A stretch of 60,826 nucleotides of DNA from the NCBI GenBank assembly GCA_043825735.1, contig JBDRRP010000093.1, forward strand, positions 124,001 to 184,826. The letters run 5' to 3'. The translations under genes were made by a program, and so were the position numbers. Origin of the DNA: Pseudomonadota bacterium. Lineage in GTDB: Bacteria > Desulfobacterota > Desulfobacteria > Desulfobacterales > JBDRRP01. Below, piece by piece: positions 1 through 60,826 of this stretch; the first letter of the stretch is position 1, and every line of letters begins with the position of its first letter. Below the pieces are notes generated by a model that saw only the letters and a list, made by a program, of their open reading frames with translations, was not told the DNA's origin and ran no database searches.

Positions 1-57
1 GCGTACATCGAAAAATACGGGGACGAGCGCGCGCGCCTGCAGCCCCGTAGAGACTAG
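1..57 (+). CDS. 3' end of an unidentified gene entering from the left edge
   Basis: Frame 1 reads AYIEKYGDERARLQPRRD* (TAG 55-57) with GC-rich third positions and is followed by intergenic repeats. Too short to identify. Confidence 0.35.
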   Translation, partial: AYIEKYGDERARLQPRRD

Positions 58-88
58 TGGCGCTTCATAGAGAAGCGAAAAATAAATT

Positions 89-203
89 CCTCGCGCAGAG
101 ACGCAAAGACGCTGAGAACTGATGACGCTGAATGGTTCACCACGAAGAACACGAACAATTGGTGTGATCTTTGCCGATTGCAGGAGGGGAACCCCTCCCC
201 TAC
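89..203. repeat. Cluster of REP-like remnants: 9-bp-unit arms and a small hairpin
   Basis: TCGCGCAGAGACGCAAAGACGCTGAGAACT (91-120) nearly matches 1297-1326. TTCACCACGAAGAACACGAAC (136-156) is an arm of the CACGAAG family. GGAGGGG-AA-CCCCTCC (183-198) is a perfect inverted repeat. Confidence 0.65.
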
Positions 204-287
204 GAAACAGTCGGAACACCAGCTTGAGGGTCGTGCATAACCAGATTAATGACATTTGCGATAGCGTGCCGGAGTAAAGGGAGGACC

Positions 288-1157
288 ATGCCTCAGACAA
301 ACCGATACGAGACGGCTGAAGCGGGCGATCGCTACCATGACTTCTGCCTTTGGCCATATATGCCCATCGGTTCCTGTGCGGGCAAACTGAGATCGTCCGG
401 CCTGCTGTTTCACTCCTTTGCGGCGGCCGGCATGCCCGATCGGGTTTACGAACTGATCGGCGCCATCCGCAACGGTTTCGGTGTATCGAACACGGTCTGG
501 GGCGTGAAACTCGTAGGCGGCGCACTGCGCTGGGAGTTCTACTTCTACGATTACCGCAGAAATGACCGGGAGCGTTCCATGACGCGGCTCCTGGAATTGA
601 TCCGGCCGCTGGTCGCCTGCGACATTCCGGTCAACGAAAACCATCACTACTTCATGTTTTCCATCGACATCACCACGGATCTGATGGCTAAAAGCGGCGC
701 TCTCGAGGAGATCCACATGTATATCGGCAACCCGGGCAGCACGGTCTCGTCCGGGATCTGCTACGCCCTCACCGGCGGCCCGCCGCGCCTGGAGAACATC
801 TACTATTTTTTCGATGCCGAAACGCAGGCCGACGATATTAGCGCCAAAATCGTCTGCTCTTCACACATAGACACCACACACATCGCTCCGGAAGAGATCC
901 TCTGGCCCGAGATGACAGGGTGCCGGGTCATCGTGGTCGCCAACAAACCGGAAAACGATGCCGTCTATTTTTCGGGCATCGACGTGGGACAACTCCTTTT
1001 CTTTCTCAGGAGAATGGGCTATCCGTCCGCGGTCGTCTCTTTTATCGAGGAAAACCGCCCCCGTCTCGACCACCTGCGTTACGATGTTGGGTTCGACTAC
1101 CGGATGGAGAACGGTTCTCTGGCCATTCTGAAAAGCGGGTTTTACGGAATCTTTTAG
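288..1157 (+). CDS. Hypothetical protein (~289 aa), possibly an ABBA/PT-barrel-like alpha/beta fold
   Basis: Clean ORF; ATG 288 follows AAGGGAGG (the ORF track starts at 249). Alternating helices and aromatic-rich beta-hairpins. No family recognised with confidence. Confidence 0.8.
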   Translation: MPQTNRYETAEAGDRYHDFCLWPYMPIGSCAGKLRSSGLLFHSFAAAGMPDRVYELIGAIRNGFGVSNTVWGVKLVGGALRWEFYFYDYRRNDRERSMTRLLELIRPLVACDIPVNENHHYFMFSIDITTDLMAKSGALEEIHMYIGNPGSTVSSGICYALTGGPPRLENIYYFFDAETQADDISAKIVCSSHIDTTHIAPEEILWPEMTGCRVIVVANKPENDAVYFSGIDVGQLLFFLRRMGYPSAVVSFIEENRPRLDHLRYDVGFDYRMENGSLAILKSGFYGIF

Positions 1158-1184
1158 AATTGGTCTTTTCCCAAAGTGATGTTG

Positions 1185-1376
1185 AACCACGGAGTCACGG
1201 AGGACACGGAGATTTTATATACAAAATCAAACGCTTTTGATTTTCTCCGTGCACGCCGTGACTCCGTATTGATAACAATGGCTCTAAACTGCATTCTCGC
1301 GCAGAGGCGCAAAGACGCAGAGAACTTCAATACAACGAGATCCCCTTCGCGCACTTCGTGTGCTTCGTGGTTCACA
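1185..1376. repeat. Compound intergenic palindromic repeats built from 9-bp units
   Basis: AACCACGGAGTCACGGAGGACACGGAG (1185-1211) is inverted against CTCCGTGCACGCCGTGACTCCGT (1245-1267). A CGCAGAG-type arm lies at ~1294-1326 and a CTTCGTG-type arm at 1345-1376. Sits between convergent genes. Confidence 0.8.
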
Positions 1377-1400
1377 TTACATAAAAGCGAGGGCCGGAAA

Positions 1401-2138
1401 TCACTTGATGGGAAACACGACCCGGCATTTCAAACCGGCCGGCAGGGCATCGTTGGGGTTGGGCAGCTCCAGCCGCACCCCGAAGGTCCCGCTGGCCGCA
1501 TCGACCACCCGGTCCACGATGATCACGCGGGCGCTGTAGGCGCGCGCCGTGTAGGTTTCAGGCTGCACGTCCGCGGTCATCCCGACCGTAATCTTTCCAA
1601 AAAATTCGACCGGTACGATGACTTCCACAAACAGGGGCGTGAGCCGCACGATTTTCACAATCGGGTCTTCACCGACGTATTCGCCGGGCGACAGGAAGCG
1701 CTCCACCACCACGCCCTCGATGGGGCTGCGGATGGTGCGGATGGCCAGTTTTTCCCGGGCCTCCCGGAGTTGGAGTTCGGCAATCCGGAATTCCGTTTCC
1801 AGCTCGTCCTTGTCGTTGACGGAAATGAGTTTCTTTCGGGACAATTCTTCGTTGCGGGCGACTTTGCGCTTGCCGAATTCCATCCGTGCGGCCGCCAGAT
1901 CCACCGCAGCGGTTTCGCTCTCGGAATGAAGACTGGCAATGATCTGCCCCGCCGCTATCCGGTCACCGCGCTCAACGGATATCGCTTCCAGGATTCCGGG
2001 CACCTGACTGCTGACGTTGACGACCGCACTCGGCTCGATAAACCCTTCAAAGGATCGCCCCGGCTGGGCATTGGCGCCCTGGGCCCCAAAAGCGATCAGC
2101 AGTGCTGCGCAAAGGCAGCAGCGAACGATGGACAGCAT
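1401..2138 (-). CDS. Periplasmic adaptor / membrane fusion protein (HlyD/RND type) with signal peptide
   Basis: Lipoyl halves VSSQVPGILEAISVERGDRI and IRSPIEGVVVERFLSPGEYV, a short coiled hairpin and VVDAASGTFGVRLELPNP. ATG 2138 follows GGGGAAGGAAG and opens a signal peptide ending ANA-Q. The ORF-track extension to 2210 runs into a repeat. Confidence 0.88.
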   Translation of the reverse strand: MLSIVRCCLCAALLIAFGAQGANAQPGRSFEGFIEPSAVVNVSSQVPGILEAISVERGDRIAAGQIIASLHSESETAAVDLAAARMEFGKRKVARNEELSRKKLISVNDKDELETEFRIAELQLREAREKLAIRTIRSPIEGVVVERFLSPGEYVGEDPIVKIVRLTPLFVEVIVPVEFFGKITVGMTADVQPETYTARAYSARVIIVDRVVDAASGTFGVRLELPNPNDALPAGLKCRVVFPIK

Positions 2139-2184
2139 AAATCTTCCTTCCCCAGAAATGGCTTCAAATCTTGATGACAATGTT

Positions 2185-2275
2185 ATCACCACGAAGTTCA
2201 CGAAGAGCACGAAGGTTTTCTACCACACTTGTTTTCAGGTTTTCTTCGTGCACTTCGTGGCCTTCGTGGTTCACA
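2185..2275. repeat. Palindromic REP/MITE-like element, (CACGAAG-nn)3 ... (CTTCGTG-nn)3
   Basis: ATCACCACGAAGTTCACGAAGAGCACGAAG ... CTTCGTGCACTTCGTGGCCTTCGTGGTTCA. Its reverse complement closely matches 52703-52788, including part of the spacer. Confidence 0.85.
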
Positions 2276-2341
2276 CGCAGTGCTCCGGATAAAGTCAACT
2301 TTAGAATTGTGTATAACCGTAAACGTTTTTTAAGATCGTTT

Positions 2342-4336
2342 CTACTCTGATCGGCCGGAAAAGGACAGCATATCGCCCCGGCGTGCATCCTCGCCAAGCA
2401 GTGCTTTCCGGATTTTCGCATGCATCCGTTCCACTTTTTTCTGGGCATTCAAAATGGCGCGCCTGGCCAGCCAGCGCCACAGCGGGGAACCGTTTCCGTC
2501 GACCCGCCGGGCCAGCCACCCGGAAAGTCCGCCCCGGCCGCCCTCCAGGATCGGGTCCTGAAGGGAGACAAAGGCCTCAAAGCTTCCCGGATCGCCCAGG
2601 CGGCCGCAGCGCCCGGCCAACTGCCGGTCGATCCGCCCCGCCTCGTGGCGCTCGGTGAGAATCACGTGCAGTCCGCCGCGGTCCACCACACCCGGACCCA
2701 GATGGATATCGGTCCCCCGCCCGGCCATATTGGTGGCGATGGTGACGGCCCCGGTCTCTCCGGCGCGGGAAATGATCCCGGCCTCCTCCTGATCCTGCTT
2801 GGCGTTGAGCATCTGGTGGGCCAACCCCATGGCGCCGAGCTTCCGGGCAGCGGTTTCAGAAGCGGCGACGGAGCGCGTGCCCACCAGGATCGGGCGCCGC
2901 GTACCATGGATCTCGCGGACCCGCTCGGTCACCGCTTTCCATTTTTCCGCTTCCGTGGAAAAAATCCGGTCGGGATAGGCCTTTCGCTGCATCTTCCGAT
3001 AGGTGGGAATGGGAAAAACGCTCAGACCGTAGGTGCGCCACAGTTCGCGGCGCACTTCCCTGGCGGTCCCCGTCATGCCGGCCAGGATAAGATACCGCTT
3101 GAAGAAACGCTGGTAACTGATGCGGGCCTGCGTCTCCGGCGGCAGCGTCATCTCGCAGCCTTCCTTGACCTCCAGCAGTTGCTGAAGCCCGCGCTCATAA
3201 GAACGATCCGCCATGACCCGGCCGGTGAATTCGTCGACAATCTGGATTTTCCCCTCACGCACCAGGTAGTGCTCGTCCCGGCGGAACAGATGCCGTGCCG
3301 TGAGGGCCATGCGCACGATCTCCGCCCTTCGGACGTCTCCGGTCCACAAGGGGCCCAGCGGTTTGGCCCATTCACGGATCTGCTGTGCGCCGGCGGGGGT
3401 CAGCGTCACCGACCGGGCGCCCAGATCCACCCGAAAATGCGGCCCCGGCGTGCACCGGTCCGCCAGCTCCAGGGCCTGGGCCATGAAAATGTGCTCCTCG
3501 CGCCCGCCCGCGGCTCTGGAAATGATCAGCGGTGTTCGCGCCTCGTCGATGAGCACGCTGTCGGCCTCGTCGACGATGCCGAAATGCAGCCCCCTGAGCA
3601 GCAGCCGGTCGGTGCGCCCGGCCGCCCCATAAAGCTGCTCCGCCTGCAGTCTCAAACGGTTGGGCCGTCCCTCCAGGACAATCCAGTCCCGGAGGTAATC
3701 AAAGGCGATCTCCTTGTTGGTGCAATAGCACACATCCGCGCCGTAGGCATCACGCCGGGCGGCCGGGGCCTTGCCGTGGACCACGCAGGCGACCGTGAGC
3801 CCGAGAGCCCGGTACACGGGTCCCATCAGATCGGCATCGCGCCCGGTCAGGTAGTCGTTGACCGTAATGACGTGGACCGGGATACCGGCCAGGGCGGCGG
3901 TTCCGGCAGCCAGGGTGGCCGTGAGGGTCTTGCCCTCGCCGGTTTCCATCTCCGCCACCATCCCCTTGAGAAGTACTCTGCCGCCGCAAATCTGGGTGTC
4001 GAAGTGGCGCTTGCCGAGGGTTCGTGAAGCGATCTCACGGATCAGGGCGAACGCGCGGCTCACATGATCGTCGCGCAGCCCGTCGCGGTGCAGCGCCCCC
4101 CGCAGACGGCGCGTTTCCGCACTCAACGCGCCCTCCGTTGCCGCGGCCAGCACTTTCCCGTGCCCGTCGACCGTCGATATGAAACCGGCCATCCAGGCGC
4201 GCCGCCGGTGGGCCAGTCGGAGAACACCGGCCGCGGCCTGGCCGGCCAGGCGATCCAGAAAACCGGCCTCGTCATCCGCGCGTTCAGGGCGAAGCACGCA
4301 GGTGGCGGGCGGCAGCGCGGTGATATCCGTCGGCAT
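2342..4336 (-). CDS. Secondary SecA-like DEAD-motor ATPase (SecA_DEAD + cross-linking domain + NBD2), C-terminally truncated
   Basis: Motifs EMETGEGKT, VHVITVNDYL, IVDEADSVLIDEARTPLIIS, LAGMTGTA, TNMAGRGTDI and RIDRQLAGRCGRLGDPG. Only 664 aa; it stops early in the scaffold helix, with no wing domain, two-helix finger or zinc tail. Confidence 0.92.
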   Translation of the reverse strand: MPTDITALPPATCVLRPERADDEAGFLDRLAGQAAAGVLRLAHRRRAWMAGFISTVDGHGKVLAAATEGALSAETRRLRGALHRDGLRDDHVSRAFALIREIASRTLGKRHFDTQICGGRVLLKGMVAEMETGEGKTLTATLAAGTAALAGIPVHVITVNDYLTGRDADLMGPVYRALGLTVACVVHGKAPAARRDAYGADVCYCTNKEIAFDYLRDWIVLEGRPNRLRLQAEQLYGAAGRTDRLLLRGLHFGIVDEADSVLIDEARTPLIISRAAGGREEHIFMAQALELADRCTPGPHFRVDLGARSVTLTPAGAQQIREWAKPLGPLWTGDVRRAEIVRMALTARHLFRRDEHYLVREGKIQIVDEFTGRVMADRSYERGLQQLLEVKEGCEMTLPPETQARISYQRFFKRYLILAGMTGTAREVRRELWRTYGLSVFPIPTYRKMQRKAYPDRIFSTEAEKWKAVTERVREIHGTRRPILVGTRSVAASETAARKLGAMGLAHQMLNAKQDQEEAGIISRAGETGAVTIATNMAGRGTDIHLGPGVVDRGGLHVILTERHEAGRIDRQLAGRCGRLGDPGSFEAFVSLQDPILEGGRGGLSGWLARRVDGNGSPLWRWLARRAILNAQKKVERMHAKIRKALLGEDARRGDMLSFSGRSE

Positions 4337-4380
4337 GATCGTCTACCTCAAATTGAGCAATGGCCCCGTGAAAACACTGA

Positions 4381-4467
4381 ATCACCACGGAGGCACGGAG
4401 GGCACGGAGAAATTCAAAAAGAGTTGATTTTAAATGTAAAATCTCCGTGTGCTCCGTGACTGGTTCA
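4381..4467. repeat. Palindromic REP-like element (CACGGAG family)
   Basis: ATCACCACGGAGGCACGGAGGGCACGGAGA, AT-rich spacer, then TCTCCGTGTGCTCCGTGACTGGTTCA. Same family as 1185-1267. Confidence 0.8.
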
Positions 4468-4488
4468 AAAACGCTTTTAACAGTTTCA

Positions 4489-6633
4489 TCAGACATTGAA
4501 CTGGCTCAGCAGCGTCCTTCGAATGCTTCGATAGAGGCGATACGCCAGCGGCTCGGGATCGTGTTCGAACCGCACGTAGACGCGCTCGCCGATCGCCCCG
4601 CGGGTGAGGCCCGCAATGTGCACCTCGAAGTGGAACAAATTCTCAAAGGCCTTTGGCGTCTTATTCTCTCGCGGATCCAGGGCCAGCGCGCCGCCGCCTT
4701 CCAGACTGAGGGCAAGGCTGGGAAGATCCGCCGATGCGGCCGGAACCTCCCGGATCACCTGGGCCGGTAGCTCCCGGCCGATCGCCCCCGCCCGCATGGC
4801 AGAGACCCTGCGGGTATGGCGCCGCACCTGATCCACGCTCCCCTGCGGCACGACGATCCGCGCAGTCACCTGGGAAAAATCGACAATGGTCCCCAACGTC
4901 ATACCCCGCCGGGCAAAACGCCGGGGCCAATCCTCCGGATGCGATATAAAAAACACGCCGGCCGATGGGCTCCGAATGTTCAGATGCTCCTTTTCCTGCA
5001 TTTTTTCGTCAAGTTCGGCGCGGATTCGCGCGACCTCGTCGGCGAGAATGTCGGCCTCGATGCGATCCAGCGTAACGCTGAGCCGCTGGCGGGCCTCGTA
5101 CTCGCGCAACTGCGCGGCAAGCACGGCGGCTTCCGCATCCAGCTCGGGGTTGTCGCAGGCAATGAGCAGCGCCCCGGCAGGCACCGGCTGCCCCGCCGCG
5201 GCGGCGATCCGCTGGACAAAACCGTCACTGCCGGCAACGACCTGGGAAAATGCCGGCGTCCACAGCACGCCTTCGACCACGGTAAAGGAGGGCACGGGCA
5301 GCGCCAGCAGCATCAGGATCAGGGCGGCCGCCGATCCGCCCACGATGGCGAGCACGCGCCCCCGCCGGCGCTGCATGGCCAGATCGGTAACCGCATGATG
5401 GCAGAGCTGATACAGCGGCAGCACCAGCACGCTGAAAAGCCCCCACGCGGCGAGCCCCACACCGACGGCAAAAAATTTGCCGGCCACGTACATGGCGATC
5501 CGGATCATGATGAAAAGGCGGTAGACAAACGCTGCGATCCCGTAAAATGCCAGCCATGGAGCCTCTCCGTCGGCAGTCGCCGGGCTCTTTACCTCGTCGA
5601 TACCGACCAGGTAGCGTTTGAAAAGATACCCGACATACTGGTTTGCACGCCCCGCGAGATTCGGAATCTCAAGAAAATCCGAGAAAACATAATAGGCGTC
5701 AAAACGAAGCAGCGGGTTGCCGTTGAAAAAAAGGGTCGACACCCCGGCGATCACGATCACGTTGAAAGCGAGCGCCCGAACCGCGCCCGGTTCCACGGCC
5801 ACCCACACCCACATCGCCAGCGCGGCAAGAAACATTTCGGTCAGAATGCCGGCGCCGCCGACGGCCATGCGCCGGTATTTACCCGGAAACGCGGAAGAGG
5901 CGGTGGCGTCAACATAGGGGACCGGCATGAATACCAGCAGCATGATGCCCATATCGTGGACCTCCCCGCCCCAGCGCTTGACGGTGTAGGCATGGCCGAA
6001 CTCGTGAAGGGCTTTGATGACCGGATAGGCCAGCCAGAGCAGAAAGAGGTTTTCAAGGGCGAACACCCGATCGGCCAGGCCGGCCGTCAGCGCCTCCCAG
6101 TGAATACCGGCAAGCATCAGGGCGGAGACGACGGCCAGCGTCCAGAGCGTCAGCCCGAGCCAGCCGAACAGGGGACGCACCAGAAACTGCGTGTCGGAAA
6201 GAAACCGGTCCGGATCGAACAGGGGGATCCGGATGGCAAACGGCGATTTGAGCTGCCCGACGAGGCGGTTTCGCTTTTCGAGCTGATGGCGGCGGTGCAG
6301 ATCGGCGATGTCCGGAGGCATGTCGGATTGAAGCACATCGGCCTGGTAGAGCTGGGAGAGCAGCCGGATCACCTCTTCCTGGGTGGGCATGTCGTCGCCG
6401 AGCCGGGCGCAGGCGGCCTCCCAGATCTCGTTCAGGGCGCGCCGGCCGTCCATGAGCCCGATGATGGCATAGGCCTCCCCGGAAAACCGGTGGCAGCGGC
6501 CGGAAGCATGATCCTCCAGTACGTACCAGTCGGTGCCGCGGTAGGTGTGGCGATGAATCTGGGCGTGGCTCCGCAGCCGCGGCTTCAAGTCCGCCACCCG
6601 GTACCACGACTCGCTGAAAAGAGATTCCGCCAT
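4489..6633 (-). CDS. PqqD/RRE-like domain + M50 (site-2) membrane metallopeptidase + HlyD-like adaptor fusion
   Basis: N-terminal WYVLEDHASGRCHRFSGEAYAIIGLMDGRRALNEIW...VIRLLSQLYQADVL (winged-helix PqqD-like). HEFGH zinc motif and NGNPLLRFDAYY among several TM helices. C-terminal lipoyl/coiled-coil MFP region (IRSPSAGVF). Likely start ATG 6633. Confidence 0.88.
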   Translation of the reverse strand: MAESLFSESWYRVADLKPRLRSHAQIHRHTYRGTDWYVLEDHASGRCHRFSGEAYAIIGLMDGRRALNEIWEAACARLGDDMPTQEEVIRLLSQLYQADVLQSDMPPDIADLHRRHQLEKRNRLVGQLKSPFAIRIPLFDPDRFLSDTQFLVRPLFGWLGLTLWTLAVVSALMLAGIHWEALTAGLADRVFALENLFLLWLAYPVIKALHEFGHAYTVKRWGGEVHDMGIMLLVFMPVPYVDATASSAFPGKYRRMAVGGAGILTEMFLAALAMWVWVAVEPGAVRALAFNVIVIAGVSTLFFNGNPLLRFDAYYVFSDFLEIPNLAGRANQYVGYLFKRYLVGIDEVKSPATADGEAPWLAFYGIAAFVYRLFIMIRIAMYVAGKFFAVGVGLAAWGLFSVLVLPLYQLCHHAVTDLAMQRRRGRVLAIVGGSAAALILMLLALPVPSFTVVEGVLWTPAFSQVVAGSDGFVQRIAAAAGQPVPAGALLIACDNPELDAEAAVLAAQLREYEARQRLSVTLDRIEADILADEVARIRAELDEKMQEKEHLNIRSPSAGVFFISHPEDWPRRFARRGMTLGTIVDFSQVTARIVVPQGSVDQVRRHTRRVSAMRAGAIGRELPAQVIREVPAASADLPSLALSLEGGGALALDPRENKTPKAFENLFHFEVHIAGLTRGAIGERVYVRFEHDPEPLAYRLYRSIRRTLLSQFNV

Positions 6634-6649
6634 AATGTAAAAAACCCGA

Positions 6650-6678
6650 TTCACCGCAGAGGCGCAGAGCGCGCAGAG
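6650..6678. repeat. Single arm of the CGCAGAG 9-bp-unit repeat
   Basis: TTCACCGCAGAGGCGCAGAGCGCGCAGAG; related to 91-120 and 1297-1326. Confidence 0.65.
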
Positions 6679-6754
6679 GGAACTATTAATAAACGGGACT
6701 ATATAGAGCTATTGACATAAATACGTTCCGTTTCCACAACAACGCCGTGTGAGC

Positions 6755-6829
6755 ATCGAAATCGAAATCGGTATCGCTATCGGCCTTGGAACACATCGAT
6801 TTCGATCCCGATATCGATCCCGACCCCGA
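6755..6829. repeat. Hexamer-unit palindromic repeat, (ATCGnn)n ... (CGATnn)n
   Basis: ATCGAAATCGAAATCGGTATCGCTATCGG faces CGATTTCGATCCCGATATCGATCCCGACCCCGA. Confidence 0.75.
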
Positions 6830-7209
6830 GAGGATCTCCGGGATGAAACGGAACATTATTCTGGCAATTACGCTACCATTCAATTTTCCGGGCCAGCGCC
6901 TCAGTTCATGGTGAAAAGGCGGCGCAGGTATTCTCTTTTTCGGCCCCGTTGTCTTCAACCGATCGCGCAAAGCACCCGGCTGCCGCAGCGTGATCGGACC
7001 CGGCGCAACGAATTGGCGGCATGAACTGCGGCGTGGGTCGGCTGCCGACGGTCGAATCCTTTTCCCCTGCGCCGGCGGTCTTGTTTAGCCGCCTTGTGGG
7101 GCGGGGCCGAAAAAGAGGATATCTGCGGCGCCGACAAGTGCCGGACGTTTCGCCTGGAACCCTGCGCGCAGCGCAGGGTTTCTAAGGCAAAGATGCCGTC
7201 TCTGGAGTC

Positions 7210-7357
7210 AGTGTCCATTCAGAGGCGGTAGATTTTGGTTCCTGGCAAGGCCCGAGCACTTTTGGCACCGCAGGCGTAGCGGCAGCTACGTTGAGGATGA
7301 CAAAAGGTGCGAGTACGCCGCCAGGGGCCAAAAGATGCCGCCGCTGGATGGACACTA
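7210..7357. mobile_element. MITE-like element (~148 bp) with ~37-bp imperfect terminal inverted repeats
   Basis: AGTGTCCATTCAGAGGCGGTAGATTTTGGTTCCTGGC ... GCCAGGGGCCAAAAGATGCCGCCGCTGGATGGACACT(A), with a central hairpin CGTAGC-GGCA-GCTACG. No coding capacity. Confidence 0.75.
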
Positions 7358-9223
7358 AGGCCAGAAAGCCCATATTTTAAGTCGCACCCACTCCCTGAGC
7401 GGGCGTGTCCAGATGCCCATCAGATTTCTCCGATCCACGGATATTTTTCCCACGCCCTCCATGCCGGGACGCAGGCGCTCGGAGGCCGTCTCCGGGTGCG
7501 CCTCGACGCGGAAGAAATTGAGCCCTTCCTTTGCCGCGGTGATCGGTGTGATCTTTTTCACCACAAAGGGGATGCGCTCCCGGGGCACCGCGGAAAGCAC
7601 GAGCCATCCTTTCTGGCCCGGCTGGATGTCGGCGATGGCGCGCTCATCCACCTGGAGAATCAGCCGGTAGGTACCCAGTGGCGCGACCTCAAAGAGAATT
7701 TCCCCTTTATCGACGGCACCGCCGAGCCGCTGGCTCAAGTCGCCGCTCAGGACGAGGCCGGTGAAAGGGGCCGTGATCACGGTCCGTGCGAGCCGGCTTT
7801 CAACCAGTTCAAGGCGGGCCTCCGCCTGGTCCAGTTGCGCCTGGATGATATAGGCCTTGGCGCGATCATGGCTTGCCGAAGCCTCCTGATACTGGCGCTG
7901 GTACTGATTGCGTTTGCTCAGCCAGTTCACCCGTTCGATGCGAAGCTCCCGGTCGTCGAGCGTGCACATGGGCGCATCCGGCGCGATCACGTCCCCCGCC
8001 CGCACCTGGGCGGCTTTCACGAAGCCGTCGAACGGCGCCACGATCGCCCGTTTCACCGCGCTTTCCAGCAGCGCATCCGCGGTAACGGTATATTCTCCGG
8101 TTTTGAGGCTGAAAAAAAACGCGGCGGCCATCACGGCGGCGATAACCAGTTTCCGTCCGGTATGGCGGGGGCCGACGATTTTTTCCATTTCAGCCCGAAG
8201 CGCATCACCGATCTTGAATATCAGGTTCCGGTCGTTTCGGCGCTGGATCTCAAGCGTGGGAAACAGCAGGGCGCCAACGCTGTTGCAAAAGCCGGCATCC
8301 TCCGCGGTAAACGGCTTGTCGCCGGGCCGCTCCAGCGTCAAGGCGCCGAGATAGCCCCCGTCTCCATAAAACGGAACGGTCAAAATCGATCCCGCACCGT
8401 ATTGACCGGCCAGTTGCGCATGGTCCCGGATGATCACCGGATCGCTGCCGCCGGGCAGTGGGTAGAAAATTTCCTTGCGCTGGACAATCGCCTCGTCCAT
8501 GGCCAGCCCGACGGCGCGCACCAGATTCATGCGCTCGCCGATCTGGGCACTGTGAGAGATCGCCGCGATACGCGCCCGGCCTTTGTGAAGAAAGGCCAGA
8601 CTCACCCGATCGCACTCCAGATCGGTCGACAACTCGGTCACAAACGCCATGGCGGCGCTCTCGGCGGTACGCTCAGACACCACGCCCGCCAGAAGATCGA
8701 CGGCCGATCGGAGGCGGCGCATGATCAGCGCATCTTTTTGCTGCGCCTGCCTTCGGACAAAAAGCGCCATCCATGAAGCGCCCCACTGGAGATGTTCCAT
8801 GACGCGCTTGAGCTGGTTTTCGGAGACGGCAAAAACTTCAATGGCGATGACCCCGCTCAGGGTGTCATCGATCAGGATGGGAAAGGCCACAGCGTAGAAA
8901 GCCCCCCGGGTCACCGGGGCGCCTGCCTCAGGCGCCAGCGTTACGAGCAGCCCGCAACGCGCTTCGATGGCCCGCTCGGTCACTTCGGCGATCCGCGCCG
9001 GGTCCGCGCCGGTCTCCGGCCATTTGGCGACCGGCGTAAAGCCCTCCCCGCCGGGTTGCGCCAATACGACGACGCCTTGAACTGCGTTTGCAATGAGCGC
9101 GCACTGGATGGCAAGCCAGCAGCGGCAATAGTCTTCACGGCCGCCGGCTTCTGCGAAACGGGCCCACAGTTCCGGATCGATGCCGCCGGAAGGTTCTTCA
9201 GCGCTGTCTGAACTGTTCTTCAT
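7355..9223 (-). CDS. GAF-domain-containing HlyD-family periplasmic adaptor
   Basis: Two N-terminal GAF-like segments (AVAFPILIDDTLSGVIAIE; ILTVPFYGDGGYLGALTLER), a TM helix, then an MFP (IVAPFDGFVKAAQVRAGDVI; ITAPFTGLVLSGDL; LRPGMEGVGKI). Confidence 0.88.
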   Translation of the reverse strand: MKNSSDSAEEPSGGIDPELWARFAEAGGREDYCRCWLAIQCALIANAVQGVVVLAQPGGEGFTPVAKWPETGADPARIAEVTERAIEARCGLLVTLAPEAGAPVTRGAFYAVAFPILIDDTLSGVIAIEVFAVSENQLKRVMEHLQWGASWMALFVRRQAQQKDALIMRRLRSAVDLLAGVVSERTAESAAMAFVTELSTDLECDRVSLAFLHKGRARIAAISHSAQIGERMNLVRAVGLAMDEAIVQRKEIFYPLPGGSDPVIIRDHAQLAGQYGAGSILTVPFYGDGGYLGALTLERPGDKPFTAEDAGFCNSVGALLFPTLEIQRRNDRNLIFKIGDALRAEMEKIVGPRHTGRKLVIAAVMAAAFFFSLKTGEYTVTADALLESAVKRAIVAPFDGFVKAAQVRAGDVIAPDAPMCTLDDRELRIERVNWLSKRNQYQRQYQEASASHDRAKAYIIQAQLDQAEARLELVESRLARTVITAPFTGLVLSGDLSQRLGGAVDKGEILFEVAPLGTYRLILQVDERAIADIQPGQKGWLVLSAVPRERIPFVVKKITPITAAKEGLNFFRVEAHPETASERLRPGMEGVGKISVDRRNLMGIWTRPLREWVRLKIWAFWP

Positions 9224-9286
9224 GGACGTTCTTTACCGCGCAAAACGCCATTTTGACAACCGCTATCACCGGTCGCCCATAACTTC

Positions 9287-9373
9287 AGAAGCAGTTTCAA
9301 ACCCGGGCGATGGCCTTTCGGTCCGCCATTCAGCGGACCGGAGGGCAGCTACCGAGGTTAGAAACTGCTTCCT
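9287..9373. repeat. Long imperfect palindrome (REP/MITE-like hairpin)
   Basis: Outer arms GAAGCAGTTTC (9288-9298) and GAAACTGCTTC (9361-9371) enclose GCCTTTCGGTCCGC-CATTCA-GCGGACCGGAGGGC. Confidence 0.65.
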
Positions 9374-9428
9374 AAAGCATTGTCCCCGCCGGCGCTGGAC
9401 AGCCGCCTGCCGGGCATTGACGCCTCAA

Positions 9429-9764
9429 TCAATCGGTCGATAGTTTTCCGAATCGGTTTTCGTATTCTTTCATGATATTGCCCAGCAGCGCCGCCAATCT
9501 TTTCGCGGCGAAGGGATTGAGAATAATACGGTTGGTCAACTGAATCGAAAGCTCCTGCTGGCCGGTATGCCAACTCTGGTTGGTGCCGAAGAGCAACGTC
9601 ACTTCTTCTCTCGTGCTCGACACGTTGCACACATTGGCATAGGTGCTCTGCATCTTGGCATCATCCCAGCGGACCGTGCGTTCGACGCGCTCTTCACTTC
9701 CCTTTGCGGCGCCGGCGCCGCGTTCTGTTTCCTGTTTTTCGGTACTTTCAGTTTTCTGAGGCAT
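9429..9764 (-). CDS. DUF3467-family small protein
   Basis: STYANVCNVSSTREEVTLLFG...RIILNPFAAKRLAALLGNIMKEYENRFG pattern. ATG 9764 follows AGGAG and overlaps the end of the giant gene by 17 bp. Confidence 0.85.
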   Translation of the reverse strand: MPQKTESTEKQETERGAGAAKGSEERVERTVRWDDAKMQSTYANVCNVSSTREEVTLLFGTNQSWHTGQQELSIQLTNRIILNPFAAKRLAALLGNIMKEYENRFGKLSTD

Positions 9765-12700
9765 GAGATCTCCTGTCAATGAGTTTTAATAACGGGAAAC
9801 TGATGAATGGGACACCTTCTTTCTCACCGGGCGGCATGTGGCCGGACGAGGACTTCTCAATCCGCCCGTCCCGCCAGCGGCGGAACCGCTTGTTTTTCAT
9901 CTCCCGGTCGAGTCTTTCGAATCCATCGCGATCCAGGCGCGCGCCGCTCGTGGAAGGACCGGATGACGCGAGTCCCCAACCGGAAAGTCCTGCCACCAAC
10001 GCACTGAGCTGTATATCATCGTGGGCCGTTTCCGGCAACGGATGCGCGCTTCTCTCCGGCCTGTCCACATCGGCTTCCAGAACGCTGCCATCGAAAGCGG
10101 TGGATGTCGTCGTCCCGTCGGGCAGCGTCCTGATGACGGTGCCGTCGGGAAGGATGATCGTTGTCGTTCCGTCCGGAAGAACGATCGTTATCGTTCCATC
10201 CGCATCGGTCTGGACCAGGGTACCGTCCGAGGACTGCACGGAGGCGGTGCCGTCCGGCCGGATTCTCTGGATGGTCCCGTTTGAGTAGATCCGCTCCACA
10301 GTACCGTCCGGCAGGGTGTGGGTTTCCGCTTCGACGACATCGCTCCCGGGGATTCCCGAACGGTTGCCCGGCATCATCCCGTATCCGCCCGAATGGCTGG
10401 GCATCAGGCCGCCGATGACTGCCGGGGAAGTAATCAGGGTGCCGAGCCCGGATCCGAACACCGTGCCTGGGCCGGTCAGACCCAGCAGGCTGCCGAAAAT
10501 CACCGAAGGCGTCGTTTCGTCGAAACCGGTGCCCACCGGGTTTCCGAAGAGCATGTGCAGCGGCGGGTAGACTTCCACGATCTTTCCGTTGACGATCACG
10601 ACATACCCGTACTCACCGATCAGGGCGTCGGCCGGAAACGATCCCAGGCCGGTATCGATCCCCTCGCCGCCGAAGATAACGCCGGTCCCGGTGCTCCCGT
10701 CGAGATAGTCGACGCCGCCGTTCGGGCAGAATGCGGTTTCGGCGAAAGTCGGCTCACCGCCGGCAAAGACGACCCGCCCGTTGTCTCCGAAAAGGATGTC
10801 GAACCCGTCGCCGCCAAGAAGTATATCACTGAAGGCGCCGCCCATCAGAATATCGTCGCCGTCATTTCCGGTGATCTGATCCTCTCCGCCGCTTTCGCAA
10901 TACGTTCCGAATAGCAGCGCCGGCAGCCCGCCGGCAAGGTTCAGTACGCCGTCGTCGCCCAGAAGGATGTCATCACCGCCGGCGCCGGTGAGAATATCGT
11001 CACCGGAGCTGCCAAAAGCGACATCGTCGCCCTCCCCGCCTATGATGATGTCGGCGCTGCCAGCAGTGCCGAAGGTCCCGCTGCTGACGATCTGTACGGG
11101 GACGCCGCCGGCAAACGAGATCGCGCCGTTGTCCCCGAAAAGGATGTCGCCGCCGTCACCGCCCATCAGCCGGTCGCTGCCGCCGCCGCCGGCGATCATG
11201 TCGACGCCGCCGTCGCCAGAAAGAACATCGTCGCCGCCGAGATCCGGATCCGTCGTCTCCAGGCTCACGAGCACACTGCTGCCGGTGCCCGTACTGAACG
11301 CGGCAGCCCCATTGTCTCCGAAAATGACATCGCTGCCGCTGTCGGAGCCGATCGCCAGACCGGTAGCCGGATCGACGTTGACGAAATCCGAACCCGCGCC
11401 GCCGAAAACGACATCGCTGCCGTCGCCGGAGGCGATCTGGTCATCGCCGCCGAAAGTCGGGTCTGCCGTGGCCGCCCCGGAGACCAGGCCTGCCACGGTC
11501 ACGTCGACCGCGCCGTTGTCGCCGAGGACCAGATCCGCGCCGCTGCCCGTGATGATCGTATCGTTTCCGCCGCCGCCAAGCGCGATGTTGTCACCGTCAC
11601 CGGCATCCAGAGTGTCGTCACCGGTCGTGCCCGGATCCACATCGGTGGTAAGAACGCGGGTGGCGCGCCCGTCCGTATAAAAAACATGTCCGTTGTCGCC
11701 GAGCAGGATGTCGTCGCCTTCCAGAACCGTGACCCGATCGTTTCCGGTGCCGCCGAGAACGACGTTGTCACCGGCGCCGCCAAGGACCTGATCGTTGCCG
11801 CCCAAGGCCAGATCGATGGAGAGTATGTCGGTGATCCGACCGCTGCCATCGAAGGCCACCTGGCCGCTGTCGCCCAGGATCGTATCGTTGCCTGCGCCGG
11901 TAGTCAGGGTATCGCTACCGAAGCCGCCCATCACCACGTTGACGCCATCGCCTCCGTCGACCGTGTCGTCGCCACCCAGACCGTTCTCAGTGGCGGCCAC
12001 CTGAGTCAGAACGCCGGCCGTATAAACCGCCTCGCCGTTGTCGCCCAGGATCGTATCAGCGCCAATGCCGGAAGTAATGCTGTCGGCCCCGAAGCCGCCG
12101 ATGACCACATTGGCACCGTCGCCGCCGTCCACCGTGTCGTCGCCACCAAGGCCGGTTTCGGTGGATGCTACCTGCGTCAAGATACCGGCCGCGTCAAAAA
12201 GGGCTGCGCCGCCGTCACCCAGAATCACGTCCACACCAGCGCCGGTCGTAATCGTATCGCCGGCCACGCCGCCCATCACCCGGTTGTCACCGTCACCGGC
12301 AGTGATGGTGTCGGCCCCGCCGGTGGCGCCGTCGGTATCGGTGCTGCGGATCTCGGTGAGCACGCCGGCGGTATACACCGCGGCGCCGTTGTCACCCAGG
12401 ATCGTGTCTGCGCCCGCTCCGGCGGTTATGCCGTCGGCGCCAAAACCGCCGATGACCGTATTGACGCCGTCGCCCGCATCGATGGTGTCGTCGCCCCCAA
12501 GCCCGGTTTCGGTAGAGGCTGCCTGCGTGAGGACGCCGGCCGCGTCAAAGAGCGCCTGGCCACCGTCGCCTAGGACCAGATCCACACCGGCGCCGGTCGT
12601 AATCGTATCGCCGGCAACCCCGCCCATCACCACGTTGTCGCCATCGCCGGCAGTAATGGTGTCCGCCCCGCCGGTGGCGCCGTCGGTGTCGGTGCTGCGG

Positions 12701-15700
12701 ATTTCGGTAAGCACGCCGGCTGTGTAAACTGCCTCGCCGTTGTCACCCAGGATCGTGTCTGCGCCCGCTCCGGAAGTAATGCTGTCAGCGCCAAAACCGC
12801 CGAGGACCAAATTAGCGCCGTCGCCCACATCGATGGTGTCGTCGCCGCCCAGCCCGGTCTCGGTGGATGCCATCTGCGTAAGAACGCCGGCCGCGTCAAA
12901 AAGTGCCTGGCCGCCGTCGCCAAGAACGACGTCCACGCCGGTGCCGGTCGTAATGGTGTCGCCGGCAACCCCGCCCATCACCCGGTTGTCGCCATCGCCG
13001 GCTGCGATGGTGTCCGCCCCGCCGGTGCCGCCGTCGGTGTCGGTGCTGCGGATTTCGGTGAGCACGCCGGCCGTATAAGCCGCGGTGCCGTTGTCGCCCA
13101 GGATCGTATCGGCGCCGGTGCCGGCAGTAATGCTGTCGGCCCCGAAGCCGCCGATAACCGTGTTGTCCCCGTCGCCCGCATCGATGACGTCGTCGCCGCC
13201 AGTGTCCATGGATACGGCGGACAGGGCCGCCAGATCACGGATGACACCGTCGGTGCGGTCCTCCCGTGTCACACCGGCGGAAAGGTCAAACAGCGGCTGA
13301 CCGTTGACGCTGCTCACCACAATTCGGCTGCCGGCAGTGCTGACCACAAATCCGGTAACGCCGGTTGCCGCCAGATCCGCGGTGAGGGCATCGGCCAGTA
13401 TTGCGGCAATGCTTTCCGATGTTTCTACGGCCTCGTCCAGCACCGTATAGGTTCCGGTTGCCAGCGCAGATCCACCAGCGGCCAGCGCCACGCGCCAGGT
13501 TTCACCGACGGCCGCCGCGCCGGCCAGCGTCACACCCCGACTGGCAACACCGGCGGTGATATCCGTGGTGGTGCCGATCTCTGGGGATCCGTTTCCGAGC
13601 ACCGTCACGGCCTGCCCGGCATCGTCAAGATAGGTGACCCGGCCCAGATCGCCAAAGATGATGTCGTCAGCGCCGCCGCCGGTGAGCGTGTCATCGCCGT
13701 CACCGCCGAAAATGATCAGCGGCAATGTTGAAGCCGCGGCGTTGAGTCCGTCGTTTCCGTCCTGGGTGTTTACGGCAAAGAATCCGTCAGTGGCCGCGTC
13801 GAGGTTCACGGTGACCGCATCGTCCCCGGCGCCGGTATTGAGCGTCGTGATGGTGCGCACGCCGTCGGTGCGGTGGGTGCTTTCCACGCTGACGGTATCG
13901 CCGCCGGTGCCGGTCCACACGGTAATTCCGCCGGCGAAGGTGCCGGCCGGATCTCCGGTCTGGTAAGTGATGCCCGCCGGCGCCAGGCCCGTGACGGCGG
14001 CGCTGGTGATCACCACGGCCCCGTCCGCGCCGGTGGCCCCGGAATCGTCGATCTCCAGGGTATTGATGCCGCTGCCGGCGATGATGTTGAGGTCCCCCAG
14101 CACATCGTCCAGTGATTTGTCGTCATTGGAGACCCGGATGGTGTCGTCTCCGGCGGCCGCAGATAGGGTCGTGACCGTGGATAGCGCGGTTCCCGCCACC
14201 AGAAACCGGTCGTCGCCCGCGCCCAGGTTCACGTTCAGGGTTTCCACGCCGTAGTAGTTGAGGCCGTCGACCCGGGTGTCCACCGTAACGGCTCCGCTCA
14301 GGGCGGCCGTGTCCATGTCGCTGATGGCAAGCGCCCGGTATTCCCCCTGGAAAGTCACCAACAGATCGCTGCCGGTCTTTCGCACCGACACGTTGTCGGT
14401 GTGGGGCAGATCGCTTCTGGACTTGTTCGGGTTGAGAATGGGATCGAGGGCGGCCTGGACATCAGCGGCACTCGCATTGAAGGCGATGGAACCGGTCCAG
14501 ACGATGCTGGCCTGATCGGCGGCGTCGTAAACATAGTCGGTCCAGGTGACCACACCCGGATTGTTGCGGTCATAGGTATATACCGGCGTGAAACCGCGCA
14601 GGCCGATGCGATAGGTGCCGGCGGTGGCGTCCACGGCAAGTGTCTGGGCGGTGTTGACGGCCGGAGAGAGCGATCCATCCCGGATCGTTTCGATGTCCAC
14701 ATCGGCGGAAATGCTCGCGCCGGCGGCCGCCTCCAGACCCGTGTCCGCAAGGGTTTCCGCCCAGGTGAGCGCCGGCAGGTCGATGCCGGCCAGCTCACCG
14801 GTGAAGGAGACCGTGTAGGTGATGGTGTAGCCCGATATCGATTTTTCCACCTGGATCCCGTCGGCGCCGTAAAGCGCGGCGAGCCGCGCGGCAAAATCGG
14901 TCTCGGTCATGTTGTAACCCAAGGTGACCGTGGCCGCGTCCGCGCTGCGCGTCACGTTGGCGGCGGCCGAAAGCCCGGCATCGGTTCCGAACCCGGCCGT
15001 GGTCAGCTTGAAGGTGCCGCCGGTGGCCCGGACGGTGATTTCCACGGTCTCCGGATCCGAGGGCATGTCCAGACCGGTTAGGGTGCTCTGGGTGAGGCGG
15101 CCGCCATTGGCCTCGGTATCCCCACTGTCGTCGACGATGAGCGTGTCGGCCCCGCCGCCGCCCGCCACGGTCAGCAGCGCCCCGATCTGATCCATCCGGT
15201 GGGCGTCGCTGCCCACGGTGACCGTATCGGCCCCGGCGTTTCCGTAAATGGCGGTGTGGCCGGAAATGGTCTTCACGTCGATGGCGTCGTCGCCCGCGCC
15301 GCCGAAAACGGCAGTGGCGCCGGTATGAGTGGATTCGATGGTCAGGGTATCACTGCCGAAACCCAGGTGGATCTCCAGGTCCTCGAAGTTGGCGTACTGG
15401 ATCCCGCCGGGAAGGGCGACGCCCCCGAGCACCGTATCCGGTCCCATGCCCAGGCCTGAAATCCGGTCTTCGGTCAGCAGGGCCGTATCACCTGAAGGAC
15501 TGTTGGTGTTGTACACCCGCAGGGTGTCCACCTGGTCGGCCTCGATGACGTTCACGTTGGGATTCACCGGAGTGTAGTAGAATTCGTCGCCGGCCGCCGG
15601 CGCCGCGCCGGCCGGCCAATCCGTGGTGAAGTAAATCGTCGTGCCGGTCACATGATCCACGGTCATGACCGTGCCCATGAGCGCGCCGCTGGTGATGGTC

Positions 15701-18700
15701 ACCGCATACAGGGCGTCGTTCATTCGTGGATCGAAGCCCGACTTCTCGCCGGCGAGCGGGTCGTAGTAGGTGATCTGGGCATCGGTGAAGGTCGCCAGGC
15801 CGCCAACGGTGCCGGCGCTCTCGATGTCGCCATCGGGCACCGGCCAGTTGGTTTCCCCCGGCAGGGTGAAGGGGGTGTTGAGGTAGACGTCCTCTGAAAC
15901 CCGGACGCCGCCGTCGAGGGACAGCGGCCCGCGGATCCGCGATACCTGGGCGTTCATGGCGGCAAACACCTTGGCGTCCCCGCCGTCCACGAACGCATCG
16001 TCCACGGCCGTGACCGTGACGGTCTGGGGGATGTTCCAGTCGGCGTCGGTGAAGATCAGTTGCGGCGTGTCCACGGTCACCTGAATCTCGTCGTGCACAC
16101 CGTTGCCGGCTTCGTCGACAAAGGCGAGATCCGCGTTGTAGGTGCGCGTGATGAGGGGGGTCACGTCGACGGTGACGGTCTCCCCGGCCGCGGGCGCGCT
16201 GGTCAGGACCACGGTGAAGGTATCGGAGACCTCGCCGTAACCGGACAGCTCGGTAGCGGTCAGGTAGCTGATCTCGATGGTGCTGGTGTTGTCGATGCCC
16301 GCCCAGGCCGTATCGATGCTGTAGGTCTGGGTTTCGGGATCGTAACCGGTGATCTTGGCGGTCTGCCCGGCGCCGGCCCCGCCGGTGACGGTGATGGTCT
16401 TGCCGTTCAGGCTCAGCACGTCGGGGTTGTAGCGGTGGTTTTCGATCGACATGTTGAGCTGGTAGGACAGCCCCTTGGCGACGCCGTACCAGCCCTCTTT
16501 CGCGGGCCCGTAATCGTCCACCGAATCGCGGTAGGAAAGGACGTTGAGCTGATAGGTGCCGGCGGTATCGAAGGTGTATTCGAGGAAGGGATCGAAAGTG
16601 CTGGCGCTGCCGGCATCGATCCAGACGCCGTTGATGTTTTGGGCCAGCAGATTGCCGCCCGCATCGAAAAGACGCAGCGCTGGACTGGTCACGATGTCGT
16701 GGAATGTGATGCCCGTAAGAATCGTATGAACGCCCAAGGGCCCCAGGTCGATGGTCTGGTAGTGATTTTCCTTGATGGTGCTCTGGAGCACGTTGCCGTA
16801 GTCCACATCGAAGACCGCGTGGACCGTCCCTTCACCCAGGGAGGTCTCGACAGTGTCGCCGTCGAGGCCGCTGATGGTGAGTGTGCCCGCGGTGGCGGTG
16901 GCGGTGAAATGGGCCGCGCTGTCAGCGGTGATGAGATCCGCCAGTGCGGCGGCCACGTCGGCCACGGTTTCTCCCGAACTGGGGCCGGGAGGGGTCTGTA
17001 CGGTGGTGCTGTAGGTTTTGCCGTGCACCGTCACCGCCCACTTTTCCCCTTCAAGGAGGCGGCCTTCCTTCTGGAACTTGACGACCGCGGAATTGTAATG
17101 GTAGCGGCCGTCGATGCTGCCGGAGTCCGAACCGGCAGCCACCCGGAGCTGTTCGACCTTGTCCACGGCCACGGCCGCACCGCTCGTCTGGGTGATGCGC
17201 AGCGTGCCGCCGCCCACGGCAGTGGCCGTGGCGCCGGAGATGACGCCGGCCAGTCCGCTGGCGATGTCGTTTAGATTGCCGTCACCGGATGATACCGTGT
17301 ACGTATGCGCGGTGCCGCCGACGGTGATGGTCCACCGGTCGCCCACGGCCACCGGCCCGTCCAGCACGATGTCCTGGGTCCAGTCGGCATCGGGCGTTCC
17401 GGCGACGGTAAGATCGCCCACCGTCACCGGCGGTTCCACATGGGTGGTCTCGGAAAACGCAGTGCCGTTTTTGTTCACGATGTAAACGGTCGCGCCGTCC
17501 CAAATCGCGGTGTAGCCTCCGGCCGTATCCGAATTGATCTTGTCGGCCAGTCCTTGAACCACGTCGGCGAGGCCGCTGTCGCCGGCCTTGACAGCGTAGG
17601 TATATGTAGCGACGCCGATGCCATCGTCCAGTTCATCCAGTGCCACCTGCCACTGTTCACCGATATTGATCCCGCCGCCAGGGGCCACGCTCAAAGGGGT
17701 CGCAGTCGCTTCGCCGTCAACGCCCGATTCAGGTTGACCGGTGATCGTAAAGGCTGATGTGAACGGCGCTGCACTCGTATTGACCACCACCAGGGTCCCA
17801 CCGTCATGGCTCGCCCGGTAGTCGCCGCCGGCAGCGTTGATCACGCCCGCCAGACCCGCGGCCACCGCCGCCGTGTCGGCATCGCCCGCGGCCACGGTGT
17901 AGTCGTAGGTGAGCTCACCGGCCCCCGCATCCAGCGACACCGTCCAGCTCTCGCCCGCGGTCACGGCCCCGGCGAGCGCCAGCGTATCGCTTTCCGCGTC
18001 GCTGCCCGATTGGGCGGCGCCGCCGTTAACCGAATACTCGGAGTTGAACGCCGCAGCGCCCGTGTGCACCACCACCAGGGTCCCGTCGTCATGGCTCGCC
18101 CGGTAGTCGCCGCCGGCAGCGTTGATCACGCCCGCCAGACCCGCAGCCACCGCCGCCGTGTCGGCATCGCCCGCGGCCACGGTGTAGTCGTAGGTGATTG
18201 CCCCTGCCCCCGCATCCAGCGCCACTGTCCAGGTCTCGCCGGCGGTCACGGCCCCGACGAGCGCCAGTGTATCGCTTTCCGCGTCGCTGCCTGCGGCCGG
18301 CGCCGAAGTCACCGTATAGGCCGAGCTGAACGCCGAAGCGCCCGTGTGCACCACCACCAGGGTCCCGCCGTCATGGCTCGCCCGGTAGTCGCCGCCGGCA
18401 GCGTTGATCACGCCCGCCAGACCCGCGGCCACCGCCGCCGTGTCGACATCGCCCGCGGCCACGGTGTAGCCGTAGGTGAGCTCACCGGCCCCCGCATCCA
18501 GCGCCACCGTCCAGGTCTCGCCCGCGGTCACGGCCCCGGCGAGCGCCAGTGTATCGCTTTCCGCGTCGCTGCCCGCGGCCGGCGCCGAAGTCACCGTATA
18601 GGCCGAGCTGAACACCGCAGCGCCCGTGTGCACCACCACCAGGGTCCCGCCGTCATGGCTCGCCCGGTAGTCGCCGCCGGCGGCGTTGATCACGCCCGCC

Positions 18701-21700
18701 AGACCCGCAGCCACCGCCGCCGTGTCGAGATCGCCCGCGGCCACGCTGTAGCCGTAGGTGAGCGCCCCGGCCCCCGCATCCAGCGCCACCGTCCAGGTCT
18801 CGCCTGCGATCACCGGCCCCGCCAGAACGATCGTGTCGCAGGCTGTGGCCGCGGACGTCATACTCCCGTCGGTTGTCGGTGCGATACCGGTGGTGACGGT
18901 AAACCCGTCGGCACTGGCCAGCGAAATGATATCGCCGGCAACCTGCGGGTTGAAAGCGCCGTCGATCAGGTTTTTCAGCCGGGCGGCGACACTCGCCAGA
19001 TCATCCCCTGCGGTCACTTTGGTGGCGTAATCGGTCCCGTTGATGCGAAGGGTCCATATCTCGTTGGGCGTCACATTTCCGCTCAGGGCGATGTCCGCCG
19101 ATGTAAAGGTGACAGCACCCAGTGTGCTCTGGTCCGGTGTCCCGGCAATCACGGCAGTGGCCTTCGGGCTGTCACCGGTCTGCGCAAAATCGAGGGTGAA
19201 ACCGCCGGCCGCACTCAGGCAAATCGTATCGCTTCCTACGGTCGCAGGGCTGTAACCGGAGGATACGGCGGCGATCAGACCGTTTCGCACATCGGTCAGC
19301 GTATCGCCGGTCAGGACCGTGTAGCTGCATTCCGCCCCATCGATGAGCAGGCTCCAGCGCTCTCCGGCCACCGGAGCGCCGGTGAGCTGCAGCTGAATCC
19401 GCGCATCGGTGAACGACACCCCCTGGGTGCTTTCCGTCCGGGTCACCTCACCGGCCACCTGGACCTGCTGGGTCACCGCGTCGATCCTGAAGCCGTTGGG
19501 GTCCTGGATGTCGATTTGCCCGTTGGCCGCGTCCACCGACGCCGTGGCGGTGTCGAAAGCGCCGGTGTCGGCATTGATGACGGCCGCGATGCCGGCCATG
19601 ACGTCGGCAAGGTCCGCATCCCCTGCCTGGACCGTGTAGGCGTAGCTCTCGCCATTCAGTTTGACATTCCACACGTCGCCGGCTTCCACCAGGCCGTTCA
19701 GATCGACGGCGCCATTCAAATAATAATTCAGGCCATCTGGCGAGTTCTCGATGACGCCGGCCACGGGACTTAGCATGGCGTCGGTGATCACGAACGTGTA
19801 GTTGTCGACGGATTTGTCGCCGACACCGATCACCGTGGTGTAGGGGGTGTTGTAATCGACGCTCCCGACGGGCGTATTGCCGATGTCCTCGTTATAGTAG
19901 ACGTACCAGGTGTTCTGGTCGTCGATGCTCTGCGCGATGTTGTTGACGGTCTCTTCTTCGAAGACGGGACTCGGGGAAAAGGTGAAGGTGCCGGTCTTGT
20001 GGTTTCCCACCGAAACCTGAAGATCGTAGTCGGCACCCAGGGGAACACCCGAAATGCCGCTCGTGAGCCAGGCGTTTCCCACTTCGATGATGTAGGTGCC
20101 GGCCTCTGACAGCGTGGTGGCGGCGTAAGCGTCGAACCAGGTGCTGCTGCCGCCGTTGCCGGTGGCGGGCGCGCTGTAGTTGTTCTTTGTGACAAGGCTT
20201 CCGTCAGGGCCGAATATCCGCAGGGTGGCACTCCACCAGACCGAATCGAAATTGCCGCCGATGTATTCGAATCCGTGATCGATGTCGAAAGCGGCGCCGA
20301 TGGGCCCGCCCGAGAGCATGTCGGCGGTGACCACGAAGGCGTAATAGTCCCGGGTGCCGTCGCCGGTCCCGGTGACCGTGAGATGGGGGATGGTCTCCGA
20401 GTCGCCGATGTCTTCGGAATAACTCACCCCCCAGCTGCCGATTTCCAGATCCTGGGGCACGTTCCTTGAATCGTTGCCGCTCATCTCGTTGAGTTCGGCC
20501 ACGCCGAAGTTGCCCACGAAATGCGTGCCGTCGATCTGGCTGCTCACCTGGCCTGTACCCATGACCACTTCGGTGGTGGGCTCGATGACATCCGTCGAGT
20601 GGCCGGTCTGAGTGATGAGCACGCCGGCAGTGCCGTCGAGGATTTCCGCGTCCACGAAGGCCGCGGAAATGCCGTTGTAGCGTGCGTCTCCGCTGACCAC
20701 CTGATGGGTGATCCGCGCGAAATGATCCCCTTCGGTGACGGCGTCGGCGATGGCTTCGACAAATACGGTCTGCTGCACGTTCCAGTCGGCGCCGGTGAAG
20801 GTCAGGGTGCTCACGGGGTTGCCCCCGCCGTCGATGATCCGGACGTCTCCGGTGGCATCGGTGGCGATGTGGATGGTCACCGTCTGACCGGCGGCCGGCG
20901 CGGCCGTCAGCACCACCGAGTAGGCATCGGTGGACGACAGGGCGCCGCCGGCGGCAAAGACCGCACCGGCTTCGGCCACCACGGTCTCGCCATCGGTCTG
21001 GGCCACCACCACACCGGCGGCATCGTTATCCACCGCCTCGACGCTGAGACTGCGCACGGCCAGCCCGTCGTACTCGCCGCCATCATCGGCGCGGCTGCCC
21101 TCGACCACCGCGTGCTTGATCTCATAATAACGGAAGCCTTCGGCCAGGGCGTCATCGGGTGCCGTTACCGTAACGATCTGCGGGATGAACCAGTTGTTCT
21201 TGTCAAAGAGCAGGGTGACCCCCGCCTCGCTGCCGTTGAGGGCCACGCCATGGCCGCCGGCGGTCGTCTCGGCTTCCGTTGGCAGGGTGGGACTGGCCGT
21301 GACCCGGACGTCCTCTTCAGGCGATCGCGTCAGGACAACGGCGTACTGGGCCAGCACCAGGCCGGCCGGCGCCGCGGCATTTTCAAAGACCCGCAGGTCT
21401 CCCTGCAGCGGCACGACGATAACGCCGGCCGCTTCGTTGTCGGCCACGTTGGCCACGACGTCCTTCACGTAAACACCGGTATAGTCCGAATTGACGACGT
21501 CGCTGGTTACATCGAAATCGATGACGCCGCTGTGGCCCATGAGATCGTTGCTCACCACGGTGATGGGGGCGTTGGCATCGGCGCCGCCGGCCACGTTGAA
21601 GGTGTCGCTGCCCAGACCGCCGATAAGGACCGTCTCCACGGCGGCGTTGGTGCTCTCGATAAAGAACGTATCGTTTCCGGCCACCGCGTCGAGCACCACT

Positions 21701-24700
21701 TTCTCCACGCCGCCGTAGCCGACGAACAGCCCGCCGCCGTAAATGCCTTGGTCGGTGACGACGAATTCGTCGCCGAATTCGGTGCCGAGCACCGTGAGCA
21801 CGTCGCGCCCGTCGCCGCCGGCGATGTTCACCGGCGCGTTCACCGTGTAGGTGATGAAATCCTCGCCCTGGCCGCCGTTGATGTTGGTGTACGGGGCCTT
21901 GGGGTCGTTGGGGTCCACCTTGACGAAGGATCTGATGAGAAAGTTGTCGTTGTCCTCCTCGCCGAAGAGCGAGATTTCCGCCGTGTTTCGGTAGACGGTG
22001 AAGGAATCTTCGCCGATGCCGCCGTAGAGGGTGGCCGGCAGGCTGATGCCGTTACTGAGGTACCCCTGGGTGGTGAGGGTGGTGTCGAAAGTGTCGGCCG
22101 GTGCCAGGCCGGCGGCGGCGTCCCGGGGCGACTTGAAGACCTGCCCGACCTGGAAGGTGTCGTCGCCGGCGTCGCCGTAGACGGTGAGCGGGGAGTTGGT
22201 GTCGTCGAAGATGAACACGTCGTCACCGTCGCGGCCGAAGACCGCCACGCCGGCGTTGATATCGCCGTCGTAGTTCACCCGCTCCACCCGGCCGCCGATC
22301 ACCGGCGCCCGGTCGGCGTCCACTTCGATGGCGGAGATGGCATAGGGGCGGAAGAGAAAAAAATCGGCCTGGTTCGTGCCGTAGATCATCAACCGGTCCG
22401 CCCCCAGGTCGGCTGCCGGCGTCTCGTCGATGACATTGATGACACTGGAACCCGTGCCCGAGAGCCCCACTGCTGCGAGATCGCTGCCGGCCTGGCCGTG
22501 GAAGGAGAGCTCGGCGCCGATGCCGCTCGCGAAAGTCTGCTGGCCGGTGGCATCGTAGTTTGCGCGCAGGATGTCATCCCCCGCACCGCCGCTCACGATG
22601 GTTTCTCCGGAAATGGTATCGACGTTGACGGTGTCGCCGCCGTCACCGGTGTCCACTGCGGTGGTCCCCGCATGGGTCGAAGCGATAAAGACGGTGTCGG
22701 CGCCCGCGCCGAGTGCGACGTTCAGAGCCTCCACGTTGGCATAGCCAAGGCCGCTGCCCATGCCAAGACCGGTGAGGGTGTCGGCGGTCACGGTCAGCGT
22801 GTCGGCAGCCGCATCGCCCCCGTCATCCACGTTCAGCGTGTCGGCGCCGCCGCCGGCGTCGATGGTCAGTGGCCCGCTAATGGCGTTCGTCGTCCCGGCA
22901 CCGTCGGTGAGATCGCCGGCGTCCGCGCCGACGTTGAAAGTATCCGCTCCCCCGCGACCGGTGACGGTCGTCTGACCGGCGTGGGTGGACTGAACGAAGA
23001 AGGTGTTGTCGCCCGTGCCCAGGGCGACATCGAGGGCTTCGAGATTCCCGTAGTGGATCTCGCCGCCCATGCCCAAACCGGTGAGCGCCGCATCGGTGAG
23101 CGTGCCGGTCAGATCGCCGCCCGCCCCGGTATTGTCAAAGAGCGCGCTGTCCGTACCGGCGCCGAAATTGAGGGTCAACACGCCGTCGATGCCGGCCAGG
23201 CGCCCGGCATTGTTTCCCACCGTGACAGTGTCCGCGCTGGCCCCGGTATTGACCGTGGTCGCGCCGGAGACCGACTTGACCCGCACCGTGTCGGCGCCGC
23301 CGTCGGTGGCCAGAGTGGTGCTCTGGGCGTGCGTGCCTGAGATCGTAAAATCGTCGGCGCCGCTGCCCAGCGAAATCGTCAGGTCCTCGATATTGGCGTA
23401 GTGGATGCTGCCGCCCATGCCCAGACCGGTGAGGGTGGTGCCGGTCAGGGTTCCGTCAGAGCCCGTGCTCTCGCCGGTCTCGTCCACCGTGACCGTATCG
23501 TCTCCGGTGCCGCCGTCGATATCGAGGAGCGCCCCGATTGCATTCACGGTGCCGCCCGTGTTGCCGGCCGCGCCGGCATTGCTGCCGACAGCCACCGTGT
23601 CGTCGCCGCCGCCGGTCATGACCCGGGTCTCGATGCCGATAAATGTCAGGGGGATGAGATCGGCGTCGCTCTCGCCGATGATCTCCAGCCGCTGGCCGCT
23701 CACCTGCGCCTTTATGTCCACCGTGCCGCCGCCGGCATCCGCATTGCCGTAATCCACGTAAAGCTGGACGAGATCGTGCGCCGCGATGACGGCGCCCGCT
23801 TCGATGCGCACATCGTCACCGGCCCTGAGGATCACAGAACCGGTGGTGGCAGTGAGTGCGACGCCGCTTTTCACCACCACGTCGTCGGTTTTTGCGGCCC
23901 CGCTGGGGTAGCTGCCGGCATCGTCGGCATCATCATGGGCCGTGACCGTGATGCTGGCCGCCGTGATGCCCTCGGTGAGGATGACGGGACTCGACGCACC
24001 AATGGTGACCCCTCCCCCGGCGACGATGCCCGGTTCGGTGCCCGCCACCACGCCGCCCACAGTCATGTCGCCGGTGTTGGTAATCCACACGCTGCCGCTC
24101 GTGGAACGCCCTTCCAGGCTGCCGACCTGGGTGCTGAGGGCGTTGCCGCTCTCGCCGATGTCCTGGGCGGCGAAGAGATAGGTCTTTCCGGAGACGATGT
24201 TGGCGCCGGCCCCGGCACCGTTGAGGATCCGCCCGCTGAGCGCCGCGATGAACGCGGTGCCCGCATCGGCCCGGACCGTGCCCAGCGACAGGTCCCCGTC
24301 GGGTTCGATGATAACCGTGTTGAATGCGCTTGAAGTGGTGAGGACGCCTGCCCCGCTGTGGGCCGTATCGACATCCAGATCGTCGCCGGAGGCGCCGATC
24401 CAGCCCGCCTGCGCCACGAGCGTGATGGTGTTTCCGGCAACGTCCACGGCCGGATTGCCGGGAACGCCCTCGTCGCCGTCCAGGATGGAGACATCGGCCA
24501 CGAGGGTGACATCACCGAATCGGGAAGTGACGGAATCGAGAACCATGTCACCGGTGAGCTCATGCAGGTAAATGCTCTCATCGGCCCTGGCCCACAGGGC
24601 CTGGCCGGCCGGCAGATCGATTTCAAGGGTGTGGCCGGCCGCGCCGATGCCGCCCAGGTTGTCGGTACCGGTGCCGGCGGTCAGAGAGATCGACTGCGCT

Positions 24701-27700
24701 CTGACGTCCCAGTCCAGACTGGTGACGATGGCGTCATCGTCGTCGGCATCGAGGATCGCGCCGTCGGCGCGCAGATCCACCAGATCGTTGGCGAACACCT
24801 CCTGGATATTCAGATCGCTCTGGTAGCCCTTGATGTGGATCTCATCGCCCGCGCGGGCGATGAGCCGGGCGCCGGCGGCCAGATCCACCAGAATGGGATC
24901 GGCGTCGGTGCCGATGCTCTGGCTCTCGCCTTCGAGGATAAGGTTGCCGCTTCTGATGTTGACCGGATCCAGCGTATCGGTGCGCCCGCCGGTGAGCCCC
25001 TGCTGCACCTTGATGCGCGCCTCGCCGCCGGCGGTGATCTGATCGATGGCCAGCGAGCCTTCCGAGCCCAGGTTGAGATCACCGCCGGCCGCCGCGCTGA
25101 TCACGCCGCCGGCGTCCAGATCCACGTCTTCCAGAAGCGTGATGCGCACCAGAACGGCGGTACGGTCGGCATCGTCCGCCGCCATTTCGACGAGGCTGCC
25201 GTCGGCGGCCCGGTAGAAGAAGGTCACGTCCTGGCGCTCGGCCGCGGTCAGGGCGAACTTCTGGGCGTCGGTCAGATTGCCGCCCAAGGGCAGCGAGATG
25301 TCGATTTGCCCCTCGTTGATGCCGATGCGGCCGGACGCTGAAATGGCGATGTCGCGGCCGATGATATTGGCATCCTCCAGGGTGACGGTGGTGCCCGGCA
25401 CCGTCTTGGGCCGCAGGATGCTCGCGCTCATGGTGTTCTTGAGCTGGCTGTCGCTCCAGGCCGCCCGCTGGGACAGAACGTCGGCGTCCGAAAAGGTGTG
25501 GCCGGCGCCGGTCACCGCGCCCAGAGAAATGACCGCGGCGCCGGCGGCGTTGGTGGCATCCGCCGCGGTGGCCGCCAGGGATATCCGGCCGGCGACGTCC
25601 ACCACCACGTAGTAGGTGGCGCCGTCGACAAGCCCGGCGATGGACCCGCCGCCCGCGTGGTACGCCAGGGCCTGACCGGTGGTAAAGACGTGGGCACCGA
25701 TATCGATGGCCTCGCCCGAGATATCCGCCGCCCCGAACGCGGCGTGAAGCGCCGCATCGCCGGAGTCATAGGACCAATTGGCGTCATAGGCATCGCCCAA
25801 AAGGCCGTAGGTCTGGTGCAGGCTGTGGTACTCCGCGGTGCGCTTGACCTCGAGGGTGGCGATCTCGGCTGCCGCGTCGAGCCCCTGCTGCGTGTAGTAA
25901 TCGGTGTAAAAATCCCTTTCCGCAGTGGATAGGGTGACCTGGAACGCCGCGTCGTAGACGCCCGGATCGGCCTGCCCGGTGCGGTATCGCCAGTAGGCGT
26001 GGTAGTCGCGGGTCTTGCCCCCTTCGTAGGCGGCGATGGTGGCGTCGACGCTCTGCTGGGCCGTGGCGCCGGTGGCCAGCATGCGGTCCCAGAGCGCCAG
26101 GAGCTGGGCTTCGGTGCGCGGGTCCTGTATCTCGCTGGTGTTGACGTCGGTCAGGTTGCCGGCAGCCACTTCGATGCGCACGTCGCCGTTGGTCTCGACG
26201 CTGTCGAGGTGCAGATCGCCGGCGGTTTCCCGCACGTAGACGTCGCCGTTGGCTTTGACGATCAGGCTGTCCCGATCGGCGCTGCCGGTATCGATGGCCA
26301 GGGCCCGGGCGCCGGCACCGGGCGCTGCGGCGCTGCCGCCGGTGCCCAGGGTGCCGATGTCGCCGTAGTCGGCGGCAAGGGTGATCCGGCCGCCGGTGAC
26401 CAGGGTGGCGGCCGTGGCCACGATATCCTGCCCGGTGGCCAGGGAGACGTCCCCTTTGGCGGCCGTGACCAGCCCGACGGTGAGATCGCCGGAGACTTCG
26501 CGGATCTTGATGTTTCCGGCGGCGGTGGCCGCGCTGAGGCTGCCGCCGGCCCCGTCGGTAAGATTGGTGGCGAGAACCCGGCCGCTGCCGATACCGGCGT
26601 CCGCGCTCAGGGCCAGTGATTTTCCGCCCACCACGGCCGTGTCGCTCTCCATCCGAATGGCGCCGCCGCTGTCCAGAGTCGTCGTGCCCGCTTCGTTCTG
26701 GATGGACTGGTTGATCCGGATATCGCCGCCCGAGGCCACGGTGACGCCGATGTTGGCGTCCCCCGCCTCGTAGCCGATAAACTCGACGGCGATGTCCCGA
26801 TCGGCCCGGATGCTGTGGGCGTGGATGTCCTTTTTCGGTGTGGTGACCGTCTCTCTAAGATAATAGGTGGTCTTTCCGTACCAGGTGGAATCTTCCCAGG
26901 AATGCCGTTTGGTGGTCTCGGTGCCGTTGTCCACCTGCCGGTAGTCGTAGCTGTAATCGGCCCCCACGCTGCCGGCATCTTTCACGTACTCGCCGTCTTC
27001 CAGCGCCCTGAGTTCACCCACCTGTGTCGTTGTGGGGCCGCTGACGATGTTGTCCGGATCGGAAGCCAGGGCGTCGATCCCCAGCCAGGCCGAAGAGGCG
27101 TAAGTGGTGACGACCTTTTCGCTGTAGTCCTGGCCGTTGGACCAGTAGTAGCGCATGCCGTCCAGAGGGGCATACTCGGCGGTGCGTCCGGCACTGGTCT
27201 GGGGCGTGGGATCCGATCCGCCGACGTAGTATTCGCTCTTGAGCACCTGCCCCGCCTCGTAGCGGTACTCGGTGACCTTGGGCTTTCCGGCGGCGTTGGT
27301 AAACGAGGTATCGGTGATGCGCAGCAGCCCCTCGACGCCGTGGCCGGTGTCGAGCCCGCCGGTGACGATATCGTAGGGGGTCTGGTTGTCGATGTCGATG
27401 CGGCCGTAGCCGTCGGTGACCTTGAGCGATCCGCCCCCGGTGCTCACGATCTGACCGAAGAGCTCCATGTAGCCGCCCTCGATCTTCACCGATTCCAGCT
27501 CGATGCGGTCCAGCTCGGCGTTCCAGAAGGCGTCGATGTTACCGCCGGCGGGCAGCAGGAAGTAGGTGTAATCGTCGGTTTCCAGCCCCGCGCTTTTGAC
27601 CGTCGTTCTGGCCATCGTGGCGTTGCCGGCCTTGTACAGGTCGTAGGCATTTTCAGCGGCGGAGATCTTTGCGGCCATGGCGGCGGTGAGGGTCACCGAG

Positions 27701-30700
27701 CGATCGGGCATCCCGCTTTGGATGGTGCCGTTGATGTTGAGGTACTGGGCGCTGATGAAGACGTTGTTGGCGGCGATGATGTTTTCGGTCGGCGCGGCGT
27801 TCAGGGCGGCGTAGACCGCCTGCTGGAGGGTGGTCCCGGAGGCGTCGGCGTCAACCCCGGAGCGGTCGGTCTTGGCAGCCTGGGTGATATCGGCCACCGC
27901 CTGCCACTGGGTGCCGGGATTGCCGCCGGTATTAAATAGCGACTCGGTGTAGGTCTGGACGAAATCCCGGCCCGAGCTGATGATGAGGGTGCCGGCGTTG
28001 ATGCTGCCCGTGGAGATGACGCTGCCCTGGCTTTGCACGGTCACCGTGGCGAGGATGGCGTTGATGTCGCCAGCCAGTTCGATGTCCGGGGACTGGGCGG
28101 AGAGCGCCGCGTTCTGGGGGTCGTCGCCGTCGAAGGTGTTGGTGATGGTGATGGCGGGCACCGGCGCACCGGGATCGCTGGGATCGGTGACCAGGACCTG
28201 GGCGAAACCGGGCGTCAGCGCACCGGCGTTGATGCCGGCGATATCGGCGTTGGAGGTCACGGCCTGGGAATTGAACCGGACCTGACCGCCCTGGTTGTCC
28301 GGGATGGTGATCCGGCCGACCCGCAGATACGAGGGGCTCTTATTGGTGATGGAGACAGTGACGTCGCCCGGGGCCATGAGCCGGCCGCCGCCCAAAAGAT
28401 CGTCCGCCCAGACGTTGATGGTGCCGGCCTGGGCCCAGATGTCGCCCACGGTGATATAGGGCACGATGTAGGCGCTGCTGTAGACGTCGTGGTCCGCATC
28501 GTAGAGGCCCATCTGCGCCATCTGCGTCTCGACCCGGTTGATCTCGGCCTGGTAGGCGGCTTCGGAGACGGGATCTCCCGCGTATTCGGCCAGCAGTGCG
28601 TACCAGTGGTCGCGCTCGGCGATCAGGTTGGTGGCCAGAGATTCCTGGCTCTCGGTGAAGCTGATGCCGTCGGTCTGGGTGGACGCGGTGCCGTCCCGTT
28701 CGATGACCAGCGCCTGGTCCTTTAAAATACCCACCTCGATGCGGCCGTCCACCACCACTGTGCCGCTCACCGCCAGGGTGGAAGAGCCCCCTTTCATCTC
28801 CTCGCTGATCCCGTCGGAGCCCAGAAGGGAGTCGATGCCGCTGGCCACGGCGGTCGCCCAGTTCTTGCCGGAGCCGTAGGCCCAGATCTCGGCGGTGAAC
28901 TCCGCCTCGGTGAGCAGGTTGGCGTCCCGGGCGCTTCTGAGACGGGCGCCGCCGCCCACGGTGATGCTCTGGTCCTGGACGATTTCGCCGTGGGCGTCCA
29001 GGTCCGTGATGGGGATGGCCGAAGCGTTGAGCTCGTCGCCGTGAACCGTGACGAGGAAATAGTTCTTGGTGCCGGTGTGGTCCCGGCCGGCCAAAAGGTT
29101 GATGGCACCCTGCGATTCGATGAACGCATTTTCCCCGATGGCGACCTGATTGTCGCCGTGGATGCTGGCCAGACCGTCCACCACGGCCGCCGATGCCAGG
29201 CCGTACGTGTGCACCTGGGGCTCTGCCCGGAGTACGCCGCGGGTGAGCGTCTCCAGGTTCACGTCCCCCACGGTGGTGACGCGGGTGCCCTCACCGATGG
29301 CGGCCAGGGCGTCGTTGACGTCGGCCCGGATGGCCGATGTGGCGCCGGAGCCGACAATGAGGCCGCCCGAATCGAGCTTCACGTCGTCAGTGGCCTCCAC
29401 GTCGTTGAACGCCGTCAGCTGGAAGCGCCCCGGCGCGGAGATGCTGCCGGTGACTTCGATGTCCGCATCGTCGCCCACCATGGCCTTGGTGGTGTTGGCG
29501 ATGTCGGTCTCGCTCTCGGCGGCGTTGCCCTGCAGCACGCCGCCTGAGCCCGCGTTGACGTTGTAGTCGTCCGCCCCCAGCAGGTCCTTTCGGGTGGTGT
29601 TGGTGGCCGTCACCACGAGATCGCGGGTGGTGATCTCGGCGCCGTCGCCGATGAAGGCCTTGACCGTGGCGGCGACGTCGTTGGTGGCCCAGGCGCCCGA
29701 GAACCCGACGGCAGAGGCCTGGATGGTGTCGGTCTGGCTGTCGAACCGGGCCGTGTGACCGGCGCTGATGGTCAGGCTGGACACCTCGAGCCGGGTCGTC
29801 AGCCCATCGCTGGTGTCGGTGTCGTTGGCGATATAGGCCCGGGTGGTGCTGTCGGCAGTCACGCTGGACTCGGCGCCGGCGCCGGCCACCAGACCGCCGC
29901 TGCCGGCCTCGGAGCGGGCGAAGTTGGTGTCGGTGCCGCCGGCCGTGATGGTGAGCGCCGGGCCGGCGCCCTTGCGGTAGACCACGGCCTGGCCGGTGAC
30001 AAGCCCGTTGCCCTGGCCCAGATCGATGGCGTCGGCATCGGCGTCGAGTGCCACGGCCGGGTCGAAGTCCGCCGCCGCGCCGCCCGGGTAGCGCGTCAGG
30101 CTGTGATCGGCGCCGAGGGTCGCGGGCATGACCAGATCAATGGTGACGGGCGCGGCGGCCGTGGCGTCTGAAAAGGAGGCCGCCAGTTTCACCTGCCGCG
30201 GGTTGACGATTTCAAAGCGGTGGTTGCTGCCAGTGGCGACGGCCCCGTTGAGACTGGTCACGGGCGCCTTGGTGACGGTGTCGAAAAGGCTGATCCACTC
30301 GCCGTCCACCACCACTTGGTAGGTGCGCAGGTTCACCAGGCCGAACACCGGCAGGCTGGCGGCGGCGGTCCGGTAGACGACCTTATCGCCGGTCTGAAGG
30401 CCGTGGCCCGCGCCCAGATTGATGCGGTTGCCGGAGATGTCGGTGGTCGGCGAGAAGCGCCGGGTGCCGTCGACGACGACGTAATAGAGCCCGCCGTCGG
30501 TGAGTCCGCCGATGGCGCTGCCGGCACTGACCGTGACGCCGCTCCCGAGATAAGCGTTGGTGTCGATATCGGAGACCGCCGAGGCCACGTTGCCGCCGGC
30601 TGCCACGAGACCACCCACATGGCTGTCGGCGTCGGCGTTCTGTTTGCTGTCTCCCGTGGCCTGGATGGTGATGGCGTCGGTGACGGCGAGCACCGCACCG

Positions 30701-33700
30701 TCATCCACATACCCGGTCACGGTGCCGGTGCTCCGTGCCGTGCTCACCGTGGCGTCCACGCCGATGAGCCCGCCGGTGGAGCCGGTGGCGTCGCTTTCGG
30801 CCGAGAATCCGCCGGTGGGATAGGTGAGAGAGGCCGACACCAGCAGCGTGCCGGCAGAGACGTGCGTGTCCGCCCCCACATAGGCCGACACCGTGGGGGT
30901 GGAGATGGCGGTGGCCTCGGAAACGCCGACAGCCAGGCCGCCGCCGTTGATGCCTTCAGCGGTGGCGGTGGTTTCGGTGACGGCCGCCGCGGAAATCACG
31001 ACATCGCCGTCGGCCGTGACGGTCTTGTTGCTGCCGATGGAGGCCCGGGTCGTGGAAGCAGCCGTGGCATTGGCGATGGCCCCGCCGCCGGCAAGGATGC
31101 CGCCGGCGCCGGAACGCGCATAGGCATCGGCGGTATCGCGACCCCTGGCCGAAATCTCCACGGACCCGGCCGTCAGTTGCGGTGCGTTGGCATAGGCCTC
31201 GGTGGCGCCGGCCGATGTGGCGTCCGCCAGTCCGGTGCCGATCCCGACGCCGCCGACGCTGACCCCGTCCGCATCGGCCATGCTCCAGTTATGGCCCTGG
31301 GCAATAATGCCGACCGCACCGCCGGCGGTGACGCTGGTGCCGGTGCCGCCGGCGATAAAGGCCGCCACGTCCGCTGAGGACTCGGCATCGGCATCGGCGC
31401 CCACCCCGGAAAGCAGTCCGCCGGCCCCGGCTTCGGCTTCGGCGATGGCCCCCTGATCGATGCGGCTGCCGGCCGCGGTGAAATTGTGACGTGCGCTGAG
31501 GGTGATATCCTGTCCGGCCGTGATCACGGCGCCGGTGCCGATGGTGGCATCGATCTCAGGGCTGATCGTGGCCTCGGACACCGAGGCGCCCAGGCCCACG
31601 AGCGCGCCCACGGTCACCCCGAAGGTCTTGGCCAGCGCTTCGGCCTCGGAGCGTGCGCCCACGGCCACGCTGCCGGTGACCGTCACGTCGGCATCGCCGA
31701 TGAAGGCCGCAAGCTCCGGCGTTATATCGGCGGTGGCCACATTGACGGTGGCCCCGCCGATACCGGCGGAAACGGCGTCCGACTCGGCGGCGGCGCTGCT
31801 TTCCGTAATGGCGGAGATCGTCAGATCGCCCACCGCAGCACCGCTCCCCTGGCCGATATTCACATAGTCACCCACATAGGCCAGGGTGGATCCCGAGATG
31901 TCGGCGGTGGTCACCACGGCGCCGGCCGCGACGATCCCGGCCGAGGCGCCCAGGCCCACCGCGCTCACGGCCTGGCGGCTCTGGGCGCTGATGGCGAGCG
32001 TATCGGCATTGCGAACCCGGCTCTTTTTCGTCCCGGAGGTGCCGGAAACATGGGCCGAGGTCGTGTTGTCGATGGTGTTGGTGACCACGGCGCCGCCGAG
32101 AGCTGCCCCCAGAGCGCCGGCCAGGCTCAGAGACACCGAGTCGATCCGGGATTCATCGACCGCTTCGACAGTGACGTCGCCGGCCGCTGAAAGCACAGCC
32201 CCATCGGCAACCGCTGCCTCGATGGTGTTGCTGATCTCGTTGGTCGTCACCGAGGCATTCAGCGAGACCCCGCCCGAAACGCCCACCCCGAGGGCCAGGG
32301 AAACAATTTTGGCGTCGGATCCGGCATAGGTCGAAATATCCGAGGCCGTGGAGATAACTTCGGAATCGACGATGCGCGCCCGGACCGTGTTGGCGATGTC
32401 GTTGTCGGCGGCCGCCGCACTGCCGGCGGCCAGACCGGCCCCACCCACGCTGCCCGCAAAGGAAAGGATGTTGGCCGTGGCCTCGGCGGTCGTATCCGAG
32501 AGCGAATCGGTGAGAGAAGTCACCACATCGGCCGGAATCGGCATGGCGGCCATGTAGTCGGCGGCCCCGGCCGCCGAATCGAGGGCCTCCAGCGAGACCC
32601 GCCCGGCGGCCGTCACGGCGGCGTCGGCGATCGTGGCGCTCACGGTGTTGGCGATCTGGTTGAGCGTGATCGATGCCTGCAGGGACGCGCCGCCCGCGCC
32701 GCTGAGGCCGGCCGCCAGGGAGCGGACCACTGCCGCGGACGCGGCCTGAAGCGCCACGTCACCGCCGGCGATGACCGTTGCGTCTTCAATGCCGGCCTCG
32801 ATGGTGTTCTCGATGTGGTTTTCGGAAATGGCTGCGCCGCCGGCCGCCACCCCGGCCCCGGAAAGACCGATGGCCATTGAATCGATGACGGAGCTGTCGG
32901 TAGCCGTGAGCGTCACCTCACCGCCGGCGCTCGCCAGGGCCGGGGCGCCCCCCGATCCGGCGATTTCGGCCGAGACGGTGTTTTCAATGAAGTTGACGGT
33001 CACCGACGCTGCCGCGGCAACGTCCCGGGCAAACCCCACCCCGCCCACAAAGGCCATGATGCGGGCATCGGCCACTGCGGCGAGGGCGATGTCGGTGCCT
33101 GCCGTCACCGTGGATCCAAGAATGCGGGCGGTAATGGTGTCGGTGATGACATCGGCCGCCCCGATCATGGAAATGGCCGTGCCGCCCGAGGCGGCGATGC
33201 TCAGTCCCAGGGACTGGATGGTGGAGCGGTCGGCGGCCGAGAGCGCCGCACCGCCGCCGGCATGAACCGTCGAGGCGTCCGATATCTCGGCGCGAACGGT
33301 GTTGGTGATGACGTTGCCCATGGCCACGGCATCCACGGCAAGGCCGCCGGAGGCCCCCACGCCCACCGTCGCCGAGAGAATGGCCGACTGGGCCGCAGCC
33401 GTAAGCACCACGTCCCCGCCGGTGGTCAGGGTAGACCCGGTGATGTCCGCGGCGACAGTGTCGGCGATGACGTTGCCGGTGGCGGCGACGTTGACCGCCA
33501 GTCCGCCGGAGCCGGCCACGCTCACCATCAGCGCCAGAATATTCCCCTCAAGCGCGATGGGGCTGTCGGTGGCGGCATCGGCCAGCCACGTTGCCCAGTC
33601 CGCCGGAATCAGCCAGGCCGGAACAATGAGCGGCGCGGTTTCCGAGGCGCTCAGGCTCACGTCGCCGCCGACGGTCACGGTCGAATCGGTGATGGCGGCG

Positions 33701-36700
33701 GTGGTGGTGTTGGTGATGGCGTTGCCGAGCACCGACACCTGGACGGCCGCATCGCTGGTGGCGGAAACCCCCAGTGCAATGGCCCGGATGATCGAAGACG
33801 ACGTCGAGGTCAGTGAGAGATCCGTTCCGGCGCTCAGGGTGGTGCCGCGTAAGGCCGTTTCCGTGGTATCGGTGATCACGTTGACCGCCAGGGCCATGCC
33901 CACGGCCCCGCCGCCGCCGGAGGCCGCCACGCCAAAGCCCAGGGAATCGATGGTGGCGCTGTCGGTGGCCGACAGGGACACCGCGCCGCCGGCATCCACC
34001 GCGGCGGCGTCGATAACGGCCGAGATGGTATTGGCGACGGCGTTGCCCACCGCCGACACCTGCACCCCGGTCACCCCGGTGGCGGCCACGCCGCCGGCAA
34101 AGCTCATGATGTCGGCATCGGATGCCGCGTCAAGGGACAGATCGCCCCCGGCATCGATGGTGGATCCGTTGACGGCGGCCGACACCGTATCCGTGATGAC
34201 GTTGGCCGCGGCCAGGATCGAGACCGCGCCGGTCCCCGAGCCGGCCACGCTCAGCCCCAGGGCCCGGATGGTGGCGTCGTCGGTAGCGGAAAGAACCACA
34301 TCCCCGCCGGCGCTCACCGCGGACGCGCCGGAGACCGCGGCCCGCGTCGTATTGGTGATCACGTTGCCGAAGGCCACCGCGTCCAGGGAGAATCCGCCGG
34401 ATGCGGCCACGCCCACCGATAGGGAGATGATCCCGGCCGCGGACAGGCTGGTCATCAGCACATCGCCGCCGGCATCCACCACCGATCCGGTGATGTCCGC
34501 GGCCACGGTGTTGGTGATCACGTTGCCGGTCAGGGCCGCGTTGACCGCCGCCGCGCCGGAGCCGGAGACGCTGATGTTGACGGCCAGGATATTGGCGGTG
34601 AGCGCGACGGGCGAATCGGCCACGGCCGCGTTCACCTCGGCCATCTTGCCTGAGGAGACCATCCAGGCCGGCAGCACGGACGGGGCGATGTCCGAGGCCG
34701 AGAGGGTCACGTCCCCGCCGGCGGTGACCGTGGACCCGGTGATGGCCGCGGTCACCGTATTGGCCACGGCGTTGCCCATGGCCGTCACCTGCACCGACAC
34801 GGCGCCCGAGCCCGAAATGCCCAGGGCCAGAGTGCGGATGATGGCCGAAGATTCGGAGACAAGATCGACGTCGGCGCCGGCGGTGAGGGTGGATCCGGCA
34901 ATGGCGGTGGCGGTGGTATCGGCGATGACGTTGACCGCCAGGGCCGCCCCCACCGCCACGGCGCCGGAGCCGGAAACCCCGAAGGCCAGGGCGTCGATGT
35001 CGGCGCTGTCGGTCGCCGCGAGGAACACGCTGCCGCCGGCATCCACGGTGGATGCGGCGGTGGCGCCGTCGACCCGGTTTCCGTCGGCGTCGTAGACCCG
35101 GTCGGTGACGGCGGCCTCGGTGGTGCTGGTGACGGCGTTGCCCGCCAGGGTCACCTGGACGCTCACCGCGCCCGAGGCGGCCACGCCGCCGGCAAAGCTG
35201 TAAATGTTGGCATCGGAAAGGGCGCCCAGGGACAGATCGCCGCCGGCATCCACCGTGGAACCGGCGATCTCGGCCGCGACGCTGTTGGTGATCACGTTGG
35301 CCGCCGCGATGATCGACGCCGCCACGGCACCCGAGCCGGCGATGCTCAGCCCCACCGCGCGGATGGTGGACCGGTCTTCGGCGATGAGGATCACATCCCC
35401 GCCGGCGGTGACCGCAGCACCCCCGAAAATGGCCGCATCCACGGTGCTGGTGATGATGTTGCCAAACGCCACCACGTCCACGGCCACCGTGCCGGAGGCG
35501 CCCACCCCCACGGATATAGAGGTAATGCCGGCGCTGGACAGAGATGCGAGGGAGACGTCCGCACCGGGGTCGGCAATGGTACCGTCGGCGTTCATGCCGG
35601 CGGTGACGACGGCATCAAAAATGCCGGTCTCGACGGTGTTGGTGATGACGTTGCCGGTGAGCGCCGCATTGACGGCCACCGTGCCGGAACCCGAGACGCT
35701 GACGTTGACCGCCAGGATGTTGGCCGTGAGATCCACCGGGGAATCGGCCAGGGACGCGTTCACCTCGGCCATCCGGTCGGCCGAGACCATCCAGGCCGGC
35801 AGCACGGCCGGGGCGATGTCCGAGGCCGCGAGGGTCACGTCCCCGGCGGCGGTCACGGTGGCGGCGCTGATGGCCGCCGTCACGGTGTTGGCGACGGCGT
35901 TGCCCATGGCCGTCACCTGAACCGACACGCCGCCCGAGCCCGAAACGCCAACGGCCAGCGCCCGGATAATCGCGGAGGACTCCGCGACAAGGTCCAGAGA
36001 CGCACCGGTGTTCAGCGTCGATCCGGTGATCTCGGCCTGGATGGTGTTGGCGACGGCGTTGGCCGAAAGGGCCACGCCCACGGCCACGCTGCCGCTGCCG
36101 GAGACCCCGAAGGCCAGGGAATCCACCGTGGCGCTGTCCTTGGCAAGCAGGGTCACGGCGCCGCCGGCGTCCACGAAACGGGCGTCCCGGCTGTTTTCGA
36201 TGAGCGCCCGGGTGGTGTTGGTGATGACGTTAGCCGCCACCGACACCTGCACCGACGCGGTGCCCGAGGCCGCCACGCCGCCGGCAAAGCTCATGATGTC
36301 GGCGTCGGAGACAGCGGTAAGATCCAGCGTCCCGCCGCTGATCACCGTGGCCCGGGTGATCCTTGCGGAAACCGTGTTGGTGATCACGTTGGCGCCCACG
36401 ATGGCCGAAACGGCGGCGCTGCCCGAAGCGGCCACGCTGAGCCCCACCGAACGGATCACCGAATCGTCCCGGGCCCCGAGAGAAACCTGGTCGGCGGCCG
36501 TGACCACGGCCCCATCCACGATGGCGGCCTCGAGAGTGTTGGTGATCACGTTGCCAAAGCCGCTGGCCTGGACCGCCACGTTGCCCGAGGCCCCCACGCC
36601 CACCGAAACGGCCACGATCCCGGCCGTGGCCAGGGAGGTCAAAAACACGTTGGCGCCGGCGTTGATCGTAGCGCCGGCATCGTCCACGCCGGCCCGCACC

Positions 36701-39700
36701 GTGGATCCCGAGATCACGGTGGTGACCGAATTGGTGACCACGTTGCCCATGAGGGCCACGCTGACGGCCGTCTGCCCGGAACCGGCCACGCTCACGTTCA
36801 CCGCCAGGATGCTGGCCGTCAGATCGATGGGCGAATCCGTCAGGGCATCGTTGAGTTCGGTCTGCTTTTCTGCGGAGATCAACCAGGTGGGCAGGATCCC
36901 CGGGGCCGCATCGCTGGCCGACAGGTTCACGTCGCCGGCGGCTGTGACCGCGGCGCCGCCGGTGATCTCGGCGGCGACCGTGTTGGCGACGGCATTGCCC
37001 AGGGCCGAAACCGACACGGCGGTGGTGCTGGAGCCGCTCGCCCCGATGGCCAGGGCACGGATGATGGCCGCCGAGCTGGCGGCCAGGGTCACGTCCCCGC
37101 TGAAATTGACCAGCGCGCCGGTGGCCGCATCCACTCCGGCGTGCACCACAGCACCGTCGATAGCCGTGCGGACGGTGTTGGTGATGACATTGGCTGAAAT
37201 GGCGGCGCCCGCGGCCACGCCGCCGCCGGAGGCGGCACCGCCGATGGCCACCGCATCGATGACCGAGGCGTCCGCGGCCGACAGCGCGACGCTGTCATAG
37301 GCCGTCACGACGGCGCCACCCAGGATATCGGCCTCGATGGTGTTGTTGATGACGTTCACCGACACGCCGGCACCGGCGGCAAACCCGCTGGTGGAGCCGG
37401 CCCCGCCCACCGTGATGTTGACGATCTGGGCGCTGCTGGCCGAGGGCATCTCGACCCCGGAAGTGCCCAGGGCCAGGGTCGATGGATCTGCCGGGACAGT
37501 CGACGGCGTCATCCCTGCGGTCACATCAATCCCTGCGCCCGTCGAGGTCACCGACGCATCGTCGATGCGCGCCCGGATGGTGTTTTCCTGGTAAACCGTG
37601 GCGGCGGCCACCCCCACCGCCGTTTGCGTCGCACCGGCAAAGCCGCCGGCCACCACCACCACCGTGGTGCTGTCGCCGGCGCTCACGATGATGTCGCCGG
37701 TGGCGGTCAGCGTCGATCCGCCGCCGATCTCGGCGGTGATGGTGTTGATGATGACATTGGCCGACACCGAACCGCCCAGGGCGAACTTCTCCCCCCCGGC
37801 CCCGCCCAGGGCGGCGCCCACCAGGATCGCTTCGGCCGTGGCATCGACCGTGATACCCGATCCGGTGGATTCAATCGTGGACGTATTCACCTCGGCGGCC
37901 ACGGTGTTATAGATGAGGTTGACGCCGATGGCGGCGCCCGCGGCGCTGCTGGTGGTGGAGGCGGCGACGCCCCCGGCCACGGCCACGGCAATCTCCCGGT
38001 CTTGGGAAGACTGGCTGACGGCGCCCCCGGCGGTGAGTGTGCTGCCCGAGATCTGCGTCGAGACGGTGTTCATGCACAGGTTCAGGGCGACCGATCCGGC
38101 GATGGCCAGTTTTTCCGACCCGGCGCCGCTCACGGCCAGTGCGACCACCGTGGTGCGCTCCGTGGCCGCGGCGCTGACGGCGCCCGTGGTGTCGAGGGTC
38201 GCGTCCGCGATGGCGGCGGTGACCTCGTTGGTGACCGTGTTCACCGCAATGGCGGCGCCAAGGCCCAGGTTCTTGCCGTATGAAATGGCGCCAGCAAAAG
38301 AATAGATGCCGGTGCCATCGTCGGCCGCCAGGGTCACGTCCCCGGCGGCCGGCCCCAGAGCCGGATCATTGATGACGGCGTCGGTGATGGTCGCCGCCAC
38401 CGTGTTTTTCACGATGTTGACCGATACCGTGCCGGCGCCGGCATAACCGGAACCGCCGCTGCCCGTGGCAACGCCGATGGAGCCGGTGACCGCTATGATG
38501 AGCCCGTCGGCCGTGGCCAGCACGTCCAGATCGCCCGTGGCCTGGAAATCGGTGAGATGCTCGATCTCGGATAGGACTGTGTTTTCCGTGTAGGAAAACC
38601 CGATGGCCACCCCGAAACCGGCCTTGCTGCCGAACCCGCCCGCACCGGCGATGGCGATAAGGTTGGTATCGTCGGTGGCCGCAAGGCGCACGTCGCCGGC
38701 CACCAGACCCGTGGTATTTTTAAGACCCGCGGTCACCTCGTAGGTGGTCACGTTGACACCGACCGAACCGCCCACGGCCTTGCCCTTCTGGCCGGTGGCC
38801 CCGCCGAAACCGGCGGTCAGCGACACGGTCCAGCCGCTTCTGAGCGCATCGATGACCAGGCCGCCCAAGGCGAGACTGTCCGCCCCGTCCACCACGGCCG
38901 CCGTGGTGCCGTAAAGGACGTTCACGCCGAAGGCCCCGGCGATGCCGGTGGTGGCCGCAGCGCCCTTGGTGCTGGCAAAGGCCACGGCCCCGGCCAGGGA
39001 GCCCACGCTGGTGGTGTTTTCGGCGCTCACCGCGAGGCCGCCGGCGACCGTAACCGCCCCGGTGTTGAGAACCGTGGCCAGCGCGTCGTCGGTGATCACG
39101 TTGATCGCCACGGATCCGGAGATGCCGATGGCCGATTTGTTCTGGGCGGCGTTGTTGGCGTTATCGCCGGTGTCACTGCCCGTATCGCCGGGGGCGTTGC
39201 TGCTGTTGCCCGACAACGCCGCTACGACGCTGCTGTATTTGGTCTGCCAGCTGGCCAGATCCGCATTGCTCTGGGCGCTGCCGTCGGACCCCTGGGTGCC
39301 GCCGGTGCCGGTGGACGGCGTGCTGCCGGTGCCGCCCGTTCCCCCCGTGCCGCTGCCCGGTGCCGGGGTTTTGCTCTCGGCCTTGCTGCCGGCCACCACG
39401 AATGCACCGATAAAGCCGTGGTTATCCGCACGAACCGCAACATCGCCCAGAGCGGAGAAACTGCCCCGGGTCCCGGAGACGACATCGCCGGGCAGATCGC
39501 CGATAACGGCCTGGGTGTCTCGCAGTACGACGTTCACGCCCACGGCCGCGCCGATGCCCACATGCTCTGAGACCGAAACCCCGCCGGCCACGCCGATCAC
39601 GTAGGCGCTGTCGACGGCGCTCACGATGACCGACCCGTTGTCGGCCGGATCGGTTGTGGCCGGGTCGAATACCAGACCGCTGCCCACATCGATAACGGCA

Positions 39701-42700
39701 CCGCCGTCGATCCGGGCCAGGGTTTCGTTTCGGACCAGGTTGAAGATCACCGCGCCGTTGAAGCCGATATTGCCCGCCTCACCGCCGGAGGCGCCCACGT
39801 CCACCGCGATGACGCCGTTATCGGCGTTTACCAGCAGGCTGTCGGCGTGCAGCCGCGCCCCGTCCTCGATGAGCGCCGTGGCCGTGTCATGGTAGTCCAC
39901 GCCCATGAGGGTGACGCCCACCGCACCCCGGCCCTTGGTGCCGCCCCCGCCGGCGGATTTGTCGAAATTGAGCCCCTGGTAGCTGACGCCGTTGATGCTG
40001 CCGGCCTTATCGGCCGAAGCCGACACTCCCGGCAGGCTGATATTGCCGCCCAGGTAGATGGCCTCGTTCTCGCTTTTGGCCGTCACCGTCACGTTCTGGT
40101 CGGTGCCGGTGTGGGCCTTCTGGTTGATGAGGGCCCCGCTTCGAATCACGGCCTCGGCATTGTGGCTGAGCTCGAGGAAATTGGCGGCCCCGGCCACGGC
40201 CACCTTGTCCCCTGAGGCCGTGGCTGTTGTCAGGGTGTTGCCCACCCAGTTGGAAAATCCGAAGTCGCCGGAAAGATAACTGGTCAGTGTGGTCAGAAAA
40301 TTCATTCCCCTGTCGAGGGTGGGGTTCGATCCGGACCAGAGGCTTTCATCGGTAAAGTCTTCGGTGAGCAGATCGATGCTGCGCGGGGCGACGCCGGTGT
40401 ATTCGTACCAGGTGCCCACGTCGCCGCCGCCGGTGTGATTGGCGCACACTTCCACGGTTTCGCCGGGGCTCACGGTAACGGTGGGGCCGGCGTCCTCGGT
40501 AGTGTGATCGGCCGTGGCCAGGAAGGGGTCCACCAGGTTCTTGCCCCAGCACCAGACGTAGTTGTTGATGGCCTGGGCGTCCACGGCAAGGCCGGCGAGG
40601 GCGTCCACCACCGCATCGGTGTTGATCACGGCCGAGGCGTCGTTGTCGTAGATGCCAATGGAGATGGCCGCCGAGCCGGAAAACTTGCTGCTGTTGTTGG
40701 ATTCGGCGGTGTCGGGGTTGTTTTCCGCGGCTGCGCTGGCACTCACATAAGGCGCGTTGGCGATGGTGCTGATCACGCTCACCGCGCCCTGGGCATCCAC
40801 TGTCCCGCTCAGATCGTCCAGATCCAGGTTGCCGTCGCCGATGCGCGCGCTGGTGCGGTTCACGTCGCTGACCACCGCCACGGCCCCGGCCACGTCGAAA
40901 GAGCTGCCGAAATCCGCCGGCGCCTCGGGGCCGAACTCGGCCGCCTTGCCGGTGAGCTTGGACTTCACGACGGGGATGAGCCCCTTGACGGCGGTGACGA
41001 TGGGCGAGGTGGCCGCCGTCTTGGCATCGTCGAGCACATCTCCCTTGGAGTTGCTCCCCACGCCGGCGCTGGCCGAGGTACCGATGGCGCTGCCGGGCAG
41101 CACGAAGAGTTTTTTGGCCGGGACCATGTCTTGCGCCATGGTGGCCGAGACCACGACATCGCCGCCGGCGATAACCGTGCCGTCTAAAAAGGCGTTGGTC
41201 TCGCCGTCCTCCACCGAAACGGCGACCGCCAGCCCCATGGATCCGTCCTTGCCGGCCGTGGAGCGGGCCATGGTGCGGTTGCGATCGACGGTGTCGGCCA
41301 TGACGTAAAGGCTGCCGCCCGCGGTGATGGCCGCCTCGTCGGTGACGAGCACCTGGGTGTCGGAGACGATCACACTCGCCGCCACGCCGATGGCGATCCC
41401 TTTGATCCCGGAGGGGTCGGCCACCACATTCACCGTTTGGTCCGTGGTGGCACGCAGGGCCACATCGCCCGTGGCGGTGATGGTGCCGCCCACATCGACG
41501 GTGGCGTCCGTGAGGGCGATGCCCACGGCCGCCCCGAAGAGCAGCGACGCCGTCGGCGCGGCCGAGGGGTTGGCATAGCTGCTGGCGTAGGCGGTGACGT
41601 CGCGCCCCGTGATAACCGATCCGGCCGCGATGTCGATGTTCGCAGTCGACTGCACGTAGGAAAGCGTTGCTTCGAAGGAGAGCAGCCCCTCCAGAACCCC
41701 GGCCAGGGTGTTGAGGGCGCTGCCACCCACGGTGCCGGTGTCCGCTGCGACCTGACGGCTGTCGGCGCTGGCGAGGATGGTCACATCCCGCCCGGAAATC
41801 GTCACCCCGTCTGAAACCACCACGTCCACGTCGGCGATGTCGATATCCAGAAGGGGGGTGAACAGGGAGACGTTGTCGATAGCGCGGATGGCGATGTCAC
41901 CGTCGGTGGCGCCCTCGGCCAGCAGGCTGGCCCCGGCGGCCAGGGTAATGTGGTAACCGTCCAGGGTGATGGTGCCAGCGGCGCCGGTGGCGTTGCCTGT
42001 GGAGATGGTGACGCCGCCATCAACGGTGATGGTTTCGGCGGTGACGGCCAGACTGTGGCCGCCGCTGAGAATGAGATCGCCCTCGATGACCACGGCATCG
42101 CCGCCGTCGGCGTTCTTGTTGAGGCTGCCGCCGTCGATGGTCAGATCCGCGGAAAGTGTGCCCAGCCCTTCCAGGTGAACATACTCGGTGGTGCCCGGCG
42201 CGTTGTAGCCCGTATTGATGGTGAGCGATGCCGAGGGATCGGCGACGGTAATGGACCGGGTGCCGATGTCGGTGGCGTCCTCGACGGTGATCTTGCCGGC
42301 CTCGGGCCGAAAGACCCGGACCCGGTTGGCGATGGACGGCCGGGCGTCAAAGACGTAATCGGTCATCGAACCGCTGAAAACGACGGTCTCGTTGCTGGTG
42401 CCGAAGGCAAGCCGCCCGAACGCGCCGCTGCCGATATTGAGGGTGTCCTCGCCCGCTTCGCCGTCGAGCGTCAGGTCGGGTGCAAAGTTGGCCAGCGCCG
42501 TGGTGTCGATGGTGTCGTCGCCGGCGCCGCCGAGGATCGCGAGGGATCCATCGGGCGTATCGACCGTGATCGCCTGGAAAGTGGCATTGGCGCTGCTGAC
42601 CACGATCCGCCCGGCGCCGCCGGGTGCGAGCACGATCAGGTCATTGCCATCTGTGCCTGAAATGACCAGGTTTTCGGCGTCTTCGGTGTTGGCGTAAGTG

Positions 42701-45700
42701 ACAACCGTGGTGCCGTTCAGCGCCACGCTGCCGGCGGTAAAAGTGATGTCCTTGGCTGCGGCGTCGGCCTGAACTTCATAAACGATGCGGTCGGCCCCGG
42801 CCTGCCCGTCGATGGCCAAGGCCGCGGCCGCGGGCAGATCTCCGAGGGTGAACGTATCGTCTCCGGCACCGCCCCGGAGGGTGAGGCTGCCGGTGGGCGC
42901 GGTGAAACTGACATCGGTAAAACCGTCATCGACGCTGTCGATCCGCAGTCGACCCGTGGCGGCGTCCCTTGACAGTTCAATCTGGTCGTCGCCGTCAGTG
43001 GCGGTATAGATACGGTTCGTTGTGGCGGCGGTATCCACCACCGCCTCTATCCCGGCAAAGGCGAGGCTGTCCCCGTCGCGGTCGATCCAACCGGAGCCTG
43101 GTGCGGTGGTGTCGCTCACGGCACCGGGCAGGGTGATGGCCAGCGCAACGGTATAACTGGCCCCGTCCAGACGGGTCACCACGAGGGTGTTGCCGGTGGC
43201 GCAGGCCGCGTACCCCGCGGCGGCAAAATCGCCGATGCGGATAGCCAGCGCTTCGGCAACGCCGGCAAGTGTGGCGTCCATGCCGGAGATCTCGACCTTG
43301 TGCCGGGTCTCGGCCTCGACGCCAGCCGTGGTGATCGTCGCCGTCCACTGCTCGCCCTCGGTAGGCGTGCCGGTGAGGGAAACCGTCTGCGTCCGGGCGG
43401 TATTGCCGGTGGTGGCGCCGCTGCCGGCCGGCACCGCCGCGGTAATGCTGAACGCCGTACCGTCAAGACGCGTCACCACCAGGGTGTCGCCCTCGACGCC
43501 GGCCACGGTCCCGGCCGGTGCCGTTGTGTTGATGTGATCGGCCAGGGCCGTCGCCACATCGTCAAGACCTTCGGCGTCAACAGGCACCGTCACCGTGTGT
43601 ACGCTGTTGCCGCCTGCGCCTGTGAGCGTCACCTGCCATACATCGCCGGCAGTCACCTCCCCGCTGAGGGCCAGTGTCCGGGTGACGGCAGTGGCGGCAA
43701 CGGCCGCGGTCGGCGTCACCGCCAGCGTGGTGGTGAACGCGGACCCGTCCAGTCGGGTCACCACCAGGGTATGACCCACTGCATCGGCCGTATACCGGCC
43801 GCCCCCTGCGGCGGTGATGTCAGCGGCCAGCGCCGCGGCCACATCGTCCAAGGTGGTGGCCGCGCCGGCCACCGTGACGGCGTGCGACGTCGTGCCCTCG
43901 GCGCCGGAAAGCGTCACCTGCCACTGCTCTGCATCGGTGGCGTCCCCGGCAAGGGTCACCGTCGTGGTCCGGGTCATCGCGCTCAGCACGCGGGTGCTGA
44001 TCTGGGAATAGATGCCGCCGTCGATCTCAAGGGTGTCTGTACCGCCGGCCGGCCCGTAGACATTGCCGCTCACCGAGCCGCCGATGCTGCCGGCGGCTGT
44101 CACCACGAAGGTGTCGTCGGTTTTGGAATGACCGATCAGATGCTCGAAGCCTGAAAAGGTGATCGCGCCGTTGATGTTGCCGGCATTGGCTCCGTCGATG
44201 GTCCAGGTGCTGTCGCTCTGGGGCCCGGCGAGGGCGTCGCCTTCCGACTGACCGCCGATAACCGTCTGAATCCGGTTGATCCCCTTGGTCCCGGTCGCCG
44301 TACCCACGAGTTCATGGAACAGGCCGTTGGTAAAATTGACCACGTCCATCTCGCCCAAGGCGACGACGACGGCACTGGTGTAAAGATGGTAGTCGAGGAT
44401 GCCCGCAGCGCCGCCGTCGAGATAACCGTCGAAGATGCTGCCGTCTTCGAAGAGAAAGGTGTTGATCCCACCGCCGCCGATGATGTTGTCGATGCCCGCC
44501 GACGGATTGAGCACATTGACGCCGTCGGTGACCGAGACCGTGCCGTCGTCATGGAGGGTGAAGGCCAGGTCTTTGGTGACCAGCGAGAAATCGAGGGTGT
44601 CTTCGTCGATATCGCCGGCGTCGGCGATGGTGCACTGGCCCCAGTCGTCATTGAAGCAGAAGGTATCGTCGCTGCTGCCGCCGGTGAGGGTCTCGATGCC
44701 CCCGGCGGCGGTGAGGCTGTTGACCCCGCTGGTCACCGACAGGGCGCCGCCACCGCTAAGAAGAAACGTCAGCGGCGCGGTCACGGCCGAAAAATCGAGG
44801 GTGTCGTTGTCGGTGGTGGATGGATCCACCACCGTATCCTGCCCCCAATCGGTGGCGAAATAGAAGGTATCGTCCGCGGCGGTGCCCCTGAGGATGTCGC
44901 CGCCGGGGCCGGTGACGACGTTTTCGATGTTGGCGGCGCCGAAACCGCTCACCCCGGTGGCCGTGCCCAGTGCCAGGTCCACGGTGACGGGCGTCGAATA
45001 GGCGCTATAGTCGAGGGTGTCGATCCCTTCCCCGGCATTTTCCGTGATGGTGTCGGTGCCGCCGCCCGGGGCCAGCACGTAAGTGTCATTTCCGGCGCCG
45101 CCGGCCAGTTGGTCGTTGCCGGCGCCGCCCAGAAGCCGGTCGCAGCCGCCCCCGCCGGCGAGGGTGTCGTCGCCGCCGCCGCCGGAAAGCACGTTGTCCT
45201 CGTCGTCGCCGGTGAGGGTATCGTTGCCGGCGCCGCCGATGACGTTCTCCATGTGACTGACACCGGTGGTACCCGAGGCGGTGCCCGCACCCAGATTAAC
45301 CGACACGGCCGTAGAGAGCGCACTGTAATCGAGGGTATCGGTCCCGGCACCGGCGTCCTCGATAAGCGTGTCGGTGCCCCCGCCGGCGGTGAAGATGTAA
45401 GTGTCGTCACCGGTGCCGCCGGCCAGGGTGTCGTTGCCGGCGTTGCCAAAGAATATGTTGTCGAATCCGTCGCCCGTGAGGGTGTCGTCACCGGCGCCGC
45501 CCATGACCGTGGTGATGTTCACGACGCCGCCGGTGCCCGTGGCCGTTCCGGCGCCAAGATCCACCGTCACCGCGGCGGAATAGGCCGAATAGTCGAGAAT
45601 GGCCGTGCCGTCAGGGCCGCCGTCGATGGTGCCGGCAAAGACGGCGCCGTTTTCGAACACGAACCGGTTGACGCCGCTGCCGCCCCGAAGGCCTTCCACC

Positions 45701-47691
45701 CCGGCGATACGGGTCAACGCATTGGTCCCGTCGGTGACCGACACCGTTCCGTCACCATGGATGGTAAAGGTAAGATCGGCCGTTACGGCCGAAAAATCGA
45801 GGGTGTCGTGATCGATCGCGCTGGCATCGGTGACCGTGTCCTGCCCCCAACCGCTGGAGAAGTAAAACGTGTCGTCACCGGCCGAACCCGTCAGGGTGTC
45901 GCTGCCGGCGCCGCCGATCACCTGATGGATACGGCTGATGCCCGTGGTCCCCGTGGCGGTGCCTGCGCTCAGATTGACGGTAACGGGCGAAGTGAAGGCC
46001 GAATAATCCAGGACCGTCTCACCTTCGTCGCCGCCGTCAAGCGTGCCGGCGAATGCGGCGCCGTCGTCAAAGACGATCCGGCTGTACGCCCTGCCGTCGA
46101 CCAGGGATTCGATGCCGGTAACGGTATCCAGGCTGCGGACGCCGTCCGTTACGGAAACCGTGCCGCCGGCTGCGACGGTCACCGCCAGATCGCCGGTGAC
46201 GGCGGAAAGATCGAGGGTGTCAATCCCCGCGCCGCCGCTGACCAGCGTGCTGGCAGTGGCGGGCAGCGCAGAGACGACAATGCTGTCGTCGCCGCCCCGG
46301 GCATTGATCGCCAGATCATCGCCGGCGCCGAGAGTGGCGGTGGCAGCACCGGGGCCGGTGATGGTGCCGGCGGCCAGGGTCAGCGTATCGGCCCCCGCCG
46401 TGCCCGTGACCACGACGCTATCGAGGAGAAACGCCGCGTCCTGGAAAGCGAAGGTGTCAAAGAGCGGTGTGGAGGCGACAACGCCGCTGGTAAATTCGAG
46501 GGTCCAGTTGCCGCCGCGCCGCGCACTGCCCGTATCGTCGGTGGAGGCGGCAACGTCCGCGCCGGTAAGCGCGCTCAGTCGCTCCACAAAATCGATACCG
46601 GTTTGCCCCTGGGCCACGTTGCAGCCGTAGATCAGGATATCGCCGCCCTCTTCCAGCGCCTGCTGCCAGGCCTCGAGATCGGCGGCGTACTGATCCAATT
46701 CGTCTTTCTGGATAATGCTGCTGCCGAGCCGCAGCGCGCCCACGGCCCCATGGGAGATAATATGGACGGCGCTGATTCCCTGGTGCTGCTTCAGCGTTTC
46801 GCTGATCTGCTGCAGACCGTCGCGGTCGGCGTCCAGTACGACCACGAAGAGGTTCCGCTCGGCCGAGGGTACCGGCGCTGCATCGCGAACCGCAAGGATA
46901 TCCTCCGAAGCCGGTTGCACCGTCAACGGGTCCTGGTCACCCGTGACCGCGTCCACCGGGGCCGTGTGCAATGTCGCAATCAAGTGTTCGGTGGATGCTT
47001 CCGTCGATAGCGCGGAGCCGGCGGCGACGTCCTTGTCGGTGCCTTCAAAATCGAGTCGGTCCACCAGCGCATGGTAATCGGGAACGGAAGGATCGATAAA
47101 AACGATCTCTGAGGTGAACTGCTCGGAAAGAAGAAAAGATGCCTGGGGTGAAAGACCGGATGGGGGCGCTGCGGCGGCGGGAGCGCCGCCGGTGGCGTTG
47201 GCTTCGGCGGCCTGCTCTGATTCGACGGTGGTATCGGCGCCGTCAGGAGTATTATCCGCGGCCTCCTTTTCGAACTGCGTCGATGGGGCATCACCGCCGG
47301 CCGATTCACCGGCGGCGTCAGCGCCCGGCGCCTGCGCCACGGCGGCCGGGGTCGCCGCGGGAGTTGATGCCACCGGCGCAGCGTCACCCTGCCCGGAGGG
47401 GCCCTCTGTTTGTGTCTCGGCTTCCGGGATCTGGGTATCGTGCGCCGCCGGCGGCGCCGCCAGACCCGCCAGTTCGTCCTTGGCCTCCTGGAGGCCCTGA
47501 ACGGCTGCAAGCGGATCGGCAGACAGCAGCAGACGCTTTTCCAGCGCTTCGAATTGGATCTTGCCGCGTCGCGCTTCGTGCGCCGATGAGCGCTTTCCGG
47601 AAAACGCCGCGATTTTGGAAACAAGGGCCTTAATGCGTTTCAATTCTGGCTCGCTCCCGCTTTGTGCAAGTGAAGCGCCGGCAATCCGCAC
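9748..47691 (-). CDS. Giant (~12,600 aa) secreted adhesin-like protein: LEPR-XLL leader, DUF4347, RTX Ca-binding repeats, FHA/LktA-like beta-helix, PPC-like and tandem ~94-aa domains
   Basis: Uninterrupted 37.9-kb ORF. FEALEKRLLLSAD at 47515-47553; DUF4347 at ~46495-47115; many GGxGxDxL nonapeptides; A/G/T/V/D/S-rich. TTG 47643 (after GGGAG, giving MKRIKALVSK...) may be the true start rather than GTG 47691. Confidence 0.95.
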   Translation of the reverse strand: MRIAGASLAQSGSEPELKRIKALVSKIAAFSGKRSSAHEARRGKIQFEALEKRLLLSADPLAAVQGLQEAKDELAGLAAPPAAHDTQIPEAETQTEGPSGQGDAAPVASTPAATPAAVAQAPGADAAGESAGGDAPSTQFEKEAADNTPDGADTTVESEQAAEANATGGAPAAAAPPSGLSPQASFLLSEQFTSEIVFIDPSVPDYHALVDRLDFEGTDKDVAAGSALSTEASTEHLIATLHTAPVDAVTGDQDPLTVQPASEDILAVRDAAPVPSAERNLFVVVLDADRDGLQQISETLKQHQGISAVHIISHGAVGALRLGSSIIQKDELDQYAADLEAWQQALEEGGDILIYGCNVAQGQTGIDFVERLSALTGADVAASTDDTGSARRGGNWTLEFTSGVVASTPLFDTFAFQDAAFLLDSVVVTGTAGADTLTLAAGTITGPGAATATLGAGDDLAINARGGDDSIVVSALPATASTLVSGGAGIDTLDLSAVTGDLAVTVAAGGTVSVTDGVRSLDTVTGIESLVDGRAYSRIVFDDGAAFAGTLDGGDEGETVLDYSAFTSPVTVNLSAGTATGTTGISRIHQVIGGAGSDTLTGSAGDDTFYFSSGWGQDTVTDASAIDHDTLDFSAVTADLTFTIHGDGTVSVTDGTNALTRIAGVEGLRGGSGVNRFVFENGAVFAGTIDGGPDGTAILDYSAYSAAVTVDLGAGTATGTGGVVNITTVMGGAGDDTLTGDGFDNIFFGNAGNDTLAGGTGDDTYIFTAGGGTDTLIEDAGAGTDTLDYSALSTAVSVNLGAGTASGTTGVSHMENVIGGAGNDTLTGDDEDNVLSGGGGDDTLAGGGGCDRLLGGAGNDQLAGGAGNDTYVLAPGGGTDTITENAGEGIDTLDYSAYSTPVTVDLALGTATGVSGFGAANIENVVTGPGGDILRGTAADDTFYFATDWGQDTVVDPSTTDNDTLDFSAVTAPLTFLLSGGGALSVTSGVNSLTAAGGIETLTGGSSDDTFCFNDDWGQCTIADAGDIDEDTLDFSLVTKDLAFTLHDDGTVSVTDGVNVLNPSAGIDNIIGGGGINTFLFEDGSIFDGYLDGGAAGILDYHLYTSAVVVALGEMDVVNFTNGLFHELVGTATGTKGINRIQTVIGGQSEGDALAGPQSDSTWTIDGANAGNINGAITFSGFEHLIGHSKTDDTFVVTAAGSIGGSVSGNVYGPAGGTDTLEIDGGIYSQISTRVLSAMTRTTTVTLAGDATDAEQWQVTLSGAEGTTSHAVTVAGAATTLDDVAAALAADITAAGGGRYTADAVGHTLVVTRLDGSAFTTTLAVTPTAAVAATAVTRTLALSGEVTAGDVWQVTLTGAGGNSVHTVTVPVDAEGLDDVATALADHINTTAPAGTVAGVEGDTLVVTRLDGTAFSITAAVPAGSGATTGNTARTQTVSLTGTPTEGEQWTATITTAGVEAETRHKVEISGMDATLAGVAEALAIRIGDFAAAGYAACATGNTLVVTRLDGASYTVALAITLPGAVSDTTAPGSGWIDRDGDSLAFAGIEAVVDTAATTNRIYTATDGDDQIELSRDAATGRLRIDSVDDGFTDVSFTAPTGSLTLRGGAGDDTFTLGDLPAAAALAIDGQAGADRIVYEVQADAAAKDITFTAGSVALNGTTVVTYANTEDAENLVISGTDGNDLIVLAPGGAGRIVVSSANATFQAITVDTPDGSLAILGGAGDDTIDTTALANFAPDLTLDGEAGEDTLNIGSGAFGRLAFGTSNETVVFSGSMTDYVFDARPSIANRVRVFRPEAGKITVEDATDIGTRSITVADPSASLTINTGYNAPGTTEYVHLEGLGTLSADLTIDGGSLNKNADGGDAVVIEGDLILSGGHSLAVTAETITVDGGVTISTGNATGAAGTITLDGYHITLAAGASLLAEGATDGDIAIRAIDNVSLFTPLLDIDIADVDVVVSDGVTISGRDVTILASADSRQVAADTGTVGGSALNTLAGVLEGLLSFEATLSYVQSTANIDIAAGSVITGRDVTAYASSYANPSAAPTASLLFGAAVGIALTDATVDVGGTITATGDVALRATTDQTVNVVADPSGIKGIAIGVAASVIVSDTQVLVTDEAAITAGGSLYVMADTVDRNRTMARSTAGKDGSMGLAVAVSVEDGETNAFLDGTVIAGGDVVVSATMAQDMVPAKKLFVLPGSAIGTSASAGVGSNSKGDVLDDAKTAATSPIVTAVKGLIPVVKSKLTGKAAEFGPEAPADFGSSFDVAGAVAVVSDVNRTSARIGDGNLDLDDLSGTVDAQGAVSVISTIANAPYVSASAAAENNPDTAESNNSSKFSGSAAISIGIYDNDASAVINTDAVVDALAGLAVDAQAINNYVWCWGKNLVDPFLATADHTTEDAGPTVTVSPGETVEVCANHTGGGDVGTWYEYTGVAPRSIDLLTEDFTDESLWSGSNPTLDRGMNFLTTLTSYLSGDFGFSNWVGNTLTTATASGDKVAVAGAANFLELSHNAEAVIRSGALINQKAHTGTDQNVTVTAKSENEAIYLGGNISLPGVSASADKAGSINGVSYQGLNFDKSAGGGGTKGRGAVGVTLMGVDYHDTATALIEDGARLHADSLLVNADNGVIAVDVGASGGEAGNIGFNGAVIFNLVRNETLARIDGGAVIDVGSGLVFDPATTDPADNGSVIVSAVDSAYVIGVAGGVSVSEHVGIGAAVGVNVVLRDTQAVIGDLPGDVVSGTRGSFSALGDVAVRADNHGFIGAFVVAGSKAESKTPAPGSGTGGTGGTGSTPSTGTGGTQGSDGSAQSNADLASWQTKYSSVVAALSGNSSNAPGDTGSDTGDNANNAAQNKSAIGISGSVAINVITDDALATVLNTGAVTVAGGLAVSAENTTSVGSLAGAVAFASTKGAAATTGIAGAFGVNVLYGTTAAVVDGADSLALGGLVIDALRSGWTVSLTAGFGGATGQKGKAVGGSVGVNVTTYEVTAGLKNTTGLVAGDVRLAATDDTNLIAIAGAGGFGSKAGFGVAIGFSYTENTVLSEIEHLTDFQATGDLDVLATADGLIIAVTGSIGVATGSGGSGYAGAGTVSVNIVKNTVAATITDAVINDPALGPAAGDVTLAADDGTGIYSFAGAISYGKNLGLGAAIAVNTVTNEVTAAIADATLDTTGAVSAAATERTTVVALAVSGAGSEKLAIAGSVALNLCMNTVSTQISGSTLTAGGAVSQSSQDREIAVAVAGGVAASTTSSAAGAAIGVNLIYNTVAAEVNTSTIESTGSGITVDATAEAILVGAALGGAGGEKFALGGSVSANVIINTITAEIGGGSTLTATGDIIVSAGDSTTVVVVAGGFAGATQTAVGVAAATVYQENTIRARIDDASVTSTGAGIDVTAGMTPSTVPADPSTLALGTSGVEMPSASSAQIVNITVGGAGSTSGFAAGAGVSVNVINNTIEADILGGAVVTAYDSVALSAADASVIDAVAIGGAASGGGVAAGAAISANVITNTVRTAIDGAVVHAGVDAATGALVNFSGDVTLAASSAAIIRALAIGASGSSTTAVSVSALGNAVANTVAAEITGGAAVTAAGDVNLSASDAAPGILPTWLISAEKQTELNDALTDSPIDLTASILAVNVSVAGSGQTAVSVALMGNVVTNSVTTVISGSTVRAGVDDAGATINAGANVFLTSLATAGIVAVSVGVGASGNVAVQASGFGNVITNTLEAAIVDGAVVTAADQVSLGARDDSVIRSVGLSVAASGSAAVSAIVGANVITNTVSARITRATVISGGTLDLTAVSDADIMSFAGGVAASGTASVQVSVAANVITNTTRALIENSRDARFVDAGGAVTLLAKDSATVDSLAFGVSGSGSVAVGVALSANAVANTIQAEITGSTLNTGASLDLVAESSAIIRALAVGVSGSGGVSVQVTAMGNAVANTVTAAISAATVTAAGDVTLAASDIAPAVLPAWMVSADRMAEVNASLADSPVDLTANILAVNVSVSGSGTVAVNAALTGNVITNTVETGIFDAVVTAGMNADGTIADPGADVSLASLSSAGITSISVGVGASGTVAVDVVAFGNIITSTVDAAIFGGAAVTAGGDVILIAEDRSTIRAVGLSIAGSGAVAASIIAAANVITNSVAAEIAGSTVDAGGDLSLGALSDANIYSFAGGVAASGAVSVQVTLAGNAVTSTTEAAVTDRVYDADGNRVDGATAASTVDAGGSVFLAATDSADIDALAFGVSGSGAVAVGAALAVNVIADTTATAIAGSTLTAGADVDLVSESSAIIRTLALGISGSGAVSVQVTAMGNAVANTVTAAITGSTVTAGGDVTLSASDIAPSVLPAWMVSSGKMAEVNAAVADSPVALTANILAVNISVSGSGAAAVNAALTGNVITNTVAADITGSVVDAGGDVLMTSLSAAGIISLSVGVAASGGFSLDAVAFGNVITNTTRAAVSGASAVSAGGDVVLSATDDATIRALGLSVAGSGTGAVSILAAANVITDTVSAAVNGSTIDAGGDLSLDAASDADIMSFAGGVAATGVTGVQVSAVGNAVANTISAVIDAAAVDAGGAVSLSATDSATIDSLGFGVAASGGGGAVGMALAVNVITDTTETALRGTTLSAGTDLSLTSTSSSIIRAIALGVSATSDAAVQVSVLGNAITNTTTAAITDSTVTVGGDVSLSASETAPLIVPAWLIPADWATWLADAATDSPIALEGNILALMVSVAGSGGLAVNVAATGNVIADTVAADITGSTLTTGGDVVLTAAAQSAILSATVGVGASGGLAVDAVAMGNVITNTVRAEISDASTVHAGGGAALSAADRSTIQSLGLSIAASGGTAISMIGAADVITDTITARILGSTVTAGTDIALAAVADARIMAFVGGVGFARDVAAAASVTVNFIENTVSAEIAGSGGAPALASAGGEVTLTATDSSVIDSMAIGLSGAGVAAGGAAISENHIENTIEAGIEDATVIAGGDVALQAASAAVVRSLAAGLSGAGGASLQASITLNQIANTVSATIADAAVTAAGRVSLEALDSAAGAADYMAAMPIPADVVTSLTDSLSDTTAEATANILSFAGSVGGAGLAAGSAAAADNDIANTVRARIVDSEVISTASDISTYAGSDAKIVSLALGVGVSGGVSLNASVTTNEISNTIEAAVADGAVLSAAGDVTVEAVDESRIDSVSLSLAGALGAALGGAVVTNTIDNTTSAHVSGTSGTKKSRVRNADTLAISAQSRQAVSAVGLGASAGIVAAGAVVTTADISGSTLAYVGDYVNIGQGSGAAVGDLTISAITESSAAAESDAVSAGIGGATVNVATADITPELAAFIGDADVTVTGSVAVGARSEAEALAKTFGVTVGALVGLGASVSEATISPEIDATIGTGAVITAGQDITLSARHNFTAAGSRIDQGAIAEAEAGAGGLLSGVGADADAESSADVAAFIAGGTGTSVTAGGAVGIIAQGHNWSMADADGVSVGGVGIGTGLADATSAGATEAYANAPQLTAGSVEISARGRDTADAYARSGAGGILAGGGAIANATAASTTRASIGSNKTVTADGDVVISAAAVTETTATAEGINGGGLAVGVSEATAISTPTVSAYVGADTHVSAGTLLVSASLTYPTGGFSAESDATGSTGGLIGVDATVSTARSTGTVTGYVDDGAVLAVTDAITIQATGDSKQNADADSHVGGLVAAGGNVASAVSDIDTNAYLGSGVTVSAGSAIGGLTDGGLYYVVVDGTRRFSPTTDISGNRINLGAGHGLQTGDKVVYRTAAASLPVFGLVNLRTYQVVVDGEWISLFDTVTKAPVTSLNGAVATGSNHRFEIVNPRQVKLAASFSDATAAAPVTIDLVMPATLGADHSLTRYPGGAAADFDPAVALDADADAIDLGQGNGLVTGQAVVYRKGAGPALTITAGGTDTNFARSEAGSGGLVAGAGAESSVTADSTTRAYIANDTDTSDGLTTRLEVSSLTISAGHTARFDSQTDTIQASAVGFSGAWATNDVAATVKAFIGDGAEITTRDLVVTATNTTRKDLLGADDYNVNAGSGGVLQGNAAESETDIANTTKAMVGDDADIEVTGSISAPGRFQLTAFNDVEATDDVKLDSGGLIVGSGATSAIRADVNDALAAIGEGTRVTTVGDVNLETLTRGVLRAEPQVHTYGLASAAVVDGLASIHGDNQVAIGENAFIESQGAINLLAGRDHTGTKNYFLVTVHGDELNASAIPITDLDAHGEIVQDQSITVGGGARLRSARDANLLTEAEFTAEIWAYGSGKNWATAVASGIDSLLGSDGISEEMKGGSSTLAVSGTVVVDGRIEVGILKDQALVIERDGTASTQTDGISFTESQESLATNLIAERDHWYALLAEYAGDPVSEAAYQAEINRVETQMAQMGLYDADHDVYSSAYIVPYITVGDIWAQAGTINVWADDLLGGGRLMAPGDVTVSITNKSPSYLRVGRITIPDNQGGQVRFNSQAVTSNADIAGINAGALTPGFAQVLVTDPSDPGAPVPAITITNTFDGDDPQNAALSAQSPDIELAGDINAILATVTVQSQGSVISTGSINAGTLIISSGRDFVQTYTESLFNTGGNPGTQWQAVADITQAAKTDRSGVDADASGTTLQQAVYAALNAAPTENIIAANNVFISAQYLNINGTIQSGMPDRSVTLTAAMAAKISAAENAYDLYKAGNATMARTTVKSAGLETDDYTYFLLPAGGNIDAFWNAELDRIELESVKIEGGYMELFGQIVSTGGGSLKVTDGYGRIDIDNQTPYDIVTGGLDTGHGVEGLLRITDTSFTNAAGKPKVTEYRYEAGQVLKSEYYVGGSDPTPQTSAGRTAEYAPLDGMRYYWSNGQDYSEKVVTTYASSAWLGIDALASDPDNIVSGPTTTQVGELRALEDGEYVKDAGSVGADYSYDYRQVDNGTETTKRHSWEDSTWYGKTTYYLRETVTTPKKDIHAHSIRADRDIAVEFIGYEAGDANIGVTVASGGDIRINQSIQNEAGTTTLDSGGAIRMESDTAVVGGKSLALSADAGIGSGRVLATNLTDGAGGSLSAATAAGNIKIREVSGDLTVGLVTAAKGDVSLATGQDIVATAATLVTGGRITLAADYGDIGTLGTGGSAAAPGAGARALAIDTGSADRDSLIVKANGDVYVRETAGDLHLDSVETNGDVRIEVAAGNLTDVNTSEIQDPRTEAQLLALWDRMLATGATAQQSVDATIAAYEGGKTRDYHAYWRYRTGQADPGVYDAAFQVTLSTAERDFYTDYYTQQGLDAAAEIATLEVKRTAEYHSLHQTYGLLGDAYDANWSYDSGDAALHAAFGAADISGEAIDIGAHVFTTGQALAYHAGGGSIAGLVDGATYYVVVDVAGRISLAATAADATNAAGAAVISLGAVTGAGHTFSDADVLSQRAAWSDSQLKNTMSASILRPKTVPGTTVTLEDANIIGRDIAISASGRIGINEGQIDISLPLGGNLTDAQKFALTAAERQDVTFFYRAADGSLVEMAADDADRTAVLVRITLLEDVDLDAGGVISAAAGGDLNLGSEGSLAIDQITAGGEARIKVQQGLTGGRTDTLDPVNIRSGNLILEGESQSIGTDADPILVDLAAGARLIARAGDEIHIKGYQSDLNIQEVFANDLVDLRADGAILDADDDDAIVTSLDWDVRAQSISLTAGTGTDNLGGIGAAGHTLEIDLPAGQALWARADESIYLHELTGDMVLDSVTSRFGDVTLVADVSILDGDEGVPGNPAVDVAGNTITLVAQAGWIGASGDDLDVDTAHSGAGVLTTSSAFNTVIIEPDGDLSLGTVRADAGTAFIAALSGRILNGAGAGANIVSGKTYLFAAQDIGESGNALSTQVGSLEGRSTSGSVWITNTGDMTVGGVVAGTEPGIVAGGGVTIGASSPVILTEGITAASITVTAHDDADDAGSYPSGAAKTDDVVVKSGVALTATTGSVILRAGDDVRIEAGAVIAAHDLVQLYVDYGNADAGGGTVDIKAQVSGQRLEIIGESDADLIPLTFIGIETRVMTGGGDDTVAVGSNAGAAGNTGGTVNAIGALLDIDGGTGDDTVTVDETGESTGSDGTLTGTTLTGLGMGGSIHYANIEDLTISLGSGADDFTISGTHAQSTTLATDGGADTVRVKSVSGATTVNTGASADTVTVGNNAGRLAGIDGVLTLNFGAGTDSALFDNTGAGGDLTGTLTDAALTGLGMGGEIHYGNLEALDVALGTGDNTFFVQSTHAGQTTVTGRGGADTFNVGADAGDLTDGAGTTNAISGPLTIDAGGGADTLNVDDGGDAAADTLTVTADTLTGLGMGSGLGYANVEALNVALGAGADTVFIASTHAGTTAVDTGDGGDTVNVDTISGETIVSGGAGDDILRANYDATGQQTFASGIGAELSFHGQAGSDLAAVGLSGTGSSVINVIDETPAADLGADRLMIYGTNQADFFLFRPYAISAIEVDADRAPVIGGRVERVNYDGDINAGVAVFGRDGDDVFIFDDTNSPLTVYGDAGDDTFQVGQVFKSPRDAAAGLAPADTFDTTLTTQGYLSNGISLPATLYGGIGEDSFTVYRNTAEISLFGEEDNDNFLIRSFVKVDPNDPKAPYTNINGGQGEDFITYTVNAPVNIAGGDGRDVLTVLGTEFGDEFVVTDQGIYGGGLFVGYGGVEKVVLDAVAGNDTFFIESTNAAVETVLIGGLGSDTFNVAGGADANAPITVVSNDLMGHSGVIDFDVTSDVVNSDYTGVYVKDVVANVADNEAAGVIVVPLQGDLRVFENAAAPAGLVLAQYAVVLTRSPEEDVRVTASPTLPTEAETTAGGHGVALNGSEAGVTLLFDKNNWFIPQIVTVTAPDDALAEGFRYYEIKHAVVEGSRADDGGEYDGLAVRSLSVEAVDNDAAGVVVAQTDGETVVAEAGAVFAAGGALSSTDAYSVVLTAAPAAGQTVTIHIATDATGDVRIIDGGGNPVSTLTFTGADWNVQQTVFVEAIADAVTEGDHFARITHQVVSGDARYNGISAAFVDAEILDGTAGVLITQTGHSTDVIEPTTEVVMGTGQVSSQIDGTHFVGNFGVAELNEMSGNDSRNVPQDLEIGSWGVSYSEDIGDSETIPHLTVTGTGDGTRDYYAFVVTADMLSGGPIGAAFDIDHGFEYIGGNFDSVWWSATLRIFGPDGSLVTKNNYSAPATGNGGSSTWFDAYAATTLSEAGTYIIEVGNAWLTSGISGVPLGADYDLQVSVGNHKTGTFTFSPSPVFEEETVNNIAQSIDDQNTWYVYYNEDIGNTPVGSVDYNTPYTTVIGVGDKSVDNYTFVITDAMLSPVAGVIENSPDGLNYYLNGAVDLNGLVEAGDVWNVKLNGESYAYTVQAGDADLADVMAGIAAVINADTGAFDTATASVDAANGQIDIQDPNGFRIDAVTQQVQVAGEVTRTESTQGVSFTDARIQLQLTGAPVAGERWSLLIDGAECSYTVLTGDTLTDVRNGLIAAVSSGYSPATVGSDTICLSAAGGFTLDFAQTGDSPKATAVIAGTPDQSTLGAVTFTSADIALSGNVTPNEIWTLRINGTDYATKVTAGDDLASVAARLKNLIDGAFNPQVAGDIISLASADGFTVTTGIAPTTDGSMTSAATACDTIVLAGPVIAGETWTVALDAGAGALTYGYSVAAGDLDTAAVAAGLAGVINAAGGDYRASHDGGTLVVVHTGAAVFSSAYTVTSAPAAGSDAESDTLALAGAVTAGETWTVALDAGAGELTYGYTVAAGDVDTAAVAAGLAGVINAAGGDYRASHDGGTLVVVHTGASAFSSAYTVTSAPAAGSDAESDTLALVGAVTAGETWTVALDAGAGAITYDYTVAAGDADTAAVAAGLAGVINAAGGDYRASHDDGTLVVVHTGAAAFNSEYSVNGGAAQSGSDAESDTLALAGAVTAGESWTVSLDAGAGELTYDYTVAAGDADTAAVAAGLAGVINAAGGDYRASHDGGTLVVVNTSAAPFTSAFTITGQPESGVDGEATATPLSVAPGGGINIGEQWQVALDELDDGIGVATYTYAVKAGDSGLADVVQGLADKINSDTAGGYTAIWDGATVYIVNKNGTAFSETTHVEPPVTVGDLTVAGTPDADWTQDIVLDGPVAVGDRWTITVGGTAHTYTVSSGDGNLNDIASGLAGVISGATATAVGGGTLRITQTSGAAVAVDKVEQLRVAAGSDSGSIDGRYHYNSAVVKFQKEGRLLEGEKWAVTVHGKTYSTTVQTPPGPSSGETVADVAAALADLITADSAAHFTATATAGTLTISGLDGDTVETSLGEGTVHAVFDVDYGNVLQSTIKENHYQTIDLGPLGVHTILTGITFHDIVTSPALRLFDAGGNLLAQNINGVWIDAGSASTFDPFLEYTFDTAGTYQLNVLSYRDSVDDYGPAKEGWYGVAKGLSYQLNMSIENHRYNPDVLSLNGKTITVTGGAGAGQTAKITGYDPETQTYSIDTAWAGIDNTSTIEISYLTATELSGYGEVSDTFTVVLTSAPAAGETVTVDVTPLITRTYNADLAFVDEAGNGVHDEIQVTVDTPQLIFTDADWNIPQTVTVTAVDDAFVDGGDAKVFAAMNAQVSRIRGPLSLDGGVRVSEDVYLNTPFTLPGETNWPVPDGDIESAGTVGGLATFTDAQITYYDPLAGEKSGFDPRMNDALYAVTITSGALMGTVMTVDHVTGTTIYFTTDWPAGAAPAAGDEFYYTPVNPNVNVIEADQVDTLRVYNTNSPSGDTALLTEDRISGLGMGPDTVLGGVALPGGIQYANFEDLEIHLGFGSDTLTIESTHTGATAVFGGAGDDAIDVKTISGHTAIYGNAGADTVTVGSDAHRMDQIGALLTVAGGGGADTLIVDDSGDTEANGGRLTQSTLTGLDMPSDPETVEITVRATGGTFKLTTAGFGTDAGLSAAANVTRSADAATVTLGYNMTETDFAARLAALYGADGIQVEKSISGYTITYTVSFTGELAGIDLPALTWAETLADTGLEAAAGASISADVDIETIRDGSLSPAVNTAQTLAVDATAGTYRIGLRGFTPVYTYDRNNPGVVTWTDYVYDAADQASIVWTGSIAFNASAADVQAALDPILNPNKSRSDLPHTDNVSVRKTGSDLLVTFQGEYRALAISDMDTAALSGAVTVDTRVDGLNYYGVETLNVNLGAGDDRFLVAGTALSTVTTLSAAAGDDTIRVSNDDKSLDDVLGDLNIIAGSGINTLEIDDSGATGADGAVVITSAAVTGLAPAGITYQTGDPAGTFAGGITVWTGTGGDTVSVESTHRTDGVRTITTLNTGAGDDAVTVNLDAATDGFFAVNTQDGNDGLNAAASTLPLIIFGGDGDDTLTGGGADDIIFGDLGRVTYLDDAGQAVTVLGNGSPEIGTTTDITAGVASRGVTLAGAAAVGETWRVALAAGGSALATGTYTVLDEAVETSESIAAILADALTADLAATGVTGFVVSTAGSRIVVSSVNGQPLFDLSAGVTREDRTDGVIRDLAALSAVSMDTGGDDVIDAGDGDNTVIGGFGADSITAGTGADTILGDNGTAAYTAGVLTEIRSTDTDGGTGGADTIAAGDGDNRVMGGVAGDTITTGTGVDVVLGDGGQALFDAAGVLTQMASTETGLGGDDTIDVGDGANLVLGGFGADSITSGAGADTILGDNGEAVYTAGVLTEIRSTDTDGATGGADTITAGDGDNVVMGGVAGDTITTGAGVDLVLGDGGQALFDAAGVLTQAASTETGLGGDDTIDAGDGVNTVIGGFGADGITAGAGADTILGDNGAAVYTAGVLTEIRSTDTDGATGGADTITAGDGDNRVMGGVAGDTITTGAGVDVILGDGGAALFDAAGILTQVASTETGLGGDDTVDGGDGANVVIGGFGADSITSGIGADTILGDNGEAVYTAGVLTQVAATENGLGGDDTVDGGDGVNVVMGGFGSDTLTTGAGNDTILGDSGQVAFDGSGRITDILSIDLALGGNDQVLGGAGDNVVLGGTGNDRVTVLEGDDILLGDNGHVFYTDGRATRVLTTDVDPGTTGDDTLDAGDGDNIALGGGGNDTIITGSGADLVLGDNGAVDVTVAGLVSGAATADPTFGGDDQIASGDGSDVVFGGAGSDFVNVDPATGLAIGSDSGSDVIFGDNGAAAFSTGTGSSVLVSLETTDPDLGGDDVLSGDGGVDMIAGGGGSDRLMGGDGGDILFGDNGAISFAGGVPVQIVSSGTFGTAGSADIIIGGEGDDVAFGSSGDDILTGAGGDDILLGDDGVLNLAGGLPALLFGTYCESGGEDQITGNDGDDILMGGAFSDILLGGDGFDILFGDNGRVVFAGGEPTFAETAFCPNGGVDYLDGSTGTGVIFGGEGIDTGLGSFPADALIGEYGYVVIVNGKIVEVYPPLHMLFGNPVGTGFDETTPSVIFGSLLGLTGPGTVFGSGLGTLITSPAVIGGLMPSHSGGYGMMPGNRSGIPGSDVVEAETHTLPDGTVERIYSNGTIQRIRPDGTASVQSSDGTLVQTDADGTITIVLPDGTTTIILPDGTVIRTLPDGTTTSTAFDGSVLEADVDRPERSAHPLPETAHDDIQLSALVAGLSGWGLASSGPSTSGARLDRDGFERLDREMKNKRFRRWRDGRIEKSSSGHMPPGEKEGVPFISFPLLKLIDRRSHASEN
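11870..13200 (-). repeat. Intragenic tandem repeat, 351-bp (117-aa) RTX unit, three full copies plus a partial one
   Basis: Marker GTGCTGCGGA recurs at 12341, 12692 and 13043 (351-bp period). Encodes ...GVLTEIRSTDTDG(A/G)TGGADTI... Confidence 0.9.
17780..18835 (-). repeat. Intragenic tandem repeat, four near-identical 282-285-bp (94-95-aa) units
   Basis: Marker TCGCCCGGTAGTCGCCGCCGG at 17811, 18096, 18378 and 18660. Encodes ...AAVAAGLAGVINAAGGDYRASHD(G/D)GTLVVV... Confidence 0.92.
32450..36930 (-). repeat. Five diverged ~350-376-aa macro-repeats in the beta-helix region
   Basis: The marker 'AP.(V/I)LP.W(M/L).S...(A)E(V/L)N..L.DSP(V/I)DLTA(N/S)ILAVN.SV.GSG' recurs at ~36877, 35785, 34657 and 33607 (spacings 1092, 1128, 1050 bp), with a degenerate copy near 32540. 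Confidence 0.8.
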
Positions 47692-47733
47692 ACCGCCGGA
47701 TCCGTTGACTCGGCCAAAGTCACCTATCTGTCG

Positions 47734-47756
47734 AAAAACATCCTTCGCAAAGGATG
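47734..47756 (-). terminator. Intrinsic-terminator-like hairpin upstream of the giant gene
   Basis: Minus strand CATCCTT-TGCG-AAGGATG followed by TTTTT. The stem is modest. Confidence 0.4.
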
Positions 47757-47875
47757 CTCCTTATCGCTGGCCGGATCGAAGGCGTGGCGGCGCGGTATTG
47801 CCCTTCTGAGGTTCCGCGGGGCGATATTAAGGCCCGAACAAAATATTACCCCGGGAATCTTCAGATTCTTTAGTT

Positions 47876-47902
47876 ATTGTAAAAAGGTTCTGTCAATGTC
47901 AA
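47876..47902 (-). promoter_or_regulatory. Possible sigma70-like promoter with tandem TTGACA
   Basis: Minus strand TTGACA-TTGACAGAACCTTTT-TACAAT in an AT-rich patch between tolC and the giant gene. The spacer is only 15 bp. Confidence 0.4.
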
Positions 47903-47966
47903 TCGCCCCATATGTATATCATTTCACTGAATCCATCGCGGCAGCCGCTTCGCCGCAGCGCCGCCC

Positions 47967-49433
47967 TTATTCCAGCCACTTGTTGATTTCGCCAAGGTCT
48001 GTTTCGTCCAGCGATCCCACCGCCCTTTTCAATCGCAGGCTGTTGAGGATGTACTGATAGTGCGCCTCGGCGTAAGCCATCTTTGCCAGAAACAAATCTC
48101 TTTCCGCGTCAAGAACCGCGACACTCGGAAAAAGGCCGGACTTGAACCCTTCCTTTTTGGCTTCCACCGAAACCTGGTTGGCCATGACGGACTGATGCAG
48201 GGCCGCCGTATTTTCGATGGCGCTTTTTACGCCGAGGAAGGCGTCTTTGCCCTCACGTCTGATCCTTCGGATTTCTTTGATCAGATCCTGCTCAGCGGCC
48301 TGAAAAAGCTTTTGCGCCTCCCGAGTGCGCGATGATACCGCCCCCCCCGAGTAGATGGGCACGCTGACTTCCAGCATGGCCTCAGTCTTTCGGACATCAC
48401 TTTTCCCGCCGAAAAGAGACCCCCCCTCATAATCCTGCCCGGTTCGCCCGACCATGTTCAACTCCGGCCAGTGGCCGCCTTTTTGCATTTTGATCTCGTT
48501 TTTGGCGACTTCGACGGCCTGTCGTTTTGCGAGAATGGCGACATTGTCCTTGAGCGCCGTCTCGATCCAGACATCCATGTCATCGGGATCGGGGTTGACC
48601 ATGGGCAGACCCTGCGTCGCTTCCCCGACGGCAACGTCCTTGGGCATAACGGCGTACTTCAGCTTCGCGATGCGAAAGACCTCCTGGCCGGTAACCTCTG
48701 CCAGGGCTTCCAGGGCATCGGCCAACGTGTTTTCCGCTCGAACCTTTTCCGCCATGACCGAAGCGAGTCTGGCCTTGGCATCGTAAAAATCAGTGATCGA
48801 CGCCAGGCCGCTTTCATATCGCTGCTGGGCCAATTCGAAAGTCAGCGTCAAAGAAGCTTCCTTGGAACGGGTAAAATCCAGGTTGTCGTAAGCCTTAAGG
48901 GCATTGAAATAGGTTTCGGCCACCCTCAGGATGATGTCCTGCTGGGCCGCCGCAAATTCGAAATCCGCTTTCCTGACCGCCTCCTTTGCCTGGGATATCC
49001 GCTGCCACAAGGCATATTGAAGAATGGGTTGGGTCAACTTCAGGCTCCAGCTGTTGCTGGGATAATCAGCCGTTCCGGAACCATAGACGGCGATATCGGT
49101 CGAAATGAGTTCCTGCCGCGTTCGTCGATAATTCGCTTCGGCGGAAAGCGTCGGCAGGTACCCGGCAAGGGCTTGTGTATAAGTCTCCGGGGAGGCCTCG
49201 TGCAGGTACCGATCTCTTTGAAAGGACGGATCGCTCTCCCGGGCAAGCCGGTATATCTGAATCAGATCCCGGGCGTTGTCCTTGGGCCCATCGACGGCCA
49301 TGGGCTGATCGGCCTGGGCTGTGTTTGCCGGCGGCGTTTCCCCTGCTGCAACCACGGCGGCCCAAAAGACCAATAGGGAGAAGCAAAGAAGGCAAGCAGT
49401 GCCGAACGGTTTGCGCTCAGATCGAGGCCCCAT
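47967..49433 (-). CDS. tolC: TolC-family outer-membrane channel (type I secretion type)
   Basis: Signal peptide and two OEP repeats (DLIQIYRLARESDP; ILRVAETYFNALKA; GGHWPELNM; VSVPIYSGGAVSSRTREA; VLDAERDLF; SLRLKRAVGSL). ATG 49433 follows GGAG (the ORF track starts at GTG 49448). Confidence 0.92.
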   Translation of the reverse strand: MGPRSERKPFGTACLLCFSLLVFWAAVVAAGETPPANTAQADQPMAVDGPKDNARDLIQIYRLARESDPSFQRDRYLHEASPETYTQALAGYLPTLSAEANYRRTRQELISTDIAVYGSGTADYPSNSWSLKLTQPILQYALWQRISQAKEAVRKADFEFAAAQQDIILRVAETYFNALKAYDNLDFTRSKEASLTLTFELAQQRYESGLASITDFYDAKARLASVMAEKVRAENTLADALEALAEVTGQEVFRIAKLKYAVMPKDVAVGEATQGLPMVNPDPDDMDVWIETALKDNVAILAKRQAVEVAKNEIKMQKGGHWPELNMVGRTGQDYEGGSLFGGKSDVRKTEAMLEVSVPIYSGGAVSSRTREAQKLFQAAEQDLIKEIRRIRREGKDAFLGVKSAIENTAALHQSVMANQVSVEAKKEGFKSGLFPSVAVLDAERDLFLAKMAYAEAHYQYILNSLRLKRAVGSLDETDLGEINKWLE

Positions 49434-49701
49434 TAAATCGCTCCGCACTTCATTGATCGCATTTCCCCCTGGGAATGTTCATCCGTATACGCTCGGAAAA
49501 CCACCCGGGCTTAGCCCGTGCCGGCCAGTTCGCACGATCCGCTGCCAGTGGCAACCACGCCTGAAAACAGTCCCCTGTTATCCGGCCGGATGGACGCACC
49601 CTTCCCGGGACCGTGATTGGTATCAGCAAATGGTAAAACGCGGTGAGGCCTTTAAGCTAACCCGGCGCCTCCGACGGTGTCAAGGCTATCGGGCAATAAA
49701 G

Positions 49702-49718
49702 AGCAACATCCAGGCCAA
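49702..49718 (-). promoter_or_regulatory. Sigma54 (-24/-12) promoter directed toward tolC
   Basis: Minus strand TTGGCCTGGATGTTGCT: GG-N10-GC with TGGC and TTGC cores. Confidence 0.75.
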
Positions 49719-49733
49719 CAAATCAACTATCTG

Positions 49734-49746
49734 TAATTCATTGATT
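49734..49746 (-). promoter_or_regulatory. IHF binding site
   Basis: Minus strand AATCAATGAATTA is an exact match to WATCAANNNNTTR and lies between the -24 box and the putative UAS. Confidence 0.65.
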
Positions 49747-49769
49747 ATGTGGATATGAATGGCTGATCG

Positions 49770-49806
49770 TGCCCATATATTGTCACGCCTCTGCCCATAT
49801 ATGGGC
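49770..49806. promoter_or_regulatory. Tandem upstream activator sites (putative EBP enhancer)
   Basis: Perfect 14-bp palindrome GCCCATATATGGGC (49793-49806) and imperfect copy TGCCCATATATTGTCA (49770-49785), offset by 22 bp. Confidence 0.65.
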
Positions 49807-49883
49807 TTGTTCCTATTTTTCCTTCATGGTATCGATCGCCCTGAGTTCCCTGACCGAACCACACATACAGTGAGGCACCGCAG

Positions 49884-52673
49884 ATGACTGATTCGCCGGA
49901 CAAGGGCAGCGATGCCGTAAAACTGGAACTGGAATTGGCCCGGGAAGCCTCCAACCGGGGGGACTATGATCTCGCCCTAAACAAGTACGCCGGCCTGATT
50001 CGCCGCTTGGGAGTTCACCCTCACCATGAGGAGCATGGTCCGCTTTTCGTCACAACCGTTCTTGAATTTTCCAACCTTGCGATGCTGGCGGGAAAGGCCC
50101 TCAAACAGGTCTTTTCGCTGCTTCAGACGGCAGGGCGAATCGCGGAAGGATTCGGCGACCGGCGCAGCCAGGCCATGATTCTGCTGCATATCGGCCGGAT
50201 CCTTTTTATTGCCGGCCGAGAGCCTGAAGCGCTGGCGGCCCTGGAGAAAGGCACCGACAGGGTCACTGAACTCGGAGACCCCGATATCCTGGAACAGGCC
50301 AGTGTATTCATCGGCTTTTATCACTTCATCAAAGGGCACCATAAAGTCGCCATGGAGCACCTGGAGCGGAGTCTGGGCGGCAGTGATGAGATGGAAGGCA
50401 TGCAGTTCAGGCCCATGGCCCGAATCGTGTTCGGTTACACCGCCGCCTTCATCGGTCATTTTCACCGATCCATCGGGACCCTCGCCTTCTCCTATCACCT
50501 GGCAAAACGGAAAAGGCACCCCACCATGGCCTCGATCATCGGTGCGGTGCTGGGCATCGTCCTGCTGGCGGCCGGCAAACTCGAAAATGGCCGGTTTCAC
50601 CTGGAAACCGCACGGCAGAATGCCCTGGATACCGGCAACCGCCTGGGCCTCAATATAGCGATCCGCGGCCTGGCCTACTACCATTTCCTCGAAGGCCGAC
50701 TGGAAGAGGCAACGCACCTGGTGGCCACTTTCGAAACGCTGTCTGCCGAAGAAGGTTTTTCGTCTCAGCTCATGACGCCCTGGCTGCTTGAAATGCTCAC
50801 GCAGCTTGAGCGCCTTGGATTGGCAGGCGGCTGGCGATGGCGCTTTGAGGAAACCTTCGATCGGATCATGAAAAACCCCAACATTCACATACAGGGCGTC
50901 GCGCTGCGGCTGCGCAGCGAGCACCTGTTTGCCGATGGTTCACCAACCCAGGCGATTCTCCCTTTGCTGATCCTAAGCGAGGAGCGCCTTCTCATCTCAG
51001 GGGATCCGGCGCAACTCGCCAAGTGCCGGTTTGCCAGGGCGCTGCTGCATGAAAGAGACGGCGATGCCGACGCATGCCGTCAGTATGCCCGCAAAGGTTA
51101 CCGGGAAATCGCCGGATATGACCCGTCGCTGTGCCCCGATGCACTCAGACCCCTGCTGGATGATCACGGGGCGACTGCAAAAACGGCGGATCAAGACACC
51201 GCCTGGGTGACGCTGCTCATCGGCGCCGTGGACCGGCTGACCTTCAAAACCGGGACCGGTGAGTTTTTAAACCGCCTGCTTTTTGTCTTGAATCGGTTTC
51301 TCCAGGATGAACGCGCTGGTGTTTTCTGGATGACCGGCAGCGCCGGGCGCAATGTTGAATTGCGCGCGGCCCGCAACCTGACGCGGGAAGATATCGGGGC
51401 CGACATTTTTGCCGGCAGCATGGCCATCATTCGTAAGACGCTGGCCAGCGGCAGCCCCCTGCTGACACGATTCGATCCTATCGAACCTGAAAAGGATTTC
51501 CGGAAACCGCATTCGATGCTCTGCCTGCCCATCGCCATCGAGGGAACCGTGCGCGGCGTGCTCTACCAGGATAAGACCTATCTGGACAGTCGGTATCGCC
51601 GCATAGACGGTCAAAGCCTGCTGCGGATCACCGACAGCCTGAGCGCAGCAGTCACACGCTCGCTGGAATATAACCGGTTGATTGAAGAAACCCGGGTGTC
51701 GGCCATTGAAACAACGGTTCGGGCCACCCTCCACCACGACCACGATCTGCTGGCCAGAAGCCCCGAAATGATTCGTATCCTGGGGCAGGCCGAAAAGGTC
51801 GCCGGCACCGACGCCTCGATTCTGCTATTGGGCGAAACAGGCACGGGAAAGGAAGTCATGGCCCGATGGATTCACGAAAATAGCCCCCGAAGGGACAAGC
51901 CGTTCATCGTCATCGAGCCGGCGGTGATCCCGGAGAACCTCGTGGAGAGCGAGTTGTTCGGTCATGAACGCGGCGCCTTCACCGGCGCCGACCACCAGAA
52001 AACCGGTCTTGTGGAACTGGCCCATGGCGGCACCCTGTTCATCGACGAGGTCGGGGAGATCCCGGGCCCCATCCAGGTCAAACTCCTTCGCCTGCTTCAG
52101 GAAAAGGCCTTCAACCGCGTAGGCGGAACCAAAACCATCGGTTCCGATTTTCGGTTGCTGGCGGCAACAAACCGGGATCTGCACCAGTTGGTGGCCGCCG
52201 GCCGATTCCGTGAGGACCTGTACTACCGGATCAATGTGATGGAACTGCGCTTGCCCCCGTTGCGCGAGCGCGGTGACGATATCATCTTTCTGGCCAGCCA
52301 TTTTCTATCGCGATGCGCCCGCAAATATAACCGCACCGACCTGACGCTCTCAAAGGGGGATGAGAAACGACTGGCAGGCTATCATTGGCCGGGAAACGTG
52401 CGGGAGCTGCAAAACGTCATGGAGCGGGCAGTACTGCTTTCAGCGGGCAGCAGTTTAAAATTGGACCTGTCCGTCATGCCGCCGGTTTCCGGCCACGGCA
52501 AACTGTATCAGGATCTGCCTTCCATGGACGAAATGCAGTGGCGATATATCCAGTACGTTATCCAGAAAACCGGGGGGCAGATCGGCGGCAGGGGCGGCGC
52601 GGCCCAGGTGCTGGGAATGAAGCGCACGACGCTCCAGGCGCGCATGAAAAAACTGGAGCGCCTTGTTCGCTGA
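49884..52673 (+). CDS. Sigma54-dependent enhancer-binding protein (TPR-like helical region, GAF, AAA+, Fis-type HTH)
   Basis: [55 protein letters not shown] and C-terminal [23 protein letters not shown]-like [20 protein letters not shown]. Confidence 0.95.
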
Positions 52674-52702
52674 CGGCCGCCAACTGCGCCCCTAAAAAAT
52701 TT

Positions 52703-52788
52703 TGAACCACGAAGAACACGAAGTGCACGAAGAAAACCCAAAAAGCAAAAAGGGGGGGGTAGAAAATCTTCGTGAACTTCGTGGTGAT
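52703..52788. repeat. Palindromic REP/MITE-like element (CACGAAG family) between convergent genes
   Basis: TGAACCACGAAGAACACGAAGTGCACGAAGAAAACC ... GGTAGAAAATCTTCGTGAACTTCGTGGTGAT; an inverted copy of 2185-2275. Confidence 0.85.
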
Positions 52789-52794
52789 CAATAC

Positions 52795-53883
52795 TCAGGG
52801 TGCCTGCAGTCCAAGCGCCGCCATGGCGTTGAAGACGGCCGGATGAACGTATTGCTTCGGAGAGCCGATCGGATAGGGCGAGTCGGGCAGCAGGGCCAGC
52901 GAGGCATGCACGCGGGCAAACCGCTCCCGGCAGACATGGCGCACGCGGACAATCTCGGCTGCGATATCGTCCGGTAGGGACGCATCGCATTGAATCAGAC
53001 CGAACGCCACAAGAACGCCTATATCTTCTTTGAGCCCCGGCAGTGAATTTGCGGGCAAACGGGCCGGATACATGATCGGGTCCGTGCTGAAATCGAACCC
53101 CTGATCGACCCATTGCCTGTCCACGGTCAGAAAATGAATGGTGCGGCCGGCATTGAGCAGCATCAGGGTGGGCGGCGTGGGCGCAAGAGCCGACACGATA
53201 TAGCCACCGTCACCGTCGACGTTCACCTTGCCGACAAATCCCAAGGTGGTTGCGTCGATGGTCCCGTTGAGCAGGGCGTCCTTGCATCCCATGAATCCCA
53301 GCGGCGCCCAGTTGATGCCATCGGTGTTGCCGATGCCCTTTCCAAACAGCGCCCGGTCGATGAGCACGCCGGCAAACGGCCGTGCGCTTTCGGCGGTGCC
53401 GACCGTCTTACCCGTCAGATCCGCCAGTCCCGCGATATCTTCTCGAAATGTCCCGAACGCCATAACCATGGCCGGATTGGACACCAGGGTCCGGGTCGTG
53501 GGCCAGGGACATTTTTCAAACGGCGGCCGGCCTTGCGCCACAAACCCCACCGATGTCAGCGCGCCGACGGCAAGGGTGTGTGGGATGTCTCCGGCAATCA
53601 TCTTTTCCCGGTTGGTCGCGATATAGCGGAACATATACATGCCGCCCGGCGTTTCCTGATGGCGGATGCGGACCCAGGAATCCGCCTCCCGGAACACGCG
53701 CTCATAGGCCACGCCCACCTCATACATGTGCGTACCGAAAGAGGTGCTCATCAAGACGACATCCACCGGCTCCCTGACCGACGGCGCAGTGCCGGCCCCT
53801 GCGCTGCCTGTCGCAAACACGACCATCGACAGGACGGCCAGCAGCCCTGATGCACAGATGCGGGTCCGGTGCCTAATTGACAT
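52795..53883 (-). CDS. TAXI-family TRAP transporter solute-binding protein
   Basis: Signal peptide, QETPGG, DIAGLADLTGKTVG, DALLNGTIDA and SLPDDIAAEIV. Overlaps the TRAP permease stop codon. Likely start ATG 53883. Confidence 0.85.
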   Translation of the reverse strand: MSIRHRTRICASGLLAVLSMVVFATGSAGAGTAPSVREPVDVVLMSTSFGTHMYEVGVAYERVFREADSWVRIRHQETPGGMYMFRYIATNREKMIAGDIPHTLAVGALTSVGFVAQGRPPFEKCPWPTTRTLVSNPAMVMAFGTFREDIAGLADLTGKTVGTAESARPFAGVLIDRALFGKGIGNTDGINWAPLGFMGCKDALLNGTIDATTLGFVGKVNVDGDGGYIVSALAPTPPTLMLLNAGRTIHFLTVDRQWVDQGFDFSTDPIMYPARLPANSLPGLKEDIGVLVAFGLIQCDASLPDDIAAEIVRVRHVCRERFARVHASLALLPDSPYPIGSPKQYVHPAVFNAMAALGLQAP

Positions 53884-55816
53884 GATCTTCACCTGCCAGA
53901 TCGAGGATGGGCTCATCTTCACAACCGGGAATATGACGGCAGCGTTTCCACTGTCCGATCAGATAGACGAAAAACAGAAACAACGCGCCCCAAAAAAACA
54001 GGAGACGCCCACTCAATCCATACCCGGTCGATAGAAAAGTCGCCATAGGCAAAAACGCCTGTTCAACCCGAGTGTTGGGCGCCAGCGCATATCGCTGGCA
54101 CCAGCAAACCATGGACACCATGGCCATGGCCAGTGCAACCACTGCAGCCGCAGCGGATAGCAGTGGCTGCGGCGCGAGAAAAAAAACCGGATTGCGGATC
54201 AGAAAAAACGGCAGCGGGAAAAACGGCAGCGCCAGTTTGAGGCTTTCGAGCGTTGTGGCCATATAGCCGGCGCCGCTGATCCGGGAAGCCACCAGAGAGG
54301 GGCCCGATATCGGCGGTATGACGTTTGCCATAACACCGAAATAAAATGCAAAAAAATGAGCCACGATCCGCGACAGGCCAAGATCCGTGAGGATCGGCAC
54401 GGCAGTAAACGCCACGATGGCGTAGGCCGCTACGGTGGGAAGACACGTGCCGAGCAGCAGACAAAGCACCATCGTCAGCAGCAGCGGCGCCCATTGACTG
54501 CCGCCGGCCGCCGCTGCGATAAAGAACCCGATTTTCGTCGTGGCGCCGGTCAAGGTCAGACACTTGAACAGCATGCCGATGCACGCGCAGGCCACACCGA
54601 AGCTCGCCCCAAGGGCGGCGCCTTTGCACAGCCCCGAGACCAGGGCCCGCAGATCCGGCCGGGTCGCTCGTTGCAGGCTTGCTGCGACGAGCAGCACCCC
54701 GATGCCCCCCATGGCGGCATAACCGACGGAGTAATGAACCATGAGCAAAGTCGCCACAACACCCATGGGCAACAGGAAAACCGGCAACCCCGCAACGATG
54801 ATCCGCCGGTTTTCCCGAACAGTGCCCAGGGGGATGCGCTCCCTGCCGGCAATGATGATAACCCCTAAAACGACGATGCCATAAAAGGCGGCCGCCGGTA
54901 CCAGGGCCATGGCCATGATCTGCCCGTATCCGATGCCCAGAAATCCGGCCATGATGAACACGGCGATGCCCATGACCGGCGGCGTCAACTGGCCGCCGGT
55001 CGACGCGACCGCCTCTATGGCACCGGCGGTCGTCTTTTTGAAACCGCCGGCGATCATGGCCGGGATCGTATTGAACCCGGTGATGGCCACATTGGCGGCG
55101 GCGACGCCGTTGAGCATGCCCGTCAGTGTACTTGCGAAAATCGCGGTCTGCCCTGATCCGCCACGGATCTTCCGCCCGAGGAAGACACCGATCTGCATGA
55201 ACAGCGCCGTGATGCCGGTCACCTCGAACAGGGCGCCGAAGACTACCAGGAGAAATATGGTAGTCACCGAAGCATTGAGGACCAGTCCGTAGATCCCCTG
55301 AAAACCGACGCTGAGGCTCGACACCGCATAATCGAAAGGCAGCGCCGGATGGCCGGCATCACCGGGCAGCAGGTGCCCCCCCAGGGCGTAGGCCAGCGCA
55401 GCCAAAGTCAGCACCGGTATCGCCGCCCCGAAGCTGATCCATGTGCCGCCGATAACCAGCACCATGAGCAGTGTGCCCACGACCACATCGGCCGGTTGGG
55501 GAAATCCGGCGGTCATTGCCAGGCGCTCCCGGTTGAAAGCGATATAGGCGATCAGCGCCAGCGCCAGCAGTGCTGCGGCGCCGGCGCTCTTTCGAAACGC
55601 GCCGGGGGCGGTGTCAGCAGCGCGGCTCAAAAAGACGAGCACCAGCGCAAATCCGAGGTGGGTGTTCTGGTTGATGATCTGATCGCCGATAGGAAACAGT
55701 GCGATCAGGGCATGAAAGAGGATCATCGCCAGCGATACGGCGACGATGGCGGTGTTGACAACCGTCGGGGAGAATGCGCCGGAATGCTTCTTCGGCAAAG
55801 GCAGGTCTTCAATCAT
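53873..55816 (-). CDS. TRAP transporter 4TM/12TM fused permease
   Basis: Many TM helices; AGAIEAVASTGGQLTPPVMG, HFFAFYFGVMANVIPP and GGSGQTAIFAS. ATG 55816 overlaps the upstream stop (ATGATTGA). Confidence 0.92.
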   Translation of the reverse strand: MIEDLPLPKKHSGAFSPTVVNTAIVAVSLAMILFHALIALFPIGDQIINQNTHLGFALVLVFLSRAADTAPGAFRKSAGAAALLALALIAYIAFNRERLAMTAGFPQPADVVVGTLLMVLVIGGTWISFGAAIPVLTLAALAYALGGHLLPGDAGHPALPFDYAVSSLSVGFQGIYGLVLNASVTTIFLLVVFGALFEVTGITALFMQIGVFLGRKIRGGSGQTAIFASTLTGMLNGVAAANVAITGFNTIPAMIAGGFKKTTAGAIEAVASTGGQLTPPVMGIAVFIMAGFLGIGYGQIMAMALVPAAAFYGIVVLGVIIIAGRERIPLGTVRENRRIIVAGLPVFLLPMGVVATLLMVHYSVGYAAMGGIGVLLVAASLQRATRPDLRALVSGLCKGAALGASFGVACACIGMLFKCLTLTGATTKIGFFIAAAAGGSQWAPLLLTMVLCLLLGTCLPTVAAYAIVAFTAVPILTDLGLSRIVAHFFAFYFGVMANVIPPISGPSLVASRISGAGYMATTLESLKLALPFFPLPFFLIRNPVFFLAPQPLLSAAAAVVALAMAMVSMVCWCQRYALAPNTRVEQAFLPMATFLSTGYGLSGRLLFFWGALFLFFVYLIGQWKRCRHIPGCEDEPILDLAGEDHVN

Positions 55817-57851
55817 CGAAGAGACGCATCTGTTTATCGGAGATATCTCTTCGTGATGACTGCTTCGCGCGACCGGCCGGCCGCGCGGTGCTGCGGGGAA
55901 AAAATTGCCGAAACGCCTGGTCCGCCGATAGGCTGTCCCCGGTGTCGTCACGGACGATCATGTTATTCGGAATGATGATCCCTTCCGGTGTCTCGTAAAA
56001 GGAAGCGGCATCGACAATATCGGGCGTGCAGTAGTCGGGGTCGCCGGTGTCGATGTCCAGCGTGTGGCGAATCTGCCGCGCCTTGCTGCTCACCGAGCCG
56101 GGCTTGGTCCCGAAAAAAGTGTTGATATCTTCCGGTGTCACATCCAACGGATCATCGGTGTAAAAGAGAAAATTCAACTGGGCGATGGCGTAGACAATGG
56201 CTGCCGCCCAGATCTCCTGCCGCCCCCGGTTCAGGGAAAACTCGGTGCCCACATCCAGCCGGTCGCAGAGGTTGAACACGCGCTGGGTCATTTCGTAGGT
56301 GAGAAAGCGGCCGCAGAAATCGACAAGCAATCCACGGATGGCGGCGCCTGCCGCCGACTCGTGGTCATCAGATCGCACGGATGCCGCCTGCGGCGGGATC
56401 TCCAGGCCGAGCCGCCGGCGCACTGTGGCAATGGGGCCTGCCGCCACTTCCCGGATCAGCGCATCACCGCGCGCTTCCGCTTCGGCAGCGGCCAGCAGAC
56501 GCGTCACGATCTCGCGTCCCTCCGGCGTTTTCACGGCCTGGCGCGGCGTCCGGTGCTGCAACGCAGGAATCGGTGTGTCCATCCAATCACGCCAGTGATC
56601 GGCGATCATATACGCGATATCCTCCCGCAAATCCTGGTCCTCGAGCAGTTCCTCCCGGCCAAAATCGCTCAAACCCGGCGGGTCGTCATCATCGGGACCG
56701 CCTTCACGGACATCTTTCAGTGCGTGAACCTCGGTGGCGCGGTACCGGGCACTGCCGCCCAGCCGCCGTTCCATTTCAGCCCGTGCGGCCTCGGCCCTAA
56801 CCTTGGAATTCACCATTACCAGAAGCTGTTCGCCTTCTATATCAATGCGTCCGAAAACCTGCGGCCCCCAGGTTTCAACCGCTCCCGGAAAACGGCGAAA
56901 CCATGGCAGATCGGCACGCACGATCCGCCCGTTTTCGTCTCGGTCGGCATCTTTCAGCAGCAATGCCGCTTCTACACCGGTGGCCAATGGGGCGAGTTTT
57001 TCAGCCACCTCATGGGGGTCATCGATATCATAGTGGAGCATGTGAAACGAAATGGGGTCCCCGTCGGTATTGCTAATCTGGGGCGGCCCGGTCAAGGACC
57101 GATAAATCCAGCGGTAGCAATCGAACACCTCGTCTTCAAACTCCGACACCGACTCGTCATCGACGTCGTCGGCGCAATCGGCGATCTCCTGCTTTAACAG
57201 CCGGATGTCTTTTTTATACGCCTGCGGAAGGGCGATCTGGGAACAGCCCACCATCATGGCCACATGCTCGATCTGAACGACGCGGCACAGCAGGATTTCG
57301 CCGGCGGTGACCGCATCCGAAGCCATCCGTTCCATGATCTTTGCATCGCGGCCGGTCAGCAGATCGCGAAGATGGAGCCCACGGCCGGGTGTCGCCGAAA
57401 TCACTTCCCAGAAACTGAACGGCGCATCCAATGTGGCGTCTATCAGTCGCATCTGGAGGGAATCGATTCTGTCCGGGTGGGCACCGGTGTACATCAGCGC
57501 GATGGGCGTGTCGGCCTGAAGATCGGGCACGGCGCCATCCTCGTAGGGGTCGTACTTCCAGTTGTAAAAAAACCATGGCCAGAACAGCTCTTCCTGATTT
57601 TCAATGAGACCGAACAGGGCTTCCATGTCCGCCAATTCGGGATCGCCCAGGAATTGGTTCATCCCCAGCATCAAGGCAACCGGATGGATCTGCTCTTCGG
57701 CAAAATTCATCAGCGACCTGGCCAGAGCACCATGGGCATCACCCAGCCGGCGCCACAGCAGATCCACCGCAGGCGCGGCTGCGGCAAGGCAGCATTTCTT
57801 ATACTTTTTCCCGCTCCCGCAGGGACAGGGATCGTTTCGTCCGGTTTTCAT
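55809..57851 (-). CDS. SEC-C motif multidomain protein with MbcA/ParS/Xre-like and DUF6398-like domains
   Basis: N-terminal GRNDPCPCGSGKKYKKCC; WMDTPIPALQHRTPRQAV (antitoxin C-terminal-like); C-terminal GRQEIWAAAIVYAIAQLNFLF...FFGTKPGSVSSKARQIR. Confidence 0.85.
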   Translation of the reverse strand: MKTGRNDPCPCGSGKKYKKCCLAAAAPAVDLLWRRLGDAHGALARSLMNFAEEQIHPVALMLGMNQFLGDPELADMEALFGLIENQEELFWPWFFYNWKYDPYEDGAVPDLQADTPIALMYTGAHPDRIDSLQMRLIDATLDAPFSFWEVISATPGRGLHLRDLLTGRDAKIMERMASDAVTAGEILLCRVVQIEHVAMMVGCSQIALPQAYKKDIRLLKQEIADCADDVDDESVSEFEDEVFDCYRWIYRSLTGPPQISNTDGDPISFHMLHYDIDDPHEVAEKLAPLATGVEAALLLKDADRDENGRIVRADLPWFRRFPGAVETWGPQVFGRIDIEGEQLLVMVNSKVRAEAARAEMERRLGGSARYRATEVHALKDVREGGPDDDDPPGLSDFGREELLEDQDLREDIAYMIADHWRDWMDTPIPALQHRTPRQAVKTPEGREIVTRLLAAAEAEARGDALIREVAAGPIATVRRRLGLEIPPQAASVRSDDHESAAGAAIRGLLVDFCGRFLTYEMTQRVFNLCDRLDVGTEFSLNRGRQEIWAAAIVYAIAQLNFLFYTDDPLDVTPEDINTFFGTKPGSVSSKARQIRHTLDIDTGDPDYCTPDIVDAASFYETPEGIIIPNNMIVRDDTGDSLSADQAFRQFFPRSTARPAGRAKQSSRRDISDKQMRLFDD

Positions 57852-57908
57852 GGCAGGGTTCTCCTTGCACTGAAAACTGCGTCGTGTCGGTTCATCGTAC
57901 CGGTCAAA

Positions 57909-58280
57909 TCAACGCCCCCCCTCCTGAGGCCCGCCAAACAGCGGCAACTGCCCGCCAGTGATCGCCCGGAAATCTATCTCGGACTTCGCCGCCTCGGGAG
58001 TCGCCTGCTCGCTTAAATCGAGATGCCCGCCCAGTGCGAGGCTAGCGGCCAGAACCCCTTGGGTGAATCCCTGCCGGATGGCTTCCCTTTTGATGAATTC
58101 CACCCGCTCTTTAAGCCGCTCGGCATCGGCCAACAGCTTTTCCATCTCGCTGCGATAGATCGCCGTCTCCAGGCTGTCTTCGATGAAGTCGACCAGACGG
58201 ATCCCGTTGGTATCGCAATAGCCTCGCAGCTCCCTGTAGAGCGCGCCGTCGATCGCAATCGTCTGGGTGTCTTCCGCCAT
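57909..58280 (-). CDS. Hypothetical protein with ribbon-helix-helix-like N-terminus and coiled coil
   Basis: TQTIAIDGALYRELRGYCDTNGIRLVDFIEDSL (strand-helix-helix). ATG follows AAGGA; co-oriented with its neighbours. Confidence 0.7.
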   Translation of the reverse strand: MAEDTQTIAIDGALYRELRGYCDTNGIRLVDFIEDSLETAIYRSEMEKLLADAERLKERVEFIKREAIRQGFTQGVLAASLALGGHLDLSEQATPEAAKSEIDFRAITGGQLPLFGGPQEGGR

Positions 58281-58310
58281 TATGATCCTTGCCCAGCCAA
58301 AATGAGATGC

Positions 58311-59012
58311 TCAATTCCGGTCGTGCGGCCACGATTCCAACTGTGACAGCCATTGCCTGAAATGAGGACATTCCCTGCGGATGGTATCCAATCCGATTTC
58401 GAGCGCCGCCAGAGGACCGAACAACGGCTTTTCATAACGCGGCATCAATTGCAGAACGCGTTTTGACGGTGCCGTGATCGGCGAATCATTGATCTCTTCC
58501 GGGTTGGCAAACTGATTACGGATTTCCTGAAACGCCGCTGCGAGATCCGGCCGGCCAATACCGGCGCCAAAGCGCTCACAGTCGCTGAACAGCAGCCCCT
58601 CAAACTCATGCATCATCACGAAGGGGACAAAACGATCGGGGTGGAATCCACCGCCCATTTCTCTTCGGATGTCCTTGGCGAGTCCGTGTTCGACGGTGAT
58701 GGCCTTTTGGGCAAAGGGCAGTGTACCCGCCGCTTCGCGGCCGGGCCACGCCCGAGTGCCGGTTTGCGGCAGCGCATAATAATCCACCATAGTGGTGGCC
58801 ATACATCCGGAGTCTTCCCGAAGGTGATTGACAATATCTTTCCGGACAGCGCTCCAACCCCGGATACCCCCGCGGCGATCCCTGAGCCGGGCATTCCCCA
58901 CAATGCGGGCGCTGACGATCGTATAGCCTTTACGGATCAGGTGAGGACGGAGAACGCCATTGACAAAAGCCTCTTCGGTTTCACCCTCGACGTGTATGAG
59001 TACCCTGGCCAT
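58311..59012 (-). CDS. DUF4276-family (TOPRIM-like) protein
   Basis: VLIHVEGETEE, TTMVDYYALP, FVMMHEFEGLLFSD, PEEIND, APSKR and IRRECPHFRQWL. ATG 59012 lies just after the ATPase stop codon. Confidence 0.88.
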   Translation of the reverse strand: MARVLIHVEGETEEAFVNGVLRPHLIRKGYTIVSARIVGNARLRDRRGGIRGWSAVRKDIVNHLREDSGCMATTMVDYYALPQTGTRAWPGREAAGTLPFAQKAITVEHGLAKDIRREMGGGFHPDRFVPFVMMHEFEGLLFSDCERFGAGIGRPDLAAAFQEIRNQFANPEEINDSPITAPSKRVLQLMPRYEKPLFGPLAALEIGLDTIRRECPHFRQWLSQLESWPHDRN

Positions 59013-59016
59013 GGTG

Positions 59017-60132
59017 CTATTCCCCACCGGGCCGGCCACCCAGCTCATTTTTCTCCCAAAGCTGGCCTAGGCTGTATTCCTCAAGCCATCCTGACAATTT
59101 CCGGGAATCGAGCCGGGTAAACTGCGTGCTGTCTCCAACGCGATCTGTCACCAATACCTCTTCAGGTTGGAAGTGATCCAGTAGTAGGGACGATTGGGTA
59201 GAAAGAATCACCTGGGTCTGCTGGGATGCCTGCTTGATCAGTGATGCCAGAAGTGTAATGGCCTGAGGATGCAGCCCTAGTTCCGGCTCATCTACCAAAA
59301 TCACCGAAGGGCGATAGCTCTCAGGCTGAAGGAACAGTGTGGCCAGGGCAATAAAACGCAGTGTTCCGTCAGACAGGCTGGATACGCCGAAATACTGTTC
59401 TGAATTTTTGTGACGCCATGCCATCCGGATGGTCTCATCATTCAATGGATCTGGGATCAGTAGAAAATCGTCGAAAAACGGCGCCACGCGTTGAATGGTG
59501 TGGCGGATCAGCTTGTATTCATTGGTATGTTTTTGGGATAGCAGGTACAAAAACGCTGGCAGGTTCGATCCATCAGAACGAAGGTAGGCGTTGTCATGCA
59601 GTTTGGCTGTTTTTCTCAGAGGGGATGAGGCGCTGGTATCGTGAACGTGGTAGAGGCGCCAGCGCCCCAACCGGTGGCGCACCCAATCGGCAACTCGGTT
59701 CACGTTGGGATCGCTTATCCCTGCCTCCTGACTATTTTCCATGTTCTTGATTGCTCTGGATAGCGGCTGCGGATACGTTTTGTCCCAGTAAGATACAGCC
59801 TCAACGAACGGATAGAGACTGTCATCGGCAGCTGGTGCAAGACTCAGAGAATATTGATTTACTTCATCTCCGAACGAAACCTTCAACTGAATTCGCTGTG
59901 TTGTTTTAGAGCCAAAATACAACAGTTGATCCGCACCGCCAGCTTTACGCACATACTCATTGAGTCGGCCTTCCCGAACGGCATGCAAAAATGCGAACAC
60001 ACCCATGAAGTTGGATTTACCTGACCCGTTCGGCCCAATAATCAGGTTAATGGATCCCAAGGCCAGCTTCTCCACCGAAGCGATGCTCTTAAAACCCTTG
60101 ATGGTAATGTAATCGAGTTCGGGTGAGGTCAT
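59017..60132 (-). CDS. AAA_21/SMC-like ABC-type ATPase
   Basis: IKGFKSI, Walker A GPNGSGKSN, signature LSDGTLRF, Walker B ILVDEPELGLHP and STQS. Confidence 0.92.
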   Translation of the reverse strand: MTSPELDYITIKGFKSIASVEKLALGSINLIIGPNGSGKSNFMGVFAFLHAVREGRLNEYVRKAGGADQLLYFGSKTTQRIQLKVSFGDEVNQYSLSLAPAADDSLYPFVEAVSYWDKTYPQPLSRAIKNMENSQEAGISDPNVNRVADWVRHRLGRWRLYHVHDTSASSPLRKTAKLHDNAYLRSDGSNLPAFLYLLSQKHTNEYKLIRHTIQRVAPFFDDFLLIPDPLNDETIRMAWRHKNSEQYFGVSSLSDGTLRFIALATLFLQPESYRPSVILVDEPELGLHPQAITLLASLIKQASQQTQVILSTQSSLLLDHFQPEEVLVTDRVGDSTQFTRLDSRKLSGWLEEYSLGQLWEKNELGGRPGGE

Positions 60133-60313
60133 GGCAGGCTTGCTTTCTTCAAAGCCCCTGGTTTTACCGATGGTCTTTTATCCAAATAAAAACATTGTGC
60201 GCCGTATCGGTGAAAGATAACGATCCCGGCAAGATGCACTCAACAGGTGCTTTATAGCGTCGGATGCTGATAAAAATCAACCGATCGCTCGGGCAGCGGC
60301 GATTCAACCGAAC

Positions 60314-60342
60314 AAAAAAGCGCCCTTCCGGGCGCTTTTTTT
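60314..60342 (-). terminator. Rho-independent (bidirectional) terminator downstream of the PFOR gene
   Basis: AAAAAAGCGCCC-TTCC-GGGCGCTTTTTTT. Confidence 0.85.
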
Positions 60343-60354
60343 GAAGATCTAAGG

Positions 60355-60542
60355 TTGATGAATCCGTAAAAAGGCCGGAATCCCTTTGCCGTGTCACCCC
60401 GGCGACCTGTCCGCCGTATCTCGCAGAGCGAAGGCGGAAGGCCGGGGTCCAGAAGTACCTGAAATCAATGGATCCCGGATCTCGTTTCACTCGTCCGGGA
60501 TGACGAAAAAAGGGAAAATCCGACTTTTTACGGCGCTATCAA
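60355..60542. mobile_element. Nested palindromic MITE/REP-like composite
   Basis: Outer inverted repeats TTGATGAATCCGTAAAAAG and CTTTTTACGGCGCTATCAA. Inner GTCACCCCGGCGA|AGGCCGGGGTCCA...TGGATCCCGG...CCGGGATGAC element interrupted by a 33-bp insert (60406-60438). Confidence 0.75.
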
Positions 60543-60561
60543 AGTTGCAAAAACACAACCC

Positions 60562-60826
60562 CTATTTTCCGGCGCGTCCGTCGTCACAGGCCTCGCCGTC
60601 GCCGGCTGCGTGCTCGGCGGTGTCGGAGAGCACGCAGGCGTCGGTGTCGGCGGTGACCTCCCGATCCAGCGCCCCGGCGGTCTCGATCATGACCGGTGCG
60701 GCCTCGGCCATCTGCTTGAGCTTGAGGTAGCGAAGGGCGAACTGCTCCTCGAGCTCGGCGTGGAGCTTTTTGGCCTCGGCCGGGAACGTCTTTTCAAGGG
60801 CGGCGTAGCGCACCTCGCCGCGCAAG
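60562..60826 (-). CDS. nifJ: 3' end of pyruvate:ferredoxin(flavodoxin) oxidoreductase with Cys-containing C-terminal extension
   Basis: GEVRYAALEKTFPAEAKKL...RYLKLKQMA matches the end of single-chain PFORs. The tail ...C-x15-CDDGRAGK resembles Desulfovibrio PFOR domain VII. Truncated by the window edge. Confidence 0.8.
   Translation of the reverse strand, partial: LRGEVRYAALEKTFPAEAKKLHAELEEQFALRYLKLKQMAEAAPVMIETAGALDREVTADTDACVLSDTAEHAAGDGEACDDGRAGK

Follow-up and report, generated by a model that had tools for sequence, protein, structure and literature searches.

The RRE-M50-MFP fusion gene lies on the minus strand, as do all features given below, at positions 4489..6633 of the window, a 60,826-nucleotide stretch of contig JBDRRP010000093.1. 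Its ATG is at 6633, its stop codon ends at 4489, and it encodes a protein of 714 amino acids present as one copy in the genome. A first-pass annotation had placed a PqqD-like segment, HEFGH and NxxPxxxxD(A) motifs, and a C-terminal membrane fusion protein (MFP) in one polypeptide. All three domains were found, in the order RRE/PqqD-fold domain, seven-helix M50 protease, and membrane-fusion domain from the N to the C terminus (AF2 model, pLDDT 92.5 and pTM 0.80). A PDB sequence search with the whole protein returned nothing meaningful, so the fusion has no solved relative by sequence.

The gene belongs to a cassette with a TolC-family outer-membrane channel (493 aa; 47967..49448; TIGR01844 above cut-off), a GAF-MFP fusion (622 aa; 7355..9223; Pfam GAF plus HlyD_3), a truncated SecA-like ATPase (664 aa; 2342..4336), a stand-alone MFP (269 aa; 1401..2210), and a DUF3467 protein (116 aa; 9429..9779), beside a LEPR-XLL protein of 12,647 residues. 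The SecA-like protein has intact Walker A and DEAD motifs and is missing the wing/scaffold C terminus. Cassette gene order was kept over several phyla among 80 related loci, with the GAF-MFP in 75, a SecA-like match in 71, the stand-alone MFP in 58, and the DUF3467 protein in 27. There was no ABC transporter in the window's gene cluster, and no ABC ATPase directly adjoined the cassette genes in any of the 80 loci. The genome yielded no HlyB-, HlyD-, PrtD-, or LssB-type type 1 secretion protein above cut-off and no match to the C39 domain (PF03412). SapC, a common neighbor of such loci, was absent from the genome, and neither daptide nor other modifying enzymes occurred among the cassette genes scanned.

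The N-terminal domain (residues ∼10 to 105; 6319..6606) has three strands and three helices in the AF2 model, the winged-helix arrangement of the RRE/PqqD fold. Structural alignment matched it to the RRE-leader complexes TbiB1 5v1u (Z 10.0; root mean square deviation [rmsd] 2.8; 83 residues aligned) and 6jx3 B1 (Z 9.8; rmsd 2.8; 84 aligned) and to PqqD 5sxy (Z 8.9), with a whole range of Z 8.2 to 10.0 against these three proteins. Non-RiPP winged-helix domains tied with these values (8hkr, Z 9.3 to 10.4; 9s2t, Z 8.5 to 9.4). A profile built from 73 N-terminal domains matched PqqD 3g2b (E 1.2e-4), and Pfam PqqD matched residues 44 to 106 of the fusion under its curated cut-off (E 0.0011). The assignment as an RRE fold, which had been proposed from the sequence, thus holds, with the tie to non-RiPP domains attached. 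The suggested comparison with PqqD succeeded by profile and structural aligner and failed by Foldseek, which gave no match at an E of ≤0.001 with the isolated domain; the assignment therefore rests on the former two. The predicted leader groove is formed by strand β3 (residues 46 to 50) and helix α3 (residues 85 to 97).

The membrane domain (residues ∼130 to 446; 5296..6246) has seven hydrophobic helices, with the N terminus in and the C terminus out. The HEFGH zinc-binding/catalytic motif (residues 210 to 214; 5992..6006) lies in a transmembrane helix, and an NGNPLLRFDA motif (residues 304 to 313; 5695..5724) supplies the third zinc ligand, D312. Among 150 aligned homologues, picked by score and not by motif, H210, E211, H214, N304, N306, P307, and D312 were invariant. 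Position 313, the usual glycine of NxxPxxxxDG, was G in 111, A in 38 (as here), and S in 1. The earlier remark that DA replaces DG while the metal-ligand Asp is kept was therefore correct, and we rejected DA as a sign of a dead enzyme. Pfam PF02163 scored 19 bits, below its cut-off of 27.2, which four homologues exceed. Structural matches to RseP 7w6z (Z 9.3; rmsd 3.0; 131 aligned) and SpoIVFB 8vjl (Z 9.2; rmsd 3.9; 132 aligned) were middling for helical folds. DSSP assigned a membrane-re-entrant β-hairpin (residues 228 to 244; 5902..5952), which is the predicted substrate edge strand.

The C-terminal periplasmic adaptor domain (residues 447 to 714; 4492..5295), also claimed at first pass, was recovered by Pfam HlyD_3 (E 3e-8), Foldseek (E 2.5e-11), and structural alignment (Z 14.5), with hairpin, lipoyl, and β-barrel domains following the membrane anchor. 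The helices are odd in number and K/R residues occur on every other loop, which gives a predicted topology with the RRE and the active site in the cytoplasm and the MFP on the periplasmic side. The best match to a named family spanned residues 18 to 408, to the daptide RRE-S2P peptidase model NF041824 (E 1e-42; 146.5, below the cut-off of 300).

The giant candidate cargo (12,647 aa; 9748..47691) comprises a leader, a DUF4347 domain, and RTX-like repeats; translation may in fact begin at the TTG of codon 17. The LEPR-XLL/Planc_extracel motif occupies residues 45 to 60 (47512..47559; the leader peptide named earlier spans 47515..47565) and is the only such leader found in the genome. It scored 30.9 bits against NF012209 (cut-off, 17), which places the protein among LEPR-XLL/Planc_extracel proteins, and 17.9 against PF07595 (E 0.0025; cut-off, 25.5), a model that matched 32 of 40 leaders at an E of ≤10. 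The leader ends in LLLSAD and is not of the double-glycine type. The motif was proposed in 2004 (Studholme 2004, via PMC8567305), and the literature on it that we examined assigned no receptor, peptidase, or export route. Many short proteins bear the same leader; a genome often has several of them, encoded outside the cassette, which is what a targeting signal would lead one to expect. Pfam places DUF4347 (46453..46863; E 7e-52) as the first domain downstream of the leader. It has H-G and G-C motifs, with 18 of 18 matches ending in C, which we take to be reminiscent of cysteine proteases; a sequence search for solved relatives returned no relevant one. The uncleaved C-terminal signals of type 1 secretion are poorly conserved. 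Compared by eye, the cargo C termini showed no common signal or motif; RTX-like repeats occur in C-terminal cargo parts in 27 of 80 loci, with the last repeat 37 to 971 residues from the C-terminal end.

We co-folded fusion residues 1 to 420 plus Zn with the 38-residue leader and with three unrelated proteins as controls. The predicted pairing scored 0.78 for the leader and 0.01 for the best control; in a benchmark whose counts carry over here only roughly, 116 of 157 solved pairs reached this mark, as did 2 of 215 mismatched ones. Runs shared at least 82% of contacts, with a partner pLDDT of at least 56. In the model, the leader pairs as an extra strand with RRE β3, and its downstream part enters the catalytic zinc site; predicted contacts run from RRE residues 46 to 54 and 87 to 98, via hairpin residues 231 and 238 to 244, to H210, E211, H214, N304, and D312. 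This is the pose expected of a leader on an RRE, an added strand at β3 with residues in the α3 cleft. The proposal that the RRE captures the leader thus gains support from a controlled model prediction. The score may partly reflect likeness to the solved RRE-leader (5v1u and 6jx3) and S2P-substrate (8vjl) complexes.

In a sample of 301 Pseudomonadota genomes, the fusion occurred in 72 and the leader in 64, all among the 72; none of the 229 genomes without the fusion had the leader. Once the 17 genomes that trained the type B leader model were dropped, 47 of 47 leader genomes had the fusion. This near-perfect co-occurrence supports the reading in the first-pass annotation. No leader was found in 8 of the 72 fusion genomes or, with the type A model only, in 4 of 12 close homologues (order sample) and 13 of 22 (phylum sample). 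NF012209 matched in 48 of 50 cassette genomes. Four leader-bearing genomes in the two Desulfobacterota samples had no fusion match: the order sample contributed G043, and the phylum sample, searched with a single-protein query at an E of ≤1e-20, contributed G221 (E 3e-7), G243, and G257.

Type A forms one side of a branch in a FastTree tree, which we used for that point only, and the leader type tracks the protease clade: at leader position +7, all 12 type A pairs have S and all 19 type B pairs have D. The commoner type B subtype has a variant leader, shorter cargo, and no SecA. No ATPase was found in 20 and 18 type B cassettes, within the stretches fetched, and we therefore rejected SecA as a core part. 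Type B cargo scanned had DUF4347, cadherin, and Ig domains and no HemolysinCabind match. All 71 type A proteins have RRE residue R49, a constraint that is relaxed in type B. A compensatory pairing of R49 with leader E(-2) was only partly seen, since 8 of 19 type B pairs retain R49 without the acidic residue. One distant homologue (L125) sits in a nitrile-hydratase-leader/radical-SAM cluster.

The most likely reading, judged partly from predicted structures, is that the fusion serves an ABC-independent exporter of the TolC/MFP type as the inner-membrane subunit that reads and cuts the signal of proteins with LEPR-type leaders. That the fusion binds the leader is very probable, and that it cleaves it is probable. 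We lean toward export through the cassette machine being leader directed, protease coupled, and N terminus first. In the predicted pathway, the cytoplasmic RRE would take the leader Φ-E-x-L-E as an added strand at β3, with cargo residues F47 and L50 in hydrophobic pockets. The R-L-L-L-S-A-D segment would then lie along the edge strand and reach the zinc site, at the cytoplasmic face of the membrane, where, given the intact catalytic residues, a cut may fall between R53 and D59. The fused MFP, the GAF-MFP, and the stand-alone MFP would dock this subunit to TolC, and domain content and gene linkage suggest that cargo would pass to the surface N terminus first. Truncated SecA may be an accessory motor in the subtype moving the longest cargo; the SecA-less subtype would need another driving force, possibly translation together with folding outside, which is the weakest step.

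This reading draws on the domain anatomy, invariant catalytic residues, and topology; on leader co-folding, co-occurrence, and the tracking of leader type with protease clade; and on the conserved gene order, with no adjoining ABC ATPase, no C39 domain or above-cut-off type 1 exporter in the genome, and cargo C termini without a common signal by eye. A further point in its favor is the daptide leader motif, which shares the Φ-E-x-Φ-E register. Against it stand the tie of the RRE match with non-RiPP winged-helix domains, the Pfam PqqD and M50 scores below cut-off, the leader genomes without a fusion match and fusion genomes without a leader found, and the lack of a clean compensatory pair at R49 and E(-2). 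Type B cassettes without an ATPase leave the energy source unexplained, the protease domain offers no obvious polypeptide pore, and type A cargo often carries C-terminal RTX-like repeats, like C-terminus-first substrates.

These repeats fit the main alternative, in which cargo leaves C terminus first, like classical type 1 adhesins, the RRE-held leader anchors the adhesin in the channel, and the M50 domain cuts on a GAF-read signal to free it, with retention and release by LapA/LapG as precedent. The binding and cutting geometry of the co-folding model would suit this too, the GAF-MFP is nearly always there, and a 2026 Chlorobium preprint proposes a C-terminus-first route for LEPRxLL giants via SapC/TolC/HlyD. 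We nevertheless consider it unlikely: a shared C-terminal signal was not seen, the last RTX repeat stands 37 to 971 residues from the end, the genome has no HlyB/PrtD/LssB-type exporter above cut-off, the type B cargo scanned lacks HemolysinCabind matches, and the same leader sits on many short proteins away from the cassette. Less probable still is a pore or scaffold role, in which the inner-membrane channel would consist of the M50 helices, SecA would serve as the ATPase, and the leader would be bound uncut or processed by a different enzyme, for example the cargo DUF4347 with its cysteine-protease-like motifs. A channel is needed where the ABC transporter is missing, and Kamneva et al. (PMC4452313) put forward such a pore in 2015, but none of the 150 homologues departs from the catalytic Glu or from any of the three metal ligands, the leader is modeled onto the catalytic residues, and type B cassettes have no SecA. 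A pore role would fit the leader-reading exporter as well; a noncutting one is not favored. That a small RiPP-like peptide or regulatory membrane protein is the true substrate, with the fusion acting as an ordinary RRE peptidase or in site-2 signaling and the giant protein merely a neighbor, is very improbable, even with a daptide leader peptidase as the closest named model and L125 in its nitrile-hydratase-leader/radical-SAM cluster, given the absence of modifying enzymes in the cassette, leader and fusion together in 64 of 64 genomes, the leader variant tracking the protease clade, and a fused MFP and linked TolC that indicate trans-envelope export.

If the leader-reading exporter is correct, the 2004 signal motif gains a receptor, peptidase, and export route, and the exit of proteins of at least 10,000 residues is explained without prior unfolded holding in the cytoplasm. 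It would be a direct alternative to the 2026 C-terminus-first proposal for the LEPRxLL giants that pass from a Chlorobium symbiont into its partner, and general protein secretion would be seen to employ RiPP leader-recognition parts. At 72 of 301 Pseudomonadota genomes, or roughly one in four of those sampled, the cassette is common, and a short portable leader to export very large proteins could serve biotechnology. Tractable, harmless strains also have it, among them Methylobacterium extorquens AM1 (META1p2399-2402; type A according to the table of Kamneva et al.) and Azospirillum brasilense Sp7 (AMK58_RS22620-22640; SecA-less). With somewhat less than even confidence, we suggest that the fusion defines a distinct, unnamed class of one-step secretion in which the roles of receptor, peptidase, and gate pass from the ABC transporter to an RRE and a site-2 protease. 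LEPR-XLL/Planc_extracel would be its signal peptide, export would run N terminus first, perhaps driven by translation, and truncated SecA would join in for cargo from roughly 8,000 residues upward, the largest known bacterial proteins included.

Parts of this picture have precedents. The M50/HlyD and truncated-SecA cassette was published in 2015 as a "Secondary SecA_DEAD / type-I-secretion-related" locus with a Peptidase_M50-HlyD protein as cluster 1 (Kamneva, Poudel and Ward 2015; PMC4452313), of which our fusion gene is a member. As here, that locus has GAF-HlyD, M50-HlyD, SecA without wing/scaffold, HlyD, sometimes TolC, and no ABC transporter. The study names no substrate, RRE/PqqD, or leader (PqqD and leader have 0 mentions in its main text) and considers that the M50 protein could form a pore. 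Its SecA-anchored search left the SecA-less subtype outside, and Chlorobium chlorochromatii is absent from cluster 1 of its S2 table. A literature search found no experiment on any fusion-family member and, with most subscription journals outside its reach, no paper linking RRE, M50, MFP, and leader.

The RRE-S2P fusion as such is likewise known from daptides. MpaP/DapP (NF041824; bioRxiv 10.1101/2023.03.08.531785) shares an RRE N-terminal to an intramembrane site-2 protease, and the daptide leader motif ELExMEAP has the Φ-E-x-Φ-E register, with L(-7) and M(-4) as the residues that the MpaB RRE needs. In the passages of the preprint that we consulted, MpaP cleavage is asserted rather than assayed. 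Our fusion adds a periplasmic MFP, its candidate cargo is a giant protein rather than a modified peptide, and its score and cassette place it outside daptide-type RiPP pathways. EpeP/YydH, the Bacillus subtilis epipeptide M50 protease, is thought to cleave and export its substrate (PMC10885120); its model NF058609 matched weakly (E 0.003), and EpeP is Gram positive, with a peptide substrate and no MFP or TolC.

In C39-ABC systems with MFP and TolC (PCATs), the inner-membrane subunit reads and cuts an N-terminal leader and cargo exits via MFP-TolC. By analogy, the fusion may do the same, with a metalloprotease instead of a cysteine protease and the MFP fused to it; with neither C39 domain, ABC ATPase, nor double-glycine leader, it is not a PCAT. 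Type 1 secretion of RTX adhesins (HlyBD-TolC and LapBCE) uses TolC, MFPs, and giant Ca-binding repeat cargo. The cassette shares all three, including the TolC-family channel and MFP that mark type 1 systems; it differs in lacking the ABC inner-membrane motor and in having three different MFPs and a conserved N-terminal signal.

The fusion gene runs on the minus strand of the window from an ATG at 6633 to a stop codon ending at 4489 and encodes 714 residues. The first-pass annotation divided this protein into a PqqD-like segment, an M50 protease, and an MFP, and all three parts are real. Pfam matched PqqD to the N-terminal ~100 residues weakly (E = 0.0011, under the cut-off), and a profile built from 73 such N-terminal domains found PqqD in the PDB at an E value of 1.2e-4. 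The structure model of this segment, which has three strands and three helices, aligned with two RRE-leader complexes, 5v1u (Z 10.0, rmsd 2.8, 83 of 84 residues) and 6jx3 (Z 9.8), as well as with PqqD itself (5sxy, Z 8.9). When the domain was folded alone, these three scored Z 8.2 to 8.5 and were tied at the top with the non-RiPP winged-helix domains 8hkr (9.3), 9s2t (8.5), and 2xdv (8.3), so the fold by itself does not prove peptide binding.

The protease motifs HEFGH (residues 210 to 214) and NGNPLLRFDA (residues 304 to 313) are both present. H210, E211, H214, N304, N306, P307, and D312 were invariant among 150 aligned homologues (the query, 140 of 150 listed 50% representatives after 10 partial sequences were dropped, and 9 closer relatives). 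Position 313 was G in 111, A in 38, and S in 1, which confirms the earlier observation of an intact site with DA for DG and the aspartate retained. The C-terminal MFP domain was clear by Pfam and structure comparison. There are seven hydrophobic helices with K/R enriched on alternate loops, the mean K/R count per loop being 9.2, 4.7, 6.1, and 3.5 on one side versus 0.9, 0.0, 0.5, and 1.7 on the other, with helix limits set by hand from the predicted model. From this alternation we predict that the RRE and the active site face the cytoplasm and that the MFP is periplasmic.

We co-folded fusion residues 1 to 420 with zinc and the 38-residue leader region of the giant protein (window 47482 to 47595), each as an alignment. 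The score was 0.78 versus 0.01 for the best of the unrelated control proteins, a mark that 116 of 157 solved pairs and 2 of 215 mismatched ones attained, although these counts are only roughly valid here; complexes like the modeled one have already been solved for RREs and SpoIVFB, and the score may partly reflect that likeness. The runs had at least 82% of contacts in common, and partner pLDDT was at least 56. The surest contacts paired cargo residues Q46 to L50 with RRE strand 46-51. In the model, F47 packed on fusion residues 50, 54, 91, 94, and 95; L50 packed on residues 38, 46 to 49, 247, and 325; and R53 touched residues 243 and 315. The confident interface covered peptide residues 11 to 27 (to D59) and included K207, H210, E211, H214, the hairpin at 238 to 244, N304, and D312. 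The co-folding supports RRE-leader binding, and a single leader peptide is predicted to reach from the recognition domain to the catalytic site. The available text of a daptide preprint (bioRxiv 10.1101/2023.03.08.531785) gives the leader motif as ELExMEAP and reports that loss of L(-7) or M(-4) abolished processing through the MpaB RRE. The cargo leader has the same register, L(-7) and M(-4) matching F47 and L50, and by this analogy the cut would follow R53. The model output gives no scissile bond; therefore, we place the probable cut as a range, between R53 and D59.

Genes for TolC (47967 to 49448, minus strand), the giant protein (9748 to 47691, minus strand; 12,647 residues, in which DUF4347 and RTX-like repeats follow a LEPR-XLL leader), DUF3467, a GAF-MFP, the fusion, a SecA-like ATPase of 664 residues, and a small MFP all lie on the same strand. 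The source genome spans 6.8 Mb in 160 contigs and is 100% complete as judged from marker genes. It encodes a single fusion and a single leader-bearing protein, along with a full-length SecA elsewhere; searches of it detected neither a C39 domain nor any T1SS protein of the LssB, PrtD, or HlyD type above the cut-off. Among named relatives, the closest are in the Desulfobacteraceae. The fusion has a large family, which takes in 7,291 of the 8,000 candidates scored and, at E ≤ 1e-30, 4,193 50% clusters. Of 563 loci, the best 80, many of which end at contig edges, held GAF-MFP in 75, SecA-like in 71, small MFP in 58, DUF3467 in 27, and TolC in 6. Eight of these 80 loci also contained ABC ATPases, none of which directly adjoined cassette genes. 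Walker A and the DEAD motif were each kept in 47 of 49 complete SecA-like copies, and all 49 stop 120 to 134 residues past the last motor motif, versus 357 in housekeeping SecA.

The gaps between cassette genes at 6634 to 7354, 4337 to 4488, and 9224 to 9430 are full of hairpin repeats, several of which occur 11 to 74 times genome-wide; these are REP-like insertions. The GAF-MFP to fusion spacing is 721 nt here versus about 15 nt in most relatives. Just outside the window, some 1.7 kb to its left, there is another DUF3467 gene (G000:C93:122036-122272). A 302-residue protein at 249 to 1157 has no Pfam or NCBIfam match; three of the 80 loci (L031, L033, and L047) have homologues of it close to the cassette. 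Unrelated neighbors at 49884 to 60132 are a TPR-GAF sigma-54 activator, a TRAP transporter pair, a SEC-C/DUF6398 protein, and a DUF4276 and AAA_21 ATPase pair. Within the cargo, DUF4347 (window 46453 to 46863, and in related loci) has an S/A-H-G motif and, farther along, a Y/F-G-C motif, ending in Cys in 18 of 18 matches in fetched loci. We take these motifs to resemble the His/Cys dyad of caspase-like proteases, and DUF4347 could self-process the cargo. A subset of cargo (L003, L010, L025, L026, and the giant protein tail at about 9840 to 10010) has a Gly/Ala-rich hydrophobic end (..GxSGWG..) followed by basic residues, resembling a membrane anchor or sorting tail; most cargo tails are without it.

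The leader model NF012209 matched in 48 of 50 cassette genomes, which were drawn from the best 80 loci and favor longer contigs. The 39 distinct leaders have a variable basic N terminus (25% K/R) followed by Φ-E-x-L-E-P-R-Φ-L-L-S-A-D, where conservation ends, a logo that is partly circular because NF012209 itself picked most of them. Among 60 genomes of the same order, 8 of 9 leader genomes had a close homologue of the fusion (E < 1e-80), and 8 of the 12 genomes holding such a homologue had the leader. Across 300 genomes of the phylum, the fusion was in 9 of 12 leader-bearing genomes, and leader-bearing G221, G243, and G257 gave no match to it. A sample of 301 Pseudomonadota genomes had the fusion in 72, the leader of SecA-less cassettes (type B) in 55, and that of SecA-bearing cassettes (type A) in 22. 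The union of 64 leader genomes fell wholly inside the 72 (47 of 47 once the 17 genomes used in training the type-B model are set aside), 8 of the 72 had no leader match, and the 229 fusion-less genomes gave 0 matches; all these co-occurrence counts include related genomes and are not independent.

Distant homologues (25 to 30% identity) retain TolC, MFP, and a shorter GAF-MFP. We found no SecA-like gene in 18 Desulfobacterota loci of this kind; the same held for 20 Pseudomonadota loci, covered for about 4 kb downstream and as far as 34 kb upstream. In the Pseudomonadota sample, these SecA-less cassettes (L113, L123, L129, L131 to L150, L171, and L172) outnumber the SecA type, and plasmids of Azospirillum, Hafnia, Escherichia, and Citrobacter carry homologues. 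In 17 of the 20 Pseudomonadota loci, a neighboring protein, mostly with DUF4347, begins with a variant leader, LExRx(M/L/V)(F/L)D(G/A), that is homologous to the type-A leader (hhalign 96%). With both positions left free in the search pattern, all 12 type-A pairs had S at leader +7 and all 19 type-B pairs had D; the residue at -2 was acidic in 12 of 12 versus 1 of 19. A FastTree tree of 105 proteins put type A on one side of a branch (support 97). RRE R49 is fixed in 71 of 71 type-A proteins, and the position is less constrained in type B (R in 14, K in 8, E in 4, and Q in 2 of 31). We rejected a clean compensatory change between R49 and leader -2, since R49 persists in 8 of 19 type-B pairs that lack the acidic partner. 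ORFs behind leaders, including frames ended by contig edges and cross-matches, had a median of 7,484 residues for type A (29 matches, 13 over 8,200) and 2,370 for type B (100 matches, none over 8,184). Given the longer type-A ORFs and the lack of a SecA-like gene in the type-B loci covered, SecA appears to be an accessory that serves the longest cargo. Among SecA-less loci, a ~175-residue protein with no Pfam match follows the M50 gene in two (L121:8287-8835 and L129:8123-8638), and in L121 SapC lies ahead of it. Another cassette (L119:11392-18119) stands back to back with cytochrome/propeller proteins that have signal peptides, and 20 kb around it showed no leader-bearing cargo.

The anatomy, the intact catalytic residues, gene linkage, and co-occurrence are observed, and we consider leader-directed, protease-coupled, N-terminus-first export the probable overall reading. 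The leader would be bound by the RRE, threaded to the catalytic site, and cleaved; three MFPs would assemble with TolC; the cargo would pass N terminus first; and SecA may serve as an accessory motor. An N-terminal signal would permit export to start during translation, which suits a 1.3-MDa chain. The proposal of the first-pass annotation, that the RRE captures the leader and the M50 domain removes it, is well supported computationally, binding as a prediction and cleavage by inference. The weak points of the export reading are the pore and the energy source in type B. An unlikely alternative keeps the cut and makes the leader a tether, cleaved for release. Less likely still, the fusion would be a channel that does not cut; PMC4452313 suggested the M50 protein as a pore and SecA as an ATPase, and the catalytic residues of the fusion are invariant among the aligned homologues. 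A small-peptide or signaling substrate is very improbable, and the leader genomes of the Pseudomonadota sample all hold the fusion.

The fusion gene belongs to a published locus, the same cassette being described in PMC4452313, where the main text as available names no RRE, leader, or cargo and the cluster-1 domain figure S8 could show PqqD. Our literature search found no paper joining RRE, M50, MFP, and leader. The daptide preprint, in its available text, already describes an RRE-S2P fusion, and EpeP is thought to both cleave and export (PMC10885120, in part). The available text of PMC8567305 places the motif on 52 genes, among them those for 8 of the 10 longest proteins, and presumes it to be a novel export signal. 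According to the accessible part of bioRxiv 10.64898/2026.03.19.712371, two LEPRxLL giants are produced and reach a partner cell; they are said to lack known transport signals, C-terminus-first export is proposed, and M50 is never mentioned there. PMC8277102, PMC12749797, and bioRxiv 2023.11.21.568195, as far as their available text goes, have no bearing on the fusion. One distant M50 protein, whose RRE-like segment is in mid-protein (L125:6697-10620), lies in a nitrile-hydratase-leader/radical-SAM RiPP cluster and is a possible link of RiPP and export uses. We lean slightly against the fusion defining a separate secretion class. The cassette falls outside T1SS, having no ABC transporter. The fusion would work in the manner of a peptidase-containing exporter, although it is not one.
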